Shown here: positions 1 through 64,000 of the stretch, one piece after another
Layout of the letters: the number at the start of each line of letters is the position of its first letter
Position numbering within the stretch: position 1 is the stretch's first letter
Source of the DNA: Acidobacteriota bacterium
Lineage (GTDB): Bacteria > Acidobacteriota > UBA6911 > RPQK01 > JADFOI01
Reading direction: 5' to 3'
DNA length: 64,000 nucleotides
Assembly: GCA_963663035.1 (NCBI GenBank)
Contig: OY760074.1
Span: forward strand, 1,248,001-1,312,000
Program-made: the position numbers and the translations under genes
Notes under the pieces: model-generated
Database searches by the model: none
The model's input: only the letters and a program-made list of their open reading frames with translations
What the model was told of the DNA's origin: nothing

Positions 1-1
1 C

Positions 2-511
2 GCAAATACTCCGCCGCCCCGGGGGGTGCTTACGGACACCGAGGAGATTACCCAGGGCGTGGTGTACCATCAGCAGGGAGTAAAGGTCACCGCCTTCGAC
101 GTAGATCACGGTCAGATCAAGCCGGCCTTTGGATACCGCATCGACTACGGCGATCGCTCGGTGGTCCTCTCGGGCGACACTCGTTACTCGGAAAACCTAA
201 TCCGGTTCTCGAAAGGCGCTGATCTACTCGTTCACGAGGTGGTGGCAGCGGCGGAGTTCAAGGTGCTTCCTGGTTACCCTCCCGCCAGAATCAGGGAGAT
301 CCAAAGTCACCACACCACTCCGGAGCAGGCCGGGGAGGTGTTCAGTCGGGTCCGGCCGAGACTTGCCGTCTACTCCCACATCGTCCCCACCACGGCTTCC
401 GCTTCCGGCCTGATCGCCTCAACCAGGAAAACCTATGCGGGCCCCTTGGAAGTTGGAGAAGATCTCATGATCATCGAAGTGGGCGAACAGATTCTCGTGA
501 AGCGCCATTGA
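2..511 (+). CDS. MBL-fold metallo-hydrolase (RNase Z/AtsA-like), 5'-truncated by window edge
   Basis: Frame open from position 2; motifs [27 protein letters not shown]; paralog of 31712-32608. Confidence 0.85.
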   Translation, partial: ANTPPPRGVLTDTEEITQGVVYHQQGVKVTAFDVDHGQIKPAFGYRIDYGDRSVVLSGDTRYSENLIRFSKGADLLVHEVVAAAEFKVLPGYPPARIREIQSHHTTPEQAGEVFSRVRPRLAVYSHIVPTTASASGLIASTRKTYAGPLEVGEDLMIIEVGEQILVKRH

Positions 512-701
512 TAGGAGAAAAACTCCTGAGGAATCCCACCCTGGGGGTCATTCATGCACTGGCCAAGGTGTTGAGGGTCACGGCTTCTGATCTGCTGAAG
601 AAGGGCGATTTGTGAACGATTCCCGGCTTTGACCCACCCAAAATGCTCCCTTTTGTGAGATGTAGATAGCCCCCAATGCCAAATCTTGAGGTGTCCTGAA
701 A

Positions 702-907
702 GCAATCAAAAATGGCCTCAAATGGGGTTTGAGTTGGCTGGAGTGAGTTGGAGTGAGTTTGCCGCGGGCACACTTTAGGCACAATTGGGCCATTTTGGGG
801 TTGAGTCGGGGGGACTCAATTTGGCTGAAACCCGCGTCAGGAGCGTGCCCGGGGAGGGACTCGAACCCTCACGAGGGAAACCCTCACAGGATTTTAAGTC
901 CTGTGCG
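702..907. repeat. ~200-bp direct repeat copy 1 (integrative-element end plus tRNA-Leu 3' fragment)
   Basis: Aligns with 12652-12857; contains GGGCACACTTTAGGCACAATT arm-like repeats and the tRNA fragment. Confidence 0.85.
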
Positions 908-913
908 TCTGCC
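846..913 (-). pseudogene. tRNA-Leu(TAA) 3' fragment (att-core-like)
   Basis: Minus strand GGCAGACGCACAGGA-CTTAAAA-TCCTG-TGAGGGTTTCCCTC-GT-GAGGG-TTCGAGT-CCCTC-CCCGGGCA has anticodon arm, long variable arm and T arm; the 5' acceptor strand is missing. Confidence 0.9.
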
Positions 914-929
914 TCGAACCCCAAAGCTC

Positions 930-961
930 ACCTGGCCGTAAAACGCCCAACCCACCCTCTG
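930..961. other. Putative tyrosine-recombinase site S1 (degenerate right arm)
   Basis: ACCTGGCCGTAAA-ACGCCC-AACCCACCCTCTG matches left arm and spacer of sites at 4788, 7126, 13921. Confidence 0.55.
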
Positions 962-1039
962 ACCACCGCAAGGTAAGTCGGCTTAGATTTCCTCAGGCGT
1001 TTCGGGCGTTCGCAGGCCCATGGGCCACATTGTGAACCG

Positions 1040-1194
1040 GTATTATGCGGCTCAGCATAAGCGTTCCGCTTCACGCGGCATGTTCAGCGGAAGTCCTTGC
1101 CTATGAGGTAATTACGGAGGACCTTTCGCCGATTTCTGCTTGCCTCTTATTGGAGCAACTAGGATACTACTGATCAGTATACTCATCGCTACAC
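1040..1194 (+). other. Degenerate attI-platform copy 1
   Basis: Aligns with 3868-4023 and 13260-13416; crossover GTT appears mutated to GCT at 1188. Confidence 0.6.
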
Positions 1195-1221
1195 TGACGG
1201 ACAGGAAGGTGGACAGGCGTC

Positions 1222-1926
1222 TTGGTCATGAATAGTAGTAGTTATAAGTTTGGCGCCGTGAGCGGCGTGCTTGGTGCTGTACTTCTTTTTGCGGGAACCT
1301 CGCTACACCCAATGCAGGCAGATCCGAACGACCCTGTTGCTGCTTTCTCGGAGTACGCGGCCGATCGACATTGGGTTGCCAGTCATCTAACACAGCTCGC
1401 TGGAGTTACTCTCATTGTTGGCGCGCTCTTAGTGCTCGCCCGCGAGTTGGAGTCCGGTGGCCGAGCGGTTCTTCCCCGCATCGCCTCTGGGGGAGCGATC
1501 ACTAGCTTGGCGTTGACAGCTGTTCTTCAGGCAGTGGATGGCATCGCGCTTAAAGTGATAGTTGACGCATGGGCTGGGGTGGAGTCCCCCGAAAAGGCCG
1601 GTTTGTTCCATGCAGCATTCGGAGTCCGTCAGGTCGAAGTCGGGCTCGCCAGTGTCACGAGTATGTTCTTCGGCCTCACAGTTACGGTGTACGGAATTGC
1701 GTTATGGAACAGCAGGCACTATCCCCGATGGGTCGCAGTACTTGCCCTGCTGGGAGGTATCCCCACTTTGGTTGGGGGAGTTCTAATTGCGTACACTGGT
1801 TTTTCAAACTTAGCCATGACGGTCTATATGCCCGCCAGTTTACTTATCCTCGTTTGGGTTATTTTAGTGGGTGCTCTTATGTGGCGCCATGGCACAGCTG
1901 TCGGAGGTGGCCCAGAAACCTCTTGA
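1222..1926 (+). CDS. Multi-pass membrane protein (DUF4386-like), probable former cassette
   Basis: 234-aa ORF with about 6 hydrophobic segments; follows the attI-like platform; GTTAGGC 5 nt after the stop. Confidence 0.7.
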   Translation: MVMNSSSYKFGAVSGVLGAVLLFAGTSLHPMQADPNDPVAAFSEYAADRHWVASHLTQLAGVTLIVGALLVLARELESGGRAVLPRIASGGAITSLALTAVLQAVDGIALKVIVDAWAGVESPEKAGLFHAAFGVRQVEVGLASVTSMFFGLTVTVYGIALWNSRHYPRWVAVLALLGGIPTLVGGVLIAYTGFSNLAMTVYMPASLLILVWVILVGALMWRHGTAVGGGPETS

Positions 1927-2001
1927 GCCAAGTTAGGCGCACAAGACGCAAGGTGGGGTGACAAGATGCCGAGATCCGTAGATACCATCCGCATATATCC
2001 C

Positions 2002-2033
2002 ACTTGGCCGATAAGCCGACTATACGTTCACTG
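2002..2033. other. Putative tyrosine-recombinase site S2
   Basis: ACTTGGCCGATAA-GCCGAC-TATACGTTCACTG, 13-6-13 imperfect inverted repeat. Confidence 0.7.
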
Positions 2034-2127
2034 AAGCGGAAACTTAAGCACTCCGGTGTCTTTGGCGACTGGATTGCTAAGGATCTTTTGGAGGACGGCT
2101 ACAACATTCGCCCAGTGCGGAAGCTAG

Positions 2128-3766
2128 CCGCAATTATTCATAAGTTTGGGGTGAGTGTCGATTTTCTGCGGAAGTTCAGGGCTGAGAGTGTGTTCAGGTG
2201 CGATTACAAGGCGTCCAAGCTTGTTGAGCCGAATAGAGATGAAGCGAGAGCCCCTTCCGGAAACAGCTCGGCCCGCAGGGGGCTGTATATCTGTGTTGGC
2301 GCAGGGAGTCAGGGGACCGTCAGGTGGGACACAGACGGTGCATCAGTAATGCGAAGAGCTTTTGTTCGGGATAAGACGATGCCAGGTGCACCCAGATGCG
2401 ACGAGAAGTTTCCCGAACCCGGGCACCGATTTTGAACAGGCGGCGGCGGAGCGTCTCAATCTCCAGGTTGTGCCAGGGAGTCCCGCACAGGTAATCCCGC
2501 AGGCGCAGGATTAAGACATAGGCCAGGGCGTGGATGAAGAGTCGGAACTGGTTGGCCAGGAAACGGTGGCAGCTCAAGCGATCCATGGCCAGATCTTTTT
2601 TGAAAGCTTTCACGAAGTTCTCGCACTGGCCCCGTCCGATGTAGTGGTCATACAGCTGCCCGGCCGTGAGATCCTGGCGGTTGGTGACCACAAAGCGACG
2701 GTTGAACCCGCGCTCGCTCACTTCCACCTTGGCCACCATGCGCCGCTCCCGGTCCCAACTGTCGGCCTGATAGACGAGCTCGGTGAACTGGCGTTGCTTT
2801 TCTCCTGAGTCGTCATAGTCTGCTTGCACCTGCTCAACCAAGGGCTCGACGGTGGCCGCCAGCCGGGAGTTGCGGGCAAAGCCCACCACATACTGCAGTT
2901 TTTCCTCCTCACAGAACTCGTACAGTGCCGGCGTCGCAAAGCCACTGTCGGCTCGCACTTCGATCGGAACATCGGATCCCAGAACCTGGCGCATCCGGGC
3001 CACCACCCGTTTGAGAACCGCCACCGCGTGGGCGGCCGCCCCCTGGTTGCCGGGCCGCAGTAGCGCACATACCAGATCGCCCGTCTCGCCATCGAATAGC
3101 AGCAGCGGATGATACATGTGCTCGCGATAATAGCCGTGGTAAAAGCTGAACTCCTGCTGCCCATGCGTGACGTCATCCGTGCTGTCGATGTCCAGGATGA
3201 TCTTCTCGGGCCGGCTCTTCTTGCGGTGCTTCAAGTAGGTCTCCAGCAGCCACTGTCCCAGGCGAGTGAGATCCTTCGAGTCCACCGAGTTCTCCAGTCG
3301 CGACAGCGTGGGTTGAGAAGCCAGATCCGGATCGCTTTCCGGCAGCCGATCACACACGGTCTTGAAGATGGGATCCGAGCGCAAGCTGTCGGCATCGTTG
3401 CAGTCCTCATAGCCGGCCACGATCTGAAAGCTGCGCTGGGTGAGCAGTTCGCGAATCTGGTGGCGGACGTAGCGGCTATCTCGAGCGTCCTTCAGGCAGG
3501 AGGCAAAGCCAGCCGTCAGTCCGTGCTGTTGATCCAGGGCGTACAGACACAGCAGCCCGGCATCGGAGGAGAGCCGGCCTCCATCGAATCGAGCCACCAC
3601 TTTTCTGTCAGGGTGAGATGGCAAGTTGATCTGGCAGACTGATGCATCGCTGGGCCGTACCTTTTTGGTTTGGAGTTGTTTCATAACCCCTTTTATATCA
3701 AAGAGGTACGGCATCTTTTTGTGCCCTCGATCAGACCCCTTCTTCAGAATTTATGAATAATCCGGG
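2128..3766 (-). mobile_element. IS1380-family insertion sequence
   Basis: TIRs CCGCAATTATTCATAAGTT / CCCGGATTATTCATAAATT; CTAG on both flanks (2124-2127, 3767-3770). Confidence 0.92.
2320..3684 (-). CDS. IS1380-family DDE transposase
   Basis: FDGGRLSSDAG, LDIDST..HGQQE, RADSGF, RGQCEN..K motifs. Confidence 0.93.
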   Translation of the reverse strand: MKQLQTKKVRPSDASVCQINLPSHPDRKVVARFDGGRLSSDAGLLCLYALDQQHGLTAGFASCLKDARDSRYVRHQIRELLTQRSFQIVAGYEDCNDADSLRSDPIFKTVCDRLPESDPDLASQPTLSRLENSVDSKDLTRLGQWLLETYLKHRKKSRPEKIILDIDSTDDVTHGQQEFSFYHGYYREHMYHPLLLFDGETGDLVCALLRPGNQGAAAHAVAVLKRVVARMRQVLGSDVPIEVRADSGFATPALYEFCEEEKLQYVVGFARNSRLAATVEPLVEQVQADYDDSGEKQRQFTELVYQADSWDRERRMVAKVEVSERGFNRRFVVTNRQDLTAGQLYDHYIGRGQCENFVKAFKKDLAMDRLSCHRFLANQFRLFIHALAYVLILRLRDYLCGTPWHNLEIETLRRRLFKIGARVRETSRRIWVHLASSYPEQKLFALLMHRLCPT

Positions 3767-3867
3767 CTAGTGTTGACGGGGACGTGAAAACAATAATGGT
3801 CTACACCCGCGTCTTGAACCAGGGGCCGAGGGGTGTGCTGAGCCCCATAGACAAAATGCCGGACGGT

Positions 3868-4023
3868 GATATGCGGATCAGTATAAGCCTCTTGCTTCGA
3901 GCGGGATGTTCAGCGGAACTCGTTGCCAGTAAAGCTAATTACGTAGCGTCTTCAACCGACTTCTTTTTGCATCTTATACAGACAACTGGATTAGTATACT
4001 GACCAGCATATTCACTGTTATCC
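3868..4023 (+). other. attI platform copy 2; crossover G^TTATCC at 4017
   Basis: Homology with 13260-13416 holds up to GTTA and then breaks; GTTATCC is the exact reverse complement of the downstream attC R'' GGATAAC. Confidence 0.8.
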
Positions 4024-4039
4024 GCCAAGGATGGTTTAG

Positions 4040-4740
4040 ATGAAGTACTTCACTAAATCAGAATGGATGATTTTAGTCGGGTTGTTTGTGCTCAGTGTTA
4101 TTCCCGTCTCCGCAGGTATATTTCGTCTTGTAGAGCTCGGAGGCGGCGCAGCGATGTTACCTGAAAATCCACGTGTGACCGCGGCACCCATGCCGGTTGT
4201 GTTGCACATTATCAGCGTTGGTCTTTACTGCTACCTCGGGGCCTTTCAATTTCTCCCGAGCATCCGCCGTCACAGCCCCAAGTGATGGCTCATGATTCGG
4301 CGCCTGTGGCATGCAACGGCCGGCTCATGGTTGTTTCAGGCATTTCGGCTCTTTCAGGCCTGTGGATGACGCACTTTTATTCCTTCCCTTATGAGCTTCA
4401 AGGCGATCTTCTTTACTGCGTTCGCATTCTGCTTGGTTCCGCCATGGTCGTATTCATAGTTCTGGGTTTGGCTGCCATTTTAAGACGTGACATTGTTCGG
4501 CATAGTTCATGGATGATTCGCGCCTATGCCATCGGCCAAGGGGCGTCCACCCAGGCGCTATTGCTCATGCCTGGGTCTATGATTGGCGAAGAACCGAGTG
4601 GCCTCGCCAGAGACGTATTGATGACATTCGCCTGGATAATAAATATTGCCGTCGCTGAATGGATCATCCGAAAAGTGTTCAACAAAACGGATAACAAGTC
4701 GCTCAACACGGACGTGGCTACGCCACGCCGGTTAGCTTAG
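4040..4740 (+). pseudogene. DUF2306-like membrane protein cassette gene, interrupted near 4283
   Basis: ORFs 4040-4285 and 4282-4740 together give LHI..GAFQF...GRL...GLWMT...H..WMIRAYAIG.GA.TQ. Confidence 0.75.
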
Positions 4741-4748
4741 CGTTAGCT
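4689..4748 (+). other. Integron attC site
   Basis: GGATAAC-AAGTCGCTCAAC...GTTAGCTTAGC-GTTAGCT, 60 bp, central hairpin CGTGGC-TAC-GCCACG. Confidence 0.88.
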
Positions 4749-4787
4749 CAGCCATGGAGAAGACAATCTTGTCAGCCGCTATCGCCC

Positions 4788-4819
4788 ACTTGGCCGTAAA
4801 ACGCCCTATTCGCCCTTGA
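4788..4819. other. Putative tyrosine-recombinase site S3
   Basis: ACTTGGCCGTAAA-ACGCCC-TATTCGCCCTTGA. Confidence 0.7.
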
Positions 4820-4820
4820 A

Positions 4821-4878
4821 TGATTCCAAGAGGATCTAATCTTCAGGCCAGCCGTAAGGAGGGCGCTGACCATAAAGA
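4821..4878 (+). pseudogene. Orphan copy of the recombinase 5' leader/RBS
   Basis: CAAGAGGATCTAATCTTCAGGCCAGCCGTAAGGAGGGCGCTGACCATAAAGA is near-identical to 7804-7855; start ATG changed to ATA. Confidence 0.75.
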
Positions 4879-5162
4879 GTCCTTAAGGTTGACCAGAGTG
4901 CGGCGAACCGTGTGCTTCCCGCCTTCTATTGCAGAACGCCACCTGGTAGATGCATATCCCAGTCCGGCTTCTGTGAAGGTTGAAAACATCCCCCTCAAAA
5001 TAGATGCACCACTAGTCCGTTTGAGAGCTATTTCAGCAACCAACTCATCAGGGTCGACTAGCACCGGTCTGATTGCCCGACCCCAAACCATGGATCTCTC
5101 GTATGCTGAGATAAACCAAGAGTCCTATTGGCCTGACCTGCCCCCACGAACGAGTCCACCCT

Positions 5163-6060
5163 CTATGCTAGACCCGGGACCATTTGAAGTCCACTCCAAG
5201 GGATTGGATCCAGTGCCTGCGACCTAGGTAGTTTGGCCTCTGGCGCCGGCGGCCGATAGGCCAAGGCGCTGTGAGGCCGGATCTGATTGTAATCCCTCCG
5301 CCAGCGTTCTACCAACACCTTGGCTTCCCCCAGCGTGTCGAAGATCTCCATGTTCAGCAGCTCATCCCGTAGTTTCCCGTTGAAACTCTCAATGTACCCA
5401 TTCTCCCAGGGGCTGCCCGGCTCGATGTACAAGGTCCTTACCCCAACAGCCTGCAGCCAGTCCCGGACCGCCTGTGCCGTAAACTCCGATCCGTTATCGG
5501 ACCGGATAAACTCAGGCACTCCCCGATCAACGAATAACTCCGCCAGCCGGTCCAACACGTCTTGGTGATTCATCTGCCGTTTCACATCAATGGCGAGGCA
5601 CTCTCTGGTGTACTCATCCAGGATCGTCAATAGCCGAAAGGCTCGCCCATCATGGGTCCGTTCATGCACGAAATCATAGCTCCAGACGTGGTTCTTGCGA
5701 GCCGCTCGTAACCGAACACAGGAACCGTCATTAAGCCACAGCCTCCTTCGTTTCGGCTGTCTGGACGGGACTTTCAGCCCTTCTTGTCTCCACAGCCTCT
5801 CCACCCGCTTAGGATTCACCTTCCACCCTTCCCCATGAAGTATCGCCGTGACCCGCCGGTAGCCATAACGCCCGTATTGCTTAGCAACTCCACCATCCGG
5901 GCCACCAATCGGGCCTCATCATCGGGAATTTGCCTTTCCCTTCGCTGGGTCGATCGAACCTGTCCCAGCACTTGGCAGGCCCGACGTTCGGAGACTCGCT
6001 CTGCTCCTAATCGCTCTCGTACCCACATCACCGCTCGTCTCCTGTTCGCCGGGCCTAGAA
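5163..6060 (-). pseudogene. IS3-family transposase OrfB with an extra frameshift near 5884
   Basis: [30 protein letters not shown] core; the YGRYGYRR segment is out of frame by 1 nt. Confidence 0.8.
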
Positions 6061-6333
6061 GTTTCCCGAGGACACTTCCTTCAGGATCTGCTTGTCCAAA
6101 GACAGATCCGCCACCAGCTTCTTCAACCGGGTATTCTCCTTCTCCAACACCTTCAACCTCTTGGCCTGGTCCAACCGGAGCCCTCCGTACTCTTTGCGCC
6201 ACCGGTAGTAGGTCTGCTCGCTCACCCCCATCTGCTTCGACACCTGTCCCACCCTCTGTCCTTGGGCCAGACCCACCTCTGCCTCACGCAGCTTCATGAT
6301 GATCTGTTCTGCCCTAAACCGCTTCCCTGCCAT
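6055..6333 (-). CDS. IS3-family transposase OrfA
   Basis: HTH GVSEQTYYRWRKEYGG and leucine zipper; ends GNF at a likely -1 frameshift site. Confidence 0.9.
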   Translation of the reverse strand: MAGKRFRAEQIIMKLREAEVGLAQGQRVGQVSKQMGVSEQTYYRWRKEYGGLRLDQAKRLKVLEKENTRLKKLVADLSLDKQILKEVSSGNF

Positions 6334-6399
6334 CCTTGCCTCCTTCCTAAACCGGAAATCCTAACATTCAAACTGGACTCGTTTTAGGGGGCAAGGTCA

Positions 6400-6609
6400 A
6401 GTGGCGCATGGACTACAATCAGCAAAGACCTCATAGCTCGCTTAGGGATCAAACGCCGGAGGCTTTTGCCCTCGCTAGCGAGGGCAAAGAAAGGGGAGGC
6501 ACTCACGTGAGTAGGGTGAGTGTTCTAGAGCCCCAAGGGGTGGGTGTTTCACCCATCCCAACCTGAAAATACTAACCCTATGCTTGGTACAGTTTTCCGG
6601 GGCAGGTCA
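6400..6609 (+). mobile_element. 3' remnant of a second IS3-family element
   Basis: Encodes WRMDYNQQRPHSSLRDQTPEAFA and ends ...TTGGTACAGTTTTCCGGGGCAGGTCA. Confidence 0.8.
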
Positions 6610-6659
6610 GTGGTCCCAGGTCTAACTTAGAAGGTGGACTCGTTCGTGGGGGCAGGTCA
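6610..6659 (+). mobile_element. Solo 50-bp IS3 end, inverted copy of 5134-5183
   Basis: Reverse complement TGACCTGCCCCCACGAACGAGTCCACCTTCTAAGTTAGACCTGGGACCAC. Confidence 0.85.
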
Positions 6660-7004
6660 GACTTCGCCGCACTGAGGAATTACTGCCGTCATCTGGAGTT
6701 GAACTTTGCCTCCTTTGCCGTGCTGACTCCTCTGCCGGGGACTGACCTATATCACGAGGTGAGAGATCGGCTCATCACGCGCAACTATGATTGCTTTGAC
6801 TTCATTCACACGCTGCTCCCGACGACACTCCCTCTCAAGGATTTCTATGCGGAGTATCACGATCTTTATAAAAACGGGATCGCCCTGAGCAAGCAGCTCT
6901 CTTTGCTTAAGAAGTATCCATTACGAGAAATCCCAGGCTTACTGGCAAAGGGACGCCGATTCTACAAGAGACTCAAGACGGCCTACCTGGACTATGAGAA
7001 TTGA
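6660..7004 (+). pseudogene. C-terminal fragment of a B12-binding radical SAM-like protein (cassette gene)
   Basis: FAVLTPLPGTDLY...YDCFDFIHTLLPTTLPLKDFY; 5' part removed at the IS end. Confidence 0.65.
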
Positions 7005-7027
7005 ACGTTGTTGGCGTGTCACTAGCC

Positions 7028-7091
7028 GTCTAACCAGTCGCTCCAGCCGCCGCGGGCCCGAGGCCCGCGCGGGCTGAGCTCATCGTTAGCT
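7028..7091 (+). other. Integron attC site
   Basis: GTCTAAC-CAGTCGCTCCAGC...GCTGAGCTCATC-GTTAGCT, 64 bp, GC-rich central hairpin. Confidence 0.9.
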
Positions 7092-7125
7092 CAGCCATAG
7101 AGAAGCCAATCACCACCCTTTCGCC

Positions 7126-7157
7126 ACTTGGATGTATAACGCCCTTACCGGAAACTG
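7126..7157. other. Putative tyrosine-recombinase site S4
   Basis: ACTTGGATGTATA-ACGCCC-TTACCGGAAACTG. Confidence 0.72.
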
Positions 7158-7180
7158 ATCGACAACCGAAGGTTCAGGTT

Positions 7181-7211
7181 TGGTGCAAAGTGGTGCATAT
7201 TGATGTATAAT
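7181..7211 (+). promoter_or_regulatory. Putative sigma70 promoter with TGGTGCA direct-repeat operator
   Basis: GTGCAA-N17-TATAAT; TGGTGCA at 7181 and 7191, directly upstream of the RHH gene. Confidence 0.5.
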
Positions 7212-7219
7212 TGTAGTTT

Positions 7220-7477
7220 ATGGCAACCATGGAAAAACCCATTCGTCAGAGCATCTCGCTGCCCTCTCGTCTGGCCAAGCGGGTCAAGGCTTTGGCCAAG
7301 CACCAGAAGACCAGCGCGAACCGAGTTCTCGTTGAGCTCATCGAGACTGGGCTGGAGTCGAAGGAAGCTGAGAAACACCGGTTCTTTAAACTGGCAGACC
7401 GGTTGAGTACTTCGACCGATAGAGCAGAGCAGCGGCGCATCAAGGAGGAGCTGGCACGCCTGACGTTTGGGGAGTAG
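7220..7477 (+). CDS. Ribbon-helix-helix (CopG-like) protein, putative antitoxin
   Basis: RQSISLPSRLAKRVKALAK...SANRVLVELIETGL. Confidence 0.75.
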   Translation: MATMEKPIRQSISLPSRLAKRVKALAKHQKTSANRVLVELIETGLESKEAEKHRFFKLADRLSTSTDRAEQRRIKEELARLTFGE

Positions 7478-7720
7478 ATGCCGAAAATTCAATGGAAGAA
7501 TCTCCCGCCTGCCCTCCGGGATCATCTCTTCGATCGACTTCGCGAGCGAAAAGTCACAGTCGAGAACCTCTATCAGTTGAAACTTTGGCGCGAAACCGAG
7601 CCCGAGGCTCCAGAAGGACTTTGGTACAAGGACTTTGGATCGTTCAAGATCTGTGGGGAAGGGAGATATCCGAAGACCTTTCTACTGCGCGGTCAGCCCG
7701 CCAAGGGGGTGAAGCTCTGA
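7478..7720 (+). CDS. Small hypothetical protein, putative toxin
   Basis: 80 aa; start abuts the RHH stop (TAGATG); GGGGAG RBS. Confidence 0.6.
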   Translation: MPKIQWKNLPPALRDHLFDRLRERKVTVENLYQLKLWRETEPEAPEGLWYKDFGSFKICGEGRYPKTFLLRGQPAKGVKL

Positions 7721-7848
7721 AGTACTCCCATTAATGCTTGGAAGACCTCCCGCGACCTCACGGCTACCTCTCGGCCCTATGACCCTCTACTCACCTCCGG
7801 ATGCAAGAGGACCTAATCTTCAGGCCAGCGGTAAGGAGGCCGCTGACC

Positions 7849-8799
7849 ATGAAGAGAAAAAGCAAAAGGAGTTCCAAGAAGGTTTCCAAGACCAAAACCA
7901 GGCTTCAGCTTCCCGATCTCGATCAAGCCAAGGCAGCCGTGCTCAACAGTCTAGGATCACCGGAGTCGCAACGCGGGTATCACCATGCCATCGACGAGTT
8001 CATTGGTTGGTATTGCTCTGAACCGCGCCTCTCCTTCAACAAGAGCGTGGTAACCCGCTACCGAATCCACCTCGAGGCTCGCCAACTGGCACCAGGAACC
8101 ATCAACGTCAGACTCGCAGCGGTGCGCCGTCTCGCTTACGAGGCGGCCGACTTTGGGCTGTTGAGCCCGGAACTCGCAGCGGGCATACGCCGGGTCAAGG
8201 GAGCGAAAAAATTGGGCGTTCGCCTTGGCAACTGGCTGACGGCTGAAGAGGCTCGCACCCTGTGGCAACTTCCTAATACCGAGACTCTCAAAGGCAAGCG
8301 TGACCGAGCAATCCTGGCAACCCTCTTAGGTTGTGGACTTCGTCGCCGTGAGCTTGCTGAGTTGACCTTCTATCACCTCCAACGTCGTGAAGATCGCTGG
8401 GTAATCATCGACCTGGTTGGCAAAGGGGGCCATGTTCGGACAGTCCCGGTTCCAGACTGGGTCAAACGAGCCATCGACATCTGGCTCACCGCAGCCGGAA
8501 TTGCGAGCGGTCGACTCTTTCGGTGCGTTTGTAGAGCGGGAACCGCCTGGGGCAACGGCATGACGGAGAAGGTTGTCTGGCATGTCGTCAAAAACTATGC
8601 TGCCAAGCTCGGAGCTCCAAAGCTCGCTCCACATGACCTTCGTCGATCCTGTGCACGCCTCTGTCACGAAGCCGGCGGCGAGTTGGAACAGATCCAATTT
8701 CTGCTCGGCCACGTCTCAGTGCAAACGACAGAAAAGTACCTTGGGTGCAAGCAGCGCCTTCGCGGAGCCGTCAACGATCGAATTGGAATTGAGCTATGA
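7849..8799 (+). CDS. Tyrosine recombinase/integrase (Xer-like, not IntI)
   Basis: AAGGAGG RBS; catalytic set GLRRRE, GKGG, HDLRR, LGH, TTEKY; no IntI-type C-terminal tail. Confidence 0.93.
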   Translation: MKRKSKRSSKKVSKTKTRLQLPDLDQAKAAVLNSLGSPESQRGYHHAIDEFIGWYCSEPRLSFNKSVVTRYRIHLEARQLAPGTINVRLAAVRRLAYEAADFGLLSPELAAGIRRVKGAKKLGVRLGNWLTAEEARTLWQLPNTETLKGKRDRAILATLLGCGLRRRELAELTFYHLQRREDRWVIIDLVGKGGHVRTVPVPDWVKRAIDIWLTAAGIASGRLFRCVCRAGTAWGNGMTEKVVWHVVKNYAAKLGAPKLAPHDLRRSCARLCHEAGGELEQIQFLLGHVSVQTTEKYLGCKQRLRGAVNDRIGIEL

Positions 8800-8830
8800 C
8801 ATAGTCAGGTGCAAGGGTATACGACATCCC

Positions 8831-8862
8831 ACCCGGACGACTTGCCGACTATACGTCCATGT
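8831..8862. other. Putative tyrosine-recombinase site S5
   Basis: ACCCGGACGACTT-GCCGAC-TATACGTCCATGT, 31 nt after the recombinase stop. Confidence 0.65.
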
Positions 8863-8971
8863 GAACAAGTAGGCCTGCCACATCAGCAACGATCAGTCAT
8901 ACAGATTTAGACAGGCTGAGATGCATCTAACATCCTTTGCAGGACATAACCTGCGAGAGTTGCCCAGATGG

Positions 8972-9595
8972 TTAACACCTATCACCGAGGCTCATCATTA
9001 GAAAGCCACAGAATGCAGGATTGTTCGGCGCAAGATTTGCGTTTGATTTGGCTCTGATTTCCAAAAGATTCTTACGGAATTTGCGATAGAAATCCCATGT
9101 GGGGGTGGGCCTATATTCAAGATCTAGTTCAAGTTTCTCTATGATCAATTTTGCGGTCGTCGGCTTCACAAAAACCTCTTTTCGCGGACGGTAGTATGCC
9201 TGAATTACCGTAGCAAGTGACCACTTGGCTAGTTTGTTCTTCATAAGCTGATCGACAAAAAGCTCAAACCCAATCCTCTCTTTGCCGTGAAGGAGTTCGA
9301 AGAGCGCCTCCGACACGGCTTCCTTCTCCTTTGTCTTCATTGCTTTTGTATAGTCACGGAATTTCGGCTTTTCAAACATCGAAATCATCGTCGATCGACC
9401 GACGAGTTTCGCTGTTTCAGTGACCACGTAATGAGGGTCGTTGAAATTGTCTTTTGCGAAGGCTTCCTTTGCCAAAGCCTCAAATTGTTCCATCTTGTGC
9501 TTTTTCCCAAGTTCAACCAGATCAGGGTGCTTGAACCCCCCGGGGTACTGCCTAAGAAATTTCCTTTCGGCCTCTTGGAGTACCTTGGCATTCAT
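8972..9595 (-). CDS. Hypothetical protein
   Basis: 207-aa ORF with AGGAG RBS. Confidence 0.75.
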   Translation of the reverse strand: MNAKVLQEAERKFLRQYPGGFKHPDLVELGKKHKMEQFEALAKEAFAKDNFNDPHYVVTETAKLVGRSTMISMFEKPKFRDYTKAMKTKEKEAVSEALFELLHGKERIGFELFVDQLMKNKLAKWSLATVIQAYYRPRKEVFVKPTTAKLIIEKLELDLEYRPTPTWDFYRKFRKNLLEIRAKSNANLAPNNPAFCGFLMMSLGDRC

Positions 9596-9797
9596 ATTGT
9601 TTCTCCTAGTGCGATCTTATGTATGCTTTGCGTCCATCAATCATCTTCAGAACGTCCCGACTCATCATGCTCTTCATCATGAATGAGTCCATTAGGGAGA
9701 CTACCCAGTTCTTTGGCGCATAGTGGGTCTGCAACCCAACCCTCGTTGTGTTGTCGTCGAGCTCTCCGGACACCCCACAGCATCTGGCCACTGATAC

Positions 9798-10385
9798 TCA
9801 GATTGCGCTATTGGGCCTGTAGATGCTCATCATCGCGCCAGTCGAGCAAGTATCCGTTTTTATGAGCGTCAAACCTGTCGGTACGGTGCCCTGAGCGAAT
9901 AGGCGTTTCCCAGAGCCAACAAGGACGGGAAAGATCCATAGTCGGAACTCATCGATAAGCCCATGGGAAAGGAGGGTCTGGATCAGTTGCCAGCTTCCAT
10001 GAACTTGTAGCAAGGGACCGTCTTGGTCCTTGAGTCGAGAGACCTCCGCCGCAATGTCCCCTGTGATGGGCACGGAGTTTTTCCACTCGAGTTTGCTCAA
10101 GGTGGATGTCGCAACGAACTTGGTTGCGTTGTTAAGTTTGTTGGCAGGCGGGTCGTTGCCGGCGTCTGGCCAATGAGCTGCGAAGCCCTCGTAGGTCTTT
10201 CGGCCGAGTAGAAGGTCGTAGGGAGCGGCCATCGCCTCTTCCATCACCTGCTCCATCACGTCGTCCCAACAGTCGCGGGCCCAGCCGCCGTGCATAAATC
10301 CGCCCGAAGGATCTTCCTCGGGACCGCCGGGCGCCTGCATGACGCCGTCAAGAGTCAAAAATGTTAAAATCGCAAGATTCCTCAT
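9798..10385 (-). CDS. Dihydrofolate reductase-like (RibD C-terminal domain) protein
   Basis: TLDGVMQAPGGPEED, LLGRKTYE, GLIDEFRLWIFPVLVGSGKRLF. Confidence 0.88.
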   Translation of the reverse strand: MRNLAILTFLTLDGVMQAPGGPEEDPSGGFMHGGWARDCWDDVMEQVMEEAMAAPYDLLLGRKTYEGFAAHWPDAGNDPPANKLNNATKFVATSTLSKLEWKNSVPITGDIAAEVSRLKDQDGPLLQVHGSWQLIQTLLSHGLIDEFRLWIFPVLVGSGKRLFAQGTVPTGLTLIKTDTCSTGAMMSIYRPNSAI

Positions 10386-10430
10386 GACGATCTCCTTGTT
10401 CTGCTTGCCGCTAGTTCATATGTCCTAGCT

Positions 10431-10856
10431 TCAGCGTGTGGTAGTTGAGTTGAATTTCGCTCGTACGTCTGCGATGTAGCTCGACTTATCTCCTCTAAAC
10501 CGATCCAGGTGTTCCCTCGTAACAGCAGTGTATAGATCGTACTTTGACGCCCAAATAAACATCTCGATGAACATAGGAAGTAGATCGAGAGCCTTCTCAG
10601 TGGGGGAGTAAATATTCTTCCTGAGATTGTTCGGATCTCGGGTCTTTTTTAGTATCTTGAGCTTCTCTAGCTTAGCGAGTCGATCCGCGAGGATATTGGT
10701 GGAGATGCCTTCCTCGGACTCCAGGAACTCGTGATAATACTGTTTTCCCAAGATGATGACGTCTCTCAAAATGAGGAGGCTCCACTTGTCACCGAGCAGC
10801 TCAAGAAAGTATGCGCATGGGCACCCGGTTCGGGTCTTGTACTTCATATCAACCAT
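10431..10856 (-). CDS. HxlR-family winged-helix regulator
   Basis: GCP...LELLGDKWSLLILRD, EGISTNILADRL. Confidence 0.88.
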   Translation of the reverse strand: MVDMKYKTRTGCPCAYFLELLGDKWSLLILRDVIILGKQYYHEFLESEEGISTNILADRLAKLEKLKILKKTRDPNNLRKNIYSPTEKALDLLPMFIEMFIWASKYDLYTAVTREHLDRFRGDKSSYIADVRAKFNSTTTR

Positions 10857-11091
10857 AGCAAAACACCTGTTAACTTGTAAAATGATAGCATTAATAGGTA
10901 CATAAAAGCAAGCTCTATTTAAAAGGGTAAATAACATATAAACATATTATAAACAAATGGTTAATAGAAGTTCAATTGAGTAGTGTTCAGACATATAGAA
11001 AAAAATATCCATCAATAACTTGCATAATACAAGTATCATTGGTATACATAGTCTCCGACCATGAAACCTATTAACAAAGGAGGAAAAGAAA

Positions 11092-11457
11092 ATGGAAAAC
11101 ACAGTCGTATGGTTTGACATCCCGGTCACCAATATTGAGCGGGCAAAAGAATTCTATCAAGCAGTGATCGGTGCAGAACTCACAGACATGGAGAATGGGC
11201 CCGCCCGGTTTGCCATGTTCCCATTCGCGCCAGGTATCGCGTCAGGTGCACTCGTTCAGAGTCCTGACAGTAAACCAAGCGCTTCGGGCACCACGGTCTA
11301 TCTAAATGGAGGGAAAGATCTTTCAGACCCGTTATCACGCGTAGAAAGTGCTGGTGGCAAGATCGTAATGCCAAAGACCAGTATAGGAGAAAATGGGTTT
11401 ATGGCCCGTTTCCAGGACACTGAAGGCAACGTCGTAGCTCTACATAGTATGCAGTAG
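11092..11457 (+). CDS. VOC/glyoxalase family protein
   Basis: VVWFDIPV..IERAKEFY, F.DTEGNVVALH; AAGGAGG RBS. Confidence 0.9.
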   Translation: MENTVVWFDIPVTNIERAKEFYQAVIGAELTDMENGPARFAMFPFAPGIASGALVQSPDSKPSASGTTVYLNGGKDLSDPLSRVESAGGKIVMPKTSIGENGFMARFQDTEGNVVALHSMQ

Positions 11458-11592
11458 GAAGGAGAGCCTGGCTGTTTGGCTCGCGATTTTGGGATTTGAT
11501 TGAGGCCCGGCCTGCCGGTAAACTAGCCGTCGGGCCGGGCCTATCGAAACGATCCCTGAAAACAGGTAATCAACACCACGGAGACTCTAAAT

Positions 11593-12300
11593 ATGCAAAA
11601 TCATAAGATAGTATCGAAAGAAGAGTGGCTTGTTGCACGAAAAGAGCTTTTGGCTAGAGAGAAAGAATCTACCCGACTACGTGACCAATTGAGTGCTGAG
11701 CGGCGGAAACTCCCCTGGGTCAAGGTCGAGAGCGAGTATCTTTTCGACACTCCGAAGGGTCAAGAAAGCCTGTCGGATTTATTCGAGGGACGTAGCCAGT
11801 TGATTATCTATCACTTCATGTACGGGCCTGACTGGGCGGAAGGTTGTCCCAGCTGTTCCTTTTGGGCGGACAATTTCAACGGAATTAATATTCACCTCAA
11901 CCATCGAGACATCAATCTGGTTGTTGTCTCTAGGGCACGACTGGAGACGCTAGAAGCCTACAAAAGGCGCATGAATTGGAGTTTTAAGTGGGTATCATCG
12001 TTTGGAAGCGATTTCAATCGTGACTACAGCGTTTCATTCACTCCCGAGGAAGCGGAAAAAGGGGAGGTATTCTACAACTTTCGCGTCGGCAAGTTTCCCA
12101 GCGAGGAGGCAGCCGGAATCAGTGTGTTTTACAAGAACGAGCAGGGAGACGTCTTTCATACATATTCGTGTTACGCACGCGGTTTGGATATGGTAAACGG
12201 CGCATACCACTACATGGATCTCGCACCCAAAGGGCGTGATGAAGGCAGTTTACCTTACACGATGGCTTGGCTCAGTCGTCATGATCAGTACAAGGATTGA
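11593..12300 (+). CDS. DUF899 thioredoxin-like protein
   Basis: RRKLPWV, QLIIYHFM, GCPSCSF, HTYS.YARG. Confidence 0.88.
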   Translation: MQNHKIVSKEEWLVARKELLAREKESTRLRDQLSAERRKLPWVKVESEYLFDTPKGQESLSDLFEGRSQLIIYHFMYGPDWAEGCPSCSFWADNFNGINIHLNHRDINLVVVSRARLETLEAYKRRMNWSFKWVSSFGSDFNRDYSVSFTPEEAEKGEVFYNFRVGKFPSEEAAGISVFYKNEQGDVFHTYSCYARGLDMVNGAYHYMDLAPKGRDEGSLPYTMAWLSRHDQYKD

Positions 12301-12524
12301 AGTCCTGTCCCCGTATTCGTCAGTATCGCATCAACGGAGTTGCTCACCCGCTGGAGAATTGAAGCAAAAAAATGACTGCACCAACTAACACTGTTTTTCG
12401 CATACGTCATCTCCGCCAAACCTTTCGGAATTTTTGGGTTTGGTGCTCAAATGGACACGTCCTTCCAAGACTCCATCAAACGGTAAAGCGTTCAGTCCGA
12501 GGCGATATCGAAGTCGTAGATGAC

Positions 12525-12590
12525 GGTATGGATGCCACCTTGACCGATCTCCTCTAGAACTTTGTAGTGGCTGATGGTCGTGCCGACCAT
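12525..12590 (-). pseudogene. N-terminal stub of a Ser/Thr kinase gene
   Basis: Reads MVGTTISHYKVLEEIGQGG, matching kinase starts at 26091, 28808, 32605. Confidence 0.7.
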
Positions 12591-12651
12591 GACGTCTTCC
12601 TCAATGTGGGTGTGATTCTTGTTCAATCCTAAAACCATTGGGAGTGAAAAG

Positions 12652-12857
12652 GCAATCAAAATTGCCCCTTATCTTGGCTGGAGCGGGGTGGAATGGGGTG
12701 GAGTGGGTTTGGCGCGGGCACACTTCGGGCACAATTTGGGTACTTTGGGGTTGAGTCAGGGAGACTCAACTTGGCTGAAACCCGCGTCAGAAGCGTGCCC
12801 GGGGAGGGACTCGAACCCTCACGAGGGAAACCCTCACAGGATTTTAAGTCCTGTGCG
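12652..12857. repeat. ~200-bp direct repeat copy 2
   Basis: Aligns with 702-907. Confidence 0.85.
12796..12857 (-). pseudogene. tRNA-Leu(TAA) 3' fragment (att-core-like)
   Basis: Identical to 846-907 over 62 nt; 5' part absent. Confidence 0.9.
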
Positions 12858-13121
12858 CTTTTTTGACCGGGCGACTGGGCATGCAGCTGGTTCAGGCTAC
12901 CTGAGCGTCGTCATATAGGAACCTCAATAACGGATGGGTCCATTCTTCGGATAAGTATATACGGGCAGTCCCTTCAGGCTCCTTGCACCTCGTTTGGTTA
13001 GGATACCCACATGTGTTGTGTCTCTTTCGCTCTAACAACTGCACTGTTGTATGCCCTTGGGCGAAACCAGTTTCTAACCGCCTTCACGCCGACTTGAACG
13101 CACCGACCAACCAGAGCGGGC

Positions 13122-13153
13122 ACATGTACGGTAAGCGGACTATACGTCCAAGT
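13122..13153. other. Putative tyrosine-recombinase site S6
   Basis: ACATGTACGGTAA-GCGGAC-TATACGTCCAAGT; inverted relative to 13921-13952. Confidence 0.78.
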
Positions 13154-13154
13154 G

Positions 13155-13261
13155 GACTAGGAACACGAGGATGTTAAGAATAACAAATGGGGCACACCGA
13201 CATCTTGAATCGGGGACCGATGGGGAGTTCGGACCCCATGGACAAAATGCCAGACGGGTAA
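13155..13261 (+). pseudogene. intI: IntI C-terminal remnant (frameshifted)
   Basis: LG/HEDVK ... HTDILNRGPMGSSDPMDKMPDG*; DNA aligns with 3781-3869. Confidence 0.72.
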
Positions 13262-13416
13262 TATGCGGGTCAGTATAAAGACTTCTGCTTCGAGTGCCAT
13301 GTCCAGCGGAACTCGTTGCCAGTAAGATTACTTACGTAGCGTCTTCAGCCGATTTCTGCTTGCGTTTTATACGGACAATTATGAGGATATACGGATCAGC
13401 ATATTCACTGTTAGCC
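13260..13416 (+). other. attI platform copy 3; crossover G^TTAGCC at 13410
   Basis: CAGCATATTCACT-GTTAGCC; GTTAGCC is the exact reverse complement of attC R'' GGCTAAC. Confidence 0.82.
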
Positions 13417-13451
13417 ACACACCACAACCAGGAAGCGAAGGAGCGAAGAAG

Positions 13452-13814
13452 GTGATCAAGTTTGTCATGTGTTTGACACGCCACCCGCGTATGACTCGCG
13501 AAGAATTCAGGGACTACTGGAAGAACAAGCATGGTCCGTTCTTTATGAAGAATGCAGATAAGATGGGTGCCCAGAGGTACGTGCAATCTCACACCCTGAA
13601 CACGCCGCTAAATGAAGGCCTCAGGGCCTCCAGAGGGATGCTTCCTGAATATGACGGCGTTGCGGAAGTCTGGTTCGAGTCAGAAGAAGCGCTTGTTGCG
13701 GGAATGAGCTCTCCTGAGGGGCAGCAACTTGGCGCAGCCCTGCTGGAAGATGAGGGGAACTTCATCGACCATTCCAAATCATCGGCGTTTATCGTTGAGG
13801 AGCACGAATTCTAG
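13452..13814 (+). CDS. EthD-domain (dimeric alpha-beta barrel) protein, cassette gene
   Basis: MTREEFRDYW...HGP, YVQSH, YDGVAEVWFES, DE.NFID. Confidence 0.88.
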   Translation: MIKFVMCLTRHPRMTREEFRDYWKNKHGPFFMKNADKMGAQRYVQSHTLNTPLNEGLRASRGMLPEYDGVAEVWFESEEALVAGMSSPEGQQLGAALLEDEGNFIDHSKSSAFIVEEHEF

Positions 13815-13816
13815 GT

Positions 13817-13879
13817 GGCTAACAGGGCGATGCAGGCGGACCGGCCTCCGGCCGGCCGCTGATCGCCAAGGCGTTAGCT
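13817..13879 (+). other. Integron attC site
   Basis: GGCTAAC-AGGGCGATGCAG...CTGATCGCCAAGGC-GTTAGCT, 63 bp. Confidence 0.9.
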
Positions 13880-13920
13880 CAGTCATGGAGAAGACGATCT
13901 TCTCAGCCACCCTTTCGCCC

Positions 13921-13952
13921 ACTTGGACGTATAACGCCCTTACCGTGCAAGT
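13921..13952. other. Putative tyrosine-recombinase site S7 (most symmetric; island right border)
   Basis: ACTTGGACGTATA-ACGCCC-TTACCGTGCAAGT. Confidence 0.8.
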
Positions 13953-14102
13953 GAAGATTACTCAGAACCTCAGAAGTAGCTTCTGGGAAGTTGAGACCCG
14001 CACCGGACGAAGTGCCATCTCCAATTTAAACCCAGTTCTTCTCTCGAAATTGGGTCCCACAGTACCGAAGGGGAGGGAACTAAGGTTCCAGTTGATGCCA
14101 GG

Positions 14103-15725
14103 CTAGGGAATCTGGGCGCCGGCGGTCTGGGGTTCTTTGTCCGTGGTTTGGTCTTGGCGGTCTGAGGGGAACAGCAACTTGTACAGGACACTGTCGATGA
14201 TCGCTTTCCAGCTGGCTTCCATGACATTGGAGGAGACGCCAAGAGTACTCCAGGTTCGCTGACCATCGGTGGACTCGATGAGGACACGCACTTTGGCAGC
14301 AGTTCCGCTCTGAGCGTCAAGGACTCGTACTTTGTAGTCGATGAGCCGGACCTCATTAATCTCGGGAAAGAAGCGCCCCAGTGCTTTTTTGATGGCCTGG
14401 TCCTGGGCGTGAACAGGTCCATCTCCGTGGGAGACGACATGTTCCTCGACCCCGTCCACACTGATCTTGGCGGTGGCCTCACTCACAAATTGGCCGGAGG
14501 GATTCTGGTCCACCAGTATCCGGAATCCCTTAAAATCAAAGGGTTGTTCCCGGTCTTTCCCGAATCTGTGAAAAAGGAGCTTTAAGCTGCCGTCGGCCCC
14601 TTCAAACTGATATCCCTCGTATTCAAGTTGCTTGATCTCTTCCAACAGTGAGCTTAAGTCAATATCTTCCGGATCGAGATCCCCGAATTCCCGGATCTTG
14701 TAAAGCAAATTGCTCTTCCCGGACAGATCAGAGACCAGGACCCGGCGGGTGTTTCCCACCACGTCCGGGTTGGCGTGCTCGTAGGTTCGTGGATCTTTGT
14801 TGATGCCGCTCACATGGAGTCCTCCTTTGTGGGCAAAAGCACTCTGGCCCACAAAAGCGAGGTTGTTGGGTAGAACCATATTGGCCGTTTCACTGACAAA
14901 ATAGGCAAGGGAAGTCAGGCCCTTGAGTTTTTCCGGGCCGACTGTCTCTTTGTCCAGTTTCAACTCCAGGGTCGGAATCACGGAGCAGAGATTGGCATTG
15001 CCGCAGCGTTCTCCATACCCGTTAATTGTTCCCTGAACCATACGGGCGCCGGCTTGGACGGCAGCAATGGTGTTGGCAACTCCCATCTCACAATCGTTGT
15101 GGGTATGAATGCCGAGGAAGGGAAATTCGGGGCTTAACTGGTGTGCCAGGGATTGAATTGTGGAGGGGAGGTTTCCTCCATTGGTGTCACAGAGCACGAC
15201 CCAGTCGGCTCCCGCCTCGCGGGCCGTCCGAAGCACGGCCTTAGCATACCTGGGATTGGCCGCGTAGCCGTCAAAGAAGTGCTCGGCGTCAAAGATGACT
15301 TCCTTGTCCTTCTCCTTCAGGTAAGCGATGCTGTCTTGAATCATGCTGAGGTTTTCCTCCAGAGTCGTCCCCAGAGCCCGCTCTACGTGAAAATCCCAGC
15401 TTTTGCCCACCAGAGTAATCGCCGGGGTATCCGCCTCTAGCAGGGCGGCAATGTTGGGATCCCGATCCACCGAATTTTTGTAGTGGCGGGTGCTGCCGAA
15501 GGCCACAATTTTGCTCGACTCCCAGGAAAGGTCTCGGGCCCGCCGGAAAAATTCCACATCTGTCTGGTTGGAGCCTGGCCAGCCGCCTTCGATGTAATCA
15601 ACACCGAAAGCATCCAGCTTTTGGGCAATGTGGAGCTTGTCCTCGACGCTGAGTGAGATGCGTTCTCCTTGAGTCCCGTCTCGCAGGGTACAGTCATAAA
15701 TGAAAACCTTTTTGCTATCGCTCAT
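14103..15725 (-). CDS. cimA: Citramalate synthase
   Basis: DCTLRDGTQGE, IEGGWPGSN, FDAEHFFDGY, GYGERCGNANL, LeuA-type regulatory domain. Confidence 0.9.
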   Translation of the reverse strand: MSDSKKVFIYDCTLRDGTQGERISLSVEDKLHIAQKLDAFGVDYIEGGWPGSNQTDVEFFRRARDLSWESSKIVAFGSTRHYKNSVDRDPNIAALLEADTPAITLVGKSWDFHVERALGTTLEENLSMIQDSIAYLKEKDKEVIFDAEHFFDGYAANPRYAKAVLRTAREAGADWVVLCDTNGGNLPSTIQSLAHQLSPEFPFLGIHTHNDCEMGVANTIAAVQAGARMVQGTINGYGERCGNANLCSVIPTLELKLDKETVGPEKLKGLTSLAYFVSETANMVLPNNLAFVGQSAFAHKGGLHVSGINKDPRTYEHANPDVVGNTRRVLVSDLSGKSNLLYKIREFGDLDPEDIDLSSLLEEIKQLEYEGYQFEGADGSLKLLFHRFGKDREQPFDFKGFRILVDQNPSGQFVSEATAKISVDGVEEHVVSHGDGPVHAQDQAIKKALGRFFPEINEVRLIDYKVRVLDAQSGTAAKVRVLIESTDGQRTWSTLGVSSNVMEASWKAIIDSVLYKLLFPSDRQDQTTDKEPQTAGAQIP

Positions 15726-15740
15726 AAGTCACCTATTTGC

Positions 15741-16322
15741 CTATCCCTGTTTGGCCTTGACCTTCGATTTTACTGGGGTTTTCTTACCGCTGGACTTGTC
15801 CACCAGTGATGGGTCCTGCCGGGCTGAGGAGCTTCTCCGATTTTTCGTCTTTCCTCGCGCAAGCGTCAGCTCGCCCGTGCGGTGAAGGTCCCCGATTCCA
15901 TAGACCTGCATGTTTTCTAAAAAGGCGTCAATTTTTTCTGCCTGTCCAGTGATCTCAAAGATGTAACTCTTGGGTCTTACGTCGATCACGCGGGCCCGGA
16001 ACACCTCAGCGAGAGCCAGGACTTCGGTCCTGTTCTCCTCGTTGACGTGCACTCGCACCAGTGCCATCTCCCGCAACACATGCACGACCGGGTTGTAGAG
16101 AGAGACCTTGATAACATGAATCAACTTGCTCACCTGTTTCACGACCTGTTCGGTCCCGGCTTCATCGGTGTCTGTGGTCAGTGTGATCCGGGAAGTCGTG
16201 GGCTCCAGGGTTGGAGCCACGTTCAAGCTTTCAATGTTGTAACCGCGCTGGCTGAAGAGTCCCACCACACGCGACAGCACGCCAGCTTGGTTTTCAACTA
16301 ACAGTGAAATGACCTGTCGCAT
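15741..16322 (-). CDS. ilvN: Acetolactate synthase small regulatory subunit
   Basis: ISLLVENQAGVLSRVVGLFSQRGYNIESLNV ACT domain. Confidence 0.92.
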   Translation of the reverse strand: MRQVISLLVENQAGVLSRVVGLFSQRGYNIESLNVAPTLEPTTSRITLTTDTDEAGTEQVVKQVSKLIHVIKVSLYNPVVHVLREMALVRVHVNEENRTEVLALAEVFRARVIDVRPKSYIFEITGQAEKIDAFLENMQVYGIGDLHRTGELTLARGKTKNRRSSSARQDPSLVDKSSGKKTPVKSKVKAKQG

Positions 16323-16334
16323 CTTGTCTCCCGT

Positions 16335-16440
16335 GACTTCCACCGCCTCTGTACAGAACACTCTTTCCAGGGATTCAAGGAATTCCAGGTTCTGTACGGA
16401 GGAGGTGGGAGTTGAACCCGTAAGGGGTCAATTCCTCCGT
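16335..16440 (-). promoter_or_regulatory. Mutually exclusive RNA hairpins (attenuator-like)
   Basis: Stem 1 ACGGAGGA...TCCTCCGT (16440-16396) overlaps stem 2 ACTCCCACCTCCTCCGTACAGAAC/GTTCTGTACAGAGGCGGTGGAAGT, which ends just before the ilvN RBS. Confidence 0.65.
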
Positions 16441-16550
16441 ATAGAACCGGAGAGAATAATGTTGCCAATAATTACGAGGCTGATAGGGATGGGAAGAAAG
16501 CTCTCGTCGCTGAGTTGGACCCAATGTGTTCCCTTGAGTATTGTGCTCAT
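16428..16550 (-). CDS. Ile/Leu/Val-rich leader peptide (40 aa) of ilvN-cimA
   Basis: MSTILKGTHWVQLSDESFLPIPISLVIIGNIILSGSIRRN*; GAGGG RBS; below the ORF-track length cutoff. Confidence 0.75.
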   Translation of the reverse strand: MSTILKGTHWVQLSDESFLPIPISLVIIGNIILSGSIRRN

Positions 16551-16631
16551 TTTACCCTCGCAATCAGTTCTGAGAATATGAGATGGGAACTGTACAAGTC
16601 AAGCCAAAAGTGCTCCTTTGGCGGGTCTCCC

Positions 16632-17219
16632 TCATTGCTCAGTTTCCATAAAATAGTAGCCCACCAGATGCTGAATCAGAAAGTGACCCTCTTCAATGTG
16701 TCCCATGTGGGAAGATTCCACAAACACGGGGTAACGTGCTAGTTCACCCAGTTTTCCTCCGGGACGCCCGGTGATACCCACCGTCAAGATGGAATTTTGA
16801 TTGGCCCACTGGACGACTTCCAGCACATTGGGTGAATTGCCGCTGCCACTAAAGGCAATTAGCAAATCCTCCGGCCGGGCATAGTTCTTGAGCTGCTCGA
16901 CGAAGATTTGTGAGTAATCCGTGTCGTTTGCCAGTGCAGTTATCCAGGAGATGTTATCTGTGAGAGCCAGGACACGGAAGCGCTTATCGTGGCCACAGGA
17001 AGCTCCTTTTCCAAGGTCATTGGCAAAATGAGATGCCGTGGTCGCACTCCCCCCGTTACCGCAAAGAAAAATTTGGCGGCCCGCCTCTCGGGCAGCGGAC
17101 AATAGTTCTATCAACTGAGCTACCTCATTCTCAGCAATTTTTTCCAAAGCAGCCAGACTCTTCTCCTTGTAGGATTTGAGAAAATCCGATCGGTCGTTTC
17201 CACTTATTTTCTGGCCCAT
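16632..17219 (-). CDS. gmhA: SIS-domain phosphoheptose isomerase-like protein
   Basis: CGNGGSATTASHFANDL, ALAND..Y..IFVEQL, SGSGNSPNV. Confidence 0.8.
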   Translation of the reverse strand: MGQKISGNDRSDFLKSYKEKSLAALEKIAENEVAQLIELLSAAREAGRQIFLCGNGGSATTASHFANDLGKGASCGHDKRFRVLALTDNISWITALANDTDYSQIFVEQLKNYARPEDLLIAFSGSGNSPNVLEVVQWANQNSILTVGITGRPGGKLGELARYPVFVESSHMGHIEEGHFLIQHLVGYYFMETEQ

Positions 17220-17423
17220 AGACCTTCCTCCTTAATCCTGCTTCTTCACATGCTGCTGTTCCCTTATAACATATACAGCGGCCTGGAAGGGAAGTGAGAC
17301 AGTCATCCACCAGCGGCAGTTCTTCCCTCAGAATATTCTTGATTTCTCCTGTTCTTTAGAGTATTTCCTAATGAGGATGAAGGCAGTGGTATTTTTCAGA
17401 ACATTTGTCAGGAGAGAAGACCG

Positions 17424-17663
17424 ATGACTGATATGGTTGCGGAAATGGAAAAGGGCTGGAATGAGAAAATCATCTTCAGTCTGAGCGATTACAAAGGGAA
17501 AAACTACGCAGATATTCGAATTTATTTCGAAGATGATGAAGGTGCATGGAAGCCCACAAAAAAGGGCATCACGATTGCCCTGGATCGCTTTTCCGAATTC
17601 AAGGAGCGTCTAGGGGAATTGGAAAAATTCCTGACTTCTGAAGGACACCTGCCCGCCGAGTAA
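17424..17663 (+). CDS. PC4/YdbC-family ssDNA-binding protein
   Basis: YKGKNYADIRIYF....WKPTKKGITI. Confidence 0.85.
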   Translation: MTDMVAEMEKGWNEKIIFSLSDYKGKNYADIRIYFEDDEGAWKPTKKGITIALDRFSEFKERLGELEKFLTSEGHLPAE

Positions 17664-17704
17664 CCAAATATAGGCTGTTCCACCAACCCAAAGGAGTGTT
17701 CTAC

Positions 17705-17938
17705 ATGTCGGATAGTGAAATTCTCTGTCGAAACAACGGACCGCTGCGCATTTCAGGAAACTTTGTCATCAAGGATGCTGATGACGGCGTCTTTGATCTT
17801 GCCGGACGCACTGTGATCTCCCTTTGCCGATGTGGCCTCTCCAAAAACAAACCCTTCTGTGATGGCGAGCATAAACGGGAGGGGTTTCAATCAGAGGTAA
17901 AGGCACGCCAGCTGGCGCCACCGGCGCCCAAGGCGTGA
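17705..17938 (+). CDS. CDGSH iron-sulfur domain protein
   Basis: LCRCGLSKNKPFCDGEH. Confidence 0.9.
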   Translation: MSDSEILCRNNGPLRISGNFVIKDADDGVFDLAGRTVISLCRCGLSKNKPFCDGEHKREGFQSEVKARQLAPPAPKA

Positions 17939-18090
17939 GTTAGTGCTGGGGTGAGGGGCGAGGGAAGATCAGGAAGTAAAACTTTACATAATATTTCTTA
18001 TCCGACGTTCCAGGTGTCGCAATTATCTCGTCTTAGCTCAACTGTAGGGCGTCAAACGGTGGGATTTGTTGTCAGTGGTCAGCGTTTCCC

Positions 18091-18576
18091 TCACATCTTG
18101 TACTTCCCCAGATCTTCGGGTCTGAGATTCTCCAGCCACTTTTTGATGTCTTCCTCCTCCAGATGCTCCTTTTCCAGGCTGATGTTGGTGCTGCTGTTGA
18201 TCACCTCTTCGGTGACATAGATAGGAGCGTCGGTTCGCAGAGCCAGAGCGATGGCATCACTGGGACGGCTGTCAATGGTGATGTGATCGCCGTTCAACTG
18301 AATGTGGATGACGGCGAAGAAGGTATTGTCCTGAAGGTCGGTCACGACAATTTTGTCCACGTTGGCATTGAGCTGCAGCAGGACATTTTTGAGAAGGTCA
18401 TGGGTCATGGGCCGGGCGGGTTCGATTCGCTCGATTTGCAGAGCGATGGCATTGGCTTCAAAGATGCCGACCCAGATGGGCAGCAATGTGTTCTTTTCAA
18501 CACCCTGCAGGATCACAATGGGAGACTGGTTGATGGGATCCATCATTAAACCCTTGATTTTAAATTCCCGTTCCAT
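18091..18576 (-). CDS. Bifunctional nuclease family (DUF151) protein
   Basis: LPIWVGIFEANAI, RPMTHDL, IDSRPSDAIALA. Confidence 0.9.
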   Translation of the reverse strand: MEREFKIKGLMMDPINQSPIVILQGVEKNTLLPIWVGIFEANAIALQIERIEPARPMTHDLLKNVLLQLNANVDKIVVTDLQDNTFFAVIHIQLNGDHITIDSRPSDAIALALRTDAPIYVTEEVINSSTNISLEKEHLEEEDIKKWLENLRPEDLGKYKM

Positions 18577-18584
18577 AAGTACTC

Positions 18585-19934
18585 CTACGCGCAGTTTTGC
18601 TGACGGTCAGTGGTTTTTTGACCGACCAGGCTGTTAGGGCCGACATCGGTGATGAAGACCTCAGTGAATGTCCCAGGGAGATCGGTGCCCGGAAAGTTGA
18701 CCACCTTGTTAGTAGATGTTCTCCCAAAGCGGCGCACGCCATCGCGTGCCGTTCCTTCCACCAGCACTTCCAGGTGGCGTCCCAGATAGTGCTCCTGGTG
18801 AAGGCGCAGCTGAATTCCCTTTTGTATCTGTTGTAGCTGCATCAGACGGCGTGTCCTTTCCTCCTCAGGAAGCTCATCCTGCCAATGCTCGGCCGCTGTA
18901 GCAGGACGAGGGGAGTATTTGAAGGAGAACATGGATTCAAACTGCACCTCTTGGACCAGGCTCAGGGTCTGTTGAAAATCCCCTTCGCTCTCGCCGGGAA
19001 AACCCACAATGACGTCCGTGGAGAGAGCGATGGGGCGACCACAATTGCGAAACTTGTCAACCACTTCAAGATAGCGTTCCCTCGTGTACTGGCGCCGCAT
19101 GCGCTTGAGTATAGGTGTGGAACCGGACTGTAGTGGTAGATGCACCTGATTGCAAATCGTTTCCCTTTCGCCGATCACCCGGATGGTGGCGTCGTCGAAC
19201 TCCCGAGGATGGGGTGAAGTAAAGCGAACTCTTCGAACTCCCGGAATCGACGCCACCTGAGACAACAGATCAGCAAACCTGAAGTGCCCATCATGGGGAT
19301 CCTTGTAGCTGTTGACGGTCTGACCCAGGAGCAGGATCTCCACATATCCCTGATCAACGGCTTTTCGGGCTTCATGCAGCACTGCCTGGGCGGGACGGTT
19401 TCTTTCCCGGCCACGAGTAGAAGGAACGATACAGAAGCTGCACTGCTTGTTGCAACCTTCCATGATGGTGATGTTGGCCCGAAAGTCACTTTGACGAATC
19501 ACCTGAGGGATTTCAACCGGAGATGGAGCCGGCAGAAAGTCCGTGGCCACACGAGCGCCGTTCCCTTGCCGTTGCTCGACTTCCTCCAGCAGGTCTGGGA
19601 GGGCGTGATACATGTGAGTGCCCACCACCAGGTCCACGAAAGGCACTTTCTTGGCCATTTCCTCACCTTCCTGCTGGGCCAGGCACCCCAGCACTCCGAT
19701 CCGGAACTGGGGATGTGAGGTCTTGTGTTTCTTGACTTCTCCCAGGCGGCTGTACAGCTTCTGGGCAGCCTTCTCGCGGACGCTGCAGGTATTGAGGAGA
19801 AACAGGTCGGCCTCCTCGAGAGAGTTGACCGCCACCATGCCACGATGAGCCAGCAACCCGGCGATTTTCTCCGAGTCATGCTCATTCATCTGGCAACCGA
19901 AGGTTTCGATGTAAAATCGCTGCAGCATCCTCAC
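18585..19934 (-). CDS. miaB: tRNA-i6A37 methylthiotransferase
   Basis: TFGCQMNEHDSE, NTCSVREKA, GCNKQCSFCIVP, TRAM domain. Confidence 0.95.
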   Translation of the reverse strand: MRMLQRFYIETFGCQMNEHDSEKIAGLLAHRGMVAVNSLEEADLFLLNTCSVREKAAQKLYSRLGEVKKHKTSHPQFRIGVLGCLAQQEGEEMAKKVPFVDLVVGTHMYHALPDLLEEVEQRQGNGARVATDFLPAPSPVEIPQVIRQSDFRANITIMEGCNKQCSFCIVPSTRGRERNRPAQAVLHEARKAVDQGYVEILLLGQTVNSYKDPHDGHFRFADLLSQVASIPGVRRVRFTSPHPREFDDATIRVIGERETICNQVHLPLQSGSTPILKRMRRQYTRERYLEVVDKFRNCGRPIALSTDVIVGFPGESEGDFQQTLSLVQEVQFESMFSFKYSPRPATAAEHWQDELPEEERTRRLMQLQQIQKGIQLRLHQEHYLGRHLEVLVEGTARDGVRRFGRTSTNKVVNFPGTDLPGTFTEVFITDVGPNSLVGQKTTDRQQNCA

Positions 19935-19992
19935 TGCTAGCCATTTTAACGAACTTCAACCGAGGGATACAAGAATAGGAGAGTCTACTCAA

Positions 19993-21675
19993 TCATGAAG
20001 TGACGACGGCCCGACCCCGCTGCAACAGTTCTCGGGCCTGCTTGCGGGTGATTTCTGTCAGGGCCTTCCCCGCCATCATTCTGGAGATCTCCTCCACACG
20101 ATCCTTCTGGTCAAGTGGGGTCAGTTCCACAATCGTGCGTTGAGCACTGGAACGTTTTTCCACATGGAAGTGCTGGGCAGCATAGGAGGCGATTTGGGGA
20201 AGGTGGGTGACGCAGAAGACCTGATGTTGAGTTCCCAGACGAGCCAGTCTCTCTCCGATGCTGGAAGCCACGCTCCCGCCAATTCCAGCATCCACCTCGT
20301 CGAAGACCAGCGTTTTCGAGTAGTCCTCCAGGGTGAGCATCGATTTTAAGGCCAAGACGGTGCGAGACAACTCACCGCCAGAAGCAATTTTCCCAAAAGG
20401 TTTGGGAGCCTCCCCAACATTGGCACTCAGGAGGAACTCAATCTCGTCAATTCCCTGCTCTGTAGCCCGCTCCTCTGCGGTGTTCAAGTGGGCCATGAAG
20501 ACAGCGCTTTCCATGTGCAAATCGGCCAGTTCCCGCTCCACTTGCTGGCTGAGAAGCTGAGCCTTTTGGTGTCTTTCTTTTGAAAGGCGTCGGGCCAGTT
20601 CCAGATATTCCTTCCCTAGCCTCTTCTCCTTCTCCGTTAACTGCTCGATCTGAGTTTCGCTCTGGGAGAGCTCCTGGACCTCCCCCTGGATCTCCTGGAA
20701 ATAGGCCAAAATCTCATCGACAGTGTCACCATATTTTCGTCGAGCCTTTTGAATTTCCGCCAGCCTTTCCTGGACAGCTTCCAGGCGGCCCGGGTCAAAC
20801 TCGATGCCACTGGTGTAGTCGCGCAGCTGGTAGGCAATCTCTTCCAGGGAGTAGCGTAGATCGCTGAGTTTCGCCATCACCGGGTGAAATTGCTGGTCCA
20901 GTCGAGAAAGCTCCTCCAGGTTCTTTGCGGCCTGATGCAGCAAACTCAGTGAAGACTCTTCCCGGTCATAGAGCAGCTGATAGGTTTGCTGCGATGCCTC
21001 GGAACGTTTTTCAGCACTGGCCAGGAGCCCTCGCTTGGCTTCCAACTCCACGTCCAGGCCTGCTTTGAGTTGAAGCTTTTCAATGTCGGCAATTTGAAAA
21101 CGCAGCGTATCGAGCCTTTGCAGCCTTTCCTGCTCGTTAGCCAGCAGCTGCCCCAGTTCTGAACGAACTGCCTGGAGCTGCTGAAAAGAGCTTTTCACAT
21201 CGTCAAGGAGTTGGCCGTGAGCACTAAAGGCGTCCAGAAAACGCAATTGAACACTGGGGCTCAGGAGCAGCTGCTGCTCGTGCTGACCGTGAATGTCGGC
21301 CAAGAGCGTTCCCAGCTGAGCAAGCACCCTCAGCGGACTCAGGACGCCGTTGATAAAGATCTTGTTGGCGCCCGTCAGAGAGATCTCACGGCGGATTATG
21401 ATCTCATCGCTCTCCAGCGGAATCCCCGCTTCAAGAAGATACGAGCGTGCTGGATGTTTTTTGGAGAGGGCGAAGATTCCTTCCAGGCGAGCCTGCTTAA
21501 AGCCCTGTCGAACCATCTCCTGGGAAGCACGCTCCCCCACCAGCAGAGCCACCGCGTCCACCAGAATCGACTTGCCCGATCCAGTCTCGCCCGTGATCAG
21601 GTTCAGCCCTTGTGTGAATTCGACTTCAAGGCGGTCGATTAAAGCGAAATTTTCAACGGACAGGAACTTCAACAT
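19993..21675 (-). CDS. recN: DNA repair protein RecN
   Basis: TGETGSGKS, IHGQHEQ, ASGGELSR, FDEVDAGIGG, VTHLPQIA. Confidence 0.95.
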   Translation of the reverse strand: MLKFLSVENFALIDRLEVEFTQGLNLITGETGSGKSILVDAVALLVGERASQEMVRQGFKQARLEGIFALSKKHPARSYLLEAGIPLESDEIIIRREISLTGANKIFINGVLSPLRVLAQLGTLLADIHGQHEQQLLLSPSVQLRFLDAFSAHGQLLDDVKSSFQQLQAVRSELGQLLANEQERLQRLDTLRFQIADIEKLQLKAGLDVELEAKRGLLASAEKRSEASQQTYQLLYDREESSLSLLHQAAKNLEELSRLDQQFHPVMAKLSDLRYSLEEIAYQLRDYTSGIEFDPGRLEAVQERLAEIQKARRKYGDTVDEILAYFQEIQGEVQELSQSETQIEQLTEKEKRLGKEYLELARRLSKERHQKAQLLSQQVERELADLHMESAVFMAHLNTAEERATEQGIDEIEFLLSANVGEAPKPFGKIASGGELSRTVLALKSMLTLEDYSKTLVFDEVDAGIGGSVASSIGERLARLGTQHQVFCVTHLPQIASYAAQHFHVEKRSSAQRTIVELTPLDQKDRVEEISRMMAGKALTEITRKQARELLQRGRAVVTS

Positions 21676-21831
21676 GGTGGTTCATCAATCTTGCTCCTCT
21701 TTTTACCAAACGACAATGACCTTTCTCTTTCAAGCTGCTCAGCCGGTCATTGGGTCAGGCCATTTGGATAGTCTTTACAGGTGGAGAGTTGTGAGGTCAA
21801 TCGGTTACAATCAAGAAAAGCTGAGTAGGAG

Positions 21832-22554
21832 ATGGTGAGTTTGACTTTTTTTTTAGCCCAGCAGAGCTTTGGCTCTTTTTGGTCACTGGTCACGAGGAGT
21901 GGTCCCATTGCTCAGGGAGTTCTCGTGATTCTTTTGTTTTTCTCTGTCTTTTCCTGGGCCATCATCGTCCGAAAGATTCGCTTCTTCAAGGAGGTGAACC
22001 AGGAGACCCAGGGCTTTTACGAGCGATTTCAAAGTACTGACAGCCTCTCCGAACTCTATAGCGAATGTGAGCTCTATTCTAAATCGCCCCTGGCTGAGAT
22101 TTTCAGAAGCGGCTATGAGGAACTCAATCATCAGATCGAGGCTTCCGATAGCGAAGTCGCTTCAATTCCGTCCACGGGAGGCAAGGGAGCACTCAGAAGT
22201 TTAAATGGGCTGCAGCGGGCTCTTCAAAAAGCGGCCCAGACAGAGATGACGTCACTGGAGGGCTCTTTGTCCTGGCTGGCGACGACCGGGGCTGTGACTC
22301 CCTTTATTGGATTGTTTGGTACAGTGATTGGAATTATCAATGCCTTTCAAGGCCTTGGAGAAGGCGCTTTGACAACCATTCAGGCGGTAGCTCCCGGAAT
22401 CAGCGAGGCCCTGGTGGCTACGGCGGCCGGACTTTTCGCAGCCATTCCCGCTGTCATTGCTTACAACCAGTTTGTCAGTAGGCTTAAAGTGTTTGGTGTC
22501 GAGATGGATAATTTCTCGGCCGAGTTCTTAAACATCATGGAACGCAGTTTCTGA
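21832..22554 (+). CDS. tolQ: TolQ (MotA/TolQ/ExbB family)
   Basis: TPFIGLFGTV.GII.AF, VAPGISEALVATAAGLFAAIPAV; tol-pal context. Confidence 0.9.
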   Translation: MVSLTFFLAQQSFGSFWSLVTRSGPIAQGVLVILLFFSVFSWAIIVRKIRFFKEVNQETQGFYERFQSTDSLSELYSECELYSKSPLAEIFRSGYEELNHQIEASDSEVASIPSTGGKGALRSLNGLQRALQKAAQTEMTSLEGSLSWLATTGAVTPFIGLFGTVIGIINAFQGLGEGALTTIQAVAPGISEALVATAAGLFAAIPAVIAYNQFVSRLKVFGVEMDNFSAEFLNIMERSF

Positions 22555-22564
22555 GTGGACCAAA

Positions 22565-22981
22565 ATGGCATTTGGCAATCTTCTGAATCCCACCCGGCCC
22601 TCTATAGCGGAAATCAACATCACTCCCTTGGTGGATGTGGTCTTGGTTCTGCTCATTATTTTCATGGTCACTGCCCCGATCCTTCAAACTGGAATTGAAG
22701 TGAATCTTCCCGAGACGAGAACGGTTGAGGCCGTCGACCCCGAGCAACTGGCTGTGATTACCATCAGTCGCGATGAGGTGCTCTTTTATCGGTCCAATCC
22801 TGTGAATTTTAATGAGCTGGGGGAATCGCTGAGAGCGGAAATCGGAGACAGCTCGGAAGCGATTTTTCTCCAGGCGGACGAGGATGTGCGTTGGAAAACG
22901 ATTGTGGCTGTGGTCGACGAAATTCGGGTCTCGGGATACAATCGGATTAATTTGGTCACCAAACCCTATCGGGAGAATTAA
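22565..22981 (+). CDS. tolR: TolR (ExbD/TolR family)
   Basis: EINITPLVDVVLVLLIIFMVTAP. Confidence 0.9.
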   Translation: MAFGNLLNPTRPSIAEINITPLVDVVLVLLIIFMVTAPILQTGIEVNLPETRTVEAVDPEQLAVITISRDEVLFYRSNPVNFNELGESLRAEIGDSSEAIFLQADEDVRWKTIVAVVDEIRVSGYNRINLVTKPYREN

Positions 22982-23001
22982 AAATAGTATCTCCAGGCGT
23001 C

Positions 23002-23802
23002 ATGACCTCGCATGTACGGGAAGAAGGATTCCGGGCACCTCTGATCCTGTCGGGGGTGGGCCACGTTCTGCTCTTCCTGTTCTTTCTCTTTGCCGTGGAC
23101 TTGGGTCCCCAGGGTGAACCCCTGGTGGTGGGAGGCGGAGTTGGGGGTGGACTGGGCGGCGACTTTGTGACGGTCGGATTATCCGATGAGCTGAGCGGTG
23201 GTACCGGGATGGTGAAGCCCTCGGTAATTCCCCGCCCTGCGGCGGCACCGCCTTCGCCCAAACCGCCGGAACCCGAGCCTGCGGCTCCCCAGACGGAGGA
23301 AGTCTTCGTTCAAGAGCCCTCCGTCAAGGAGACCGCACGGCCGCCTTCCACGTCCCAGCCGCAGACGGAAATCTCCGCTGAAGTTCCCCCACCTGGACAG
23401 ATCCCCCGCCAGCCCGATCCGGGAAGTGGCGGACCCGGGAGCCAAAGTTTGGGCTCGGAAGGGGGACTTGGTGGAGGACAGGGAGTCACCATTGGTGCGG
23501 GGACCGGCGAAGGGGCCATGGACTCCTGGTATGTACGCCTGGTTGAGCAGCGGGTGGGGCTCAACTGGCTGAAAACCTCGTTAGGTCGACTGGAAACCCC
23601 CGTTCAAACCGTGATCAGCTTTGAGATTCAACCCGATGGGACCATAGACAATGTTCAAATCGAGCAAAGGAGCGGCATCGCAACGGTCGATCTGGCAGCG
23701 GAACGAGCCGTGCAGGCCAGCAATCCCCTCTCCCCTCTGCCTAACGAATTTCGCCACCTGAAGGTGAAGTTTGTTGCTTACTTTGAGTATCCTCCAAAAT
23801 GA
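23002..23802 (+). CDS. TolA/TonB C-terminal domain protein
   Basis: N-terminal TM with SxxxH, Pro/Gly-rich linker, SG...D.AA.RAV....P. Confidence 0.8.
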   Translation: MTSHVREEGFRAPLILSGVGHVLLFLFFLFAVDLGPQGEPLVVGGGVGGGLGGDFVTVGLSDELSGGTGMVKPSVIPRPAAAPPSPKPPEPEPAAPQTEEVFVQEPSVKETARPPSTSQPQTEISAEVPPPGQIPRQPDPGSGGPGSQSLGSEGGLGGGQGVTIGAGTGEGAMDSWYVRLVEQRVGLNWLKTSLGRLETPVQTVISFEIQPDGTIDNVQIEQRSGIATVDLAAERAVQASNPLSPLPNEFRHLKVKFVAYFEYPPK

Positions 23803-23831
23803 GAAAGAAAGAGAGAAGAGAGAATTTCCTA

Positions 23832-25169
23832 ATGAATAAATGGCTTCTGGTCCTTTGCTTGTTTTCCACCAGCTCACTTCTTGAGGCTCAAAGTCTGGAC
23901 GTTGTCATCTATCCGCGCCCCAGAGAGGATACCAAGCTGGCCGTGGTCGACTTCGTGCCCCGCACTGTAGCCACTCAGAGTGTTCAGGCAGCCGTAAGAG
24001 TGTTTAACAGGGTCCTTTGGGATGATCTGGAGTTTTCCGCTTTTTTTGAGTTGCCTTCCAAGAGTTTTTACCCGCTCAAACCCATTCGTTCTCCCATAGA
24101 AGTGAATTTTGACAACTGGCAGGTTCCGACTCTGGACGTCGACTTTCTCATCTTCGGCAATCTTCAGCTGGAGAGTGGTGTATCTGTGGTGGAGGCCTAT
24201 TTATACGACGTCAGGACTCGCGATCAGGTTTTGGGAAAGCGCTACACTATCTCAGACAGTGCCTTGATCCAGTCGGTGGCTCACGAATTTGCCGATCAGG
24301 TGGTTTTCCAGCTCTCTGCCGGCACCAGCCGCGGTGTGGCTCGTGCTAGGATCGCTTTTTCGTCCCTCAAAGGAGACAGTAAGGAAGTCTACGTGATGGA
24401 CTACGATGGAGCCAATCAACAGGTTGTCACGGCCAATGGGGGTTTGAACAAGTTTCCCGAGTGGTCTTCTGATAACTCGAAGCTGGCTTTTATCACCAAT
24501 CTTCCCGAGAGCCGCCGGTGGGAATTGTGGATTCAAGACCTCACGGGTGGGAGAACGGTCTTGCCGATGCCAACTTCCTATGTCTCATCCCCGGCATTTG
24601 CACCCGATGGCATGAGGATCGCCTTTTCTTCGCGGGAGGTCAATGGAATGGATGCGGGCATTTACCTGGCAGATCTTGATGGCGGCAGGCTGAGAAACCT
24701 GAGTAACCACCCCGCCATCGACACTTCTCCCAGCTGGAGTCCAACCGGCCGGCAGATCGCCTTCATCTCTGATCGCTCCGGCTCACCTCAACTGTGGGTC
24801 ATGGATGCTGATGGGTCCAATCTTCAGATACTGGTCACAGAAGGTGGTCACTGCGACAGTCCCAGCTGGTCCCCGGACGGTCGATTGATCACCTATTCCT
24901 GGCAAGCACCCGGGCAGTGGAAGCACGACATCTATGTGATCGAAGTGGCCACCGAGAAGGTTTTTCAGCTGACTTCAGGTCGCGGCAGCAATGAAAGTCC
25001 ACACTGGTCCCCCGATGGCCGTCATATCACCTTTCAAAGCAGTCGAACCGGCTCCAAGCAGATCTTTGTCATGAATGCAGATGGGCGACAGATAAAACAA
25101 GTCACCGCATATGGTATAAACGAGAGTCCCTCGTGGTCAGGCTACCCTGTCACTGATTCTCAGGAGTGA
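23832..25169 (+). CDS. tolB: Tol-Pal beta-propeller protein
   Basis: Signal peptide, TolB-N, repeated P.WSPDG..IAF blades. Confidence 0.9.
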   Translation: MNKWLLVLCLFSTSSLLEAQSLDVVIYPRPREDTKLAVVDFVPRTVATQSVQAAVRVFNRVLWDDLEFSAFFELPSKSFYPLKPIRSPIEVNFDNWQVPTLDVDFLIFGNLQLESGVSVVEAYLYDVRTRDQVLGKRYTISDSALIQSVAHEFADQVVFQLSAGTSRGVARARIAFSSLKGDSKEVYVMDYDGANQQVVTANGGLNKFPEWSSDNSKLAFITNLPESRRWELWIQDLTGGRTVLPMPTSYVSSPAFAPDGMRIAFSSREVNGMDAGIYLADLDGGRLRNLSNHPAIDTSPSWSPTGRQIAFISDRSGSPQLWVMDADGSNLQILVTEGGHCDSPSWSPDGRLITYSWQAPGQWKHDIYVIEVATEKVFQLTSGRGSNESPHWSPDGRHITFQSSRTGSKQIFVMNADGRQIKQVTAYGINESPSWSGYPVTDSQE

Positions 25170-25189
25170 GAGAGGAAGGACCCATTTTG

Positions 25190-25966
25190 ATGCTGCCAGT
25201 TTCTCGTCTGAATCTCATTAGAGTCTTCTGTCTCTTCTTCCTGTTCACCGTTCCGGCTTGCCGGAGTAAGCGTCCTCCCATAGTGGAATTGCCACCTCCT
25301 GTCCCGACCACTGAGACCGAACCCGGGTCTGTGGGCCCAATGCCGACTGTTGCCATCAGCGCCTCACCCAACACCATCGCACGGGGAGAGCAGACGACCT
25401 TGAACTGGGAGTCCACCAATACCCTCTCGCTGGTGATTGACATGGGAGTGGGCAATGTTGCCGAGAGCGGGTCCCTGGTGGTGCTGCCAAGAGAATCGAC
25501 CACCTATACGGCAACAGCAACTGGCCCGGCAGGAGACTCCAGCTCCAGCACACGTGTGACGGTTCTCCCTGCTTCGGCGCGAGGAATCATTAGCTCCACA
25601 GATCTGGAACGGCTGCGCCTGGCCATCGAGGAGGGCGAAGTCAAACCCCTCCTTTTCGAGTATGATCAAGCGCTCATCACCAGCGAGGGAAAGCGCCTGC
25701 TGGAAGAGAACGCCCGTGTGTTTCGCCAGTATCCGGATGCCACAATCATCATTGAAGGCCACTGTGATGAGCGAGGGACCGAAGAATACAATCTGGCATT
25801 AGGGGATCGAAGGGCTCAGATAGTCAAAGCCTATCTGGTCGAGCTGGGGATAGATCCCGTTCGCCTGCAAACACTTTCCTTTGGTGAGGAACGCCCCTTT
25901 GTCCAGGGATATGACGAGGCTGCCTACCGGCTGAACCGCCGCGCTCACTTCGTAGTGAGAAGGTGA
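25190..25966 (+). CDS. pal: Peptidoglycan-associated lipoprotein with an extra Ig-like segment
   Basis: Lipobox VPAC; IEGHCDERGTEEYNLALGDRRA, SFGEERP, NRRAHF. Confidence 0.9.
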   Translation: MLPVSRLNLIRVFCLFFLFTVPACRSKRPPIVELPPPVPTTETEPGSVGPMPTVAISASPNTIARGEQTTLNWESTNTLSLVIDMGVGNVAESGSLVVLPRESTTYTATATGPAGDSSSSTRVTVLPASARGIISSTDLERLRLAIEEGEVKPLLFEYDQALITSEGKRLLEENARVFRQYPDATIIIEGHCDERGTEEYNLALGDRRAQIVKAYLVELGIDPVRLQTLSFGEERPFVQGYDEAAYRLNRRAHFVVRR

Positions 25967-26090
25967 ACCACTGACAACTGACCGCTGACAGCTGACAGGA
26001 TTACTCAAGCCTCTTGCCGTTTCCCATTGTCTTTAACCCCCTTCACGGCGTAACATTGGGCTCAACTGCATTGCAGTGAGGGGGAGTTTC

Positions 26091-28811
26091 GTGCTCGGTA
26101 AGACCATCAGTCACTACAAGGTTCTTGAAAAGATCGGCCAGGGCGGTATGGGCGAGGTCTACCGTGCCACCGATACCAAGCTGAACCGCGACGTGGCGCT
26201 CAAGATCCTGCCCGAGCAGTTTGCCTCTGATTCCCAGCGAATGGGCAGGTTTCAACGGGAAGCGGAGGTCTTAGCTTCCCTGGATCATCCCAACATTGGG
26301 CAGATTTACGGCATCGAAAACGCAGGCCAGACCAAGGCCCTGGTTCTCCAGCTCATCGAAGGACCCACCCTGGCGGAAAGAATTGCCCAGGGACCAATTC
26401 CTGTAGAGGATGCCCTCAAGTTCGCCCTGCAGATGGCAGAAGGGTTGGAGGCTGCCCATGAAAAGGGGGTGATCCATCGAGATCTGAAGCCTGCCAATGT
26501 CAAGATTACCCCGGAAGGCCAGGTCAAGATTCTGGACTTTGGATTGGCTAAGGCCCTGGAGGCTGAAGCACCCGACTCAAGCCTCTCCCAATCCCCGACG
26601 CTGACCAATGCGGCCACACAGGCGGGGGTGATTCTGGGGACAGCGGCTTATATGAGTCCGGAACAGGCCAGAGGTAAACCAACCGACCGCCGTGCTGACA
26701 TTTGGGCGATCGGTGTCGTCCTTTTCGAGATGCTGTCTGGAAAGCGTGCCTTTGAGGGTGAAGATGTCTCTCAGACTCTTGCTGCTGTCATCATGACAGA
26801 GCCGGACTGGAGTCTTCTTCCTTCTGCAACCCCTGGGCCAATCCTGCGGTTGCTGCAACGCTGTCTTGACCGGGAACCGCATGACAGGCTTCAAGCCATT
26901 GGTGAGTTTCGCATCGCGGTATCTCGCTACCTCGCCGATCCCGTTGACCCGTTGGCTCAATCAGTCGCGGATGCCGTCCAGGCACCCCAGCGACGGATGC
27001 TTCCATGGCTGGCAGCCATCGCTCTCGCTACCATTGTCGCCGTAATAGCAACTTGGAACCTTAAGCCAACAGAGCCACAACCCCTAGCTCCAGCTACTCG
27101 CTTCTATCATGAACTACCCGACAGCCAAATCTTTACAAGAGCGGCGAGCCTGCTTGTGGCGGTATCGCCAGATGGCAGCCAGATTGTCTACGGTGCCAAC
27201 CGCCAACTTTATCTGAGAAACCTGGACGAGATGGAAGCACGTCCCATTCAAGGAACGGATGAAGACCCTGCCAGCCCGTTCTTTTCACCCGGCGGCGAAT
27301 GGGTCGGATACTTTTCAGCCGCGGATAGGCAGTTGAAGAAGATCGCCCCAATCGGAGGTGCATCGGTGACCTTGTGCGATGCAGCGAGACCCTTTGGTGC
27401 GAGTTGGGGTTCAGACGACACCATCGTGTATGGCCAGCCTGAGGGCATCATGCGCGTGTCCGCCAATGGCGGAACTCCCGAGTTGGTAGTTCCAACAGAA
27501 GCACCAGAACAGGTGCATGGCCCCCAAATGTTGCCAGGTGGTGAGTGGGTGCTGTTCACGTTGACCAGCGCAAGTGGTGCAGCCCGCTGGGATGAGGCAC
27601 AGAGTGTAGCGCAATCGCTGGAATCAGGTGAACGGAAGATTCTGTGGGAGGGCGGCAGTGATGCGCGTTATCTTCCTACCGGGCATCTCGTCTATGCGTT
27701 GGAAGACGTGCTCTTCGCGCTTCCCTTTGACCTGGCCAGCCTGGAGGTTTCAGGCGGACCGGTTCCGATGGTTGAGGGAGTTCGGCGGACTGAAAATCCT
27801 TCAAGCTTCACGGCCAGCGCAAACTATGGATTCTCAGACGGTGGGACGCTCATATATATACCAGGCACGGCAGCACTTGCTCAGATGCGTGTTCTTGCAC
27901 TGGTGGACCGCAATGGCCTGGTGGAACGCTTCAACTTGCCGCCCAAACAATATCTGAGTCCGCGTCTATCGCCGGACGGACAGACCCTCCTCGTTCAGAG
28001 TGTCGAAGGCTCCGAAAATATCATTTGGGTGTATGACCTCACCGGCGGCACGGCGATCCAGCAACTGACGCTTGAGGGCAACAACCACCGTCCCGTCTGG
28101 ACTCCGGACAGCCAACGCATCACCTTCTCCTCGGACCGGGATGGGACGATGAGTCTCTACTGGATGCCAGCCGATGGCAGCGGTGTCGCCGAGCGTCTGA
28201 CGACAGCCGAAGAGGGAACAAGCCACTGGATGGGGTCCTGGTCGCCGGACGGCGAACTCCTGGTGTTCAATGTAGAAAGGGCCCTCGCGACCGATTGGGA
28301 CATTTGGACGTTGTCCGTGGATGATCGAGAGACTCAAAGCCTCTATGACACGCCTGGAACCATATATATGGGTGCAGAGCTCTCTCCCAATGCTGAATGG
28401 TTGGCTTACGGAGCGGGCCCGAATTCTGGGGCAGTCGACATCTATGTTGAGCCGTTTCCGCCGACAGGAGCCAGGCGTAGGATTTCACAAGACGGGGGTT
28501 ATTGGCCTTTGTGGTCACCTGAAGGGAGTGAGCTCTTCTACCGACCCGTTTCCACCACTGCAGGAATAACACTGAGGTCGGTCGATATTGTCACTCAACC
28601 GGCCTTTGGGTTCAGCAACGAACAGACGCTTCCAATTGAAGGGTTCAACGTGGTTTCCTACTACAGGGACTACGACATGAGTTCCGACGGCAAACGACTG
28701 CTCATGGTGTTCCCAGCGGACCAGCCCGATATCGGCGAACCCGCCGGTGAGCAAATCAACGTCGTCCTCAACTGGTTCGAGGAACTGAAGGAACGGGTGC
28801 CCGTGCCATGA
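26091..28811 (+). CDS. Hanks-type Ser/Thr kinase with TM and C-terminal TolB/PD40 beta-propellers
   Basis: GQGGMGEVY, VALK, HRDLKPAN, DFG, GTAAYMSPEQ; GTG start with GGGGAG RBS. Confidence 0.93.
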   Translation: MLGKTISHYKVLEKIGQGGMGEVYRATDTKLNRDVALKILPEQFASDSQRMGRFQREAEVLASLDHPNIGQIYGIENAGQTKALVLQLIEGPTLAERIAQGPIPVEDALKFALQMAEGLEAAHEKGVIHRDLKPANVKITPEGQVKILDFGLAKALEAEAPDSSLSQSPTLTNAATQAGVILGTAAYMSPEQARGKPTDRRADIWAIGVVLFEMLSGKRAFEGEDVSQTLAAVIMTEPDWSLLPSATPGPILRLLQRCLDREPHDRLQAIGEFRIAVSRYLADPVDPLAQSVADAVQAPQRRMLPWLAAIALATIVAVIATWNLKPTEPQPLAPATRFYHELPDSQIFTRAASLLVAVSPDGSQIVYGANRQLYLRNLDEMEARPIQGTDEDPASPFFSPGGEWVGYFSAADRQLKKIAPIGGASVTLCDAARPFGASWGSDDTIVYGQPEGIMRVSANGGTPELVVPTEAPEQVHGPQMLPGGEWVLFTLTSASGAARWDEAQSVAQSLESGERKILWEGGSDARYLPTGHLVYALEDVLFALPFDLASLEVSGGPVPMVEGVRRTENPSSFTASANYGFSDGGTLIYIPGTAALAQMRVLALVDRNGLVERFNLPPKQYLSPRLSPDGQTLLVQSVEGSENIIWVYDLTGGTAIQQLTLEGNNHRPVWTPDSQRITFSSDRDGTMSLYWMPADGSGVAERLTTAEEGTSHWMGSWSPDGELLVFNVERALATDWDIWTLSVDDRETQSLYDTPGTIYMGAELSPNAEWLAYGAGPNSGAVDIYVEPFPPTGARRRISQDGGYWPLWSPEGSELFYRPVSTTAGITLRSVDIVTQPAFGFSNEQTLPIEGFNVVSYYRDYDMSSDGKRLLMVFPADQPDIGEPAGEQINVVLNWFEELKERVPVP

Positions 28812-31553
28812 TCGGCAAGACACTCTCCCATTACAAGATCATTGAAAAGCTAGGCGCTGGCGGGCAAGGCGAAGTCTACCTGGCCGAAGACAGCCGCCTG
28901 GACCGAAAGGTCGCCCTCAAAATCCTGCCCCAGCATCTCGCAGAGAGAGCCGACTTGCGGGAGAGGTTTGAGCGTGAAGCACGGGCCGTCTCCAGCCTCA
29001 ACCATCCCCATATCTGCACCCTTTATGACATCGGAGAGCAGGACGGCATCCACTATCTGGTCATGGAGCACTTGGAGGGGGAGACGCTGGCAGCAAGGCT
29101 GGAGAAAGGATCACTGCCCCTGGAGAAGACCCTGCAATATGCCATCCAGATTGCCGATGCCCTGGATAAGGCCCACCGGCAGGGTGTGGTGCATCGGGAT
29201 TTGAAGCCTGGCAACATCATGCTCACCAAGGTTGGGGCCAAGCTGCTGGATTTCGGTTTGGCTAAGCTGCAGGCAACGGAGACACCCACCAACCTGTCTG
29301 CCCTGCCCACGGAGCAGGCCAGCCTCACCGCCGAGGGGACCATCCTGGGTACGTTGCAGTACATGGCCCCTGAGCAGTTGGAAGGCAAGGAGGCGGACAG
29401 TAGAACCGACATCTTTGCCTTTGGTGCGGTGGTTTATGAAATGGCGACGGGGAAGAAGGCATTCGAGGGAAGCAGCCAGGCCAGTTTGATTGCGGCCATT
29501 CTAAAGGATGATCCTCGGCCCATGTCCGAGCTTCAGCCGAGGTCGCCTTCGACACTGGACCACGTTGTGCGAAGGTGCATGTCTAAAGCTCCTGAAGATC
29601 GATGGCAGGCGTCCAGTGATGTGATGGCGGAGTTGAGATGGGTGACTGAGGTGGGGACATCAGCAGACTCCTTGCCTGCGGTTACTGCCCCTGTGGTTTG
29701 GAAGAGGGCGATTCCGTGGACCTTGGCCGGTGCGATCGCGCTGAGCGCCGGGCTCACGATGTGGAATCTGTGGAGAACGATCCCGTCTGCACCACAGTCT
29801 GTCGCTCGGGTGGTCATACCGCTTCCGTCAACCGCGCCCTTTGAGGTCGAGACTTGGCGCCCGGCTGTGGCCCTGTCACCGGATGGCACCCGCCTGGTTT
29901 ATGTCGCTAATCGCGGTGGCAAGAGGCAGCTCTACCTCCGCCGGATGGATCGGTTGGATGCCACCGCGATCCCCGGGACCGAGGGCGGCCACAGCCCCTT
30001 CTTCTCGCCCGACGGGCAATCCGTGGGATTTGTCGTTGGCGACAAACTGAAGAAGGTACCCGTCTCAGGAGGGGCACCCCAGACCCTCACCTTAGTGACT
30101 CCAGTTACGCGGGGCGCGAGCTGGGGGTCTGACGACACCATCATATTCGCTACCAATCCTAACGGGGGCCTCTCGCGGATCTTAGCCGTCGGGAACACGC
30201 CGCCGCCTGACGCATTCTCCGACGCTCCGACCAGGCCAAGAGGAGATCAGGTCTTAACCACACCCGACCCCACGAAAGGAGAATACAGCCACCGCTGGCC
30301 CCAGTTTCTGCCCGGTGGTAAGGCGGTTCTCTTCACCATCGACACGGGGGGCAGTTTCGATGAGGCCCGAATCGCAGTGCTTTCCCTGGAGACGGGAAAG
30401 ACGGATGTTTTGTTCGACGGAGGCACCAACGCCCGGTACTTGCCTACAGGGCACATAGTTTTTTGCCGGGCAGGCGCACTTCTGGCGGTGCCCTTTGATC
30501 TTGACCGGCTTGAGCGAACCGGAGACCCAGTCACTGTCATCGAGGGCATCTTGATGGAACCTGGCGGCGCAGCCCACTTCACCTTCTCCGATGACGGATC
30601 ACTGGCCTACGTCCCGGGAGGCATATTCGTACCGGACCGCAAGCTGGTTTGGGTCAACCGGCAGGGGGAGGTCGACCCGCTGCCAGCCGAACCGCGAGAG
30701 TATCAGGACGCCAGCCTCTCGCCCGATGGTCAGCAGGTGGCAGTGTCCATTCGTGAAGGGTCTAACTATGATGTCTGGGTCTCTGAGGTAGCACGGGGCT
30801 CCCTGACCCGGCTGACGTCCCATCCGGAGGAGGACGGTTTTCCGATCTGGACGCCCGATGGCAAGCATGTGACTTTTTATTCTGAAATGGCGGGTGAGTT
30901 TCCAACCTTGTGGTGGAGACCCGCCGACGGCAGCGGCCCGCAGGAGTTACTCCTTGAACGCGAAGAGGGGCGGGGGCGACTTCCCACTTCCTGGTCACCC
31001 GACGGTCAAACGCTGGCCTTCAATTACATACTGGGTTCCGAAACAGGATCCGACATCTGGATCCTTCCGCTTGAGGGCGAAGGGAAGCCGTGGGCCTTCC
31101 TCGACACAGAGTTTGACGAAACCGCGGCAATGTTTTCACCCGACGGCCGCTTGCTCGCCTATATGTCCAATGAAACAGGCCGTGATGAAGTATACGTGCA
31201 ACCCTTTAGCGTCAACGGCCCCCGTTGGAAGCGGCAGCTCTCGGTCGGTGGTGGCGCCGAGCCACTGTGGGCACCGGACAGCCGGGACCTCTTCTACCGC
31301 AACGGCGACAAAATGATGGCCGTTGCCCATCGAGACTGTGCCGGAGCTCTCAGTAGGAACACCGCGTACGCTATTTGAAGGGCGCTTCCTGCCAGCCTCG
31401 TCGAGTTATGATTTTGCAAGTAGTTACGACATCTCGCCCAATGGCCAGCGTTTCCTGATGATCAAGCGTGAGCAGAATCTGGTGCCGACGGAATTGATCG
31501 TCATCCTCAACTGGTTCGAGGAACTGAAACGCCTCGTCCCCACAGACAACTAA
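28808..31553 (+). CDS. Hanks-type Ser/Thr kinase with PD40 repeats, +1 frameshift near 31328
   Basis: Kinase motifs intact; the conserved tail VILNWFEELKRLVP lies in ORF 31323-31553; an extra C in GTTGCCCATCGAG. Confidence 0.85.
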
Positions 31554-31554
31554 C

Positions 31555-31668
31555 ATGATTGGCAAGACACTCTCACACTACAAAGTCCTAGAGAAGATCG
31601 GCCAGACCCAAATCAACGTCGTTCTCAACTGGTTTGAAGAACTCAAACGCCTGGTGCCTACCAACTAG
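31555..31668 (+). pseudogene. Collapsed kinase mini-gene (37 aa)
   Basis: MIGKTLSHYKVLEKIGQ fused in frame to TQINVVLNWFEELKRLVPTN*. Confidence 0.85.
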
Positions 31669-31711
31669 CCATGAGTGGTCGGAAATGCAGGGACTTAAGA
31701 AAAGGCTAACC

Positions 31712-32608
31712 ATGAAGCTCCAGTGTGCAGTCCGGAACACAATTGCTGTCGTGGTGCTTCTCTGCTCTGTAGCTCTGGTCTATGCGCAGAACTTGGAAGT
31801 GACCTTGTTAGGTACCGGTACTCCTGCACCGAGTTTGGATCGTTTTGGCCCCAGTACTCTCGTGAAAGCGGGAACTGTTTGGTTGTTGTTTGACTGTGGA
31901 CGGGGTACAACTCAACGTCTTTTTCAGATCGGCGTCCCTCTCAGTGAAATGAATGCGCTATTTCTCACCCACTTGCATTCCGATCATACGGTGGGATTCC
32001 CTGATTTTTGGTTGAGAGGGTGGCAGGTTGGTCAGAGAAAGGTCCCCCTCCAAGTTTGGGGTCCAAAGGGTACAGCGGAGATGATGGAGCATCTCAACAG
32101 CGCATATAAGGTTGATATTCGGCTCCGTCTCGATTCAGGTAGCCGCTCACCTGAAGGTGCGGTCATCATTGCTCAAGATATTATCGAAGGCCAGGTGTAT
32201 GAGCAAAATGGAGTGAAGGTGACGGCTTTCGAGGTCAACCACGGTTACGTCAAACCGGCATTTGGTTACCGGATTGATTATGGGGGACACTCTGTTGTTC
32301 TCTCGGGAGACACCCTTCCGTCGGAAAATCTAGTGCGATTTTCTGAAGGAGTGGATCTGTTGGTTCACGAGGTCAGGATGGGGGACACGCCGACTCGTAT
32401 TCACACAACACCGGAACAAGCGGGTGAAATTTTCACACGTGTGAAACCGAAATTGGCGGTTTATTCGCATACCTCCACACCTTTGGCAGATAATAGGGAC
32501 CTCATCGCTTCTACCCGAAAGACTTATGATGGTCCTTTAGAAGTCGGAGAAGACCTAATGACCATTGAAGTCGGGGAGAAGATTCGGGTGAGTCGTTTTA
32601 AGCCATGA
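31712..32608 (+). CDS. Exported MBL-fold hydrolase (RNase Z/AtsA-like)
   Basis: Signal peptide ending VYA-Q; LLGTGTP, DCGRG, THLHSDH. Confidence 0.88.
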
Positions 32609-34992
32609 TCGGCCAAACCATCTCTCACTACAAGATCACAGAGAAGCTCGGCGGCGGCGGCATGGGTGTCGTCTACAAGGCGGAGGACACCCGCCTGGGC
32701 CGCAATGTGGCCCTCAAGTTCCTGCCTGAGAAGTTTGCCCAGAATCAACAGGCCCTGGATCGTTTTCAGCGAGAGGCCAGAGCAGCATCGGCACTCAATC
32801 ATCCCAACATCTGCACCATCCACGACATTGGCGATCACGAGGGCCAGCCCTTTATCGTGATGGAGTTCCTGGAAGGTCAAACGCTGAAGCACCGTATCCA
32901 GGGCAGCTCCATGCAAACGGATGAACTGCTCGATCTGGGGATTCAAATTGCCGACGCTTTAGATGCGGCTCACTCCAAGGGGATTGTCCACAGGGACATC
33001 AAACCTGGCAACCTCTTCATCACCCAGCGAGGCGATGCCAAGGTGCTGGACTTTGGTCTGGCCAAACTGACCCAGGAGCAGACCGAAGTGGACTCCAGGA
33101 TGCCCACGGCGCAGGTGTCGGAGGAGGCTCTCACCAGTCCTGGTACGGCATTGGGGACGGTGGCTTATATGTCGCCTGAGCAGGCCAGGGGTGAGGAGCT
33201 GGACGCTCGGACGGATCTGTTCTCGTTGGGGGTGGTGCTGTACGAGATGGCGACTGGGAGCTTGCCCTTTCAGGGGAGCACCACTGCTGTGATCTTCAAT
33301 GAGATCCTGTCCAAGGCTCCTACTTCACCAGTGAGACTGAATCCAGATTTGCCTGACAAGCTGGAAGACATCATCAACAAGTCTCTGGAGAAGGATACGG
33401 AGGTTCGTTGCCAATCGGCGAAGGATCTGGTGGCAGACCTCAAGCGGCAGAAGAGAGATACATCAGGTGAGTCAGTCGCCGCTGGAGCAGCACCCGCAGC
33501 GACCCCCGCTAAGCGGAATTACCTTTGGCCTGCAATAGTCGGTGGGCCAGGCGTTATTGTTGTGTTGCTGGCCTTGTTCTGGCCGTTCGGTGCTGCTCCT
33601 CCAGTAGAAGCAATCGACTCGATAGCTGTCCTGCCTTTTGACAATCGGAGTGGTGATCCTGAGTTGGATTACATCAGCGATGGAATCGCCGACGGTATTA
33701 TCAACAGACTGTCCCAGTTGCCTAGTTTAAATAAGGTCATCGCCAGTGCGTCGTTGAGGGGTTACAAGGGAATAGAAGTAGACCCACAGACGGTCACCCA
33801 GGAGGTCGATGTTCGCGCCGTAGTGATGGGGAGCATGGTGCAGCTTGGAGACAACATCCGAGTCAATGTTCAGCTGATTGACGGAGAAAACAACAGTGCT
33901 GTCTGGGGTGATAGCTACACCCGACCACGGTCAGCCCTCTATGAACTTGAAGAAACCCTCAGTGAGGAAATTGCCGATGCTCTCGGTATTCAGTTGACGG
34001 GCGAGGAGGGAGAGCGATTGACGAGACGCTATACAGAAGATAGCGCGGCACATGAAGCGTATCTCAAGGGACAGGCTGAATATACGAAATACACTGGCGA
34101 TGGTTTCCTCAGAGCGATCTCATATTTTGAAAGGGCGATCGAAGAGGATCCAGACTACGCTCCAGCATATGCAATTTTGGGCAGAGCGTACTACACAGCG
34201 GCTCGCGGTTTTGGAGTGATTTCGTATCAAGAGGCAATGCCAAAGGCTGAGGCCGCGGCGGAAAAAGCGGTGGAGTTAGACAATACACTTGGGTTGGCTC
34301 ACGCTGTGCTGGGAGATGTCCAACGCTCGTTCCATTGGGACTTGGTCGAAGCCGAAAAGGAATACCAGTTAGCAATTCAACTCGATCCAAACGATGCCCG
34401 TGCATATGAAGGAAATGCTTCCTTAATGGCGATACTGCGACGCTATGATGAATCGATCGCCTTAGCCAGAAGAGCCCAACAAGTCGATCCCCAGTCTGCC
34501 AGCCCGAGATACACAATGGGTCGACTGCTCGTGGTTGCGCGTCGATATGAAGAAGCTGAGCAACAACTTATGGCGACTCTGGACATCGCTCCAAATAACC
34601 AACTAGCCTATGGTGTGCTTGCCCACATGTATGAACTGACAGGTCAATACGAAAAGGCTGCATCAGCTCATCAGAAGGGATGGGTTTTAGGAGGAGCTAC
34701 TGAGGAAGAGGTAGCAGGACTCTCAAATGCGTGGACAACTTCAGGCTTTGAAGGATACTGGCAATGGAAGTTGGATTACTTAACGAACAGAGACGGGAAT
34801 CCTGAGCTAATTGACTTTGCGACAGCTTACACCAACCTTGGTGATATTGACCAAGCATTGGAAATATTGGAGAAAGCCTATCAAGAACGTGACGGCTCAA
34901 TGATCTATCTCAACGCCTTCCCCCGCTGGGACCCCCTCCGCGACGACCCTCGTTTCACTGACCTGCTGCTGCGGATGAACCTGGAGCCCTAG
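32605..34992 (+). CDS. Hanks-type Ser/Thr kinase with TolB-N-like and TPR domains
   Basis: [20 protein letters not shown]; SIAVLPFDN; TPRs; [12 protein letters not shown]. Confidence 0.92.
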
Positions 34993-35060
34993 CCTCCACT
35001 TGCTTCCCCTCCCTGCTTGGCGATAGAATTGATCAATCATCCCGACTCCGGGAGGTCATC

Positions 35061-35885
35061 ATGAGGGAAATACAACGGTACGTCAGTTTCATCTTCGTTC
35101 TACTGGGGTCCTTTTCCTGGGGACTTGCGGGAACGGAAGAGGAGATTCAACGTCTCCAGAGCGATGTTCTCCAGCTCCAAAATCAGATTCGACTGCTTCA
35201 AAAAAGCCTTGATGACCACAGCTCTATCCTGAGGTCCCTGCTGGAGCAGGTCAATGATCAGATTGCTACCGCCAACGTCCATATGGAATCCCTGACCGAA
35301 GTCACTCAAGCTCAAAAGGTTGATCAGGAAGACTCTTTTGCCAAAGTCCGACAAGAAATCCAGGGCTTGAGTATCAAATGGGATGATACCAATACGCGCA
35401 TCGCTGCTGTGCAGCAGAAGCTCCAAGCCAGCCAGCTTCAAATCCAGTCATTACGGCAGGTCCCTTCGGTTGGGACTGCCATCGAGCCTGACCAGGTCTA
35501 CAGTTCGGTATACAACGATTTTCTTATGGGGAACTACGAGTTGGCGATTGCCGGTTTTCGGGATTTTCTCGTCAACTTCCCCGAGGGCGAGTATTCAGAC
35601 AACGCCTCTTATTACCTGGGGGTTTGTTACCACGAGATGGGGAGCTTCGAACAAGCCATTGAAGCCTTTGACCAGGTGATCAATCTCTATCCCACGGCCG
35701 ACAAAACTCCTCCCGCCTACTACAAGAAGGTTGCTGCTCAGGAGCAACTTCAGCAAAATTTAGAGGCGATTGAGACTCGAATCAAGCTGGTCACGATTTT
35801 TCCCGAATCCCAGGAGGCAATCTTAGCCCGTCATGAGCTGGAAGAACGTGGGATCGATGCCTCTGAGCTGGAAACGGGACGGTGA
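35061..35885 (+). CDS. cpoB: Tol-Pal coordinator CpoB/YbgF
   Basis: Signal peptide, coiled coil, C-terminal TPRs (Y..AI.GF..F...FP......A.YYLG). Confidence 0.8.
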   Translation: MREIQRYVSFIFVLLGSFSWGLAGTEEEIQRLQSDVLQLQNQIRLLQKSLDDHSSILRSLLEQVNDQIATANVHMESLTEVTQAQKVDQEDSFAKVRQEIQGLSIKWDDTNTRIAAVQQKLQASQLQIQSLRQVPSVGTAIEPDQVYSSVYNDFLMGNYELAIAGFRDFLVNFPEGEYSDNASYYLGVCYHEMGSFEQAIEAFDQVINLYPTADKTPPAYYKKVAAQEQLQQNLEAIETRIKLVTIFPESQEAILARHELEERGIDASELETGR

Positions 35886-35892
35886 CAGAGAG

Positions 35893-36342
35893 CTAAAAAG
35901 GAATATCGTCCTCGGTCATTCCCACATCCATTTTCTCCCCTTCTGCTTTCTTTCCGGGTGCCGGTGTCCCGCCCTCTGCCATTTCAATGGAGTCCTCAGG
36001 GCTGTGACCATTGGTGCCGCGAGGGCTCATCATGCGCATGTCAGAAGCGATGATCTCGGTGGTGCGGCGTTTGTTGCCGTCGCGATCATCCCACTCACGA
36101 GTCTGGATACGCCCTTCGATAAAGACCAGTTGGCCTTTGGTGAGGTACTCATTGGAGATTTCGGCCAGCTTGCTCCAGGTGACAATCTTGTGCCACTCCG
36201 TCCTCTCCTGTCGCTCTCCATTCTGATTGTTCCACCGTTCATTGGTGGCCACGGAAAAGTTGGTCACAGGAGTTCCCGACGAGGTGTATCTCATCTCAGG
36301 ATCCTGTCCCAGGTGTCCTACTAATATCACCCGATTTACCAT
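35893..36342 (-). CDS. ssb: Single-stranded DNA-binding protein
   Basis: [23 protein letters not shown]-terminal DDIPF. Confidence 0.96.
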
Positions 36343-36423
36343 GATTACTTACCTCCCATTTAAGTTTCTCTTACTATAACGTCGGCCTCTGAAAGAATGC
36401 GAAGAATTCGGCGGCGCAGGTTC

Positions 36424-36448
36424 TTCGGCACCTGAGGTGCCTCCCACC
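36424..36448 (+). repeat. REP-like palindrome GGCACCTGAGGTGCC-TCCCAC
   Basis: Same motif at 40951-40974 (inverted) and 41042-41065. Confidence 0.7.
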
Positions 36449-36452
36449 CTCA

Positions 36453-39008
36453 CTACCTCCTGAGAGTGGCGTAATAAAGGCTGTTGAAGAGAAACTTATA
36501 GGTTCCTCGCGTTTGAGCTCGAAACTGGGTTCGAAAACCGATCAAGATCAACCTTCCCTTCTCCAGCCTAAACTCGGCCAAGGCCGTTTTGTCCGCCAGA
36601 TGTTCTTCACCGTTGATCCAGCCGCTCAAGAGTAAATCTTCAGAGCTGTACTGGACTACCGGCAGTCCTCGGGACAAGAGAAAGGCAGGAGAGGAATCGA
36701 ACATGACCGCCGCTTCTTCCATCATCCCATAACCAATCGGATGACGGTTATTCACCTTTACACGTAAGAGAGAGCCGGGAGCGAAAAATTCCCGCGAGCT
36801 CACCCCTTCAGTGGGATCGGAGGCCCCCAGTTGCCATTTTAGAAGCGGTAATCGGGTGGCTTCTCCCAGAAACAGAAGAGTGCCCCCGGATGCGGCAAAT
36901 TGCTTCAAACGGGCCACTCCCACCGCCCCCAGGCCACCCCGATATTGCTCCGGGTAGGGGTAGGCTAAGCCCTGCTCTATCTGCCCCGGATCTTGATGGG
37001 GAATGACGATGACATCGAAATTGGATAGATCACCTTCTCGAATCTCTTGGTCGAAAAGACTGTGATAAGGAAATTCGTAACGCTCCAGGATCCAGCGCGT
37101 CCACCCTTCATCCATCGCACCATGGAAGCTTTGGTAGAGGCCGATCCTGGGCTGGTGAATTTGTTGCCAGGCTAATACCGGCCGTTTCTTCACGCGCCGA
37201 ACCTTAACGGGCAGGCCCTCCAGCAGTTCTTGAAATTGTGTTGCATTTTCTTCGAATCTGACCATGAGCGTTCCCACAGGGAAGCCTTCTCCCTCGGCTC
37301 GGAAGCCGTTCGGTGCCCAGGATACCGAATGACCGTTTTTCAGGAGACGGTTCACCAGACGGGCAAAGGCGTTGTTGGTGTGGGAAAACAACCAGTAGAC
37401 ACCTTCTCCCTGGATTTGACCCGCAGGAATCTTTATCTCATCCATTTCCTGGAGGGGTGCCTGGAAAGGCTCCTGGACCTGATAGGTCTCAACTCCCAGC
37501 TGAATTCCCAGCGTCTGTGCAGTGACATCAAAAGGGCGCCTGAGTGGCTCACCCGGATTCTGCCGTAAATCTGGATAATGCTGGATTTCCAGTAGTGTCT
37601 TGGCAAAGGCCCCATAGGGCTGCTGCAGCAAAATCACGTAACTTCCAGCCGGAAATTCTCGGCGATCCTGGCTGCCAAGGGGAGCCGAGACAAGTCGGGA
37701 TGAGCTGACCTGGAAGGGTTCCTCCGCTCGTTGGATCTCCACTTCTCCCAAGTCCAATACATGAAGGAGGTCATGCAGAGCCTGGGGATCGCGCTGATCA
37801 GGAGGCACGACAAACGCATAGGGCGCACTTCTCTGGATGGCTTGAACTCCCACCTGGTAAAAATTTTGCAGCCAGGACTTCCGATGGCGAGCTCCATGAA
37901 GCAGTGCGGCCCTCAAAGCCACCTTCTGGTAGTCGACAATATTGCGAAGCCGCCAGAGCCCGCCCGGCCAGGGAACGGGAAAGTTCCAGCTGGGTCGGTG
38001 GGCATTGTAGTTTCTGCCAGAGCGAAGCTCTTCCCTTCTCACAATGGTGGGTGTTGCCAGACGGGCACTGGCCGTCTCAAGAAGGATTCGGACGCCAGCG
38101 TGATAGTGTTGATAAGCGCGAGCCGGAGTATAGGCGTCATACATGGCCTGGGTCACGATCCCTTCCTTACCTGCGCCGATTAAGGCCGAAAACAGATTTC
38201 CTCCAAGTGCCACGATCTCGGCCCGTAAGATCGGATCGACATTGGGATCGATGGGATCGATGAAGGGAGGCACAAACATGCGCGGGCCGTAACGACCCAT
38301 CTCATGCACATCGACGACGATTTGCGGATGCCAGACATTGTGAATCTTCTCAATGGCTAAACGTGTTTCCTTCTGTGTGAACATGTACCAGTCTCGGTTG
38401 TTGTCGTGTCCCACATAGGTGTTGTAAAGCTGGGGTGGAGGGGAGCCTTCCGCAGGCGTTCCCAATGTCTGTTTGTACCAGTGATTCACAATGTTCACGC
38501 CATCGGGATTCAAGGAGGGCACCAGGAGGAAAATGACGTTCTGGAGGATCTCCTGAGTGTCAGGATCCTCTCCTCGAGCCAGATCATAAGCCATTTCCAT
38601 GGACATTTGAGCCGAAGCCACTTCGGTGGAGTGAATGGCGCAGGTGGCCAGCACGATGGTCTTGCCCCGCTCAATCAGGTCCTGGGGGTTGGCAGTCAGT
38701 TTGCGGGGATCAGCCAAGAACTCCTGGGTCTCTTGAAAAGCTGCCAGATTGGCCAGTGTGGCAGGATCGGAGATCACCACCAGAAGGAAAGGGTTCTCCT
38801 GGGTCGTCTGCCCCAGTTCCACCACCATTACCCTGTCACTGTTCTGGTCCAGTGCCTTAAAATACCCTTCAATCTCTTGCCAGTCGGCCAGCTTGCGATC
38901 CGCTCCCACCTGAAACCCCAGAAACGCTTCGGGCGATGGGATGTCTTCTCCCCACACCGGGAGAACCAGACTGATGAAAATCAGGGCCAAAAGAGTGCTG
39001 TCTCTCAT
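36453..39008 (-). CDS. Exported M14-family zinc carboxypeptidase
   Basis: IHSTE, NPDG, DNNRD, DVHEMG; C-terminal class I GATase-like region. Confidence 0.88.
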   Translation of the reverse strand: MRDSTLLALIFISLVLPVWGEDIPSPEAFLGFQVGADRKLADWQEIEGYFKALDQNSDRVMVVELGQTTQENPFLLVVISDPATLANLAAFQETQEFLADPRKLTANPQDLIERGKTIVLATCAIHSTEVASAQMSMEMAYDLARGEDPDTQEILQNVIFLLVPSLNPDGVNIVNHWYKQTLGTPAEGSPPPQLYNTYVGHDNNRDWYMFTQKETRLAIEKIHNVWHPQIVVDVHEMGRYGPRMFVPPFIDPIDPNVDPILRAEIVALGGNLFSALIGAGKEGIVTQAMYDAYTPARAYQHYHAGVRILLETASARLATPTIVRREELRSGRNYNAHRPSWNFPVPWPGGLWRLRNIVDYQKVALRAALLHGARHRKSWLQNFYQVGVQAIQRSAPYAFVVPPDQRDPQALHDLLHVLDLGEVEIQRAEEPFQVSSSRLVSAPLGSQDRREFPAGSYVILLQQPYGAFAKTLLEIQHYPDLRQNPGEPLRRPFDVTAQTLGIQLGVETYQVQEPFQAPLQEMDEIKIPAGQIQGEGVYWLFSHTNNAFARLVNRLLKNGHSVSWAPNGFRAEGEGFPVGTLMVRFEENATQFQELLEGLPVKVRRVKKRPVLAWQQIHQPRIGLYQSFHGAMDEGWTRWILERYEFPYHSLFDQEIREGDLSNFDVIVIPHQDPGQIEQGLAYPYPEQYRGGLGAVGVARLKQFAASGGTLLFLGEATRLPLLKWQLGASDPTEGVSSREFFAPGSLLRVKVNNRHPIGYGMMEEAAVMFDSSPAFLLSRGLPVVQYSSEDLLLSGWINGEEHLADKTALAEFRLEKGRLILIGFRTQFRAQTRGTYKFLFNSLYYATLRR

Positions 39009-40183
39009 TGCTTTTCCGTCGGCTCTTGGATTACCTGATAGAGCATAACACTACCCAAGAGAGTCAGGAGAGCCGCCCACCGGGTCACTCCCCTGTATCC
39101 CATCTGTGAGTATAGATATCCCGCCACCAAGACGGCAACGGAAATCCCCAGCTGTGAAAAAGTATTCCTCAAGGCTAGAAAGGAACCTCTCTGTTCCCTA
39201 TCGACCAGCTCGGTCTGCAGGGCTTGAAGGGCCGTCTGGCGGAAAGCGATGCAGAGACTGATGAGAAAAAAGAGCCCGATCAAGGGGCTCCCCCACTCCA
39301 GCCGATCCAACGCCAGCAGGGGGACAACAAGCAGGGTGTTGGCCACAAGAAATACTCTTCTTTTGGTGAAACGGTCGCTGATCCAACCTGAGACCGGGCT
39401 CCCCACGGCTGCCGCTACACCGGCCGTCACAAATAACCAGGAAATCTGAACCGGTCGAAGTCCAAAGCTCTGATCCAGGTAGTCGGAAATGAATGTCAGA
39501 AAGGCTAGAGTCGCACCCGAGATACAAAAAGAAACAGCCACTGCCGCTAGAGTCTCGCGCTGCAGAAGCAACCGAGGATACATGCCGAAATAAAACCGCA
39601 TGGAGCGGGGCGAAGAGAGGGTCTCTCGAGGAAGGAAGATAAGAGAACAGATGAGTAAGACAAATGCCAGTAAAGAAGAACCTAAAAAGATCGTTCTCCA
39701 GTTCCAGACCTGGGCCACCCATGCCGCCAGTGGCACCCCCAGGATCAGAGCCGCGAAGTAAGAACTCAGAACCACTCCCATGACGCGTCCACGGCGCTCA
39801 TAGGGAAAAAGATCTCCCACCAGACTGGCCGTGCAAGTGGCCAGCAGTCCGGCCATCAAACCGGTGCCCACCCTGAGCCAAAATAGCTGAGAGTATCCTT
39901 GAGATAAATAGGTTAAAACTGCTACTAAAGAAAAGAAAAATAGTCCTATTCGAAGAAAGATCAACCGACCAAAACGGTCTGATAGAGGACCCAGGCTAAG
40001 ACTGCACAGGGCGGCCGCCAGAGCGTAGCCGCTAAAGAGCCATCCCAGAGTTCTCATGGAAACATCCAACTCACGGCCCAGAATGGGCAAGAGGGGCATC
40101 AGCAGTTGATTGTCGACCGTGGCCAGAAACAAGACCCCGAAGAGAATGGCAATGATCACTCTCGAACCTCTAACTGTAGCCAT
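39005..40183 (-). CDS. MFS transporter
   Basis: 12 TM; GPLSDRFGR motif A. Confidence 0.9.
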   Translation of the reverse strand: MATVRGSRVIIAILFGVLFLATVDNQLLMPLLPILGRELDVSMRTLGWLFSGYALAAALCSLSLGPLSDRFGRLIFLRIGLFFFSLVAVLTYLSQGYSQLFWLRVGTGLMAGLLATCTASLVGDLFPYERRGRVMGVVLSSYFAALILGVPLAAWVAQVWNWRTIFLGSSLLAFVLLICSLIFLPRETLSSPRSMRFYFGMYPRLLLQRETLAAVAVSFCISGATLAFLTFISDYLDQSFGLRPVQISWLFVTAGVAAAVGSPVSGWISDRFTKRRVFLVANTLLVVPLLALDRLEWGSPLIGLFFLISLCIAFRQTALQALQTELVDREQRGSFLALRNTFSQLGISVAVLVAGYLYSQMGYRGVTRWAALLTLLGSVMLYQVIQEPTEKQ

Positions 40184-40262
40184 GAGTTCCCAGGTTTCAG
40201 CTTTAAAAACTTACCTCTGACTTCTGGATTATTTCTTTCTCCTGACTCCTGCCTCCTGACTC

Positions 40263-40991
40263 CTATCTTTTCGCATCAGAAGGGCGAACGTAATTGGCCT
40301 TCAGCTGCTGGGCGGACAGGGTCTTTTCCTGTAAAAAGCGCCGATAGGCAAGTTGGCACAGTGCTTCCAGCAGATGGTTGTCGGTCTGGAGCACTTGAGA
40401 ACCTGGATAGGCCTCCAGAATTATTTTCTTGTAGAGTTGGGCGCCATCCCCCACAAAGAGACAATCCCTTGCCGGGGCGTCTTTCAGCCACAGGGCGGGA
40501 GCCATGACTTGCTCCCTCTCTTCCAGCTCAATACGGGATTCTTGGATTCTGTATATGGCCCCGTAAATTTCGTGGCGACGGGCATCGATCATGGGCGCCA
40601 CTCGGGGGTGGAGCCGACCGAAACGGTAGGCCAGTGATTCGAGAGTAGAAACGCCTACAGCGGGTTTGTTCAGTCCCTGACAAAAGCCCTTGACCGTGGC
40701 CAGGCCCACACGCACGCCGGTAAAGGACCCCGGGCCGGTGGCAACGGCAAAGCAGTCCATCTCCTCTAGCTTCAGCCTGTGCTGCTCGAGCAGGAAATCC
40801 ACCAGGTAAAGGATTTTCTCTGCGTATTCAAGCGGTGTCTTGACCATCACCGAAGCGATCACCTCGCCGTTTCGGCTCAGGGCCGCGCCTCCACTGTTGG
40901 TTGCGGTATCGATGGCCAGGATGTGGATGGGGGCAGTCGAGGTCTCGTGCGTGGGAGGCACCTCAGGTGCCGAATTCTTGCTTTCTTGCAT
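40263..40991 (-). CDS. tsaB: tRNA t6A biosynthesis protein TsaB with N-terminal extension
   Basis: ILAIDTAT, GPGSFTGVRVG, IDARRHEIY. Confidence 0.92.
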   Translation of the reverse strand: MQESKNSAPEVPPTHETSTAPIHILAIDTATNSGGAALSRNGEVIASVMVKTPLEYAEKILYLVDFLLEQHRLKLEEMDCFAVATGPGSFTGVRVGLATVKGFCQGLNKPAVGVSTLESLAYRFGRLHPRVAPMIDARRHEIYGAIYRIQESRIELEEREQVMAPALWLKDAPARDCLFVGDGAQLYKKIILEAYPGSQVLQTDNHLLEALCQLAYRRFLQEKTLSAQQLKANYVRPSDAKR

Positions 40992-41050
40992 TCGTGAAAG
41001 GACCCATGCTAGCACGACATGAGGAAATCATGGGCCACGGATTCGGCACC

Positions 41051-41241
41051 TGAGGTGCCTCCCACCGTACACTGAGATGCCTCCCACCGTACACTGAGGT
41101 GTCTCCCACCGTACACTGAGGTGCCTCCCACCGTATACTGAGATGCCTCCCACCGTACACTGAGGTGCCTCCCACCGTACACTGAGGTGCCTCCCACTGT
41201 ACACTGAGGTGTCTCCCACCGTACACTGAGATGCCTCCCAC
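41051..41241. repeat. 22-bp tandem repeat (about 8.7 copies)
   Basis: Unit TGAGGTGCCTCCCACCGTACAC, contiguous, with single-base variants and no spacers. Confidence 0.95.
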
Positions 41242-41331
41242 TCACTACAGCACGACCATACAGAAAAATTCATACCCGCTTGTTAAAGTAGCAGAAAGCC
41301 AAGAGAGGCAGCGGGAGGGGCATTAGCAACG

Positions 41332-43824
41332 ATGAAAAACCTGAGTCCCATGATGCTCCAGTATCATGATATCAAGCTGAAACATCCCGGCATGCTGTTG
41401 TTTTTCCGCCTGGGCGATTTCTACGAGATGTTCTACGAAGATGCCGTCCTGGCCAGCCGCGAGTTGGAGATTACCCTCACCTCCCGCCATCGTGACCGGG
41501 CTGGCGAGGAGATTCCCATGTGCGGGATTCCCTATCATGCCCTCAACGGCTATCTGGCCCGGTTGATCAAGAAGGGGCACAAGGTGGCGATCTGTGAGCA
41601 GGCGGAAGACCCTCGTCTGGTAAAAGGGCTTGTTCGTCGCGAAGTCACCAGGATCGTGACACCCGGTACGGTCATTGAAGAGGGCGTCCTGGACTCGAGA
41701 GAGAACAATTTCATTGCCGGCCTTTTTGAGACAGAAGAGCGGGTGGGAGCTTCTTTTCTGGATCTTTCCACCGGAGAGTTCCTGCTCACCGAGTTTTCAG
41801 GAACCCAAGCCTGGCAGGAGATGCAGCAGGAACTCCTGCACTTCCGCCCCCGTGAGCTGATTCTGGCAGAGGCCGATCAAGAGAGAGTCGCAAGCCAGGT
41901 TCCTGCCCACCTGCAGCCCAGCGTGCTCAACACCGCTCAGTCCGACTGGACCTTCAATCTGGATTACTGCAGGCGAATCCTGCTGGAGCATTTCCATGTC
42001 TCCACTCTGGAAGGCTTTGGGCTCAACGGGCAAAAGGCCGCGATTTCTGCAGCGGGAGCCCTGCTTCACTATGTCAAGCATACCCAAAAGTCCCCACTGA
42101 CTCATATTACCCATCTGAGTCTTAGTGAACCCGTTGGTGTCCTGAAGCTGGACGACTCTACGGTGGAGAATCTCGAGCTGGTGAAGGGCTTTGACGGGAA
42201 CAAGCGATGGACTCTCCTGGCCATTCTGGACCTGACGAAAACGGCTATGGGAGCGCGTCTGCTTCGCTCCTGGATGCTGCGCCCAGGGCTGGACCTGACC
42301 CAGATCAACGAGCGCCTGGATGCCGTTCAGGAACTCTCTGAATCGGTGGTGGGAATGGATCGCCTGGGCAAGGTCCTACACAGTATTCATGATTTAGAGC
42401 GACTCCTGGGCCGAGTTACCATGGAGACGGCCAATGCCCGAGACCTGCTGGCTGTCAAGGAGTCTCTCGAGCAGCTTCCTGCGCTCTCTCAACTGCTTGA
42501 GGGCTACGGCAGTGGCTTGTTGTGTCCTGATCTGGATCTTCTTGAGGATCAGGTGCAATTGCTGGAACAAGCCATCGCCCAGGATCCTCCGGTGAGCTTG
42601 AATGAAGGAGGGATCATTCGAGCGGGTTTTCATTCAGAGTTGGATGAACTCCGCGAGATCACTCGTTCGGGGAAATCTTTCATTGCTCGTCTGGAAGCTC
42701 AGGAGCGTGAAAGGACTGCTATTCCTTCCCTCAAGGTGAAATACAACAGGGTCTTCGGCTATTTTATCGAGGTCACCAAGGCCCATCTGAATTCCGTACC
42801 CCAAGACTACATCCGCAAACAAACACTGGTTGGATCCGAGCGCTATATCACCCCGGAACTCAAAGAGTACGAGGAGAAGGTCCTCACGGCCCAAGAAAAG
42901 ATTGACGAGCTTGAGAAACGTCTGTTCGTAGAACTCCGCCAGCAGGTGGGTCAACAAGCCCCACGTATTCAACAGACGGCTCAGACTATTGCACGAGTCG
43001 ACTGCTTGTTGTCTCTGGCACAGGCAGCCAAGAAATATCGATACGTTCGGCCCCAGCTGGATGAGAGCCAGGATCTGGCTATTGAAGGGGGACGTCATCC
43101 GGTGGTTGAGCTGAAAAACAGCGAACCGTTTGTCCCCAACGATCTCTCTTGCCAGGCGACTCAGGATCAGCTCTTGATTCTCACCGGGCCCAATATGGGC
43201 GGAAAATCGACCTACCTTCGGCAAAATGCACTCATCGTGATCATGGCTCAGATGGGGTCCTTTGTTCCGGCTGATGCGGCTCGAGTCGGCCTGGTAGACC
43301 GGATTTTCACTCGTGTGGGTGCCAGCGACAATCTGGCCCAGGGGCGGTCCACCTTTATGGTGGAAATGATCGAGACGGCCAATATCCTCAATTCTGCCAC
43401 CAGGCGGAGTCTAATTCTGCTGGATGAGGTCGGGCGCGGGACGGCGACTTTTGACGGGTTGTCTATTGCCTGGTCGGTAGCAGAGTATCTGCTCACCCAG
43501 GAAGCTCGAAGGGCAAGAACAGTATTCGCGACCCATTATCACGAGTTGACCAAATTGGAGGTCCTTTACGAAGGTGCCAAGAACTATTGCGTCACCGTCC
43601 AGGAATCCGATCAGAAGATCGTTTTCTTTCACCGCGTGGTTCCAGGCGTGGCCAACAAGAGTTATGGAATCGAGGTGGCTCGCCTGGCCGGTTTGCCCCA
43701 GGGAGTCATTGGTCGAGCTCGAGAGATCCTTTCCCGCCTGGAGCGCAAGGAACTCAAGCTTTTGGGCCACTCACGTACCGTCGCTGCTGCCGTAACAGAC
43801 GAGCTGCAGCATAAACTGTTTTGA
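41332..43824 (+). CDS. mutS: DNA mismatch repair protein MutS
   Basis: FRLGDFYEMF, TGPNMGGKSTYLRQ, STFMVEM, DEVGRGT, FATHYHEL. Confidence 0.96.
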   Translation: MKNLSPMMLQYHDIKLKHPGMLLFFRLGDFYEMFYEDAVLASRELEITLTSRHRDRAGEEIPMCGIPYHALNGYLARLIKKGHKVAICEQAEDPRLVKGLVRREVTRIVTPGTVIEEGVLDSRENNFIAGLFETEERVGASFLDLSTGEFLLTEFSGTQAWQEMQQELLHFRPRELILAEADQERVASQVPAHLQPSVLNTAQSDWTFNLDYCRRILLEHFHVSTLEGFGLNGQKAAISAAGALLHYVKHTQKSPLTHITHLSLSEPVGVLKLDDSTVENLELVKGFDGNKRWTLLAILDLTKTAMGARLLRSWMLRPGLDLTQINERLDAVQELSESVVGMDRLGKVLHSIHDLERLLGRVTMETANARDLLAVKESLEQLPALSQLLEGYGSGLLCPDLDLLEDQVQLLEQAIAQDPPVSLNEGGIIRAGFHSELDELREITRSGKSFIARLEAQERERTAIPSLKVKYNRVFGYFIEVTKAHLNSVPQDYIRKQTLVGSERYITPELKEYEEKVLTAQEKIDELEKRLFVELRQQVGQQAPRIQQTAQTIARVDCLLSLAQAAKKYRYVRPQLDESQDLAIEGGRHPVVELKNSEPFVPNDLSCQATQDQLLILTGPNMGGKSTYLRQNALIVIMAQMGSFVPADAARVGLVDRIFTRVGASDNLAQGRSTFMVEMIETANILNSATRRSLILLDEVGRGTATFDGLSIAWSVAEYLLTQEARRARTVFATHYHELTKLEVLYEGAKNYCVTVQESDQKIVFFHRVVPGVANKSYGIEVARLAGLPQGVIGRAREILSRLERKELKLLGHSRTVAAAVTDELQHKLF

Positions 43825-45446
43825 GCTTTCTTCGTCGCTACTGGCTTTTGCTGCTTCTGGCGCTTCCTTTCTTTGTGGCTCTGGACGACTCGTCGCTCTG
43901 GGACAGCAATGAAGCCTTCTACGCCCAAACTCCGCGTGAGATGATCGAGCGGGGCGACTGGTCAGTTCCCTACTTCAACGGAAGACCCCGCCTGACCAAA
44001 CCTCCCCTTTCCTATTGGGTGGTGGGCCTTTTTTACCAAATCTTCTCGCCTTCGGTCTTCTGGGAGCGTTTTCCGCTGGCCCTGCTGGCCTATGGATCGG
44101 TTCTGGCTGTCTTTGTCAGCGGTAAGGGTCTCTATGACGAAGAGGTTGCTCTGTGGGCTGCTGGTATCTTTGCCACAACCTTCCGCTTTCTGATTCTGGG
44201 CCGCCGGCTGATGATTGACATCCTCCTGCTGTTTTGCCTGCTGTGGGCCATCACCTGTTTTCTTTCCTGGATGCGGTCGCACAAAAAGAGTCAGTTCATT
44301 CTGGCCAGCTTCTTGTTTGGCCTGGGGTTTTTAGCCAAAGGGCCCGTTGCCTTCCTTCCCCTCATCTTCCTGGGGTTCTATCTGTGGATCCGTGGTGAGA
44401 TTCATCAACTGCGTAAGGCTCCCTGGTTAAGCGGAGGGCTGATCTGCCTCTTCCTGTGCTCCTTCTGGTTCGTGCTTGTGAGCCTCGAGATGGGTTGGGA
44501 ACCCGTGCTGGACTTCATCTTCCGGGAAAATATCGATCGCTTCCTGTCTCTGAACCTGGGTCCACAGCGCGGGCCCTTTTATTATGTGGGGGTTTTTCTG
44601 GGCGATTTCTTCCCCTGGTCATTGCTTTTTCCGGCAGCAGTGACCTGGACCCTGCTCAATATGAACAAGAGCGCAGATGAAGGAGAAAACCGCCACTGGA
44701 TACTGCTGAGCCTTTGGATAGGAACCTATTTTCTCTTCTTCTCCTTTTCTCACAACAAGCAGGAATACTATATTTTGCCTCTCTATCCGGCAGCAGCGCT
44801 GTGGGTGGCCACTTACCTGAAGCGCGCTCGTCCCTCCACCCTCCTGACAGGAGGCGTGGGAGGCCTGATGATGGTCTTCATTCTGCTGCTTTTCTTGATC
44901 GGACAGGTCTTGTTTGAGGAGGCCGGACTGTGGATCCCCCTTCTTCTGATTCCTCTTGTGGTGTGGGGTCTTGTGGACCGCCGCTACAACCTCATGATAG
45001 CCGCATTGTCCCTGTTTTACTTTGCTTCTTTTGCGCTCTACTTGAGACCGTTGGAACAGTACAGACCTGTTTATCACTTCGCTCAGAGGATCCGGGAAAG
45101 CACCACTCAGGATGAGAGGACCTTAGACTTTCAAGCCGGGTACTACAAATTTTCGGCGCCGAGCCTGGCCTTTTATCTCGAGCAGCCCATTTTTGAGGTG
45201 TTCGATCCTCAAGCCGCTGTCGATCTTCTGGAGTCGGAAGTTGCAGTCTATATGATTGTCAGACCTGAGGATTATTCGGAACTGGTAGAGGCGACTGACC
45301 GTCCCCTGAAAATTGTAGAAGTGCGGCCAAACCTATATACTACGCCGCGTACTCTGATCGAAGGATTCCGCCGTGGCCAACTTGACAACCTCCGAGAAAG
45401 CTGGACACCTCCCATCTATCTCATCACAAACCGAAGAAGCGACTGA
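43821..45446 (+). CDS. ArnT/PMT-family membrane glycosyltransferase
   Basis: E..YA...REM...GDW.VP.FNG.PRL.KPPL.YW; KGP; K..YYILP.YP. Confidence 0.88.
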   Translation: MSFLRRYWLLLLLALPFFVALDDSSLWDSNEAFYAQTPREMIERGDWSVPYFNGRPRLTKPPLSYWVVGLFYQIFSPSVFWERFPLALLAYGSVLAVFVSGKGLYDEEVALWAAGIFATTFRFLILGRRLMIDILLLFCLLWAITCFLSWMRSHKKSQFILASFLFGLGFLAKGPVAFLPLIFLGFYLWIRGEIHQLRKAPWLSGGLICLFLCSFWFVLVSLEMGWEPVLDFIFRENIDRFLSLNLGPQRGPFYYVGVFLGDFFPWSLLFPAAVTWTLLNMNKSADEGENRHWILLSLWIGTYFLFFSFSHNKQEYYILPLYPAAALWVATYLKRARPSTLLTGGVGGLMMVFILLLFLIGQVLFEEAGLWIPLLLIPLVVWGLVDRRYNLMIAALSLFYFASFALYLRPLEQYRPVYHFAQRIRESTTQDERTLDFQAGYYKFSAPSLAFYLEQPIFEVFDPQAAVDLLESEVAVYMIVRPEDYSELVEATDRPLKIVEVRPNLYTTPRTLIEGFRRGQLDNLRESWTPPIYLITNRRSD

Positions 45447-46416
45447 GGCTGCACTGGAGCTCTCAATCATCATTCCGGTTTTCAATGAAGCCCAGACTCT
45501 TCAGCCGCTCTATGATCAACTCAAGTCAAGCCTTCAACCCTGGGAATCCAGCTGCGAAATCCTCTTCATCGATGATGGAAGTACCGATGGGAGCACCCAG
45601 GAGCTCCGGCGCCTGGCTGGATTGGACCCGAAGGTGCGGGTCCTGGAGTTCGTCCGCAACTTCGGACAAACCGCTGCCATTGCCGCCGGATTCGACCACG
45701 CCCGAGGGCAGATCATTATTCCTCTGGACGCGGATCTTCAAAATGACCCTCAGGATATTCCCCTTATTATGGAAAAGCTTGAGGAAGGTTACGATGTGGT
45801 CAACTGCTGGAGACAAGATCGGAAAGACCCCTGGCTGACCCGGATCTTTCCCTCTCGCCTGGCCAATCGATTGATCAGCTGGATTGGTGGCGTCCCTCTA
45901 CATGATTACGGCTGTACCTTGAAGGGCTATCGGCGGGATACGGTGAGGCACATTCGCCTCTACGGTGAGATGCATCGATTCATTCCCATCTTTGCCACCT
46001 GGGCTGGAGCCCGGGTGGCGGAAATCCCGGTCCGCCATCATCCTCGTCGTTTCGGACAGTCCAAGTACGGACTGCTCCGCACCGTGAAGGTACTCCTGGA
46101 CTTGATCACGGTGAAGTTTCTGGGAAGTTTCTCCACCAAACCCATGTATCTTTTCGGGGGTCTCGGTCTGCTCTCTTTTTTGGGAGGGGCAGTACTGAGT
46201 GGTGTGACCCTCTACCAGAAACTCTTTGAGGCTGTGAAGGCCCATCGCAATCCCCTGCTCTTGCTCTCCATCTTCCTCTTTACCGCTGGGCTCCAATTCA
46301 TCCTTTTTGGACTGGTGGCTGAGCTCATCGTGCGCACCTACCATGAATCACAGGATAAACCGACTTATCTTCTGAGGGGAAGGAGTCAGGAGGTAGGAGG
46401 CAGGAGGCAGGAGTAA
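45373..46416 (+). CDS. GT2 polyprenol-phosphate glycosyltransferase (ArnC-like)
   Basis: SIIIPVFNE, DDGSTDGS, RNFGQTAA, DADLQNDP; two C-terminal TMs; start uncertain. Confidence 0.9.
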   Translation: MANLTTSEKAGHLPSISSQTEEATEAALELSIIIPVFNEAQTLQPLYDQLKSSLQPWESSCEILFIDDGSTDGSTQELRRLAGLDPKVRVLEFVRNFGQTAAIAAGFDHARGQIIIPLDADLQNDPQDIPLIMEKLEEGYDVVNCWRQDRKDPWLTRIFPSRLANRLISWIGGVPLHDYGCTLKGYRRDTVRHIRLYGEMHRFIPIFATWAGARVAEIPVRHHPRRFGQSKYGLLRTVKVLLDLITVKFLGSFSTKPMYLFGGLGLLSFLGGAVLSGVTLYQKLFEAVKAHRNPLLLLSIFLFTAGLQFILFGLVAELIVRTYHESQDKPTYLLRGRSQEVGGRRQE

Positions 46417-46458
46417 GAGAGAATCCAGAGTCTTTCTGAAAGTTGAAACCTGGTATGC

Positions 46459-48147
46459 CTAGCGATTCTGCCAGGGTTTTCTTTCGAAGTAGCTTTTGGT
46501 GAGCCTCACCACCACTCCAGACAGGAGAATCAAGGCGATGAGATTGGGAAAGGTGACCATTCCCAGCGCCACGTCTCCCAGGGTCCAAACGGTGGAGAGG
46601 GCAAAAAGAGCGCCCACAAAGTGCATGATCACAAAGACGATTTTATAGGGCAAAATCGCCTTGGGCCCGAACAGATAGTTGGCACACCGGTCCCCGTAGT
46701 AACTCCAGGAGATAGCCGTGGAGATGGCAAAGAGAAGCACGCTCAGCACGACGATGTAACCTCCCCAGGAGCCCAGCGGCGAGAGTCCCCGCTGAAAGGC
46801 CAGGGCCGTTAGGGGAGCTCCGTTTTCAACGGCCGGGCCGTATAAGCTCTGGTAGCGACTCCCATCATCTGCAACGGCAACCTGCTCAGAGGGCCGGATC
46901 TCTCCGCTAAAGAGCCGCTCCTGTTCCTGATCAACAAAGAACTCGTCGACCCTGACGTCATGCCAGGCAAAGCCGGCTTCCGCTGTTACCCTCAGGGGAC
47001 GGCCGGCCTCCACCCGAATGGTCTCGGGGATGGTGTCTCCCTCTGACTCGGCAAGATAGCTGATATCCCCTGAGGCCAAGGGAAACTCGGTTGACACCGT
47101 TTCCGTCCACACTCCGGTGATGAGGATAACCAGTCCGGTCATTGAACAAATGACAAGGGTGTCAATGAAGGGCCCCAGCAAGGCCACCACCCCTTCTGCA
47201 ACCGGTTCATCGGTTTTGGCCGCCGCATGGGCGATGGGGGCTGAACCCTGTCCGGCTTCATTGGAAAAAAGACCCCGCCGCACCCCCCACATCATGGTGA
47301 GGACGAACAGGCCCACTCCCGTGCCCGCCACACCGGCCGTAGGATGAAAGGCCTCTCTAAAGATCAAAGCAAAAGTGGGAATCACTTGATCGTAATTGAA
47401 GCTCAAAATGATGAGGGCACTGAGAACATAAATGACCGCCATGAGTGGTGCCAGTACGCTGGTCACCGTCCCGATGCGGGTGATTCCACCCACAATGACC
47501 AGAAAGACAAGGGTGGCTGCCGCTAGTCCCGTCATCCAGGAGGGAATGCCGAATTCAGTTGAGAGAACGTCCGCCATGGTGTTGGCCTGAATCCCGTTGC
47601 CGGTGAAAAAAGAGGTCACAATCATGGCGCCCGCAAAAAAGACGGCCATGGCTTTCCAGCGGGGGCCCAGTCCCTTCTCAATGTAGTACATGGGACCGCC
47701 GGAAGCGGTTCCAAAGCGGCCTCGACCCGTTGAATCCAGGGCTTCGACGACCCGGTAGTGCATGGCCAGAGTCACTTCCGCGAATTTGGTCACCATCCCC
47801 AGGACCGCCGTCATCCACATCCAGAACAGAGCCCCGGGACCGCCGAAATGAATGGCCAGTGCCACGCCTGCGATGTTGCCAATTCCAACGGTGGCGGACA
47901 GGGCAGTGCTCAAAGCCTGAAAGTGAGGCACATCTCCCGGGCTACTGGGATCGTCGTATTTGCCGGAGGTGAGTGCAAAGCCGTGGCCCAAACGGCGGAA
48001 CTGTATAAAGGCCAGACGAATCGTTAAAAAGAAGCCGGTTCCCAGAAGAGCGATGACGATGATGGGAATCGATCCCCCGCCAATTGTGGGCCCAAAACTC
48101 CAGGTGTAGTATTCCAGGAAGCTGACGATCTGCTGAAAGAACTCCAT
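46459..48147 (-). CDS. Alanine/glycine:cation symporter (AGCS)
   Basis: TVGIGNIAGVA, GGPGALFWMW, GGPMYYI, RRGLFSNEAGQGSAPIAHA. Confidence 0.92.
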   Translation of the reverse strand: MEFFQQIVSFLEYYTWSFGPTIGGGSIPIIVIALLGTGFFLTIRLAFIQFRRLGHGFALTSGKYDDPSSPGDVPHFQALSTALSATVGIGNIAGVALAIHFGGPGALFWMWMTAVLGMVTKFAEVTLAMHYRVVEALDSTGRGRFGTASGGPMYYIEKGLGPRWKAMAVFFAGAMIVTSFFTGNGIQANTMADVLSTEFGIPSWMTGLAAATLVFLVIVGGITRIGTVTSVLAPLMAVIYVLSALIILSFNYDQVIPTFALIFREAFHPTAGVAGTGVGLFVLTMMWGVRRGLFSNEAGQGSAPIAHAAAKTDEPVAEGVVALLGPFIDTLVICSMTGLVILITGVWTETVSTEFPLASGDISYLAESEGDTIPETIRVEAGRPLRVTAEAGFAWHDVRVDEFFVDQEQERLFSGEIRPSEQVAVADDGSRYQSLYGPAVENGAPLTALAFQRGLSPLGSWGGYIVVLSVLLFAISTAISWSYYGDRCANYLFGPKAILPYKIVFVIMHFVGALFALSTVWTLGDVALGMVTFPNLIALILLSGVVVRLTKSYFERKPWQNR

Positions 48148-48187
48148 GGGCGAGGGCATTATAACCTGACGAGCACACGGTCACTAG

Positions 48188-48214
48188 CCCGGATTACGCA
48201 TAGGTTCTTGCGGC
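48188..48214. mobile_element. Solo IS1380/MITE-like end
   Basis: CTAG|CCCGGATTACGCATAGGTTCT resembles the IS1380 TIR and the MITE ends. Confidence 0.6.
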
Positions 48215-48223
48215 AAGGGGAAG

Positions 48224-49576
48224 TCAGGCTGCTTTTTGGAGGGAGGCCTCGGCGCTGAGCCGCCTGTGTTCTCGCACAATTGCCACCACGATGGCGAGCC
48301 AGAGCAGTGTGAAGAGCACGTTGGCGATTGCGTAGCTTTGGATGCCGAAGGCCAGTTGTACACCCACAAACACGACCCCGGCCTGCAACATATCCCCGAC
48401 CCGCCAGAAAAAGGTGTCGATAGCTGCTTTGGCCTTGTACTTGGCCTCCCGGCTGGTCAGCAAAAAGAGGGCGTGCCGGGCGGTGTTATTGATGGAGTAA
48501 TCGGTGCTGTTCTCGAGCATTTTCACCATCCGGATGACGCCCAGGATGGGTGTCGCGATCATCAGGCCGTAGCTGCCCAGTGCCAGGCAGGGCAATATGA
48601 AGAGCGCCCCCCGGACCCCGATGTACTTGAAGATTCGGGAGACCAGGAACAACTGGAATAAGAAGCCCAGCAAATTGACCCAACCATAGAAGTCGCCAAA
48701 GAATTGCCCGATTATCACCTGCTGCTCGGCGATGTCGGCGGTTTGCTGTCCAACTGAAGCGAGCACCACCTTATCCAGAATGAACCCGCCCGTGGTGTTC
48801 ACGACATTGAGGAGCAAGACCGAAATCGCGATCAGAAGCAAATATCGCTCCGAAAAAACGAGCTTGAATCCACCCTCTTTTCCCAACGGTTTCTCAGCAG
48901 TCGCGGCTTTTTCCGGTGTGGCCCTTTCCCGCTCGCGGCGGTGAATTGCTTGGCTGATCACAATACTGGTACCAATACCGGCTGCGGCCACCAGCATAAG
49001 CGAGTAGGGTGCTGTGGCCGGGTCAAATTGACCGAACAGCCAGCTAGCCATCTTCGCCCCCAGCCAGGCGCCTAGCGCGGCTCCGACTCCCACAATAGGA
49101 AACAGCCGCTTGCCCTGTTCCTCTGTAAAGAGATCGTTAGCGAAGGCCCAAATTTGCGCCATCACCAGGAGACTAAAGATGCTGACCCAGATAAAAAAGG
49201 CCGCCCCAACCTGAACTCCGGCCAAACCCAGGAAGTAGAAGATTCCGAGATGAGAGATGAAAAACAGTGTGACCCAGGTGATGAGCCGAATCCGGTTGAC
49301 CCGAGCCGCAAAGCCGCCATAAGCCGGCACCAGGACAAGTAAGATCACCGCCGTCCCAGCGTAGAGGTAAGCTTTGACTTCCGCTCCACCTTCGGTCAGG
49401 ATCAAGGCATCCCGCACGGGCTTAAGAATGTAATAGGAGGCCAGCACCACAAAGACATTCAGCGCGAGAAGCACGACCGTGAGCCCTTCACCCGCTTTCA
49501 CCTGGGTGAAGATCGAAAGGGCACGGTCCAGAAGCCCTTTCCTGCCCTCCGTAATCGGAATTGGTGACGATTCCAT
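48224..49576 (-). CDS. NTT/TLC-family nucleotide (ATP/ADP) transporter
   Basis: YYILKPVRDAL, WAFANDLF..EQGKRLF, DYSINNTAR..LFL....E.KYKAKAAIDTFF.R.GD. Confidence 0.85.
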   Translation of the reverse strand: MESSPIPITEGRKGLLDRALSIFTQVKAGEGLTVVLLALNVFVVLASYYILKPVRDALILTEGGAEVKAYLYAGTAVILLVLVPAYGGFAARVNRIRLITWVTLFFISHLGIFYFLGLAGVQVGAAFFIWVSIFSLLVMAQIWAFANDLFTEEQGKRLFPIVGVGAALGAWLGAKMASWLFGQFDPATAPYSLMLVAAAGIGTSIVISQAIHRRERERATPEKAATAEKPLGKEGGFKLVFSERYLLLIAISVLLLNVVNTTGGFILDKVVLASVGQQTADIAEQQVIIGQFFGDFYGWVNLLGFLFQLFLVSRIFKYIGVRGALFILPCLALGSYGLMIATPILGVIRMVKMLENSTDYSINNTARHALFLLTSREAKYKAKAAIDTFFWRVGDMLQAGVVFVGVQLAFGIQSYAIANVLFTLLWLAIVVAIVREHRRLSAEASLQKAA

Positions 49577-49622
49577 ATTTCCGGGAATTATAACCCGACA
49601 GCCACACAATCGCCAGCCTACG

Positions 49623-49830
49623 CCAGGACTACGCATAAGTTTTCTACTGCAGTGCCGCAATCATCCACGCTGACTGCGTTGTGCGACCCGCAAGCGGGTA
49701 CCCCTTGGGCTCCTCGGCGTACTACATGAGTACGCCTGCGGGGCCCGACCCGCAAGCGGGTACCCCTTGCACGCCTGGTCATCGCGGCGCCTGCGGCACT
49801 TCGTCACGAGAACCTATGCCATAGTACCGG
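49623..49830. mobile_element. MITE (long form)
   Basis: Near-identical to 56616-56760 plus an internal segment bounded by duplicated GACCCGCAAGCGGGTACCCCT. Confidence 0.8.
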
Positions 49831-49874
49831 CCTGTTGACGGCGGCTTCTCCTGTCGGAAATAATGGGGTCCGCT

Positions 49875-50720
49875 ATGGATATTTTCCAAGAGATCGTCCG
49901 GCTGCGCAGTGAAGGCCGCAAAGCCGTCCTGGCCACCGTTGTCCGCTGGCTGGGGAGTACACCGCGCCGCGACAACGCCAAAATGCTTATCCTGGAGGAC
50001 GGCTCGACCATGGGTTCCGTGGGGGGAGGCTCAACGGAGGCAGCGGTGCTGGAGGAAGCTCAAGTTGTTCTGGAGACTGAGCAAGCGTCGCTCAAGAAGT
50101 TCGAGCTCACTCAGCGGGAAGCGGCACAGGATGGACTCATCTGCGGAGGCACCTTGGAAGTCTTCGTAGAACCGATCCTGCCCGATCCCAAGGTGATCCT
50201 CATGGGCGCTGGGCACCTGGGACAGGCCATAGCAAAGGCAGCCCACCGGGTGGGTTTTGCGGTGGCCGTGGTCGATGACCGCGCCTCCTTTGCCAATTCC
50301 GAGCGTTTTCCACAAGCTCAAGAGACGATTGTCGCCCCCTTAGAGGAGAGCCTGGACTCAGTCACTGTCACCAAAAACAGCTTTATCCTCATCGTGACGC
50401 GTGGCCACGGCCACGACCAGGTGGCTCTGGAAGCGGCTGTACAGACACCGGCACGCTATGTGGGCATGGTGGGAAGCCGGCGCAAGATTGGAATCATCGT
50501 CAAAAACCTGCTGGACAAAGGCATTCCTGCGGAGGCTTTTTTTCACCTCTATGCCCCCATCGGATTGGAAATAGGCTCGGAAACACCCCAGGAGATTGCC
50601 GTCAGCGTGGTGGCAGAGCTGATCGCCATTCGCAAGGGGGTCCACCAGCGGAGCAAGAAACAACTCTTTGCCATGAAGCTCATCGAAGAAGCCCGCGCCA
50701 AAGCTCAAGAAGTGGGCTAA
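49875..50720 (+). CDS. xdhC: XdhC/CoxI family molybdoenzyme maturation factor
   Basis: GSTPR...AKM, GSVGGG, CGG.LEVFVEP, YVGMVGSRRK, APIGLEIGSETPQEIAVS. Confidence 0.88.
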   Translation: MDIFQEIVRLRSEGRKAVLATVVRWLGSTPRRDNAKMLILEDGSTMGSVGGGSTEAAVLEEAQVVLETEQASLKKFELTQREAAQDGLICGGTLEVFVEPILPDPKVILMGAGHLGQAIAKAAHRVGFAVAVVDDRASFANSERFPQAQETIVAPLEESLDSVTVTKNSFILIVTRGHGHDQVALEAAVQTPARYVGMVGSRRKIGIIVKNLLDKGIPAEAFFHLYAPIGLEIGSETPQEIAVSVVAELIAIRKGVHQRSKKQLFAMKLIEEARAKAQEVG

Positions 50721-50815
50721 CGCGCTTCGCCTGTCAGCTGTCAGTGGTCAGGGGCCCGCAAGCTAAAGCCTGCGGTTCTGACGGAGCCGTGGGCTTCAGC
50801 CCACGGGCCAGGCTC

Positions 50816-52015
50816 TCAGTTGTTAGCGTCTAGGTAAAGAGCTGTGAATTTCCCGTCCTGAATCTCCAGTGCCGAGGCCTTGCCCCCCTTGTAAAAGCTT
50901 GAGAGCATCCCGCTATCGATCAGAAAGAGTTTTTCCTCAAACCGTGCCTGGATGTGCCCGGGGAGCTGCGGCGTGTGTCCCACCACGAAATGCTTGGCAT
51001 CATAGGCTTCCAGCAGCCGTGCCAGGTGCCTTGCGCCCTCCTCTGTTGACCACTCGGCAAATCCGCGAAACCACAGGGGCCCATCCGGATGTGTGCTGAG
51101 CCAGCTGCCGAGGGTCAGAAACTCTTTCAGGATCGTGACCTGCTCTGGCTCGGGTCGGCCCTCTTTCCTTGCCCGCTCCTCTTGTCGCTCAACTTCTGCC
51201 TGGGCTGTTGAGGTGATCTCATTCAAGTCAAAGAAGGACAGAATCAGCTTTTCTTTCACCATGTACTCGGTATAGTTGTCAAACGCCTCAATCTCCGCTT
51301 GGATTCGCTGGTTGATCTCCTTCAATTTCAAGGAGGCAAGATTGGGATGGATGCCGCCATGAAGGAAAATGGTATCGGCTACCTGCACGACTGCCGGCCG
51401 CTCCCGCAGCCAACGGCCATACTTCCCTTTGGGCTCCATGGCCTTCCGGTATTCCAGAAAGCCGGGCGGGTGGGCCTGCATCCATTGCCTTTCAGACTCT
51501 GAAGTGATCTGGCTTGGCTCGTCCAGGGCCTCGGCCCGCCGTTTGAGTAGTTTCACGTAGTCCTGATAGGCCTCCTGGCGGCGTTTCTCCGACTTTTCGT
51601 CTGCGAAACTGAGATAGGTTTCTGGTGCAACATAGCGCATGTCTCCCTGGAGAATTATCATTTCATGGTTACCCAGCAAAACGATGACCTCTCCGTCACT
51701 TTTGGGCGCCTCCTTTTCCAGTGCCATCAACAGATCCATGACTTGGCGATCTTTGGGTCCACGATCAAGCATGTCCCCCGTCTGCACCAGGGTTGTATCC
51801 CCACCCGTCCAATGGTGCTGGTGGTCAATGATCTCCAATTCCTGAAGAATCGCCACCAGGGAATCGAAGTCACCATGAATGTCGCCCACGGCCAGCAGAC
51901 GGGCTGAAGCGTTTGCTCCCATGGCCGGGGGCAGCAGCAAGACAGCCGAGAGTGCGACCAGCAGGCCTAAGCCAGCGAGTTTTCCGTAAATACGATTGAA
52001 ACGCGTGCCCATCAT
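50816..52015 (-). CDS. Exported PPP-family metallophosphoesterase (Shewanella-like phosphatase type)
   Basis: Signal peptide; GDIHGD, GDMLDRG, LGNHE, HGG, GPLWFRG, VVGHT, IDSG. Confidence 0.88.
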   Translation of the reverse strand: MMGTRFNRIYGKLAGLGLLVALSAVLLLPPAMGANASARLLAVGDIHGDFDSLVAILQELEIIDHQHHWTGGDTTLVQTGDMLDRGPKDRQVMDLLMALEKEAPKSDGEVIVLLGNHEMIILQGDMRYVAPETYLSFADEKSEKRRQEAYQDYVKLLKRRAEALDEPSQITSESERQWMQAHPPGFLEYRKAMEPKGKYGRWLRERPAVVQVADTIFLHGGIHPNLASLKLKEINQRIQAEIEAFDNYTEYMVKEKLILSFFDLNEITSTAQAEVERQEERARKEGRPEPEQVTILKEFLTLGSWLSTHPDGPLWFRGFAEWSTEEGARHLARLLEAYDAKHFVVGHTPQLPGHIQARFEEKLFLIDSGMLSSFYKGGKASALEIQDGKFTALYLDANN

Positions 52016-52081
52016 CGATCTGCTTTCATTCTATCCCAGAAGGAGAGTTTGGAGGGAGAGTTCGGAGGGAGAGCTCGGGGC

Positions 52082-52978
52082 CTATCTCATCGTGTAGAGC
52101 ACTCCGCCTTCGCCGTTTTCGTCGATGAGTTTCTGGATGTGCTCCACCAGCAGGCGCCTTCGCTCCAGCAGGCCACTGAGTTCATAAGGGCGCACATAGT
52201 CCTCGAGTCGCTCCCGGACAAGAGCTTCATCCAGCGTCTGCAGTTTTTCCCACAGCTTCCGATCGACAAAGGTGATCAGCTCCGGATTCTGCAGCTGCTT
52301 CCAGCGCCGAAAGGTTCGACCGTGATCGACCATCCAGATCTTCCAGTCAGAGTCGATCAGAAGGTTGCCTATATTTCGGTCCTCGTTGTAGATGAGATTG
52401 TCGAAAAGATACAAGGTTTGAGTTCGCATCAGCCAACGCCATCGCTGGAGGCCCTCGCTGGGCACCTCAACATTCTCCTTTATGAGGTCCCCTTGCATCC
52501 TGGTGTTCTCAACCCAGATTTGTACCGTGCCCCTGCTGCCCTGGACCCTACGTGCCACGGCGGGGGGGACCGTGTCCATGCCCAGCAGCTTGGCCAGTTC
52601 ATAGGCCGCGCACTCGAAATCAGCGTCATCGCGGAAGAAATATTTGGTCGTGCCGTCAGCCAGTTTCTTCTCGGGGCTTTCTTCATGATTGTCACGAAAG
52701 ATGGCGTGCATCTGGACCCCATCCTTCTCCAGCAAGAGTTGGTAGAAGCTGTTGATTCCCTCTCCGATGCGTCTTCGCGAGACGACCTCGCCTGTTCGCA
52801 AGAACTCCTCGATTTCTTCATTGCTCTGAAAGGGCAGCGGTTGTAGGTCAGCATCCAGCCACACGCTCGAGCTGGCCGTCTGGGCCGGGCTGAGTGATAC
52901 TGCCGAGAGTCCAACCAGCAGCCCGATGACGCAAAGTCCCATGGAGTTTCGAGGAATAAGGTTGAAGAGTTTGGACAT
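52082..52978 (-). CDS. Exported atypical kinase-fold protein (PI3/4K-, HipA- or FAM20-like)
   Basis: Signal peptide ending SPA-Q; IGEG, ECAAYELA.LLG...VPP.V, FDNLIYNEDRNIGN, VDHG. Confidence 0.75.
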   Translation of the reverse strand: MSKLFNLIPRNSMGLCVIGLLVGLSAVSLSPAQTASSSVWLDADLQPLPFQSNEEIEEFLRTGEVVSRRRIGEGINSFYQLLLEKDGVQMHAIFRDNHEESPEKKLADGTTKYFFRDDADFECAAYELAKLLGMDTVPPAVARRVQGSRGTVQIWVENTRMQGDLIKENVEVPSEGLQRWRWLMRTQTLYLFDNLIYNEDRNIGNLLIDSDWKIWMVDHGRTFRRWKQLQNPELITFVDRKLWEKLQTLDEALVRERLEDYVRPYELSGLLERRRLLVEHIQKLIDENGEGGVLYTMR

Positions 52979-53092
52979 ATTCGCCCTCCAGATTTATTCT
53001 AATGCTACGACTTTGAGAGTTCAAAGGCAATAGAAAGTCTGCCAGATGGCCTCAGCGCTGCTCTTCCCTCGACCCTCGGTTCTTTTTTGGAT

Positions 53093-56000
53093 ATGATCCC
53101 GCCCAACAGGGCAACTCAAAAGGGAGGTGAAACCCTGAATCGCTTACTACGGCTTTTCTCCGTACGCTCCCAGGAAGCGCTCCCGGCACTGCTCATGGCT
53201 GTGTACTTCTTCCTGGCTATGGCCTGTGTCAGTATGGTGAAATCCCTACAGATTGCCCTCTATTTGAGCCGGGTGGGCTTTGATTGGCGGCTGCCCTCTC
53301 TGTACACAGTTCTGGTTCTACTCTCCGGTCTGATTGTTCTCCTTTACCGTTACCTGGCTCGCCAATACTCTCATTTGGGCATAGCCCTCAGCACCCTTGT
53401 CTTCTTCATCCTCAGCCTCGTATTTTTTTGGTTCCTGGTGGGAAGGGAGCAATTGTGGGTCTACCTTACCTTTTATATCTGGGGAGGCCTCTTCAGCTTA
53501 CTACTCCCCACCCTGGGTTGGGTGATTGCGCTCGATCTTTACAATACACGAGAGGCCAAACGTCTTTTTGCCCTGTTTGGAACAGGGGGGATTCTAGGCG
53601 GCGCCTGCGGCGGCTATTACATCGCCCTGGTCTCGGGGACGCTCGATGCCAGGTGGCTGTTCATACACGTCCTTGTTACCTTGTTTATTTTGCAAGGAGT
53701 ACTGCTGGCAATCTATCGCGTTAAAGGCAGCCGCTTGCTGCTCAGGCACCCAACCCCCTCCGAGACTCTTCCCTCGCCGACTACCGCCTCTGCCCTGCGC
53801 GACCTCCTGGCATCGCCCTATCTGACCTATCTGGCCGGGATTGTCCTGGTCTCTGCCTTTACCACCACCCTGATTGACTTGCAATATCAGTGGTTCTTAG
53901 AACGACGATACCCGGGTTCGGAGGAACAAATCACCTGGTTTGTGGGGACACTGCTGGGGACCATGTACGTGTTCTCAGCACTTTTTCAGTTGTTTGCCAC
54001 TCGTTCCGTCCTGCGCAATTTTGGTGTTGGTGTGGCCCTGCTGGTCCTTCCTCTGGCCCTTCTGGGCGGGTCAGCGAGTATTGTCATTCTTGCCGGCTTT
54101 GGGGCCGTCGTGACTTTCAAAGGCATCGATGGATTTCTCCGCCCTTCCATCCATCGGACCGGCCTGGAGGTGCTTTATGTACCCATCTCAAGTCCTCAAA
54201 CCGTAACCCTGAAGAGCTTCATTGATCTGGCCGTCTTCCGTTTCGGCGATGCTCTGGGAGCAGCTTTTTTTCTGGCAGCTACCAGTCTGTTTGTCACTCC
54301 GGTGGCAGCCATTCAGACCACAATTCTGCTGGCAGCTCTTGGCTGGGCCTTCCTGGCCCTCCAGCTGGGGAGGCAGTATGTGGAAAGCCTGCGCCAAAGC
54401 CTGGAGGGCAAGTCAGCCCGGCGCCTGCCGCCCTCCCTTTTGTTGGAAGGGGCCGGGGCTCAGATTGCTCTATTAGAGGCACTGGAGAGCCTCAACCCCA
54501 ACAAGGTTCACTTCGCCCTGGAACAACTCGCGGCGGTCAATCCGAGCAGTGAAGAGGGCACAACAACAGAGCTTCCCGTTCATGGGGAAGAGCTTTTGCA
54601 GTCTCAGGTGCCCAGCCTTTACCCGGTCAGTCAGGGATGGTTAGAAACAGTGGAACCCCTGGTCAATCATGTGGATTCCCGAGTGGGCGCTGCTGCTTTT
54701 CACGTGTTAGTGCGTCAGGATCCCACCAAATATTTGGAACGTCTGAAGGAGAAGCTGGAGTCCAAAGGGGTGCCTGAAACAGTGTATTTGCACTACCTGG
54801 ACCTCTATAGCGAGGACCCCGCCAGTTTTATCACGCCTTCTCAGCTGTTGCAGTGGAGCCGGGATGAGCGAGCGGACATGGTTTCTATCCTGGCTCGTTT
54901 GATGGGGAAGATCAAAAGCCCCGCTTTTCTCCCTGTCCTCAGGACGTGGATGAGCGGACTGCCCGGGGAACCGGCACGAGCCGCCATTGAAGCCATCGGG
55001 CAATATGCAGAGCCGCGCCTTCTGGACGCTCTCATCAGTCTTCTGGAACCCAACTGGAGTCGTCCGGCGGCATGTCGGGCCCTCATTCATTATGGCGATG
55101 CGGCCGTTTCACGTCTCCGAGAGCTGCTTCGATACCCGGCAGTTGGACCTTTCATTGCACGGCAAATTCCCTTCATTCTCACCCGCATCAACTCATCATC
55201 CTCACGAGCAGGACTTGTGACAGCCCTTTATTCAGCTGATCCCGCGGTCTCCTACAGTGCCCTCAAGGGTCTGAACAAAATTCGAGACTCCCAGGATCTT
55301 TCCTATACCCAGGGTTCCTTTATGCCGCTGCTGCAAATATGGGCCAAACAGTACTATGAACTGGTGAATATTGAATCTATGGTAAGCAAGAGAGAGGGAA
55401 ACGTCTGGGAACTGCTCCGTAAAACGAACGGTGAGCGAATGGACTGGACAATTGAAAAGATCTTTCGAGGCTTGGAGCTGTTCCTGCCCCGCGGAGATGC
55501 CTATTTTTCCTATCTGGGATACACCAGCAGCAAGCAGGAACTTCGGGAAAACGCCATCGAGCTGATCGATGCCAGGATCAAAGGTGAACTCAGACAGACC
55601 TTACTTCCCATCTTCAGCGGGGACAGTCGGCACGAGCTGGCCCGCACAGGACGTCGGCTGTTTCATCTTCCCTCTGATCGGGACGGAATCGCTCTGGATG
55701 CACTCTCGGACGTGGACTCCTGGCTGCGATGCTGTGTCATGGCCGCCCTGAGAGAGCAGCCCAGCCCGATCCTTGAAAAAGCTGTGCGGATGGCTTGCCA
55801 AGACGTTGATTCTGTGGTTCAAGAGACCGCCCAATGGGTCTTGACAAGCATGGCAACAGCTCCTGCGATACATGATGAGAGGAGATCTATTATGCTGACA
55901 ACAATTGAAAAAGTCCTTCTTCTGCAAGAGGTGGAGCTTTTCAGTTCCGCTTCAACAGATCACCTGGCCCAATTGGCCCAACTCTGTCAGGAAAAGCTGT

Positions 56001-56317
56001 ACAAGGCGGGCGAGAGTTTGTTTCAGAAGGGAGAGCCCCATTCAAAGTTCTTTCTTCTAGTCGAAGGTTCTGTGAGCCTGGATGACCAGGAAAATGAAGA
56101 AACAGTGGGAAAATGCGCGCTGGATTTCTGGTCCTGGGTGGGCCAGACTCCGCACGAGGTGAGCGCCAAATGTGTGGACGATTGTACTGTCTTGCTGCTC
56201 CCCTTTCAGGACCTGGTTGACCTTTTGTGCGGCGAACCGGGTCTGAGCTGGGCGATTCTCCAGTATCTCGCCAAGGCAGGTCGGGTCATGGCCCCAAACT
56301 TTCCTACCGTTGCATAA
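53093..56317 (+). CDS. NTT-family transporter fused to HEAT repeats and a cNMP-binding-like domain
   Basis: N-terminal ~12 TM with YNTREAKRLF and LKSFID..VFRFGD; helical repeats; C-terminal IEKVLLLQEVELFS...LFQKGE; start uncertain. Confidence 0.78.
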   Translation: MIPPNRATQKGGETLNRLLRLFSVRSQEALPALLMAVYFFLAMACVSMVKSLQIALYLSRVGFDWRLPSLYTVLVLLSGLIVLLYRYLARQYSHLGIALSTLVFFILSLVFFWFLVGREQLWVYLTFYIWGGLFSLLLPTLGWVIALDLYNTREAKRLFALFGTGGILGGACGGYYIALVSGTLDARWLFIHVLVTLFILQGVLLAIYRVKGSRLLLRHPTPSETLPSPTTASALRDLLASPYLTYLAGIVLVSAFTTTLIDLQYQWFLERRYPGSEEQITWFVGTLLGTMYVFSALFQLFATRSVLRNFGVGVALLVLPLALLGGSASIVILAGFGAVVTFKGIDGFLRPSIHRTGLEVLYVPISSPQTVTLKSFIDLAVFRFGDALGAAFFLAATSLFVTPVAAIQTTILLAALGWAFLALQLGRQYVESLRQSLEGKSARRLPPSLLLEGAGAQIALLEALESLNPNKVHFALEQLAAVNPSSEEGTTTELPVHGEELLQSQVPSLYPVSQGWLETVEPLVNHVDSRVGAAAFHVLVRQDPTKYLERLKEKLESKGVPETVYLHYLDLYSEDPASFITPSQLLQWSRDERADMVSILARLMGKIKSPAFLPVLRTWMSGLPGEPARAAIEAIGQYAEPRLLDALISLLEPNWSRPAACRALIHYGDAAVSRLRELLRYPAVGPFIARQIPFILTRINSSSSRAGLVTALYSADPAVSYSALKGLNKIRDSQDLSYTQGSFMPLLQIWAKQYYELVNIESMVSKREGNVWELLRKTNGERMDWTIEKIFRGLELFLPRGDAYFSYLGYTSSKQELRENAIELIDARIKGELRQTLLPIFSGDSRHELARTGRRLFHLPSDRDGIALDALSDVDSWLRCCVMAALREQPSPILEKAVRMACQDVDSVVQETAQWVLTSMATAPAIHDERRSIMLTTIEKVLLLQEVELFSSASTDHLAQLAQLCQEKLYKAGESLFQKGEPHSKFFLLVEGSVSLDDQENEETVGKCALDFWSWVGQTPHEVSAKCVDDCTVLLLPFQDLVDLLCGEPGLSWAILQYLAKAGRVMAPNFPTVA

Positions 56318-56341
56318 TCCCAGCTTGTGTATAATGAACCC

Positions 56342-56545
56342 ATGCCGATCTTCGAGTACCGGTGTAGCGATTGCAAAACCAACTTTGAGAAGATTGTGTT
56401 GAGCAGCTCAGCTTCCAGCGAGTGTCCCAACTGTAACAGCACCCGAATCGAGCAACTGCTTTCAACCTTCGCGGTTGGTGGAAGATCCACCTCCACGACA
56501 TCGGTTTCTCATGAACGTGCCTGTGGCCGCGGAAGCTTCACCTGA
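56342..56545 (+). CDS. FmdB-family zinc-ribbon protein
   Basis: MPIFEYRCSDC...FE...CPNC. Confidence 0.85.
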   Translation: MPIFEYRCSDCKTNFEKIVLSSSASSECPNCNSTRIEQLLSTFAVGGRSTSTTSVSHERACGRGSFT

Positions 56546-56615
56546 GCGGCCTAGTTCTGGCAGAGCCGGTGGCTCTGAATCTATAGTCCGAACTCTGTTA
56601 CACTCCCACCTCTAG

Positions 56616-56760
56616 CCGGGATTATGCATAAATTTTCTACTGCAGTGCCGCAATCATCCACGCTGACTGCGTTGTGCGACCCGCAAGCGGGTACCCCTCG
56701 CACGCCTTGTCATCGCGGCGCCAGCGGCACTTCGTTACGAAAATCTATGCATAACCCCGG
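56616..56760. mobile_element. MITE with IS1380-like ends (145 bp)
   Basis: TIRs CCGGGATTATGCATAAATTTTC / CCGGGGTTATGCATAGATTTTC; flanks CTAG and CTAA. Confidence 0.85.
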
Positions 56761-56803
56761 CTAAGTTCCCATTTCGCGTACATGGCACAGGAGCAGAATT
56801 ATA

Positions 56804-57061
56804 ATGATGAGCAGTATTTTTTTGATCGACATCCTCGGCTGGATCGGTGCGGGAGGACTTCTGATAGCCTATGCACTTGTCTCAGCCAAAAGGGTAGAAG
56901 GCGACTCAACTGGCTACCAGCTCCTGAATACAGTAGGGAGTATCTTTCTCATGATCAACACGATCCACTACGGAGCCTACCCGTCTGCTCTCTTGAATTT
57001 GTTTTGGCTGGGGGTGGCAATCTATGCCATGAGAAAAGCAATATTTCGACGAGCAGCTTAG
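56804..57061 (+). CDS. Small membrane protein (CBU_0592-like)
   Basis: LGWIGA..L.AY.L....YQLLN..GS......A.PS..LN..W. Confidence 0.75.
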   Translation: MMSSIFLIDILGWIGAGGLLIAYALVSAKRVEGDSTGYQLLNTVGSIFLMINTIHYGAYPSALLNLFWLGVAIYAMRKAIFRRAA

Positions 57062-58431
57062 GGCCAGATCCCTCGCTCCAGGGTCACCCGGGCCACTCGC
57101 TCAATCGCCAGCACGTAGGCGGCTGTGCGTAGATCTACGGGTACGAGAGGTTCACCAGCCGGATCTCGTTCCTTTCGCTGGCTTTCCAGAGCGTCTAACG
57201 ATCCGTTGATCTCCCGCTGCTTTTCGAGCACCCCTTCGGTCGCCCGTGTCATCTTCACCTGCAACTTGCCATTCACCTCGTCAAGATCCCACTTTTCATT
57301 CTTGTTGTTTTGGACCCACTCGTAATAACTGACCGTGACTCCTCCTGCGTTGGCGAGTATGTCTGGAAGCACGGGCACTCCCATCTCGAACAGAATACGG
57401 TCGGCTGCTGGCGTCGTGGGACCGTTGGCTGCTTCTGCTATGAAGCGGGCCCGCATCTGAGAAGCGTTATCCTGGCGAATCTGATTCTCTAGTGCCGCCG
57501 GAATGAGGATGTCGCAGGGGAGCGTCAAGAGCTCTTCATTACTCACACCGCTGGTGTTTGGGAGATCCACGACTGAGCCTGTGCGCTTCTTGTGTTCAAG
57601 GACTGCGGCCGTATCCAGTCCCTTTGGCTGATGGATTCCACCTCGTGAGTCGCTCACTCCGATGATACAAGCACCCGCCTCCTCAAACAGTTCGGCAGCA
57701 ATGGCGCCCGCATTGCCAAACCCCTGCACCACAACGGTAGCGCCTTTGACCTTCTCCAGGCCCGGAACGACACCCTGGAGCAGGGCATGTTGAGTGGCAA
57801 ACAAGCAGCCGCGTGAGGTGGCCTCGTGACGGCCCAGAGATCCACCCAGGTCCACGGGTTTGCCAGTGACCACTCCCAGATTGTTCTGGCCCAGGTGCAT
57901 CATATGGTAGGTATCGTAGATCCAAGCCATGGTCTCGGCGTTGGTGTTGACGTCGGGAGCCAGGATGTCTTTGTGAGGTCCGATATTTTCGCCCAGCTCG
58001 ACAATGAAGCGCCGCGTGATCTTCTCCAAGTCACTGGTGGTGAGTGTTTTGGGGTCACAAACCAAGCCTCCTTTGGCACCGCCAAAGGGCAGGTCTAATA
58101 CTCCGCACTTCCAGGTCATCCAGGAGGCCAGGGCCCGCACCTCATCTGCAGTGACATCCGGGTGGTAGCGGACCCCTCCTTTGCCGGGTCCTCGACCCTG
58201 GTTGTGCACGGCTCGATATCCCACAAAGTTCTTAACTACGTGGTCTTCAGTCTCAATGGGAAACTCGACCGTGACCAGCCTATCCGACCTCTTCAGGAAC
58301 CTCCCCAGACCGGCCTCCAGCGTGGGAATGTAGCGGGCAGCCCAGTCAAACTGTTGCTGGGCGATGTTGTACGGGTTCAGATCCTCTTTGCCTTTCGGGT
58401 TTTGAGCTTCTAATCTTGCAGGTTGTATCAT
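57058..58431 (-). CDS. gdhA: Glu/Leu/Phe/Val dehydrogenase (glutamate dehydrogenase)
   Basis: GPGKGGVRYHP, LPFGGAKGG, QGFGNAG, EAANGPTT, NAGGVTVSYYEW; AGGAG RBS. Confidence 0.9.
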   Translation of the reverse strand: MIQPARLEAQNPKGKEDLNPYNIAQQQFDWAARYIPTLEAGLGRFLKRSDRLVTVEFPIETEDHVVKNFVGYRAVHNQGRGPGKGGVRYHPDVTADEVRALASWMTWKCGVLDLPFGGAKGGLVCDPKTLTTSDLEKITRRFIVELGENIGPHKDILAPDVNTNAETMAWIYDTYHMMHLGQNNLGVVTGKPVDLGGSLGRHEATSRGCLFATQHALLQGVVPGLEKVKGATVVVQGFGNAGAIAAELFEEAGACIIGVSDSRGGIHQPKGLDTAAVLEHKKRTGSVVDLPNTSGVSNEELLTLPCDILIPAALENQIRQDNASQMRARFIAEAANGPTTPAADRILFEMGVPVLPDILANAGGVTVSYYEWVQNNKNEKWDLDEVNGKLQVKMTRATEGVLEKQREINGSLDALESQRKERDPAGEPLVPVDLRTAAYVLAIERVARVTLERGIWP

Positions 58432-58633
58432 TTCACTCCTCTCAAACAGTCTACCAACAAACGGGAGACTGTGAGGTCTGTCTGCCCATGAGCAACCCCT
58501 TTTCTTAAAGATGCACTCTTTGGGTGCAAGATGCTCAAAGTCTTGTCCAAGGCCTGCGACTCCACAAGGATTCACAGTGTTTCCACACTTTTTGTGGAAA
58601 GTGACTCTTTTTTTGGATAACCTCGTACCAGAA

Positions 58634-58891
58634 ATGAAGGTGATTGCCGAGCAAACCCTGAAAGACACAGTTCTCCAGATGGACGACCATCACTTTGAAG
58701 ACTGTACCATCACACAATGTATTCTCGTGTTTAGTGGAGGAGACTTCAGTTGGACCAACTGTAAGTTCGTGAATTGCCAGATTCGGTTTGTTGGAGCAGC
58801 CGGGAAAACCCTCAACTTCTTGAAGCACTTCGGGATGGTGCCACAAGCTCCCAAGAGAGCGGAGACGGTTGGCTCAAGCTCGGTACATTGA
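58634..58891 (+). CDS. Hypothetical protein (short beta-helix-like)
   Basis: D.H.FEDC.IT.C.LVFSGG....NC.F.NC...F.GAA..T. Confidence 0.65.
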   Translation: MKVIAEQTLKDTVLQMDDHHFEDCTITQCILVFSGGDFSWTNCKFVNCQIRFVGAAGKTLNFLKHFGMVPQAPKRAETVGSSSVH

Positions 58892-58895
58892 GGGC

Positions 58896-59216
58896 CTAGG
58901 ACCCATCACATGCGTAGATCTCACCGTCCTTGATTATCTTTCCGCTGTTGTTCGTAACGGTGACTTCAAGACAACGGCCTTCTTCCAGGTGAAGCGTCAG
59001 TTGCTTTCCAACCAACAGCGCTAAACTGTAGTGATCTTCAGGTGAAAGAGTACCCGCAAACTCCGTTAAACCTGTGATCTTTTCCTCACCGTCCGTGATA
59101 ACGATCTCCTGAAAGAACTTTAAGAGGTAGGGAACATCCAGGAGCTTCTCATCTCCTTTGACCAGAGATCCCTGGCCACTGAGTTCATACAGCAATTTCC
59201 GAATTCGTCTTCCCAT
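58896..59216 (-). CDS. Hypothetical protein
   Basis: 106-aa ORF filling the gap between neighbours. Confidence 0.6.
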   Translation of the reverse strand: MGRRIRKLLYELSGQGSLVKGDEKLLDVPYLLKFFQEIVITDGEEKITGLTEFAGTLSPEDHYSLALLVGKQLTLHLEEGRCLEVTVTNNSGKIIKDGEIYACDGS

Positions 59217-59289
59217 GAAGGGGAATTATATGCAGTTTCAGCGGAAAAACAAACTGCATTGGTAGAGGAGGAAAGTCGAAAGTTACTAG

Positions 59290-59485
59290 CCCGCACTTCT
59301 CACACCCGCTCTGCTGCATCGGCGCAATGATCCGCCCTGCCTGTGTTGCACGACCCGCAAGCGGGTGCCCCTCGCACGCCAGTCGGAGCCGAGGGCTTTA
59401 GCCTGCGGGCCCGTGGGCTAAAGCCCTCGGCTCTGTTTTCCGGCCCTTCCGCCGCTTCGCGACGACCTAGTGTGAGAAATGCGGG
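59290..59485. mobile_element. MITE variant with nested REP-like hairpin
   Basis: TIRs CCCGCACTTCTCACAC / CCCGCATTTCTCACAC; flanks CTAG/CTAA; shared core GACCCGCAAGCGGGT. Confidence 0.8.
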
Positions 59486-60196
59486 CTAACTGTCGTGGAG
59501 GCAGCTGAGCAGGAAGAGCAGGAGTTGGTTCTGCTCTTCAGCTTCCAACTGCAGGAACTCCAGGGCAACTGCATTGAGGGATTCTCCGTCGCGTTCGACC
59601 GGTTCAGACCGAACCACCCATCCCACTGCATTCACCAGCTGTGAGGGGGGCAACCGAAGGTTCATCTCCAACCTGTCCCCTAAGGTCAAGGGAAGACTTG
59701 TCTCGAATTTCAAGCCACCCACGCTGATGTTTTGGGTCTTGGATTGAGGAACCTTTTCGCCCACGAGCTGGGCTTTAGCAGCATCAATGACCGTGAATGA
59801 GAAAGGGATCGGCACACGAACTCGAGCCGCTTTCCTGCGCTGGACGGATATCCCTTCGCGAGGTCTTGAGATCAACACTCGTTCATTAGCAGGGCCGGAG
59901 ACGGTGAGGATCTCGGAGTCAAAGTAGTAGACCGCCTCTTCCCAGTATTTGATCCGAACTCGGTCTCCTTTTCCAAAAGAGCGCTCCGAGGTGCATCTCA
60001 ACAGTTCGAGGCCGATCTGCTCTGCAGAGATCTCCGTGACCGTGGCCGCCAGTTCGGCGCTGGGTTTCAGCAGGGGGGAAACAGAGAGCTTCAACCCGAC
60101 AGTGAGGTAACGGTCAGGGCCTTCGATGGAAACCCGTGCGAAGCTCAACCCGGGATCACGTTTCGGTTTACGACTTTTTGGATTCACTATCATCAT
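59486..60196 (-). CDS. PilZ-domain (YcgR-like) c-di-GMP receptor
   Basis: QRRKAAR and NISVGG motifs. Confidence 0.85.
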   Translation of the reverse strand: MMIVNPKSRKPKRDPGLSFARVSIEGPDRYLTVGLKLSVSPLLKPSAELAATVTEISAEQIGLELLRCTSERSFGKGDRVRIKYWEEAVYYFDSEILTVSGPANERVLISRPREGISVQRRKAARVRVPIPFSFTVIDAAKAQLVGEKVPQSKTQNISVGGLKFETSLPLTLGDRLEMNLRLPPSQLVNAVGWVVRSEPVERDGESLNAVALEFLQLEAEEQNQLLLFLLSCLHDS

Positions 60197-60260
60197 ACTA
60201 TTCTATTGAGGGGACATATAATGACGAGGTGACCTCCATCACTGACAGCACAATCCACCC

Positions 60261-62486
60261 TCAAAACCGGTGTGTGAAGGAAAACTTCATGGCCAGGTTG
60301 CGGTCCAGCGTTTGGAAACCATCCAGTGGGTCAGACTCCTGATTCAACCAATTGTGCTGGTACACGATGAACAGGTCGTTACCAGGTGTCAGGATCCAGC
60401 GAAAACGGGACTGCCAACCGAGAAGATCTGAAACGGAGTCGTACTGGATATTGTTGGAGAGCTGAATCCAGGGATTGAATTGGGTGTCGGCAGTGACACG
60501 ATAGAGACGCGTATAAAAGCGCCCCTCGGCAAGGTTAATGCGATTCCACTCGCTGGTCAATCTCACCACCACCCCTTTACGAGGGCGAAAGGCCAGGGTG
60601 ACCGCCGCTTCTTGACGATTGCCCGAGAAAAAATCCCCGAACTCCACCCGCCAGACACTCCCTACCATCCGGCTGGGGGTCGTTGAGAGCTGCATCGAGT
60701 AGCGGTTGAAGCTGTACTCGCCTCCCGCCGGAAGTGTCACCCCGGGATGAATCTCGAAGTCGCGTAGCAGCCGCTCGAAATTCGGCTTCACGTGTACCTG
60801 AAACGAGTCCCGGGAATGGAGATCCGCCTGAAAGACCGTGAAGTTCATTTGCCGGGTCAGGAAGCGGTTGTCCATGTCCGTGCGCAGATCGAGATTAGCT
60901 CCAAAGGAGAGCCGACGGATCCAGCGATGCTGGCGCGGCCGCGGCGAAAACAGCAGTGACGGGCTGTAGCTTCTAAAGCCGGATCGTCGAGTAAAGCCAA
61001 GGGCGGGATCGTGATTCTCCTGTACTTCGTCAAAGGACATTTTGGCGTCCCAACGATCGTTTGGGTAAGCCAGGCGGAACCCATAGGCCAGGTTCTCCCC
61101 GCTCTTCAGCGGGTTTGTGTTCCAAAGGAAGAAGCCATTGAACCTGAGATTCTGCGACTGAAGAAAGCTGGAGGTGCCCAGTTCGAAATCCAGTCCCGCC
61201 GTGTGCAGATCAGTTGTCCCCGTCTCTCGCGCCGTTCGCCGAGTAAAGAGCATCCCCAGGTAGGACTGGGAGAGGAGACGTCGTTTGACACGCACCACGG
61301 TAAAATCTTCTCCGGCCACCTCCCCTTCGCGACCTGTTCGCACCTGCAGGAACCCGATGTCCTGCGCCCCGACTTGTCCGGTCAGCTTCGTACCGAAATC
61401 GATCTTTTGAGGGTTCCCGTCCTGGTCAAGGCCGATCTGACGGCTGAAGAAGGGCTGAACGGCCCCACCCCCTCCAAAGGATCTGGCCAGATAGAAATTC
61501 AGAAACGTGGAACCGTCAAGGAAAAAATCGCGCTTTTCCGGAAAGAAAAGCGAGAAGCGAGTGAGGTTCACGAGCCGCTGGTCCACTTCCGTCTGAGCAA
61601 AGTCGGTGTTGAAGGTAAAGTTGGCGCGCAGCCCGGGCGTGAGGTTATAAAAGAGGTCCATGCCGACGTCAGCATCTCCGATAAATGCAGGGTTTCCACG
61701 CCCCGGCTCATTGGAAAGCGTACCGACCAGATATGGTTTGACATCCAGTCCCAGTCCCTGGCTTACCTCGCTGATGCCGGTGAGAAGCCCGGCACTGGGC
61801 AGGTGAAACAGACCCTGGTTCCGAGCATGTCCGCTCCAGAGATTCTCCTCGTTTTTTCGCCGAATTGAACGCTGGAAATTGATGCCCCAGGCCGGCGCGT
61901 TGGGATCGAAATTGAGCGTTCGAAAGGGAAGCTCGATCTCGATTGTCCAACCGATCTCACTGCGTCGCACACGGGCGTTCCAGATACCATCCCAGGCCCT
62001 TTCATTGGAACCACCGGTACCTCTCAACGAGTCCGCCATGAGTCCAGAGGGATTCATCTCGAAGAAGTATCCCGTCCGAGCGTCTAGAAAGGTGTCGATC
62101 ACCCACATAAAGCGGTCGTCAGCCGAGAGGAACTCGTCCCGCTTCATGGTATTGCCCAGCAATTTGTCAGGTTCCGAGTCGAAACAGATCACCCCCATGT
62201 AGAGCCGCTGGCGGTCAAACACGATTCTCACTTCGGTTCGTTCCGTGGGTGTTCCGCCGTTGATGGGATCCTGCTGCAGGAAGTCGGTGGCCGGAACGGC
62301 GCGCTGCCAGATCGGCTCCTCCAGGCGTCCGTCAAGGTTGATCGATTCATCGTCGTTCATTCGCAGGGCCACTAGGGTGCGCCGTTCTGGCTGTTCGGTC
62401 CTTTCCTGGACCTGGGCGCTCACACCACTGATGGATAAAAGAAGACAGAGGACTGGAAACAATCGATGCAGGATGGTCAACCTCAC
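60261..62486 (-). CDS. CBM9-like/DUF5916 outer-membrane protein
   Basis: Signal peptide; LDGRLEE..W, GWTIEIELPF.TL.F, NTDFAQTEVD...NLTRFSLFFPEKRDFF; C-terminal Phe. Confidence 0.82.
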   Translation of the reverse strand: MRLTILHRLFPVLCLLLSISGVSAQVQERTEQPERRTLVALRMNDDESINLDGRLEEPIWQRAVPATDFLQQDPINGGTPTERTEVRIVFDRQRLYMGVICFDSEPDKLLGNTMKRDEFLSADDRFMWVIDTFLDARTGYFFEMNPSGLMADSLRGTGGSNERAWDGIWNARVRRSEIGWTIEIELPFRTLNFDPNAPAWGINFQRSIRRKNEENLWSGHARNQGLFHLPSAGLLTGISEVSQGLGLDVKPYLVGTLSNEPGRGNPAFIGDADVGMDLFYNLTPGLRANFTFNTDFAQTEVDQRLVNLTRFSLFFPEKRDFFLDGSTFLNFYLARSFGGGGAVQPFFSRQIGLDQDGNPQKIDFGTKLTGQVGAQDIGFLQVRTGREGEVAGEDFTVVRVKRRLLSQSYLGMLFTRRTARETGTTDLHTAGLDFELGTSSFLQSQNLRFNGFFLWNTNPLKSGENLAYGFRLAYPNDRWDAKMSFDEVQENHDPALGFTRRSGFRSYSPSLLFSPRPRQHRWIRRLSFGANLDLRTDMDNRFLTRQMNFTVFQADLHSRDSFQVHVKPNFERLLRDFEIHPGVTLPAGGEYSFNRYSMQLSTTPSRMVGSVWRVEFGDFFSGNRQEAAVTLAFRPRKGVVVRLTSEWNRINLAEGRFYTRLYRVTADTQFNPWIQLSNNIQYDSVSDLLGWQSRFRWILTPGNDLFIVYQHNWLNQESDPLDGFQTLDRNLAMKFSFTHRF

Positions 62487-62618
62487 GCTTGGAACTCCAA
62501 ATCAGTCGGGCGGAATCGGGGATTGTATCTTGCAGGCCAATGAGAGGTCGAGGACGGGAAAGAGGAAGTTTCCTATTGCCTTTGAGGACTCCAGGATCTA
62601 CTATCGGTCCTAGAAAAG

Positions 62619-63482
62619 ATGACTTTCCCAAAGAAAGCAGGCACGCGGAATCTTCCAGCCGTGATGATCCTGGTGGCCCTGTTCGCTCCAGTTCTAGCCC
62701 AGGAACAGAAACTGGAACCGGAGGAACTGGTCGCCCGGCACCTGCAAGCTATAGGCCCTCCTGAGGCTCTGTCGGCTGTCCAGAGCCGCAGTGCACAGGG
62801 AGTCGGACGAGTGGAAGTTCTCCTGGGTGGCGCCGGTTCTCTGGAGGGACCAGCCCGCTTCGTTTCAGAAGGACGCAAGGTTTTTTTGTCCATTCAATTC
62901 AATGCGCTCAACTACGCCGCTGAAGAGGTCTCCTTTGACGGTGAGGACTGCTATGTGGGAAATACTCAACCCGGACTTCGCTCTCAGCTGGGGCAATTCC
63001 TTTACCAGTACGACGACCTGGTCGAAGAAGGCCTTCTGGGCGGGGTGCTCTCCACAGCCTGGCCGCTGCTCGACCTGGAGGCCAGGAGTCCCAGGTTGGA
63101 CTATGAGGGTCTGAAGAAAGTCAATGGCCAGGAGCTTCTGGACCTCAGGTATCGCATGAGGAGAGGGGGAACAGATTTCAGGATTCACCTCTACTTCGAC
63201 CCCGAGACCTTTCGTCACATGGCCACAACTTACAGGCTCAGGGTCCCTGCCCCCATGGGCGCCACCATCAAGGAATCCGCCAGGCAGACCGACACTTACT
63301 ACACGCTCGAGGAGTGGTTCAGCGATTTTGAAACCACAGATGGTCTGGACTTGCCGACTTTCTGGACGATCCGGCTGACTCTCGAAACCCGGACCGGCAC
63401 CTTCCTCGCCAAATGGGACATGCTCTACCCAGAGATTCGCCACGATCTGTCCATTGATCCCCAGGTCTTTGTCCTTCGTTAA
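62619..63482 (+). CDS. Exported hypothetical protein (possibly LolA-like)
   Basis: Signal peptide; EELVARHL.AIG; LYFDPETFR; paralog follows. Confidence 0.75.
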   Translation: MTFPKKAGTRNLPAVMILVALFAPVLAQEQKLEPEELVARHLQAIGPPEALSAVQSRSAQGVGRVEVLLGGAGSLEGPARFVSEGRKVFLSIQFNALNYAAEEVSFDGEDCYVGNTQPGLRSQLGQFLYQYDDLVEEGLLGGVLSTAWPLLDLEARSPRLDYEGLKKVNGQELLDLRYRMRRGGTDFRIHLYFDPETFRHMATTYRLRVPAPMGATIKESARQTDTYYTLEEWFSDFETTDGLDLPTFWTIRLTLETRTGTFLAKWDMLYPEIRHDLSIDPQVFVLR

Positions 63483-63489
63483 ACCGTCC

Positions 63490-64000
63490 ATGAATAGCAT
63501 GATGTTTCAAAAAAGAGCCAGGCAGCTGTACTGTTCCATCGTCATTGTTCTGGTGGTCCTGCTCGCTCCCGTCCTGGCTGAGGATCCCAAATTGGAACCG
63601 GAGGAACTGGTCGCCCGGCACCTGGAGGCATTGGGCCCCCCTGAGATCCTGTCGACTGTCCAGAACCGCACCGCAGAAGGGGAGGGACGATTGGAACTTC
63701 AAGCGGGCGGAGCTGCTTCTCTTCAGGGGCCGGCCCTGTTTGTTTCAGAAGGACGCAAGATCTTGTTGTCCATCCAGTTCGGTGCGGTCAACTATCCTGC
63801 TGAGGAGGTCTCCTTTGATGGTGAAGAGTTCTATGTGAGTAACACTCAGGTCGGATTTCGTTCTCAGCTGGGGCGGTTTCTCTACCAGTATGATGACCTT
63901 GTCGAGGAGGGTCTTCTGGGCGGGGTGCTCTCCACAGCCTGGCCGCTTCTCGACCTGGAGGCCAGGAGGCCCAGGCTCGACTATGAGGGTCTGGAGAAGG
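63490..64000 (+). CDS. Tandem paralog of 62619-63482, 3'-truncated by window edge
   Basis: ...APVLAEDPKLEPEELVARHLEALGP...; DNA highly similar to 62690-63118. Confidence 0.8.
   Translation, partial: MNSMMFQKRARQLYCSIVIVLVVLLAPVLAEDPKLEPEELVARHLEALGPPEILSTVQNRTAEGEGRLELQAGGAASLQGPALFVSEGRKILLSIQFGAVNYPAEEVSFDGEEFYVSNTQVGFRSQLGRFLYQYDDLVEEGLLGGVLSTAWPLLDLEARRPRLDYEGLEK

What the first reader, a model, noticed from the sequence alone, without database searches (positions are those of the whole stretch)
930..13952. Seven 13-6-13 dif-like sites in two spacer classes partition the island around a lone tyrosine recombinase
Seen: class I sites (arm A ACTTGGACGTATA, spacer ACGCCC, arm B) lie at 930, 4788, 7126 and 13921. 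Class II sites (arm B, spacer GCCGAC/GCGGAC, inverted arm A) lie at 2002, 8831 and 13122. Sites are direct within a class and inverted, with different spacers, between classes. S4 and S5 bracket the TA pair plus recombinase; S5 is 31 nt after its stop. Established: two binding arms around a 6-bp spacer is the Xer/dif architecture, 13-bp arms occur in single-recombinase sites such as XerH/difH, and alternating pdif sites define mobile modules in Acinetobacter. Inference: the 7849-8799 enzyme excises or duplicates DNA between like-spacer sites, and could swap modules between unlike pairs as a natural cassette-exchange system.
Basis: partly seen in the sequence, partly recalled or inferred. Interest (0 to 1): 0.88.

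Follow-up and report, generated by a model that had tools for sequence, protein, structure and literature searches.

The report
Recombinase-linked gene-cassette sites, two spacer types
The seven short sites are real recombination sites of a widespread, apparently undescribed gene-shuffling system, in which a Xer-like recombinase gene sits between two non-interchangeable site types that also separate swappable cargo genes.

Summary
Observation confirmed. All seven 32-bp sites lie at the stated coordinates. A matrix that scores the arms only finds ten more elsewhere in the 3.59-Mb genome. All 17 carry one of the same two unscored spacers (ACGCCC; GTCGGC or GTCCGC).

Close homologues of the 7849-8799 Xer-like tyrosine recombinase, mostly in Acidobacteriota MAGs, repeatedly have a class I site at the start codon and an inverted class II site after the stop.

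Across 80 related loci the two classes lie in opposite orientation in 30 of 31 loci that hold both. I-to-II intervals are mostly the recombinase or 16-36 bp. II-to-I intervals are variable cargo of 1.1-8.8 kb.

Left and right flanks reassort at the sites. One 43-bp inner unit sits in three unrelated contexts.

The host has its own XerC, XerD and a canonical dif, unlike these sites, 4 kb away.

Best reading: a dif-module or integron-like cassette system with its own recombinase and two heterospecific sites. Catalysis, circles and exchange are inferred, not shown. Sites also occur in relatives where no recombinase was found.

No description turned up in five literature searches.

The parts
930..961 (+). 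S1, class I site (ACCTGGCCGTAAA ACGCCC AACCCACCCTCTG). It starts 2 nt after a tRNA-Leu-like sequence.
   Evidence: (21.5 bits, the weakest site)
2002..2033 (-). S2, class II site (oriented: CAGTGAACGTATA GTCGGC TTATCGGCCAAGT)
   Evidence: 26.2 bits
4788..4819 (+). S3, class I site, followed at 4827-4879 by a 53-nt remnant of the 5' region of a recombinase gene
   Evidence: (27.2 bits)
4827..4879 (+). Remnant of a second recombinase module, 92% identical to 7804-7856. It is cut off downstream, where the IS3-like insertion (5134-6399) now lies.
   Evidence: (4827-4879 against genome 1255804-1255856)
7126..7157 (+). S4, class I site, left end of the module that holds two small ORFs and the recombinase
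   Evidence: (27.7 bits)
7220..7720 (+). Two adjacent small ORFs (85 aa at 7220-7477; 80 aa at 7478-7720). Their layout resembles a toxin-antitoxin pair, but the family is not established.
   Evidence: RelB-like antitoxin, E 0.0018, 18.5 bits against a cut-off of 50; no Pfam family; unnamed 80-aa clusters only
7849..8799 (+). Xer-like 'simple' tyrosine recombinase of 316 aa. The ORF is open from ATG 7801, but homologues are 316-318 aa. Catalytic residues are R165, K192, H262, R265, H288 and Y297.
8831..8862 (-). S5, class II site, 31 nt after the recombinase stop; right end of the recombinase module
   Evidence: (27.1 bits)
13122..13153 (-). S6, class II site (spacer GTCCGC), the best match to the arm consensus
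   Evidence: 34.4 bits
13921..13952 (+). S7, class I site, the last site of the array, about 150 nt from the stop of the chromosomal citramalate synthase gene
   Evidence: (33.4 bits)
1222..1926 (+). Cargo gene of interval S1-S2. It matches DUF4386, just under the Pfam cut-off.
   Evidence: 27.1 bits against 27.6
4040..4740 (+). Cargo gene of interval S2-S3: a DUF2306 membrane protein read as two overlapping ORFs (4040-4285 and 4282-4740)
8972..12300 (.). Cargo of interval S5-S6: an unknown 207-aa protein, a RibD_C-like reductase, an HxlR regulator, a glyoxalase-fold protein and DUF899. A tRNA-Leu-like sequence follows at 12795-12880.
13452..13814 (+). Cargo gene of interval S6-S7 (EthD domain)
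13186..13416 (+). Conserved leader of about 230 nt between a site and its cargo gene. Other copies lie at 3795-4023 (80% identical) and 1036-1185 (about 73%).
2124..3770 (-). IS4-type insertion sequence (DDE_Tnp_1_4 transposase). It is a secondary insertion about 90 nt after S2, with dozens of near-identical copies in the genome.
5134..6399 (-). IS3-type insertion sequence, a secondary insertion in interval S3-S4, with dozens of near-identical copies in the genome

Best explanation
The sites are double-stranded core sites of about 34 bp: two inverted arms around a 6-bp crossover spacer. They belong to the Xer-like tyrosine recombinase encoded at 7849-8799.

There are two site types. They share the arms but have incompatible spacers, and they always lie in opposite orientation to each other. 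I infer that the enzyme recombines I with I and II with II, but not I with II. Arrays would then lose or gain segments as circles and never invert them.

The recombinase gene itself sits between a class I site at its start and a class II site after its stop. Elsewhere the same I-II pair stands 'empty', 2-36 bp apart. Cargo lies in the II-to-I intervals. A cargo segment together with an I-II junction therefore behaves like a cassette: it can leave or enter an array through either site type. A segment flanked by I on one side and II on the other can be replaced by two successive crossovers, which is cassette exchange.

Shown here by computation: the sites, the two classes, the orientation rule, the linkage to the recombinase, reassortment of flanks at the sites, arrays in other genomes, absence of the island from congeners, intact catalytic residues, and a separate host dif.

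Inferred: binding, cleavage positions, spacer specificity, circles, and the exchange itself.
For: 1. Seventeen sites in the genome fall into the two spacer classes although the spacer was not scored.

2. Linkage to the recombinase. Of 362 relatives found, 80 loci holding 81 copies were examined.
- 24 of 81 have a class I site in + orientation at the start. 20 of 81 have a class II site in - orientation 13-50 nt after the stop.
- 19 complete I-recombinase-II units measure 1067-1108 bp.

3. Class-specific matrices give 121 hits in 1.32 Mb against 1 in shuffled sequence. This is partly circular, because 44 of the hits trained the matrices.

4. Orientation counts are I+ 46, I- 2, II- 61, II+ 12. 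The classes are opposite in 30 of 31 loci that hold both.

5. Of 33 I-to-II gaps, 8 are 16-36 bp, 21 are about 1.0 kb (the recombinase) and 4 are larger. The 25 II-to-I gaps span 1.1-8.8 kb.

6. Flanks reassort at the sites.
- Class I: 9 pairs alike on the left only, 28 on the right only, 0 on both sides, of 1540 pairs.
- Class II: 7, 19 and 1 of 2926 pairs.
- One inner unit (arm B, 17 nt, arm B) is 42-43 of 43 identical in three contexts whose left flanks match 9-10 of 45.

7. Single-gene arrays separated by these sites exist in relatives. Only the sites repeat within them.

8. The 20-kb island is missing at the same locus in three congeners.

9. The recombinase carries R, K, H, R, H and Y, invariant or nearly so in 22 sequences.

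10. The host has XerD-like and XerC-like genes. A single-copy canonical dif lies at window 17981-18008, at the GC-skew maximum, and is conserved in 12 of 21 relatives. It is unlike the sites.

11. A metagenome contig joins an S7-like class I site to S5 with 13 other letters between. That is the same flanks with an empty junction in place of the recombinase module (table 5c; one contig, depth 15).
Against: No experiment or read-level evidence exists. Only assembled contigs could be laid, and no excision junction between two sites of this window was seen.

Sites occur without the recombinase.
- In the host's family f1, the class II core pattern is in 11 of 15 genomes and class I in 10 of 15.
- The recombinase was found, at E of 1e-40 or better, in only 4 of 15, and it is intact only in G000.
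- The seven genomes with sites but no recombinase are multi-contig assemblies, 76-96% complete. Loss in assembly, relic sites and another enzyme all remain possible.

Outside f1 the two core patterns are at the level of the reversed-pattern control, except in G029: class I 3 real against 16 control matches, class II 15 against 14.

No site lies in the empty locus of the congener G002, so the island did not demonstrably enter through a pre-existing site. Its left 7 kb holds no site.

The model does not explain how an empty I-II pair arises or reaches a new place.

The window breaks the tidy pattern in places: S1-S2 holds cargo in an I-to-II interval, and S3-S4 and S5-S6 are same-class neighbours.

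More distant homologues, such as the 63% copy on a Granulicella plasmid, show no such sites.
Confidence: 0.6

Rival explanations
1. The sites are plasmid-dif-like sites used by the host's own XerC/XerD, as in Acinetobacter dif modules. On this reading the recombinase between S4 and S5 is only a passenger or a helper.
For: Seven genomes of the host's family carry sites and even arrays although no copy of this recombinase was found. The host encodes XerD-like and XerC-like proteins. In Acinetobacter, the host XerC/D recombine such sites (passages of PMC13141974).
Against: The host dif (ACTTTACATAA TATTTC TTATCCGACGT) is unlike the sites. The sites hug this recombinase gene on both sides in many distantly related genomes, with the class I site at the start codon. 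The recombinase-less genomes are incomplete assemblies, and a repeated unit of about 1.1 kb is easily lost from them. Many homologues lie on contigs of only 1.1-1.6 kb.
Confidence: 0.1
2. The I-recombinase-II unit is an insertion-sequence-like transposon whose transposase is a tyrosine recombinase. The two sites would be its terminal inverted repeats, and the empty I-II pairs its miniature non-autonomous derivatives.
For: - The unit has a uniform length of 1067-1108 bp and inverted ends.
- Short I-II pairs are scattered in several genomes.
- The family is very large and often sits on contigs about one unit long.
- The unit stands in unrelated flanks.
Against: - No target-site duplication is seen in 21 units.
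- No arm A-spacer-arm A 'empty target' was found in 3.6 Mb of genome plus all loci, 0 matches.
- Sites also stand alone and as direct class II repeats between single genes.
- The DNA outside the unit is conserved in subsets and reassorts as well.
Confidence: 0.1
3. The inverted I-II pair works as a folded single strand, like an integron attC site or the CTX phage attachment site. The arms would pair and the two unlike spacers would form an unpaired bubble. One strand would be exchanged and replication would finish the job.
For: Three things would follow directly from such a fold:
- the two classes are always inverted relative to each other;
- their spacers are never complementary;
- empty pairs are only 2-36 bp apart.
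The layout of attC as two inverted simple sites with an unpaired central spacer is recalled, not tested here.
Against: - There is no covariation between partner arms. In 13 empty pairs, arm A identity is 9.85 of 13 against 9.79 +/- 0.25 for shuffled partners, and arm B 5.92 against 6.15. The 23 recombinase-flanking pairs give 8.13 against 8.00.
- Arm B of the partners does not pair in folds.
- Many sites are solitary or kilobases from the next.
- The protein scores 37.8 bits on the integron-integrase model against a cut-off of 265.
Confidence: 0.08
4. The sites are now inactive relics, or they serve another purpose, such as control of the recombinase gene or of neighbouring genes. On this reading the mosaic flanks reflect old events only.
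For: - The island is riddled with insertion sequences and holds a truncated second recombinase copy.
- Copies in four relatives are broken.
- The class I site overlaps the 5' end of the recombinase gene, which could give self-regulation.
Against: - The window's recombinase is full-length with all catalytic residues.
- Sites are conserved base by base across genomes whose recombinases are only 65-93% identical, while flanks are not.
- A 43-bp unit is nearly identical in three contexts, which points to recent movement.
Confidence: 0.07

Closest known systems
Acinetobacter dif modules (pdif sites on Rep_3/OrfX plasmids, recombined by host XerC/XerD)
   Same: - Short arm-6 bp spacer-arm sites in alternating orientation bound discrete modules.
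- Two module kinds alternate, according to which arm faces inward.
- Recombination needs matching spacers.
- Fused modules and toxin-antitoxin modules occur.
- Modules are added in pairs.
These points come from passages of PMC13141974.
   Different: - Here a dedicated recombinase is itself a module.
- The sites are unlike the host dif.
- The arrays are chromosomal, in a different phylum.
- Spacers are not free. There are two fixed classes tied to orientation, so no two inverted sites share a spacer and inversion is excluded.
- One interval type is almost always the recombinase or empty.
Integrons (IntI, attI, attC gene cassettes)
   Same: Both have arrays of mostly single-gene cassettes separated by recombination sites of a tyrosine recombinase. 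Arrays without a recombinase nearby also occur, like attC clusters that lack an integrase. An empty I-II pair of 66-100 bp is built, like attC, from two inverted simple sites. The attC layout and the integrase-less clusters are recalled.
   Different: - The protein is not an integron integrase: 37.8 bits against a cut-off of 265.
- There is no sign of single-strand folding.
- The sites are 32-bp double-stranded Xer-type cores.
- The recombinase lies inside a site pair, not beside an attI with a promoter.
- Cassettes carry their own conserved leader.
Single-recombinase Xer systems with a linked site (XerS/difSL, XerH/difH)
   Same: In both, one Xer-like enzyme has its site directly beside its gene. 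For XerS/difSL the linkage is stated in the abstract start of PMC2731167, seen in the listing. Asymmetric arms are recalled.
   Different: Those systems have one site per chromosome, at the terminus, for dimer resolution. Here there are 17 sites in two classes spread over the genome, and the host keeps XerC, XerD and dif. The protein scores 54 bits on the XerS model against a cut-off of 267.
Engineered recombinase-mediated cassette exchange with heterospecific lox or FRT sites (recalled, not a natural system)
   Same: Two sites share their arms but have incompatible spacers. They flank a segment, so that two crossovers swap it without inverting or deleting it.
   Different: That system is man-made. 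Here the arrangement is natural and conserved across many genomes, and exchange is only inferred from mosaic flanks.

Membership tests
Tyrosine recombinase / phage integrase family (PF00589) | Catalytic domain match above the curated cut-off | tested here: met
   76.2 bits against 27.1, residues 145-314 of the 332-aa reading
Tyrosine recombinase / phage integrase family (PF00589) | Catalytic residues R-K-H-R-H/W-Y | tested here: met
   R165, K192, H262, R265, H288, Y297. They align with XerD, are invariant or at least 90% conserved in 22 sequences, and were placed.
XerC / XerD (chromosome dimer resolution) | Score above the equivalog cut-off | tested here: not met
   XerC model 112.1 bits against 335; XerD model 101.6 against 330
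XerC / XerD (chromosome dimer resolution) | Acts at one dif site near the replication terminus | tested here: not met
   17 sites are spread over the genome. A separate single-copy canonical dif lies at window 17981-18008 and is conserved in 12 of 21 relatives. Activity itself cannot be tested with these tools.
Integron | Integron-integrase model with its extra segment | tested here: not met
   TIGR02249 gives 37.8 bits against 265, on the C-terminal 66 residues only. There is no insertion relative to XerD in the alignment.
Integron | attC sites that act as folded single strands (paired arms) | tested here: not met
   Partner arms do not co-vary in 13 empty pairs or in 23 recombinase-flanking pairs. 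The inner arms do not pair in folds. The sample is small, so the test is weak.
dif-module system (Acinetobacter type) | Modules bounded by inversely oriented arm-6 bp-arm sites, with two module kinds alternating | tested here: met
   Window order is I+, II-, I+, I+, II-, II-, I+. The classes are opposite in 30 of 31 loci.
dif-module system (Acinetobacter type) | Sites resemble the host dif and are recombined by host XerC/XerD | tested here: not met
   The sites are unlike the host dif. The enzyme that acts on them cannot be tested with these tools.
Insertion sequence or transposon with terminal inverted repeats | Target-site duplication, and empty target sites | tested here: not met
   No duplication in 21 units. 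No arm A-spacer-arm A site in the genome or the loci.
Type II toxin-antitoxin pair (ORFs 7220-7477 and 7478-7720) | Match to a known toxin family and a known antitoxin family | tested here: not met
   The only hit is a RelB-like antitoxin model at 18.5 bits against a cut-off of 50. No Pfam family matched. The nearest Atlas clusters are unnamed. Only the two-small-adjacent-ORFs layout fits.

The most novel reading that the evidence does not exclude
This is a widespread, so far undescribed natural cassette-exchange platform of Acidobacteriota and their neighbours. A Xer-type recombinase travels as a cassette between two heterospecific sites. Cargo genes with an I-II junction behave like integron cassettes, but through plain double-stranded sites. 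The fixed pair of spacers makes the arrays exchangeable yet non-invertible.
Probability: 0.4. Interest if true: 0.85.

Novelty: new variant of a known kind. Interest (0 to 1): 0.78.

Why it matters
If the inferred mechanism holds, this is a third natural way of building gene-cassette arrays with a tyrosine recombinase, beside integrons and Acinetobacter dif modules.

It would be the first of these with a dedicated, self-carried Xer-type enzyme and two orthogonal site types.

The protein family is very large. At least 7998 clusters at 90% identity scored E of 1e-30 or better, which is the cap of the search. It is common in soil Acidobacteriota, a dominant and poorly tractable phylum, so it may account for much of their accessory-gene turnover.

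The system is directly testable, because sites and enzyme are small and defined. At least one cultured strain carries a complete I-recombinase-II unit: Occallatibacter savannae AB23, locus L065.

A compact recombinase with two naturally heterospecific 32-bp sites could also serve as a genome-engineering tool.

Tried and rejected
Rfam search of window 1-16000 at E up to 1: only the two tRNA-like sequences, below the gathering score.

Phage collection: no homologue of the recombinase at E of 1e-20 or better.

Granulicella plasmid homologue (63% identical): no site of 15 bits or more nearby. The one hit of 12.2 bits was taken as noise.

Structure prediction. An alignment of 22 close homologues gave a poor model (mean pLDDT 46.6, pTM 0.36). 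I ran no fold search on it and draw nothing from it.

Promoter and terminator scan of 7000-9000: nothing above the shuffles.

Reads. Only Logan contigs were available (4 runs). Contigs end at or beside S4, S5 and S7. That may reflect repeats in the assembly graph and is not evidence of recombination. Most listed joints are cross-mapping between paralogous leaders, insertion sequences or tRNA-like repeats. No junction between two sites of this window was seen. Parts without cover are not interpreted.

Empty locus. No site lies in the 150-bp intergenic region of congener G002, nor in the regions fetched from G003 and G005. An integration target could therefore not be defined.

Hairpin reading: tested by folds and by partner covariation, without signal.

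Transposon reading: tested by looking for target duplications and for empty palindromic targets, without signal.

Literature. Searches found nothing on this system. The library lacks most subscription journals.
- Passages read through 'find': PMC13141974, PMC3025954, PMC8138268.
- Every other paper named was seen only as a search listing with the start of its abstract.

Recalled and not tested here: attC anatomy, the CTX phage attachment hairpin, heterospecific lox/FRT exchange, and the arm lengths of difH.

That it is an acidobacterium is only a guess from the recombinase's closest relatives.

Full report
THE OBSERVATION

- Class I (arm A, ACGCCC, arm B) lies on the + strand at 930, 4788, 7126 and 13921.
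- Class II, read from arm A to arm B, has GTCGGC (GTCCGC in S6) and lies on the - strand at 2002, 8831 and 13122.
- S5 begins 31 nt after the recombinase stop.

The arm A 13-mer with up to two mismatches occurs 5 times against 0.36 expected, and none of 100 shuffles reached 5.

The window is bases 1248001-1312000 of a single 3.59-Mb contig. I built a matrix from the arms alone, with the spacer columns zeroed, and scanned the genome. It gave 18 places of at least 20 bits. Seventeen have ACGCCC (10) or GTCGGC/GTCCGC (7) in the unscored spacer. The exception is a 20.1-bit place at 695885.

The 'spacer' is therefore a conserved part of the site, and there are two site types. Ten sites lie outside the window. 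Among them are two pairs in which a class I and an inverted class II site start 49 bp apart (genome 2363319/2363368 and 2884194/2884243).

THE ENZYME

- It matches the phage-integrase catalytic domain at 76 bits.
- It scores far below the curated cut-offs of every named family: XerC 112 against 335, XerD 102 against 330, XerA 94 against 220, XerS 54 against 267, and integron integrase 38 against 265.
- The nearest solved structures by sequence are a XerC-like protein (4a8e), XerD (1a0p), XerA and XerH.
- The catalytic residues R165, K192, H262, R265, H288 and Y297 are present, and invariant or nearly so in 22 homologues.

It is thus a two-domain, Xer-like 'simple' tyrosine recombinase and not a member of a named family. 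The genome holds one copy; the next best matches are 26-29% identical. Those matches include typical XerD-like and XerC-like proteins.

A scan of one genome per species found 362 relatives. The best 80 loci (65-93% identical) are nearly all Acidobacteriota MAGs. One cultured strain, Occallatibacter savannae AB23, is among them. These loci hold 81 copies.

Under strict criteria, 24 of 81 have a class I site in + orientation that ends within a few bases of the start codon. Twenty of 81 have a class II site in - orientation 13-50 nt after the stop.

Class-specific matrices gave 121 hits of at least 18 bits in 1.32 Mb, against 1 in shuffled sequence. This is partly circular, since 44 hits trained the matrices. 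Hits were found in 49 of 80 loci.

Nineteen complete I-recombinase-II units are 1067-1108 bp long and have no target duplication.

Over 56 class I and 76 class II non-redundant sites, information content is confined to bases -1 to +33 and drops to zero in the flanks.

The motif is therefore strongly linked to this recombinase, and the proposed refutation fails.

ARCHITECTURE

In the 80 loci the counts are I+ 46, I- 2, II- 61 and II+ 12. The two classes are in opposite orientation in 30 of 31 loci that hold both.

The intervals are strikingly unequal.
- Of 33 I-to-II gaps, 8 are 16-36 bp, 21 are about 1.0 kb (the recombinase) and 4 are larger.
- The 25 II-to-I gaps range from 1.1 to 8.8 kb.

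Relatives of the host carry arrays without any recombinase copy nearby.
- G004:C136 has class II sites at 3848, 5018 and 6030, then a I/II pair 2 nt apart at 7469/7503, with single ORFs between.
- G006:C121 and G029 show similar arrays.
- Within these arrays only the sites repeat.

The window fits with some disorder:
- S1 - DUF4386 gene - S2;
- S2 - leader, insertion sequence, DUF2306 gene - S3;
- S3 - recombinase remnant, insertion sequence, radical-SAM fragment - S4;
- S4 - two small ORFs, recombinase - S5;
- S5 - five genes and a tRNA-like sequence - S6;
- S6 - leader, EthD gene - S7, then the chromosomal citramalate synthase gene.

EVIDENCE THAT DNA IS EXCHANGED AT THE SITES

Left and right flank types assort independently. 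For example, the right half 'ATCTCGTCCTCTT gctgctgagcg' follows a tRNA-like left flank at 2363319 and an unrelated left flank at 2884243.

Counted over all pairs of sites:
- class I: 9 pairs alike on the left only, 28 on the right only, none on both sides, of 1540;
- class II: 7, 19 and 1, of 2926.
Many of the 'right-only' pairs simply show that the recombinase unit stands in unrelated surroundings, with the break at the site.

The sharpest case is a 43-bp inner unit (arm B, 17 nt, arm B). It is 42-43 of 43 identical at two places in this genome and one in G008. The left flanks match 9-10 of 45, and the outer arm A differs at 2-3 of 13 positions. That puts the breakpoint at or next to the spacer.

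A marine-sediment contig joins an S7-like class I site through 13 other letters to S5. Those are the window's flanks with an empty junction where the window has the recombinase module (one contig, depth 15, to be read with caution).

The whole 20-kb island (genome 1241953 to about 1262092) is missing between the same two genes in congeners G002, G003 and G005.

NOT THE HOST DIF

Cumulative GC skew peaks at about 1.236 Mb. At window 17981-18008 lies ACTTTACATAA TATTTC TTATCCGACGT, in an intergenic stretch 4 kb right of S7.
- It is the best match in the genome to the recalled canonical dif arm.
- It is single-copy.
- With up to 3 mismatches it is conserved, once each, in 12 of 21 relatives, with no control matches. 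In G003, G004 and G005 it lies on the same contig as the cimA-flank match, within 1.8-2.1 kb of it.
The host therefore has its own XerC, XerD and dif, and the island's sites are a different sequence.

HOW IT MOST LIKELY WORKS (INFERENCE)

One enzyme binds both arms of both site types. The 6-bp spacer is the crossover region, so only like sites recombine. All class I sites of an array are direct repeats, and so are all class II sites. Recombination can then only delete or insert circles, never invert.

A circle made by I-by-I or II-by-II recombination carries cargo plus an I-II junction and can enter any array at either site type. That reproduces the observed pattern of cargo in II-to-I intervals, with junctions (empty or holding the recombinase) in I-to-II intervals. 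A segment between unlike sites can be replaced by two crossovers.

The closest described system is the Acinetobacter dif-module system. There C and D modules alternate, spacers must match, modules are added in pairs, and fused modules and toxin-antitoxin modules are common (passages of PMC13141974).

The differences here are four:
- a dedicated recombinase that is itself a module;
- sites unlike the host dif;
- chromosomal arrays in another phylum;
- two fixed spacer classes tied to orientation.

WHAT SPEAKS AGAINST IT OR STAYS OPEN

Nothing shows catalysis, cleavage positions or circles.

In the host's family, site patterns are present in 10 (class I) and 11 (class II) of 15 genomes. The recombinase was found in 4 of 15 and is intact only here. 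The other genomes are incomplete multi-contig assemblies. Many homologues sit on contigs of 1.1-1.6 kb, so loss in assembly is plausible but unproven.

Outside that family the two core patterns are at control level, except in G029.

The origin and spread of empty I-II pairs is unexplained.

No site marks the empty locus in congeners.

RIVALS TESTED

A folded single-strand (attC-like) mechanism would neatly explain the inverted, non-complementary pair. However, partner arms show no covariation and the inner arms do not pair.

An insertion-sequence-like tyrosine transposon is not supported. There are no target duplications and no palindromic empty targets.

Action by host XerC/XerD cannot be excluded, but it fits the tight linkage to this gene poorly.

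NOVELTY

Five full-text searches and passages of the tyrosine-recombinase classification paper gave no description of this system. Automatic annotation calls the proteins 'site-specific recombinase XerD' or 'tyrosine-type recombinase/integrase'. The library lacks most subscription journals, and supplements were closed.

I rate it a new variant of a known kind: site-bounded modules or cassettes moved by a tyrosine recombinase.

Noticed in passing
window 17981-18008: Candidate host dif, ACTTTACATAA TATTTC TTATCCGACGT. It lies in an intergenic stretch at the cumulative GC-skew maximum (about genome 1.236 Mb). It is single-copy and conserved with up to 3 mismatches in 12 of 21 relatives. The island ends only 4 kb from it.
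   Followed up: yes
window 13186-13416, 3795-4023, 1036-1185: A conserved leader of about 230 nt stands between a site and three different cargo genes. It recurs in 8 of 21 relatives, counting the host, several times next to class II sites. Its core holds two inverted boxes, TATGCGGATCAGTATA and TATACTGATCAGCATA, about 125 nt apart. They could be operators or a long RNA stem. The stem positions hardly vary, so the fold is undecided.
   Followed up: partly
window 845-927 and 12795-12880; genome 2363235-2363316, 3548899-3548984, and fragments near 69830, 74043 and 2880769: There are several copies or fragments of a tRNA-Leu(UAA)-like sequence, together with about 110-170 nt of its downstream flank. 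The two window copies score below Rfam's tRNA threshold and have aberrant 5' parts. The flank is a multi-copy repeat in the genus. Two copies end 2 nt before a class I site.
   Followed up: partly
L006, L008, L009, L012, L013, L019, L030, L035, L038, L040 (related loci): A sub-group of recombinase homologues has CCTGRTAA GTCGCG TTACCGGACA about 25-29 nt upstream. In several loci the inverted copy, with the same spacer, lies downstream. Identical spacers in inverted sites would allow the gene itself to be inverted. Class I may be a derived spacer variant that blocks this.
   Followed up: partly
window 7772-7790: Just upstream of the recombinase reading frame lies a weak likeness to the right half of a class I site: CGGCCC TATGACCCTCTAC against S3's ACGCCC TATTCGCCCTTGA. 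This suggests that the two small ORFs were joined to the recombinase module by decay of a site. The comparison was by eye only.
   Followed up: no
window 2124-3770 and 5134-6399: An IS4-type and an IS3-type element are each present in dozens of near-identical copies (99-100%) across the genome. That is an insertion-sequence expansion.
   Followed up: no
window 4040-4740: The DUF2306 cargo gene reads as two overlapping ORFs (4040-4285 and 4282-4740). Contigs of two other runs differ by several small deletions at 4285-4306. It may be a frameshifted gene here.
   Followed up: no
window 9815 and 12877: Contigs of all four runs laid join 9815 to 12877 on opposite strands. 12877 is at the 5' end of the tRNA-like sequence. 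This suggests an inverted arrangement of the segment between them in other strains. No site was found at either place.
   Followed up: no
window 7849-7910 (protein residues 1-20): The recombinase starts with a lysine/arginine-rich tail (MKRKSKRSSKKVSKTKTR). The tail varies among homologues and is absent from XerC/XerD.
   Followed up: no

What the first reader, a model, noticed from the sequence alone, without database searches (positions are those of the whole stretch)
13122..13952. Recombinase-site-bracketed 'mini-integron': a repeated, integrase-less, one-cassette module
Seen: this 831-bp unit reads [32-bp site S6]-[IntI C-terminal stub]-[~155-bp attI platform]-[EthD cassette]-[attC]-[~40-bp tail]-[inverted 32-bp site S7]. 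The same unit occurs at 2002-4819 (IS1380 in the stub, DUF2306 cassette). Its right half occurs at 7028-7157 (radical SAM cassette) and a decayed left half at 1040-1194. Each copy carries a different gene. Established: integrons normally have one intI/attI and one array; CALINs and solo attCs are known, and IntI can act in trans. Inference: an integron platform shed its integrase, became a portable module bounded by sites for a second tyrosine recombinase, was multiplied, and captured cassettes independently. That would be two nested layers of site-specific shuffling. I do not recognise this arrangement as described.
Basis: partly seen in the sequence, partly recalled or inferred. Interest (0 to 1): 0.92.

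Follow-up and report, generated by a model that had tools for sequence, protein, structure and literature searches.

The report
Mini-integron bracketed by recombinase sites
An integron (a gene-capture platform) that has lost its own integrase sits between two recognition sites of a second recombinase encoded nearby, and the same package carrying different captured genes recurs in related bacteria, so two DNA-shuffling systems appear to be stacked on each other.

Summary
It reads: inverted 35-nt sites, a decayed IntI C-terminal stub on the + strand, a ~155-bp attI-like platform ending at GTTAGCC, an EthD cassette, a 63-nt attC hairpin, and a conserved tail.

New here:
- The sites are two-arm tyrosine-recombinase core sites of two types, A and B. 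I judged 17 real in this genome.
- A Xer-like recombinase gene (7846-8799) lies between its own A and B site, here and in other Acidobacteriota genomes.
- The architecture "B, stub, platform, cassette(s), A" recurs at 5 loci: window copies 2 and 3, one relative and two metagenome contigs. There are two conserved B|stub junctions and at least 7 different cassette genes.
- Flanks are reassorted at the A and B cores.
- One cassette is 96% identical in another contig, and its homology ends exactly after the attC GTT.

Limits:
- Seven platform copies start at seven different points in intI.
- Copies in three other genomes have no A/B sites.
- No intact IntI accompanies this platform anywhere I looked.
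- A and B also bracket non-integron cargo.
- No recombination was observed directly.

Verdict: integrase-less integron platforms carried as cargo in a dif-module-like shuffling system. This is a new variant of known kinds.

The parts
13121..13155 (-). B-type core site. Well-conserved arm next to the stub, spacer GTCCGC, weaker arm towards 13121.
   Evidence: The same B|stub junction occurs in L128 (80.7% over 13121-13414).
13156..13261 (+). Decayed C-terminal stub of an integron integrase (about the last 33 codons, frameshifted, stop at 13259-13261).
   Evidence: DNA alignment with stubs that hit TIGR02249 positions 272-315. Copy 3 alone gives no hit.
13262..13416 (+). attI-like platform ending in GTTAGCC (13410-13416).
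   Evidence: 71-93% identity to copies in this genome and six relatives (G005, G008, G010, G021, G028, G029). Homology stops at the GTT.
13452..13814 (+). EthD-domain cassette gene.
   Evidence: Pfam PF07110, E 2.1e-24.
13817..13879 (+). attC site: R''-L''...L'-R' hairpin with bulged bases.
   Evidence: Fold z -4.8. Only + strand hairpin in 64 kb that passes the strict rule. Aligns with an attC of a true integron in G003.
13876..13918 (+). Tail: presumed original right half of attI. Its last 14 nt (AGCCACCCTTTCGC) are a conserved extension of the A site.
   Evidence: The tail is always followed by an A site where this can be checked.
13919..13953 (+). A-type core site (two 14-nt inverted arms, spacer ACGCCC).
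7846..8799 (+). Xer-like tyrosine recombinase (317 aa), lying between an A and a B site. Candidate enzyme for these sites.
7124..7160 (+). A site upstream of the two small ORFs and the recombinase.
8826..8864 (-). B site just after the recombinase stop codon.
1997..4816 (+). Copy 2: B site, about 60-codon stub split by an IS1380-type element (2124-3770), platform, frameshifted DUF2306, attC 4689-4748, tail, A site 4786-4816.
   Evidence: The uninterrupted form occurs in L094 and L126.
926..2033 (+). Copy 1: A site, short stub, decayed platform (about 1000-1194), DUF4386 gene 1222-1926, then the B site shared with copy 2.
6699..7123 (+). Radical-SAM cassette fragment (5' end cut by an IS3-type element at 5133-6660), attC 7028-7091, tail.
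4820..5132 (+). 5' fragment of a second recombinase gene copy behind A site 4786, cut by the IS3-type element.
   Evidence: D9, 92% to 7804-7856. Same A-to-recombinase junction as in L009 and L126.

Best explanation
The 831-bp unit is an integrase-less integron platform that travels as cargo in a second, dif-module-like recombination system.

Layer 1 (integron). The unit is what remains of an integron whose intI reads towards attI. It keeps the last codons of intI, an attI region of about 155 bp, one cassette (EthD) with its attC, and the old right half of attI (the tail). Cassettes enter and leave at the GTT of attI and attC. Because intI is truncated and the genome holds no IntI, this needed an integrase supplied in trans.

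Layer 2 (A/B sites). The unit ends in a B site and an A site. Each has two ~14-nt inverted arms (CACTTGGNCGTATAA) around a 5-6-nt spacer, ACGCCC in A and GTCGGC in B. The Xer-like recombinase at 7846-8799, whose own gene sits between an A and a B site, is inferred to bind them. Recombination between A sites, or between B sites, reassorts whatever lies on either side. That has placed the same platform frame next to different neighbours and produced several copies.

Shown: the anatomy, its recurrence, flank reassortment at the cores, and cassette breakpoints at GTT.
Inferred: which enzyme acts on which site, that recombination rather than descent placed the copies, and that IntI acted in trans.
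For: **Sites**
- The 27-nt core gives 10 matches genome-wide.
- Degenerate 16-nt cores gave 14 B-like and 38 A-like rows. I judged 7 B and 10 A real, by 0-1 mismatch plus the arm.
- 7 of these 17 lie in window 926-13953.

**Recombinase**
- PF00589, E 3e-21.
- XerC model 112 bits against a cut-off of 335; IntI model 38 bits.
- One full copy in the genome.
- 377 of 424 candidate loci in species-representative genomes encode a relative. The 80 kept are mostly from Acidobacteriota.
- Of 73 testable loci among those 80, an A-like motif lies 59-88 bp upstream of the start codon in 17, a B-like motif 9-67 bp after the stop in 15, and both in 9. Background windows gave 2 of 248 and 1 of 248.

**Recurrence of the bracketed frame**
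- Both B and A present: window copies 2 and 3, G008 contig (L094), L125 and L128.
- B only: L126 (the array continues) and L093 (contig end).
- The stub2 junction is shared by the window, L094 (91%), L126 (88%) and L125 (79%). The stub3 junction is shared by the window and L128 (81%).
- Cassettes differ: DUF2306, EthD, methyltransferase plus GNAT, fatty-acid desaturase, SDR, FAD oxidase.

**Reassortment at the cores**
- 20 A sites: the integron-tail flank occurs with 8 different far-side flanks, and 4 far-side classes occur with 2 or more near-side classes.
- 14 B sites: 3 classes each way occur with 2 or more partners.
- Left of the same B|stub2 junction lie DUF4386 (window), the recombinase (L126), the small ORFs (L094) or a mini A/B pair (L125).

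**Integron nature**
- Stub hits to TIGR02249 score above the Xer models (69 v 40 bits).
- The DUF2306 cassette is 96% identical in L126, and homology ends exactly after the attC GTT.
- attC folds: z -4.8, -3.1 and -3.05.
- The attCs resemble one beside an IntI gene over the cut-off in G003.
Against: - No recombination was seen directly. The only read data were assembled contigs of related strains, and their joints are ambiguous.
- A and B differ in spacer, so one event cannot excise the unit. It must move with a neighbouring module or in two steps.
- There are two different B|stub junctions, and seven copies have seven different starting points in intI. B sites therefore reached the stub more than once, or by adjacent deletions.
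- Copy 1 lies between the weak arms, the opposite topology.
- Platform copies in G005, G021 and G029 (two copies) show no A/B site.
- In 80 recombinase loci of other genomes, blastn found no platform. The tail matched only together with its A site, in L009, L010 and L027. The link is therefore local to this family.
- No empty platform-tail junction in 0 of 15 family genomes.
- No IntI over the cut-off in this genome.
- Cassette differences could also come from homologous exchange between the platform and tail repeats.
Confidence: 0.58

Rival explanations
1. Passive debris. Ordinary chromosomal integrons decayed, and a small transposon-like element inserted beside them again and again. That element has the A site as its left end and the B site as its right end, with or without the recombinase gene, and often shrinks to about 90 bp. 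It also caused adjacent deletions into intI. On this view the 'unit' is only the DNA left between two insertions and never moves as such.
For: - Mini A-then-inverted-B pairs of 70-90 bp are common: genome 2363322/2363381 and 2884197/2884256, and L094, L095, L096, L097, L100, L125.
- The best-conserved arms face outwards from these pairs, like terminal inverted repeats.
- The recombinase gene sits inside such a pair.
- Variable truncation points of intI next to B fit end-adjacent deletions.
- Platform copies without sites exist.
Against: - No target-site duplications appear at the pairs I read.
- The DNA outside the pairs is itself sorted into recurring classes that recombine freely. Simple insertion does not predict this.
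- The tail is never seen without an A site.
- The same B|stub junctions are kept across genomes while both neighbours and cassettes change.
Confidence: 0.27
2. Inversion switch. The recombinase flips the segment between the inverted B and A sites, turning expression of the cassette on or off.
For: The sites are inverted relative to each other, and a recombinase is encoded nearby.
Against: - In all 5 fully bracketed loci the stub is next to B and the tail next to A.
- No hybrid site (A-type extension with B-type spacer) occurs among the 34 sites tabulated.
- The spacers differ between A and B.
Confidence: 0.04
3. Not integron-derived. The 'platform' is a conserved leader or promoter region, and the 'attC' hairpins are terminators.
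For: - Rfam finds nothing.
- The platform is kept at 71-93% identity without any integrase, which could mean a function of its own.
- My relaxed hairpin rule finds as many hits in random sequence: 3 observed against 0-6 in 10 random sequences.
Against: - The stubs match the extreme C-terminus of IntI better than Xer models.
- Homology between copies stops at GTT on both sides of the cassette.
- The hairpins have AAC...GTT R boxes, an unpaired spacer and bulged bases, and resemble an attC of a true integron in the same genus.
Confidence: 0.04

Closest known systems
dif modules (pdif modules) of Acinetobacter plasmids
   Same: Discrete cargo segments are bounded by inversely oriented two-arm tyrosine-recombinase sites. 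Neighbouring modules share a site. The same module is found in different contexts and the cargo is diverse. Basis: titles and abstracts listed, e.g. PMC6449649 and PMC13141974; I did not read the papers' text.
   Different: Here the sites are not shown to be XerC/XerD sites, and their sequence is unlike the dif consensus I recall. There are two site types with different spacers. A dedicated Xer-like recombinase gene is itself one of the modules. The setting is the chromosome of an Acidobacteriota-type genome. An attI platform is among the cargo.
MITE-integron-MITE structures and the integron mobilization unit (IMU)
   Same: A class 1 integron, defective in the IMU case, is bracketed by two short repeat elements and can be moved by an enzyme supplied in trans. 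Basis: passages read in PMC3575428.
   Different: Those brackets are transposon-derived MITEs moved by a transposase supplied in trans, and transposition leaves target duplications. Here the brackets are ~35-nt recombinase core sites, I saw no duplications, and the presumed enzyme is a tyrosine recombinase.
CALIN elements and integrons with intI pseudogenes (IntegronFinder classes)
   Same: Cassettes with attC but without a working integrase. Cury et al. found intI pseudogenes near 15 of 279 CALIN and IS elements near 38% (passages read in PMC4889954).
   Different: CALIN as defined there needs two or more attC sites, and this unit has one. A conserved attI platform with a stub that recurs several times per genome and across families is not described in the passages I read.
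Integrons with intI in the same orientation as the cassettes ('inverted' integrons of Spirochaetes, Chlorobi and others)
   Same: The stub reads towards attI and the cassette, as in that class. The class is recalled from memory, not from a call. G003 shows the same layout with an IntI gene over the cut-off.
   Different: No intact intI is attached to this platform lineage in any locus I examined.

Membership tests
Complete integron | An intI gene with the integron-specific integrase profile | tested here: not met
   TIGR02249 in the own genome: 12 matches, best 83.9 bits against a cut-off of 265. Only C-terminal stubs lie next to the platform.
Complete integron | An attI site next to intI where cassettes are inserted (crossover in GTT) | tested here: met
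   In 8 aligned platform copies homology ends at CACTGTTAG and different genes follow. This is comparative evidence only; no recombination assay was done.
Integron cassette | An attC site with R''/L''/L'/R' boxes, an unpaired spacer and extrahelical bases, at the 3' end of a promoterless ORF | tested here: met
   Folds z -4.8 (13817-13879), -3.1 (7028-7091) and -3.05 (4689-4748). The breakpoint lies exactly after the attC GTT in L126 v the window. Similar to an attC of a true integron. The curated IntegronFinder covariance model was not available. My rule-based scan was strict-positive only for 13817-13879 and not discriminating when relaxed.
CALIN | Two or more attC sites clustered within 4 kb without an integrase | tested here: not met
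   The unit 13122-13952 holds one attC. The attCs at 4689 and 7028 lie 2.3 kb apart and would qualify as a pair. Definition from PMC4889954.
dif modules | Modules bounded by inversely oriented XerC/XerD binding sites | tested here: inconclusive
   Inverse orientation and two-arm architecture are met. Whether host XerC/XerD bind them cannot be tested here.
dif modules | The same module occurs in different contexts, with breakpoints at the sites | tested here: met
MITE/IMU-flanked integron | Flanking MITE copies with terminal inverted repeats and a target-site duplication | tested here: not met
   No duplication at the ends of the unit or of the mini A/B pairs I read.
XerC/XerD chromosome-dimer resolvases | Score over the equivalog cut-off | tested here: not met
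   TIGR02224 112.1 bits v 335; TIGR02225 101.6 v 329.6. Two other genes in the genome are better Xer candidates.

The most novel reading that the evidence does not exclude
A family of integrase-less attI 'docking stations' is moved and copied as modules by a dedicated Xer-like recombinase through A x A and B x B recombination. Each station keeps acquiring different cassettes from an integron integrase that visits in trans. That would be two nested layers of site-specific recombination, with the capture platform itself a mobile, non-autonomous element in Acidobacteriota.
Probability: 0.3. Interest if true: 0.85.

Novelty: new variant of a known kind. Interest (0 to 1): 0.66.

Why it matters
Integrons are usually seen as one integrase with one attI and one array. 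They become mobile only when they sit in transposons or plasmids. Here a truncated platform persists across bacterial families, occurs several times per genome and carries a different gene each time. In one family it is regularly boxed in by the sites of a second recombinase.

If the second layer moves the platform, cassette capture sites themselves spread without their integrase. It would also show that module shuffling of the dif-module type exists outside Acinetobacter plasmids, with its own enzyme.

The records I saw give it only generic names such as 'site-specific recombinase XerD'.

Tried and rejected
**Searches that gave nothing useful**
- Rfam on the whole window: no match.
- nhmmer with a six-sequence B model was too weak. 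I replaced it with degenerate-core scans.
- An ungapped 16-nt inverted-repeat test around the recombinase gene did not separate observed from shuffled. I replaced it with a motif test against background windows.
- Platform and tail in 80 recombinase loci of other Acidobacteriota: blastn found no platform and only short tail-plus-A matches in L009, L010 and L027.
- IntI loci of the order (12 loci): no blastn similarity to window 1-16000. No intact integrase could therefore be tied to this platform.
- Empty platform-tail junction: 0 of 15 family genomes.

**Read and contig evidence**
- Only assembled contigs were available.
- Joints such as 13940 to 8842 (26 letters between), 13112 to 2001, 4020 to 4741 and 772 to 12717 may come from related strains or repeats.
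- I do not count them for or against.
- Parts without cover are not evidence.

**Other tests**
- Rule-based attC scan: the strict rule finds only 13817-13879 on the + strand. The relaxed rule finds 3 hits, against 0-6 in 10 random sequences, so counts do not discriminate.
- A dif-like motif recalled from memory gave 5 weak hits, none in the terminus plateau. I draw no conclusion from it.
- Flank comparison with same-genus genomes was swamped by many short repeats. It gave no clean empty site.
- Inversion switch and non-integron readings were considered and set low (see rivals).

**Tools and sources not available**
- Supplements of papers were not opened. Supplementary tables of PMC4889954 and PMC8138268 might list such elements or this recombinase subgroup.
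- That this architecture is not in print rests only on searches, read as listings and abstracts, plus passages of PMC4889954, PMC8138268 and PMC3575428.
- G017 is unpublished.

Full report

- Bases 13121-13155 and 13919-13953 are a 35-nt inverted repeat, 83% complementary.
- Between them lie, on the + strand:
  - a decayed end of an integrase gene;
  - a ~155-bp non-coding platform ending in GTTAGCC at 13410-13416;
  - an EthD-domain ORF at 13452-13814;
  - a 63-nt hairpin at 13817-13879 with AAC...GTT ends, an unpaired spacer and three bulged bases (-22.5 kcal/mol, z -4.8);
  - a ~40-nt tail.
- blastn of the unit against the whole 3.59-Mb genome finds:
  - the platform at window 3795-4023 (79.9%) and 1036-1185 (73.5%);
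  - the tail plus site at 4740-4807 (87%) and 7084-7150 (82%);
  - the site alone at five more places.
- Homology between copies does not continue past the sites.

**The unit derives from an integron**

- Translated stubs next to this platform match the last residues of the integron-integrase model TIGR02249, and better than any Xer model. L125 scores 69 bits against 40 for XerC. L128 hits only integron models. Window copy 2 has E 9e-4. The 23 residues left in copy 3 give no hit of their own, but they align at the DNA level.
- In eight aligned copies from five genomes the homology ends at CACTGTTAG, and a different gene follows. The exception is window copy 1 and G021, which share DUF4386 at 82-84%.
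- The DUF2306 cassette of copy 2 recurs at 96% identity in metagenome contig L126, there with an intact 227-aa gene and no IS. The two sequences part exactly after the GTT of the attC. That is the integron crossover point.
- The three window attCs and one from G006 share sequence with an attC that follows a cassette beside an IntI gene scoring over the curated cut-off in G003, a genome of the same genus.
- I could not run the curated attC covariance model. My own rule-based scan is strict-positive only for 13817-13879, and its relaxed form finds as many hits in random sequence.

**The platform is integrase-less wherever I saw it**

- The window's genome has no match to TIGR02249 over the cut-off: 12 matches, best 84 bits against 265.
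- Nor do G005, G008, G021, G028 or G029, all of which carry the platform.
- In the order, 7 of 76 genomes have an IntI over the cut-off (this tally includes the unpublished G017).
- None of the 12 loci fetched around those genes shows blastn similarity to window 1-16000.
- Seven platform copies (three in this window, plus G005, G021 and two in G029) start at seven different points in intI, from about 9 to about 125 remaining codons. Window copy 2 and one G029 copy are further split by IS elements.

**The bracketing sites belong to a second system**

- Aligning all copies shows two types.
  - A: CCACTTGGNCGTATA-ACGCCC-TTACCG..., usually preceded by AGCCACCCTTTCGC.
  - B: CACATGGNCGTATA-GTCGGC-TTAYCGG..., often preceded by CCTGAATACCGT.
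  - Full sites have a second, weaker arm that mirrors the first.
- This is the layout of a tyrosine-recombinase core site.
- I judged 10 A and 7 B sites real in this genome. Seven of the 17 lie in window 926-13953.
- ORF 7846-8799 encodes a 317-aa tyrosine recombinase. It lies between A site 7124 and B site 8826.
  - In the translation printed I read the usual R, K, H-x-x-R, H and Y motifs.
  - It scores far below the XerC, XerD and IntI cut-offs.
  - It is the only full copy in the genome. A 5' fragment sits behind A site 4786 and is cut by an IS3-type element.
- 377 loci were confirmed in species-representative genomes. The 80 kept are mostly from Acidobacteriota.
- Among 73 testable loci, an A-like motif lies 59-88 bp before the start codon in 17, a B-like motif 9-67 bp after the stop in 15, and both in 9. 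Background windows gave 2 of 248 and 1 of 248.
- The other loci carry related but different flanking motifs.
- Homologues on plasmids of cultured Acidobacteria are annotated only as tyrosine-type recombinase.

**The bracketed mini-integron recurs**

A 21-mer of the platform found 4 metagenome contigs.
- L128: B, the same stub junction as window copy 3 (81% over 13121-13414), platform, an SDR cassette, an attC-like hairpin, A.
- L125: a mini A/B pair, the stub2-type junction, platform, a fatty-acid desaturase cassette, tail, A, a SelO module, A, then the small ORFs and the recombinase.
- L126: A, recombinase, B, stub2, platform, DUF2306, and a further cassette.
- L127: the contig starts inside the platform and carries an FAD oxidase gene.

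In relatives:
- G008 contig L094: small ORFs, B, stub2 without the IS, platform, methyltransferase and GNAT cassettes, then a mini A/B pair.
- G006 contig L096: two tandem units of a 75-bp platform remnant, cassette, attC, tail and A.
- G010 contig L093: B next to the platform at a third position.

So five loci have both B and A. There are two conserved B|stub junctions and at least seven different cassette genes.

**Flanks are reassorted at the cores**

- 20 A sites: the integron-tail flank meets 8 different far-side flanks, and 4 far-side classes meet 2 or more near-side classes.
- 14 B sites: 3 classes each way have 2 or more partners.
- The far side of window B site 13121 recurs in G003 with another near side (L098). 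The far side of B in L128 resembles that of genome site 1690509.
- A and B also bracket other cargo: a 6.5-kb ZnuA/ABC-3 segment at genome 74232-80742, SelO (L125), and mini pairs with 25-45 bp between the sites.

**What argues for caution**

- I saw no recombination event.
- The available runs are contigs of related strains.
- A and B have different spacers, so the unit cannot leave by one A x B event.
- Copy 1 sits between weak arms.
- Platform copies in G005, G021 and G029 have no sites.
- No empty platform-tail junction exists in 15 family genomes.
- A transposon-like reading of the A/B pairs, with adjacent deletions into intI, explains the variable stubs well. I give it 0.27.

**Comparison with what is known**

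- Closest in working: the dif modules of Acinetobacter plasmids (listing and abstracts).
- Closest in theme: MITE- or IMU-flanked class 1 integrons (passages of PMC3575428).
- Integrase-less arrays and intI pseudogenes are known as CALIN (passages of PMC4889954).
- My searches found nothing describing:
  - a conserved attI platform with an IntI stub that recurs per genome and across families;
  - such a platform boxed in by core sites of a dedicated Xer-like recombinase.
- I file the finding as a new variant of known kinds, interest 0.66.

Noticed in passing
window 7822-7848, and the same position in 21 recombinase loci: A short hairpin (CAGCGG...CCGCTG) spans the Shine-Dalgarno GGAGG just before the recombinase start codon; its 3' strand follows the GGAGG directly. 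RNAalifold predicts 5 pairs. One pair shows a compensatory change in 4 of 22 sequences. This hints at translational control.
   Followed up: partly
window 845-927 (-), 12795-12880 (-); genome 2363235-2363316 (-): Three tRNA-Leu(TAA)-like genes share a 3' part but have odd 5' parts. An A site abuts the 5' end of two of them. A 62-bp piece found (probably part of this tRNA-like repeat; I did not check the overlap) is 100% identical at several places in every same-genus genome searched.
   Followed up: partly
window 699-907 and 12649-12857: A 209-nt direct repeat (86%) lies downstream of the two tRNA-like genes and brackets about 12 kb holding copies 1 and 2, two IS elements and the recombinase. 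One contig of a sediment run joins 772 to 12717, as if the 12 kb were absent in a related strain. This is weak evidence, from contigs only.
   Followed up: partly
genome about 1,230,000-1,290,000 (the window starts at 1,248,001): The cumulative GC skew peaks at about 1.236 Mb with a flat top. The cluster of A/B sites therefore lies 12-26 kb from the inferred replication terminus, where a dif site would be expected. The other sites are scattered around the genome.
   Followed up: partly
window 13363-13383 and the same place in all platform copies: The platform holds a conserved motif (TTATACGGNCAAYTGG) that resembles the well-conserved arm of the A and B sites read in reverse. In G006 a recombinase-gene fragment is fused to the platform just upstream of this motif.
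   Followed up: no
window 2320-3714 (-) and genome 76981-78375 (L119 4981-6375): Two copies of the same IS1380-type transposase (identical Pfam scores). One splits the IntI stub of copy 2 and the other splits a ZnuA gene, so the IS appears recently active.
   Followed up: no
window 7220-7477 and 7478-7720: Two small overlapping ORFs lie between A site 7124 and the recombinase. The first has a weak RelB-antitoxin-like hit (E 0.0018). The pair recurs at 94-97% in G008 and L125, so it may be a toxin-antitoxin-like cargo.
   Followed up: partly
L119 1790-2600 and 10390-10913; L123 770-944, 2387-2558, 6281-6804: Many short sequences (50-500 bp) around the other A/B sites are repeated tens of times in all five same-genus genomes searched. 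The genus seems rich in small repeat elements.
   Followed up: no

Follow-up and report, generated by a model that had tools for sequence, protein, structure and literature searches.

Predicted exported Fam20/PI4KII-like kinases and Shewanella-like phosphatases cluster with NTT-HEAT carriers in Acidobacteriota: a candidate extracytoplasmic phospho-transfer module

The periplasm of bacteria is taught as a compartment free of ATP, and envelope processes are described as drawing their energy from the inner membrane, through TonB, Lpt, Lol and the proton-motive force. ATP must likewise be brought into the eukaryotic lumen, and an ATP/ADP exchanger of the ER and Golgi is AXER/SLC35B1. To our knowledge, the NTT family is the only known family of ATP/ADP exchangers of bacterial cell membranes. 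According to the accessible text of PMC1951785, the known class I NTTs are ATP importers of intracellular parasites and plastids, and PamNTT1 is an asymmetric carrier that prefers to import ATP, towards the side on which its N-terminus lies. Carriers in which the NTT domain is fused to HEAT repeats, NTT-HEAT(-cNBD), have been known since 2017 (Major, Embley and Williams; PMC5381601). The accessible parts of that paper report a wide presence in free-living bacteria, which is left unexplained, and count three sequences from Acidobacteria among the fusions. Their function is stated to be unknown, a cAMP-tuned uptake of ATP is proposed, and exported kinase or phosphatase neighbours are not mentioned in these parts.

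The locus analyzed here lies in a window of 64,000 nucleotides of an Acidobacteriota genome, to which all positions refer. An earlier note had described a kinase, a phosphatase and two NTT carriers between positions 48224 and 56317, and all of these genes were found where it had placed them. A gene for a Shewanella-like PPP-family metallophosphatase with a signal-peptide-like N-terminus (P; 50816-52015, minus strand; Metallophos 7.9e-15) is preceded on the same strand, at a distance of 66 nt, by a gene for an atypical kinase resembling Fam20 and type II PI4-kinases by fold and family profile, also with a signal-peptide-like N-terminus (K; 52082-52978, minus strand). As had been noted before, a third gene (N; 53087-56317, plus strand; 1076 aa) is divergent from K, across an intergenic region of 108 nt (52979-53086). 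This region and its borders hold promoter-like sequences on the minus strand (53024-52996) and on the plus strand (52972-53000 and 53069-53097), which are consensus matches alone. The stand-alone TLC-family carrier, here called the small NTT (48224-49660, minus strand; Pfam TLC 2.6e-13), was correctly placed by the earlier note at about 1.2 kb from P. The note was silent on the content of this gap of 1156 nt, which is occupied by an XdhC gene (49863-50720, plus strand) and a repeat element of ~180 bp. As listed, the small NTT frame has 478 aa; its TTG start falls within the repeat, and the true start is therefore probably a downstream ATG near 49576. Three metatranscriptome runs yielded a 213-nt contig in the XdhC gene and a 154-nt contig on the small NTT (49001-49154), both with full identity, as well as further pieces on the repeat element. 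Contigs on K, P and N were absent from these three runs, which says nothing on the expression of these genes.

In N, three domains that all score over their Pfam cut-offs are joined in one ORF: a TLC/NTT transporter domain (53087-54466; 1.7e-12), a HEAT-repeat domain (54467-55876; HEAT_2 3e-10) and a cyclic-nucleotide-binding-type domain (55877-56317; cNMP_binding 5.7e-08). Pfam TLC (PF03219) scored 47.3 bits on N and 50.1 bits on the small NTT, against a cut-off of 21. Both proteins stay far under the cut-off of NCBIfam TIGR00769 for NTP/NDP exchange (387.2 bits; N 43.7 and small NTT 52.6 bits). The transporter part of N has at least 10 hydrophobic segments in a crude hydropathy analysis and is 26% identical to the small NTT. 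N was matched to the 'ADP,ATP carrier protein 1' of PDB 9j3n at E 4.6e-09, with the motif EAKR..ALFG.G in common. Judged by its sequence, N is a true NTT homologue: it shares a homologous TLC domain and the conserved EAKR..FG motif with the class I exchangers (PamNTT1, 9j3n), although the identity is ~25-30%. A search of the genome harbouring the locus (G000) with N returned only two NTT-family matches, both at this locus.

The domain order of N is the NTT-HEAT-cNBD architecture, as far as this is described in the accessible text of PMC5381601, and relatives have a split form with the cNBD as the next ORF. Indeed, a separate cNMP ORF was found downstream in seven genomes (G018, G019, G020, G022, G025, G031 and G032). 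The small NTT adjoins the orthologue of N in G019, G031, G034, G037 and G040, and the HEAT domain is kept in both NTT-HEAT clades. The module has a core of P, K and NTT-HEAT, to which the stand-alone NTT and the cNMP domain are variable additions. The HEAT domain of N would be cytoplasmic, judging by its place between an MFS-type carrier and a cNMP-type domain.

The assignment of P to the Shewanella-like PPP phosphatases in the earlier note was borne out by matches to the cold-active Shewanella phosphatases of PDB 2zbm, 2z72 and 1v73 at E 1e-28, with 2zbm giving 9.5e-29 over three aligned blocks. Metallophos was matched at 56.2 bits (cut-off 21.5), and the full PPP motif set is present (GDIHGD, GDMLDRG, GNHE, HGG and GH). 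The metal-binding motifs of P and the Shelphs (Shewanella-like PPP phosphatases; 1v73/2z72/2zbm) align, but compared to the Shewanella enzyme P has an insertion of ~60-70 residues (query 245-310) that separates the second aligned block from the third. Another difference from the Shelphs is the genetic link of P to a kinase, with which it is often fused. The P family also matches diadenosine tetraphosphatases of the ApaH type (E 1e-4 in the PDB; 3.9e-11 in NCBIfam, under the cut-off).

Both atypical-kinase motifs claimed for K are present (NEDRNIGN and VDHGR), while K on its own gave weak results in family searches, none of them over a Pfam cut-off: Pfam PI3_PI4_kinase 0.0036 and HipA_2 0.0098, NCBIfam TIGR03843 1.2e-17 but under its cut-off, and PF00454 17.7 bits where the gathering threshold of 27.1 was not reached. 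PF06702 (Fam20C) was not matched by K at E up to 0.01, and the single sequence gave chance-level matches to PDB sequences (E ≥ 1.2). The homology to Fam20 was seen with a family profile (A1), which was needed to look beyond the single sequence. Searched against PDB sequences, this profile matched Fam20A at 4.2e-06, Fam20B at 3.2e-05, Fam20C at 1.4e-04 and PI4K2A at 0.0064. Furthermore, a relative of K (P0144) exceeds the cut-off of Pfam Fam20C (PF06702; 29.4 versus 26.8 bits), and some K homologues carry precomputed PF06702 or PF00454 assignments. The family is large (5848 cluster representatives with an E of 0.001 or lower), and paralogues are many (up to 6 matches per genome).

The AlphaFold model of K (pLDDT 87.6) has the two-lobed kinase fold, and Foldseek gave an E of 4.8e-10 for it. 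The best fold match, over ~240 residues, is the Fam20 group, which comprises the protein kinase Fam20C, the xylose kinase Fam20B and the pseudokinase Fam20A: VIA Z values were 20.4-18.7 for Fam20B/C/A (Fam20C 19.9, Fam20A 18.8), the highest being to 5xoo (20.4; rmsd 3.6, 240 residues aligned). The type II PI4-kinases form the second-best group, with Z 18.6-17.6 over 213-229 residues (PI4K2B 18.6) and a profile E of 0.006. The earlier note had named FAM20, CotH and PI4K for structural comparison; FAM20 and type II PI4K proved to be the closest folds, and CotH is absent among the matches listed. The secreted kinase CtkA of Helicobacter pylori acts on host cells, which supply the ATP. It belongs to the same fold group (Z 14.9), but K, unlike CtkA, occurs in environmental MAG lineages, and its gene lies beside that of a nucleotide carrier. 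From its predicted fold and family profile, K is a remote homologue of Fam20 and type II PI4-kinases.

In a common alignment, Fam20 and K share an E-AA-(Y/F) helix, the catalytic loop FD.LI.N.DR and a D-(N/H)-G-R-.-F segment. The catalytic-loop Asp/Asn and the DFG-equivalent Asp of K align with the DRH and D-N-G-R-G-F segments of Fam20. D200, N205, D218, R221 and F223 of K are invariant in 39 sequences and across both subfamilies, and the αC glutamate (E122) is kept in K. K differs from Fam20 in size (a mature domain of ~260 versus 350-440 residues) and in its β3 position: the FKP lysine of Fam20A/B, which we take to be the ATP-binding lysine, is absent, and a nearly invariant arginine (R95) stands in its place. 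A soil subfamily, found in many operons, has Gln instead, its β3/αC pair being Gln/Asn. As the β3 lysine is replaced by Arg or Gln, these sequences indicate that nucleotide binding by K must be atypical, or that some copies are pseudokinases.

Export of K and P was judged by a heuristic combining N-terminal layout and hydropathy. Both N-termini are basic, then hydrophobic (residues 4-22 in K, 13-31 in P), and end in a small-residue site, with putative cleavage at SPAQT/ASSS in K and PPAMG/ANAS in P. A hydrophobic N-terminal 12-mer was present in 101 of the 108 K homologues whose domain is preceded by 25 residues or more, and a hydrophobic leader in 17 of the 19 P-K fusions in which the GDxHG motif could be placed by the pattern. 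In four fusion sequences a single leader is followed by P, a linker and K. The heuristic thus favours the view of the earlier note that K and P are exported and speaks against a cytoplasmic location: from these sequences, both proteins would be exported. Fam20 also has an N-terminal secretory leader and works outside the cytosol, as is predicted for K; PI4KII, in contrast to K with its signal-peptide-like leader, has no signal peptide and is found at the cytosolic membrane face.

The earlier note had proposed co-occurrence of the three families in other genomes as a check, and P, K and NTT-HEAT are indeed a recurrent cluster in Acidobacteriota, found from the side of K as well as from that of NTT-HEAT. 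Among G000 and 40 relatives, K was detected in 23 genomes and P in the same 23 and in G022. All 23 genomes with K hold at least one NTT-family match, and K and P are adjacent in 11 genomes. Within 6 kb of 79 K loci, P was found at 44, an NTT at 31 and both at 28. When at least 6 kb was available on both sides (41 K loci), P was present at 26, P together with an NTT at 20 and neither at 15. Conversely, 80 NTT-HEAT loci from metagenomes had P within 3 kb in 52 cases, K in 47 and both in 44; among the 23 loci flanked by 3 kb or more, 16 had both. These locus sets are best-scoring matches that include mutual relatives, and alignment A2 took in carriers from K-linked loci; the counts are therefore to be read as non-independent samples. 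The arrangement is far beyond chance, as it recurs across families of the phylum.

Fusions point in the same direction. PF00149 is carried by 21 of 22 longer K homologues. Among the best 150 of the 5848 cluster representatives, 39 have at least 594 aa; an N-terminal Metallophos domain was found in 35 of the 38 long representatives scanned, which together with P0132 gives 36 among the best 150. Gene orders vary: a P-K fusion may be followed by NTT-HEAT, the order may be P, NTT-HEAT, K, or K may be convergent with NTT-HEAT while P precedes NTT-HEAT on the opposite strand. In locus L056, which shows the last of these orders, P and NTT-HEAT overlap by 4 nt. These varied orders argue for a maintained linkage and not for inherited synteny. 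The fusions and the recurrent clustering show that the three families are a real functional module. In GC-rich loci, ORFs were chosen by a GC3-weighted picker. Frames of 1348-1601 aa in L064, L075, L081, L085, L091 and L106, which looked like P-NTT-HEAT fusions, were rejected as out-of-frame, Arg-rich read-through or frameshifted assemblies.

Other NTT-HEAT loci harbour a second kinase-like family that is predicted to be exported, unk541, next to an Omp85-type protein. It resembles CtkA of Helicobacter pylori in fold (Z 9.6), is unrelated to the K family in a comparison of profiles (hhalign probability 0.9%) and gave no match in Pfam and PDB sequence searches. If confirmed, unk541 would extend the principle of exported kinases beside NTT-HEAT.

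We propose, at a probability of about 0.5, that the cluster codes for a phospho-transfer module outside the cytoplasm, most likely in the periplasm, and that its carriers couple it to cytoplasmic adenylate. K would be a Fam20/PI4KII-like kinase and P a Shewanella-like PPP phosphatase, each exported by the Sec pathway; the two would share a compartment and a substrate (a protein, lipid or glycan), on which they would act in opposition or in sequence. Carriers of the NTT family in the inner membrane would connect this compartment with the cytoplasmic adenylate pool, ATP moving outward and ADP, possibly with phosphate, inward, and a cytoplasmic HEAT(-cNMP-type) module may gate this flow. Export, kinase activity of K, ATP as the carried substrate, the direction of transport and gating are inferred here. 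The recurrence of the trio suggests, short of proof, that the periplasm of these bacteria may be supplied with ATP, and the group to which K belongs includes kinases of the eukaryotic secretory lumen. The setting would differ from that of Fam20 in its bacterial host and in its candidate ATP carrier, an NTT and not an SLC35 protein. More tentatively, and with the odds somewhat against it, the module may run as a closed energy cycle on the outer side of the cytoplasmic membrane, proposed for many Acidobacteriota and some Latescibacterota, in which NTT-HEAT exports ATP in strict exchange for ADP (and phosphate) regenerated by the exported Fam20-like kinase and the PPP phosphatase. The proposal has to reckon with the low TIGR00769 scores of both carriers, the replacement of the β3 lysine in K, the 15 well-flanked K loci with neither P nor an NTT, and a same-genus genome (G005) where K and P have no adjacent NTT; moreover, exported ATP could leak through outer-membrane porins.

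The earlier note had suggested ATP export or ADP recovery fuelling reversible phosphorylation in the envelope; the export heuristic for K and P and the co-occurrence are in its favour, whereas the import preference of PamNTT1 speaks, by analogy, against export. The proposed module needs a net direction opposite to that of class I NTTs, and a PamNTT1-like polarity in these carriers would mean ATP import. It may be that the module is real and that the carrier imports: P and K would process an external phosphorylated or nucleotide-type compound in the periplasm, NTT-HEAT would take up the product or scavenged nucleotides, and K would either be a pseudokinase or binding subunit or depend on a donor different from exported ATP. 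We consider this unlikely, although the characterised NTTs import, PamNTT1 being asymmetric towards ATP import in the accessible text (PMC1951785), in many loci the closest coupling to NTT-HEAT is that of P, the P family has its ApaH-type matches and the soil subfamily of K lacks both the β3 basic residue and the αC Glu. Against import, both K subfamilies have kept the catalytic-loop Asp/Asn and the metal-binding Asp without exception, which points to catalysis and not to mere binding; an extracytoplasmic kinase fold would still require a nucleotide; and the flanks of seven operon loci hold no conserved periplasmic binding protein or nucleotidase.

It is less probable still that K and P act as regulators of the carrier or its partner in the periplasm, where they would phosphorylate and dephosphorylate periplasmic loops of NTT-HEAT and so switch transport, with ATP locally released by the carrier. 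The flanks of the seven annotated operon loci share no conserved fourth gene as a candidate substrate, so that the three genes stand alone there, and the operon spacing with the 4-nt overlap of P and NTT-HEAT and the large cytoplasmic regulatory domain on the carrier would fit such a switch. The numerous K paralogues and the 15 of 41 well-flanked loci with neither P nor NTT suggest a broader substrate range, however, and the same-genus genome G005 has kept the synteny of a symporter, P and K with no NTT adjacent, its NTT-HEAT-like gene lying on another contig. A complex prediction for the TLC part of N (residues 1-460; alignment A2) and mature K (residues 38-298; alignment A1) scored 0.00, the mark being 0.32, and as a run without controls is neutral on binding. 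A cytoplasmic or inner-leaflet location, for instance of a lipid kinase/phosphatase pair with inward-facing anchors and an NTT link that reflects ordinary nucleotide handling, appears very improbable. The cytoplasmic-face lipid kinases of PI4K type II nearly equal Fam20 as fold matches (Z 18.6 versus 20.4), and the leader evidence comes from a heuristic, but the N-termini have the layout of Sec signals ahead of the domain, and the fusions carry their single leader at the extreme N-terminus. Finally, the XdhC gene and the repeat element break up the locus and G005 lacks NTT genes at this site, which might indicate incidental synteny with no functional link. This is scarcely credible, being contradicted by the fusions and by a clustering that recurs across families and metagenomes with the genes in several orders.

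New in this work are the recognition of K, from profile and model, as a Fam20/PI4KII homologue, the P-K fusions and the recurrent P/K/NTT-HEAT cluster in Acidobacteriota. Literature searches found no paper linking NTT-HEAT carriers to exported kinases, nor one linking these families within the literature on secreted bacterial Fam20 kinases, periplasmic ATP export and Acidobacteria nucleotide transport, and the accessible text of a Fam20 review (PMC7948968) held nothing on bacterial homologues. The conserved operon offers a concrete hypothesis for how ATP may reach the periplasm, and a first functional context for the NTT-HEAT(-cNBD) carriers. The large bacterial family homologous to Fam20 and PI4KII bears on the origin of the kinases of the eukaryotic secretory pathway. 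If the closed energy cycle is real, the NTT-HEAT carriers of free-living bacteria would gain their first function, the view of a periplasm without ATP supply would be overturned, and K-type proteins would be bacterial counterparts, and possibly ancestors, of the eukaryotic secretory-pathway kinases.

Five genes were called at positions 48224-56317 of the window. A stand-alone carrier of the NTT/TLC nucleotide-transporter family (48224-49660, minus strand; Pfam TLC, 2.6e-13) is followed by a gene for an XdhC-family maturation factor (49863-50720, plus strand), which was absent from the earlier note. The metallophosphatase P (50816-52015; Metallophos, 7.9e-15) and the kinase-like protein K (52082-52978; only weak PI3_PI4_kinase and HipA_2 matches) are both encoded on the minus strand, K lying 66 nt upstream of P. 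K is divergent from N, an NTT-HEAT-cNMP fusion of 1076 aa (53087-56317, plus strand; TLC 1.7e-12, HEAT_2 3e-10, cNMP_binding 5.7e-08), at a distance of 108 nt. The arrangement described in the earlier note, an NTT gene, P, K and a divergent NTT-HEAT-cNMP gene, was borne out at every point by gene calls and Pfam. Among solved structures P comes closest to the Shewanella cold-active phosphatases (E 1e-28). Sequence reading and hydropathy revealed N-termini in K and P that run from basic residues through a hydrophobic stretch to a small-residue site. The names of the nearest homologues indicate an uncultured acidobacterium. Its genome is a single contig of 3.59 Mb, and a search with N returned only two NTT-family matches, both genes of this locus. 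Two more paralogues occur in this genome, one of K (C1:111016-111750, 44% identity) next to tannase and amidohydrolase genes and one of P (C1:214834-215721, 34%) next to an LCAT-like lipase gene (loci L027/L028); no NTT gene was found near either.

The model of K, built from a 39-sequence alignment, was confident (pLDDT 87.6). The earlier note had suggested comparing its fold with FAM20 and PI4K, and these indeed are the top solved folds: Fam20B, Fam20C and Fam20A rank highest (VIA Z 20.4-18.7, about 240 residues, rmsd 3.5-4.1), just ahead of the type II PI4-kinases (Z 18.6-17.6) and followed by H. pylori CtkA (14.9), actin-fragmin kinase (12.0) and HipA-type kinases (about 11.5). Searched against the sequences of solved proteins, the K family profile also found Fam20A, Fam20B and Fam20C (E 4e-6 to 1e-4), in an alignment spanning the alphaC helix, the catalytic loop and the DFG-equivalent segment. 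D200, N205, D218 and R221 are invariant in the 39-sequence alignment and in both subfamilies. As an anomaly, the nearly invariant Arg95 aligns with the lysine of the Fam20 FKP motif. Another subfamily, frequent among soil operons (e.g. L118:4480-5301, L165:10446-11270, L182:10205-11029 and L143:9909-10760), has Gln/Asn where K has Arg/Glu (Arg95 to Gln, Glu122 to Asn) as well as Ala/Pro for Arg201, while keeping the catalytic-loop Asp and Asn and the Asp of DF(S/T). K is thus predicted to be an enzyme of the Fam20/PI4KII-like type whose nucleotide pocket is unusual. One pair of P and NTT-HEAT genes is often flanked by two or three soil-subfamily K copies, reminiscent of active/pseudokinase pairs such as Fam20C/Fam20A. 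The family comprises 5848 cluster representatives at E ≤0.001 (953 at E ≤1e-30), mostly from Acidobacteriota and some from Latescibacterota where a name or taxon was given.

Among the window's genome and 40 relatives, one of which (G017) is unpublished, lacks both genes and is not relied on for any claim, K was found in 23 and P in the same 23 plus G022. In 11 genomes the two are neighbours, oriented co-directionally, divergently or convergently. Of 22 longer K homologues, 21 (659-790 aa) carry PF00149. Of the best 150 of the 5848 representatives, 39 are at least 594 aa long with a C-terminal kinase domain; an N-terminal Metallophos domain was detected in 35 of the 38 scanned, and the 39th, P0132, is known to carry one. 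Two of the 38 showed no family at all, and P0144 is a K-K tandem above the Pfam Fam20C cut-off. In four inspected fusions a signal-peptide-like leader is followed by the phosphatase domain and, after a Pro/Ala-rich linker, by the kinase domain; since a single leader precedes both domains, these should reside in the same compartment. By a hydropathy heuristic, hydrophobic leaders are present in 101 of 108 K homologues with sufficient N-terminus and in 17 of 19 scored P-K fusions. In the stand-alone K homologue P0071 a phosphatase-like remnant, V-A-V-G-D-I-H, lies between leader and kinase (alignment columns about 210-230); from its sequence it looks as if a P-K fusion underwent deletion.

Linkage to the carrier was surveyed from both sides in best-scoring loci, many of which are interrelated and several from one genome. 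Of the best 79 of 579 K loci in the genome collection, 44 had P no more than 6 kb from K (tblastn, bit score 45 or higher), 31 had an NTT-like gene in that range and 28 had the two together; where at least 6 kb was available on each side (41 loci), P occurred in 26, P with NTT in 20 and neither in 15. Conversely, among the best 80 of 483 metagenome relatives of an NTT-HEAT alignment, P was found within 3 kb in 52, K in 47, both in 44 and neither in 25, a search biased towards K-linked clades because 7 of the 14 alignment rows were drawn from such loci. Where at least 3 kb of flanking sequence was available (23 loci), both were found in 16, P alone in 1 and neither in 6. Joint occurrence of the three families in other genomes, on which the proposed periplasmic phosphorylation system leaned, was therefore recovered from either direction. 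Gene orders include a P-K fusion followed by NTT-HEAT, P followed by NTT-HEAT and K, and K convergent with an NTT-HEAT gene that has P ahead of it on the opposite strand (P and NTT-HEAT overlap by 4 nt in L056). All K-bearing genomes among the 41 have at least one NTT-family match, that of G029 being partial. No other family was common to the flanks of seven annotated loci. The NTT-HEAT carrier is part of the K-P module. Giant reading frames running from P into NTT-HEAT (L064, L075, L081, L085, L091 and L106) were rejected as Arg-rich read-through after a mid-gene frame change; the frame changes of P in long-read metagenome contigs are likely assembly indels.

Other parts of the locus vary. 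G005, of the same genus, has glycosyltransferases, a Na/Ala symporter, P and K in preserved order at a site lacking the small NTT, XdhC and N, and an NTT-HEAT-like gene lies on a different contig. The small NTT is also present alongside N-type carriers in G019, G031, G034, G037 and G040. In the window and a few relatives the cNMP-type domain is part of the carrier protein; in others it is a separate downstream ORF, both forms being described by Major et al. (PMC5381601). XdhC, which is outside the module, is bordered by a repeat element of about 180 bp (49640-49820, between the small NTT and XdhC) that contains a GC-rich hairpin twice, with at least 40 genome copies at 84-97% identity (202 first-look candidates) and a depth of about 6500 in a DNA run versus about 25 in its flanks. 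A second spot of raised depth (50754-50811) lies between the stops of XdhC and P, and the repeat covers the TTG start listed for the small NTT. A molybdopterin-binding oxidoreductase subunit follows P in G009 (L021:6052-7443) and XdhC lies inside the window locus; a loose link to molybdenum-enzyme genes is possible, as is coincidence. Just upstream (43821-46416) a PMT_2-type (GT-C, ArnT/PMT-like) and a GT2 polyprenyl-phosphate-type glycosyltransferase are encoded, syntenic with P-K in G005 (L013); this periplasmic glycosylation pair might be the source of a glycan substrate. DUF547, small GT2, pyridine-nucleotide-disulphide oxidoreductase, VTT/DedA and Methyltransf_31 genes recur as a set beside P or carriers in several families (L017, L018, L020 and L026, in G028, G035, G029 and G031).

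Where NTT-HEAT-cNMP loci lack K, an Omp85-type gene is often present, followed by unk541, a protein of about 540-580 aa without family assignment (L016:12577-14202, L026:10877-12616, L112, L113, L114 and L127). L133 (unk541 at 5210-6874) reads P, K, Omp85, unk541, NTT-HEAT; in all noted loci unk541 comes after the Omp85-type gene and beside the carrier. The unk541 protein has a leader, an invariant H-x-L-I-D-F-G segment and a C-terminal fibronectin-III-like domain. Its poor model (pLDDT 60.5) matched CtkA and Fam20C/A/B best (Z 9.6-9.2 over 212-237 residues, near the noise zone; Foldseek E 3e-3). As a lead, unk541 may be a second exported kinase-like family tied to NTT-HEAT carriers; a search of the window's genome did not detect it.

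It is proposed, at a probability of about one half, that K and P would form a kinase/phosphatase pair outside the cytoplasm, that NTT-family carriers would link this compartment with the cytoplasmic adenylate pool, and that the cytoplasmic HEAT(-cNMP-type) module would gate the carrier. An analogy is drawn with the eukaryotic secretory lumen, whose Fam20 kinases rely on an ATP/ADP exchanger. Under counter-exchange ATP would leave only as ADP returns, limiting its loss; NTTs are able to co-transport phosphate with ADP, and if so here, phosphate freed by P could be recovered too. Location of K and P in the cytoplasm, or a neighbourhood arising from chance synteny, was given small odds beside the shared leaders of the fusions and the recurrence of the three families.

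The ATP-supply mechanism is weakened by the atypical pocket of K, by the distant relationship of the window carriers to tested NTTs and by the in-built preference of PamNTT1 for ATP import, as reported in PMC1951785. A carrier serving import or scavenging instead, to which that preference would be suited, was considered rather unlikely, and it was judged quite improbable that the carrier linked to K and P is itself their target.

The individual proteins are new members of known families. NTT-HEAT(-cNBD) fusions, including those of free-living bacteria and Acidobacteria, were already published, with no function assigned (PMC5381601). A literature search found no work tying such carriers to exported kinases or phosphatases and no description of bacterial Fam20-like periplasmic kinases. 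As proposed, the module would be the bacterial parallel to lumenal phosphorylation, equipped with a nucleotide carrier of its own, and of a kind otherwise known from eukaryotes only.
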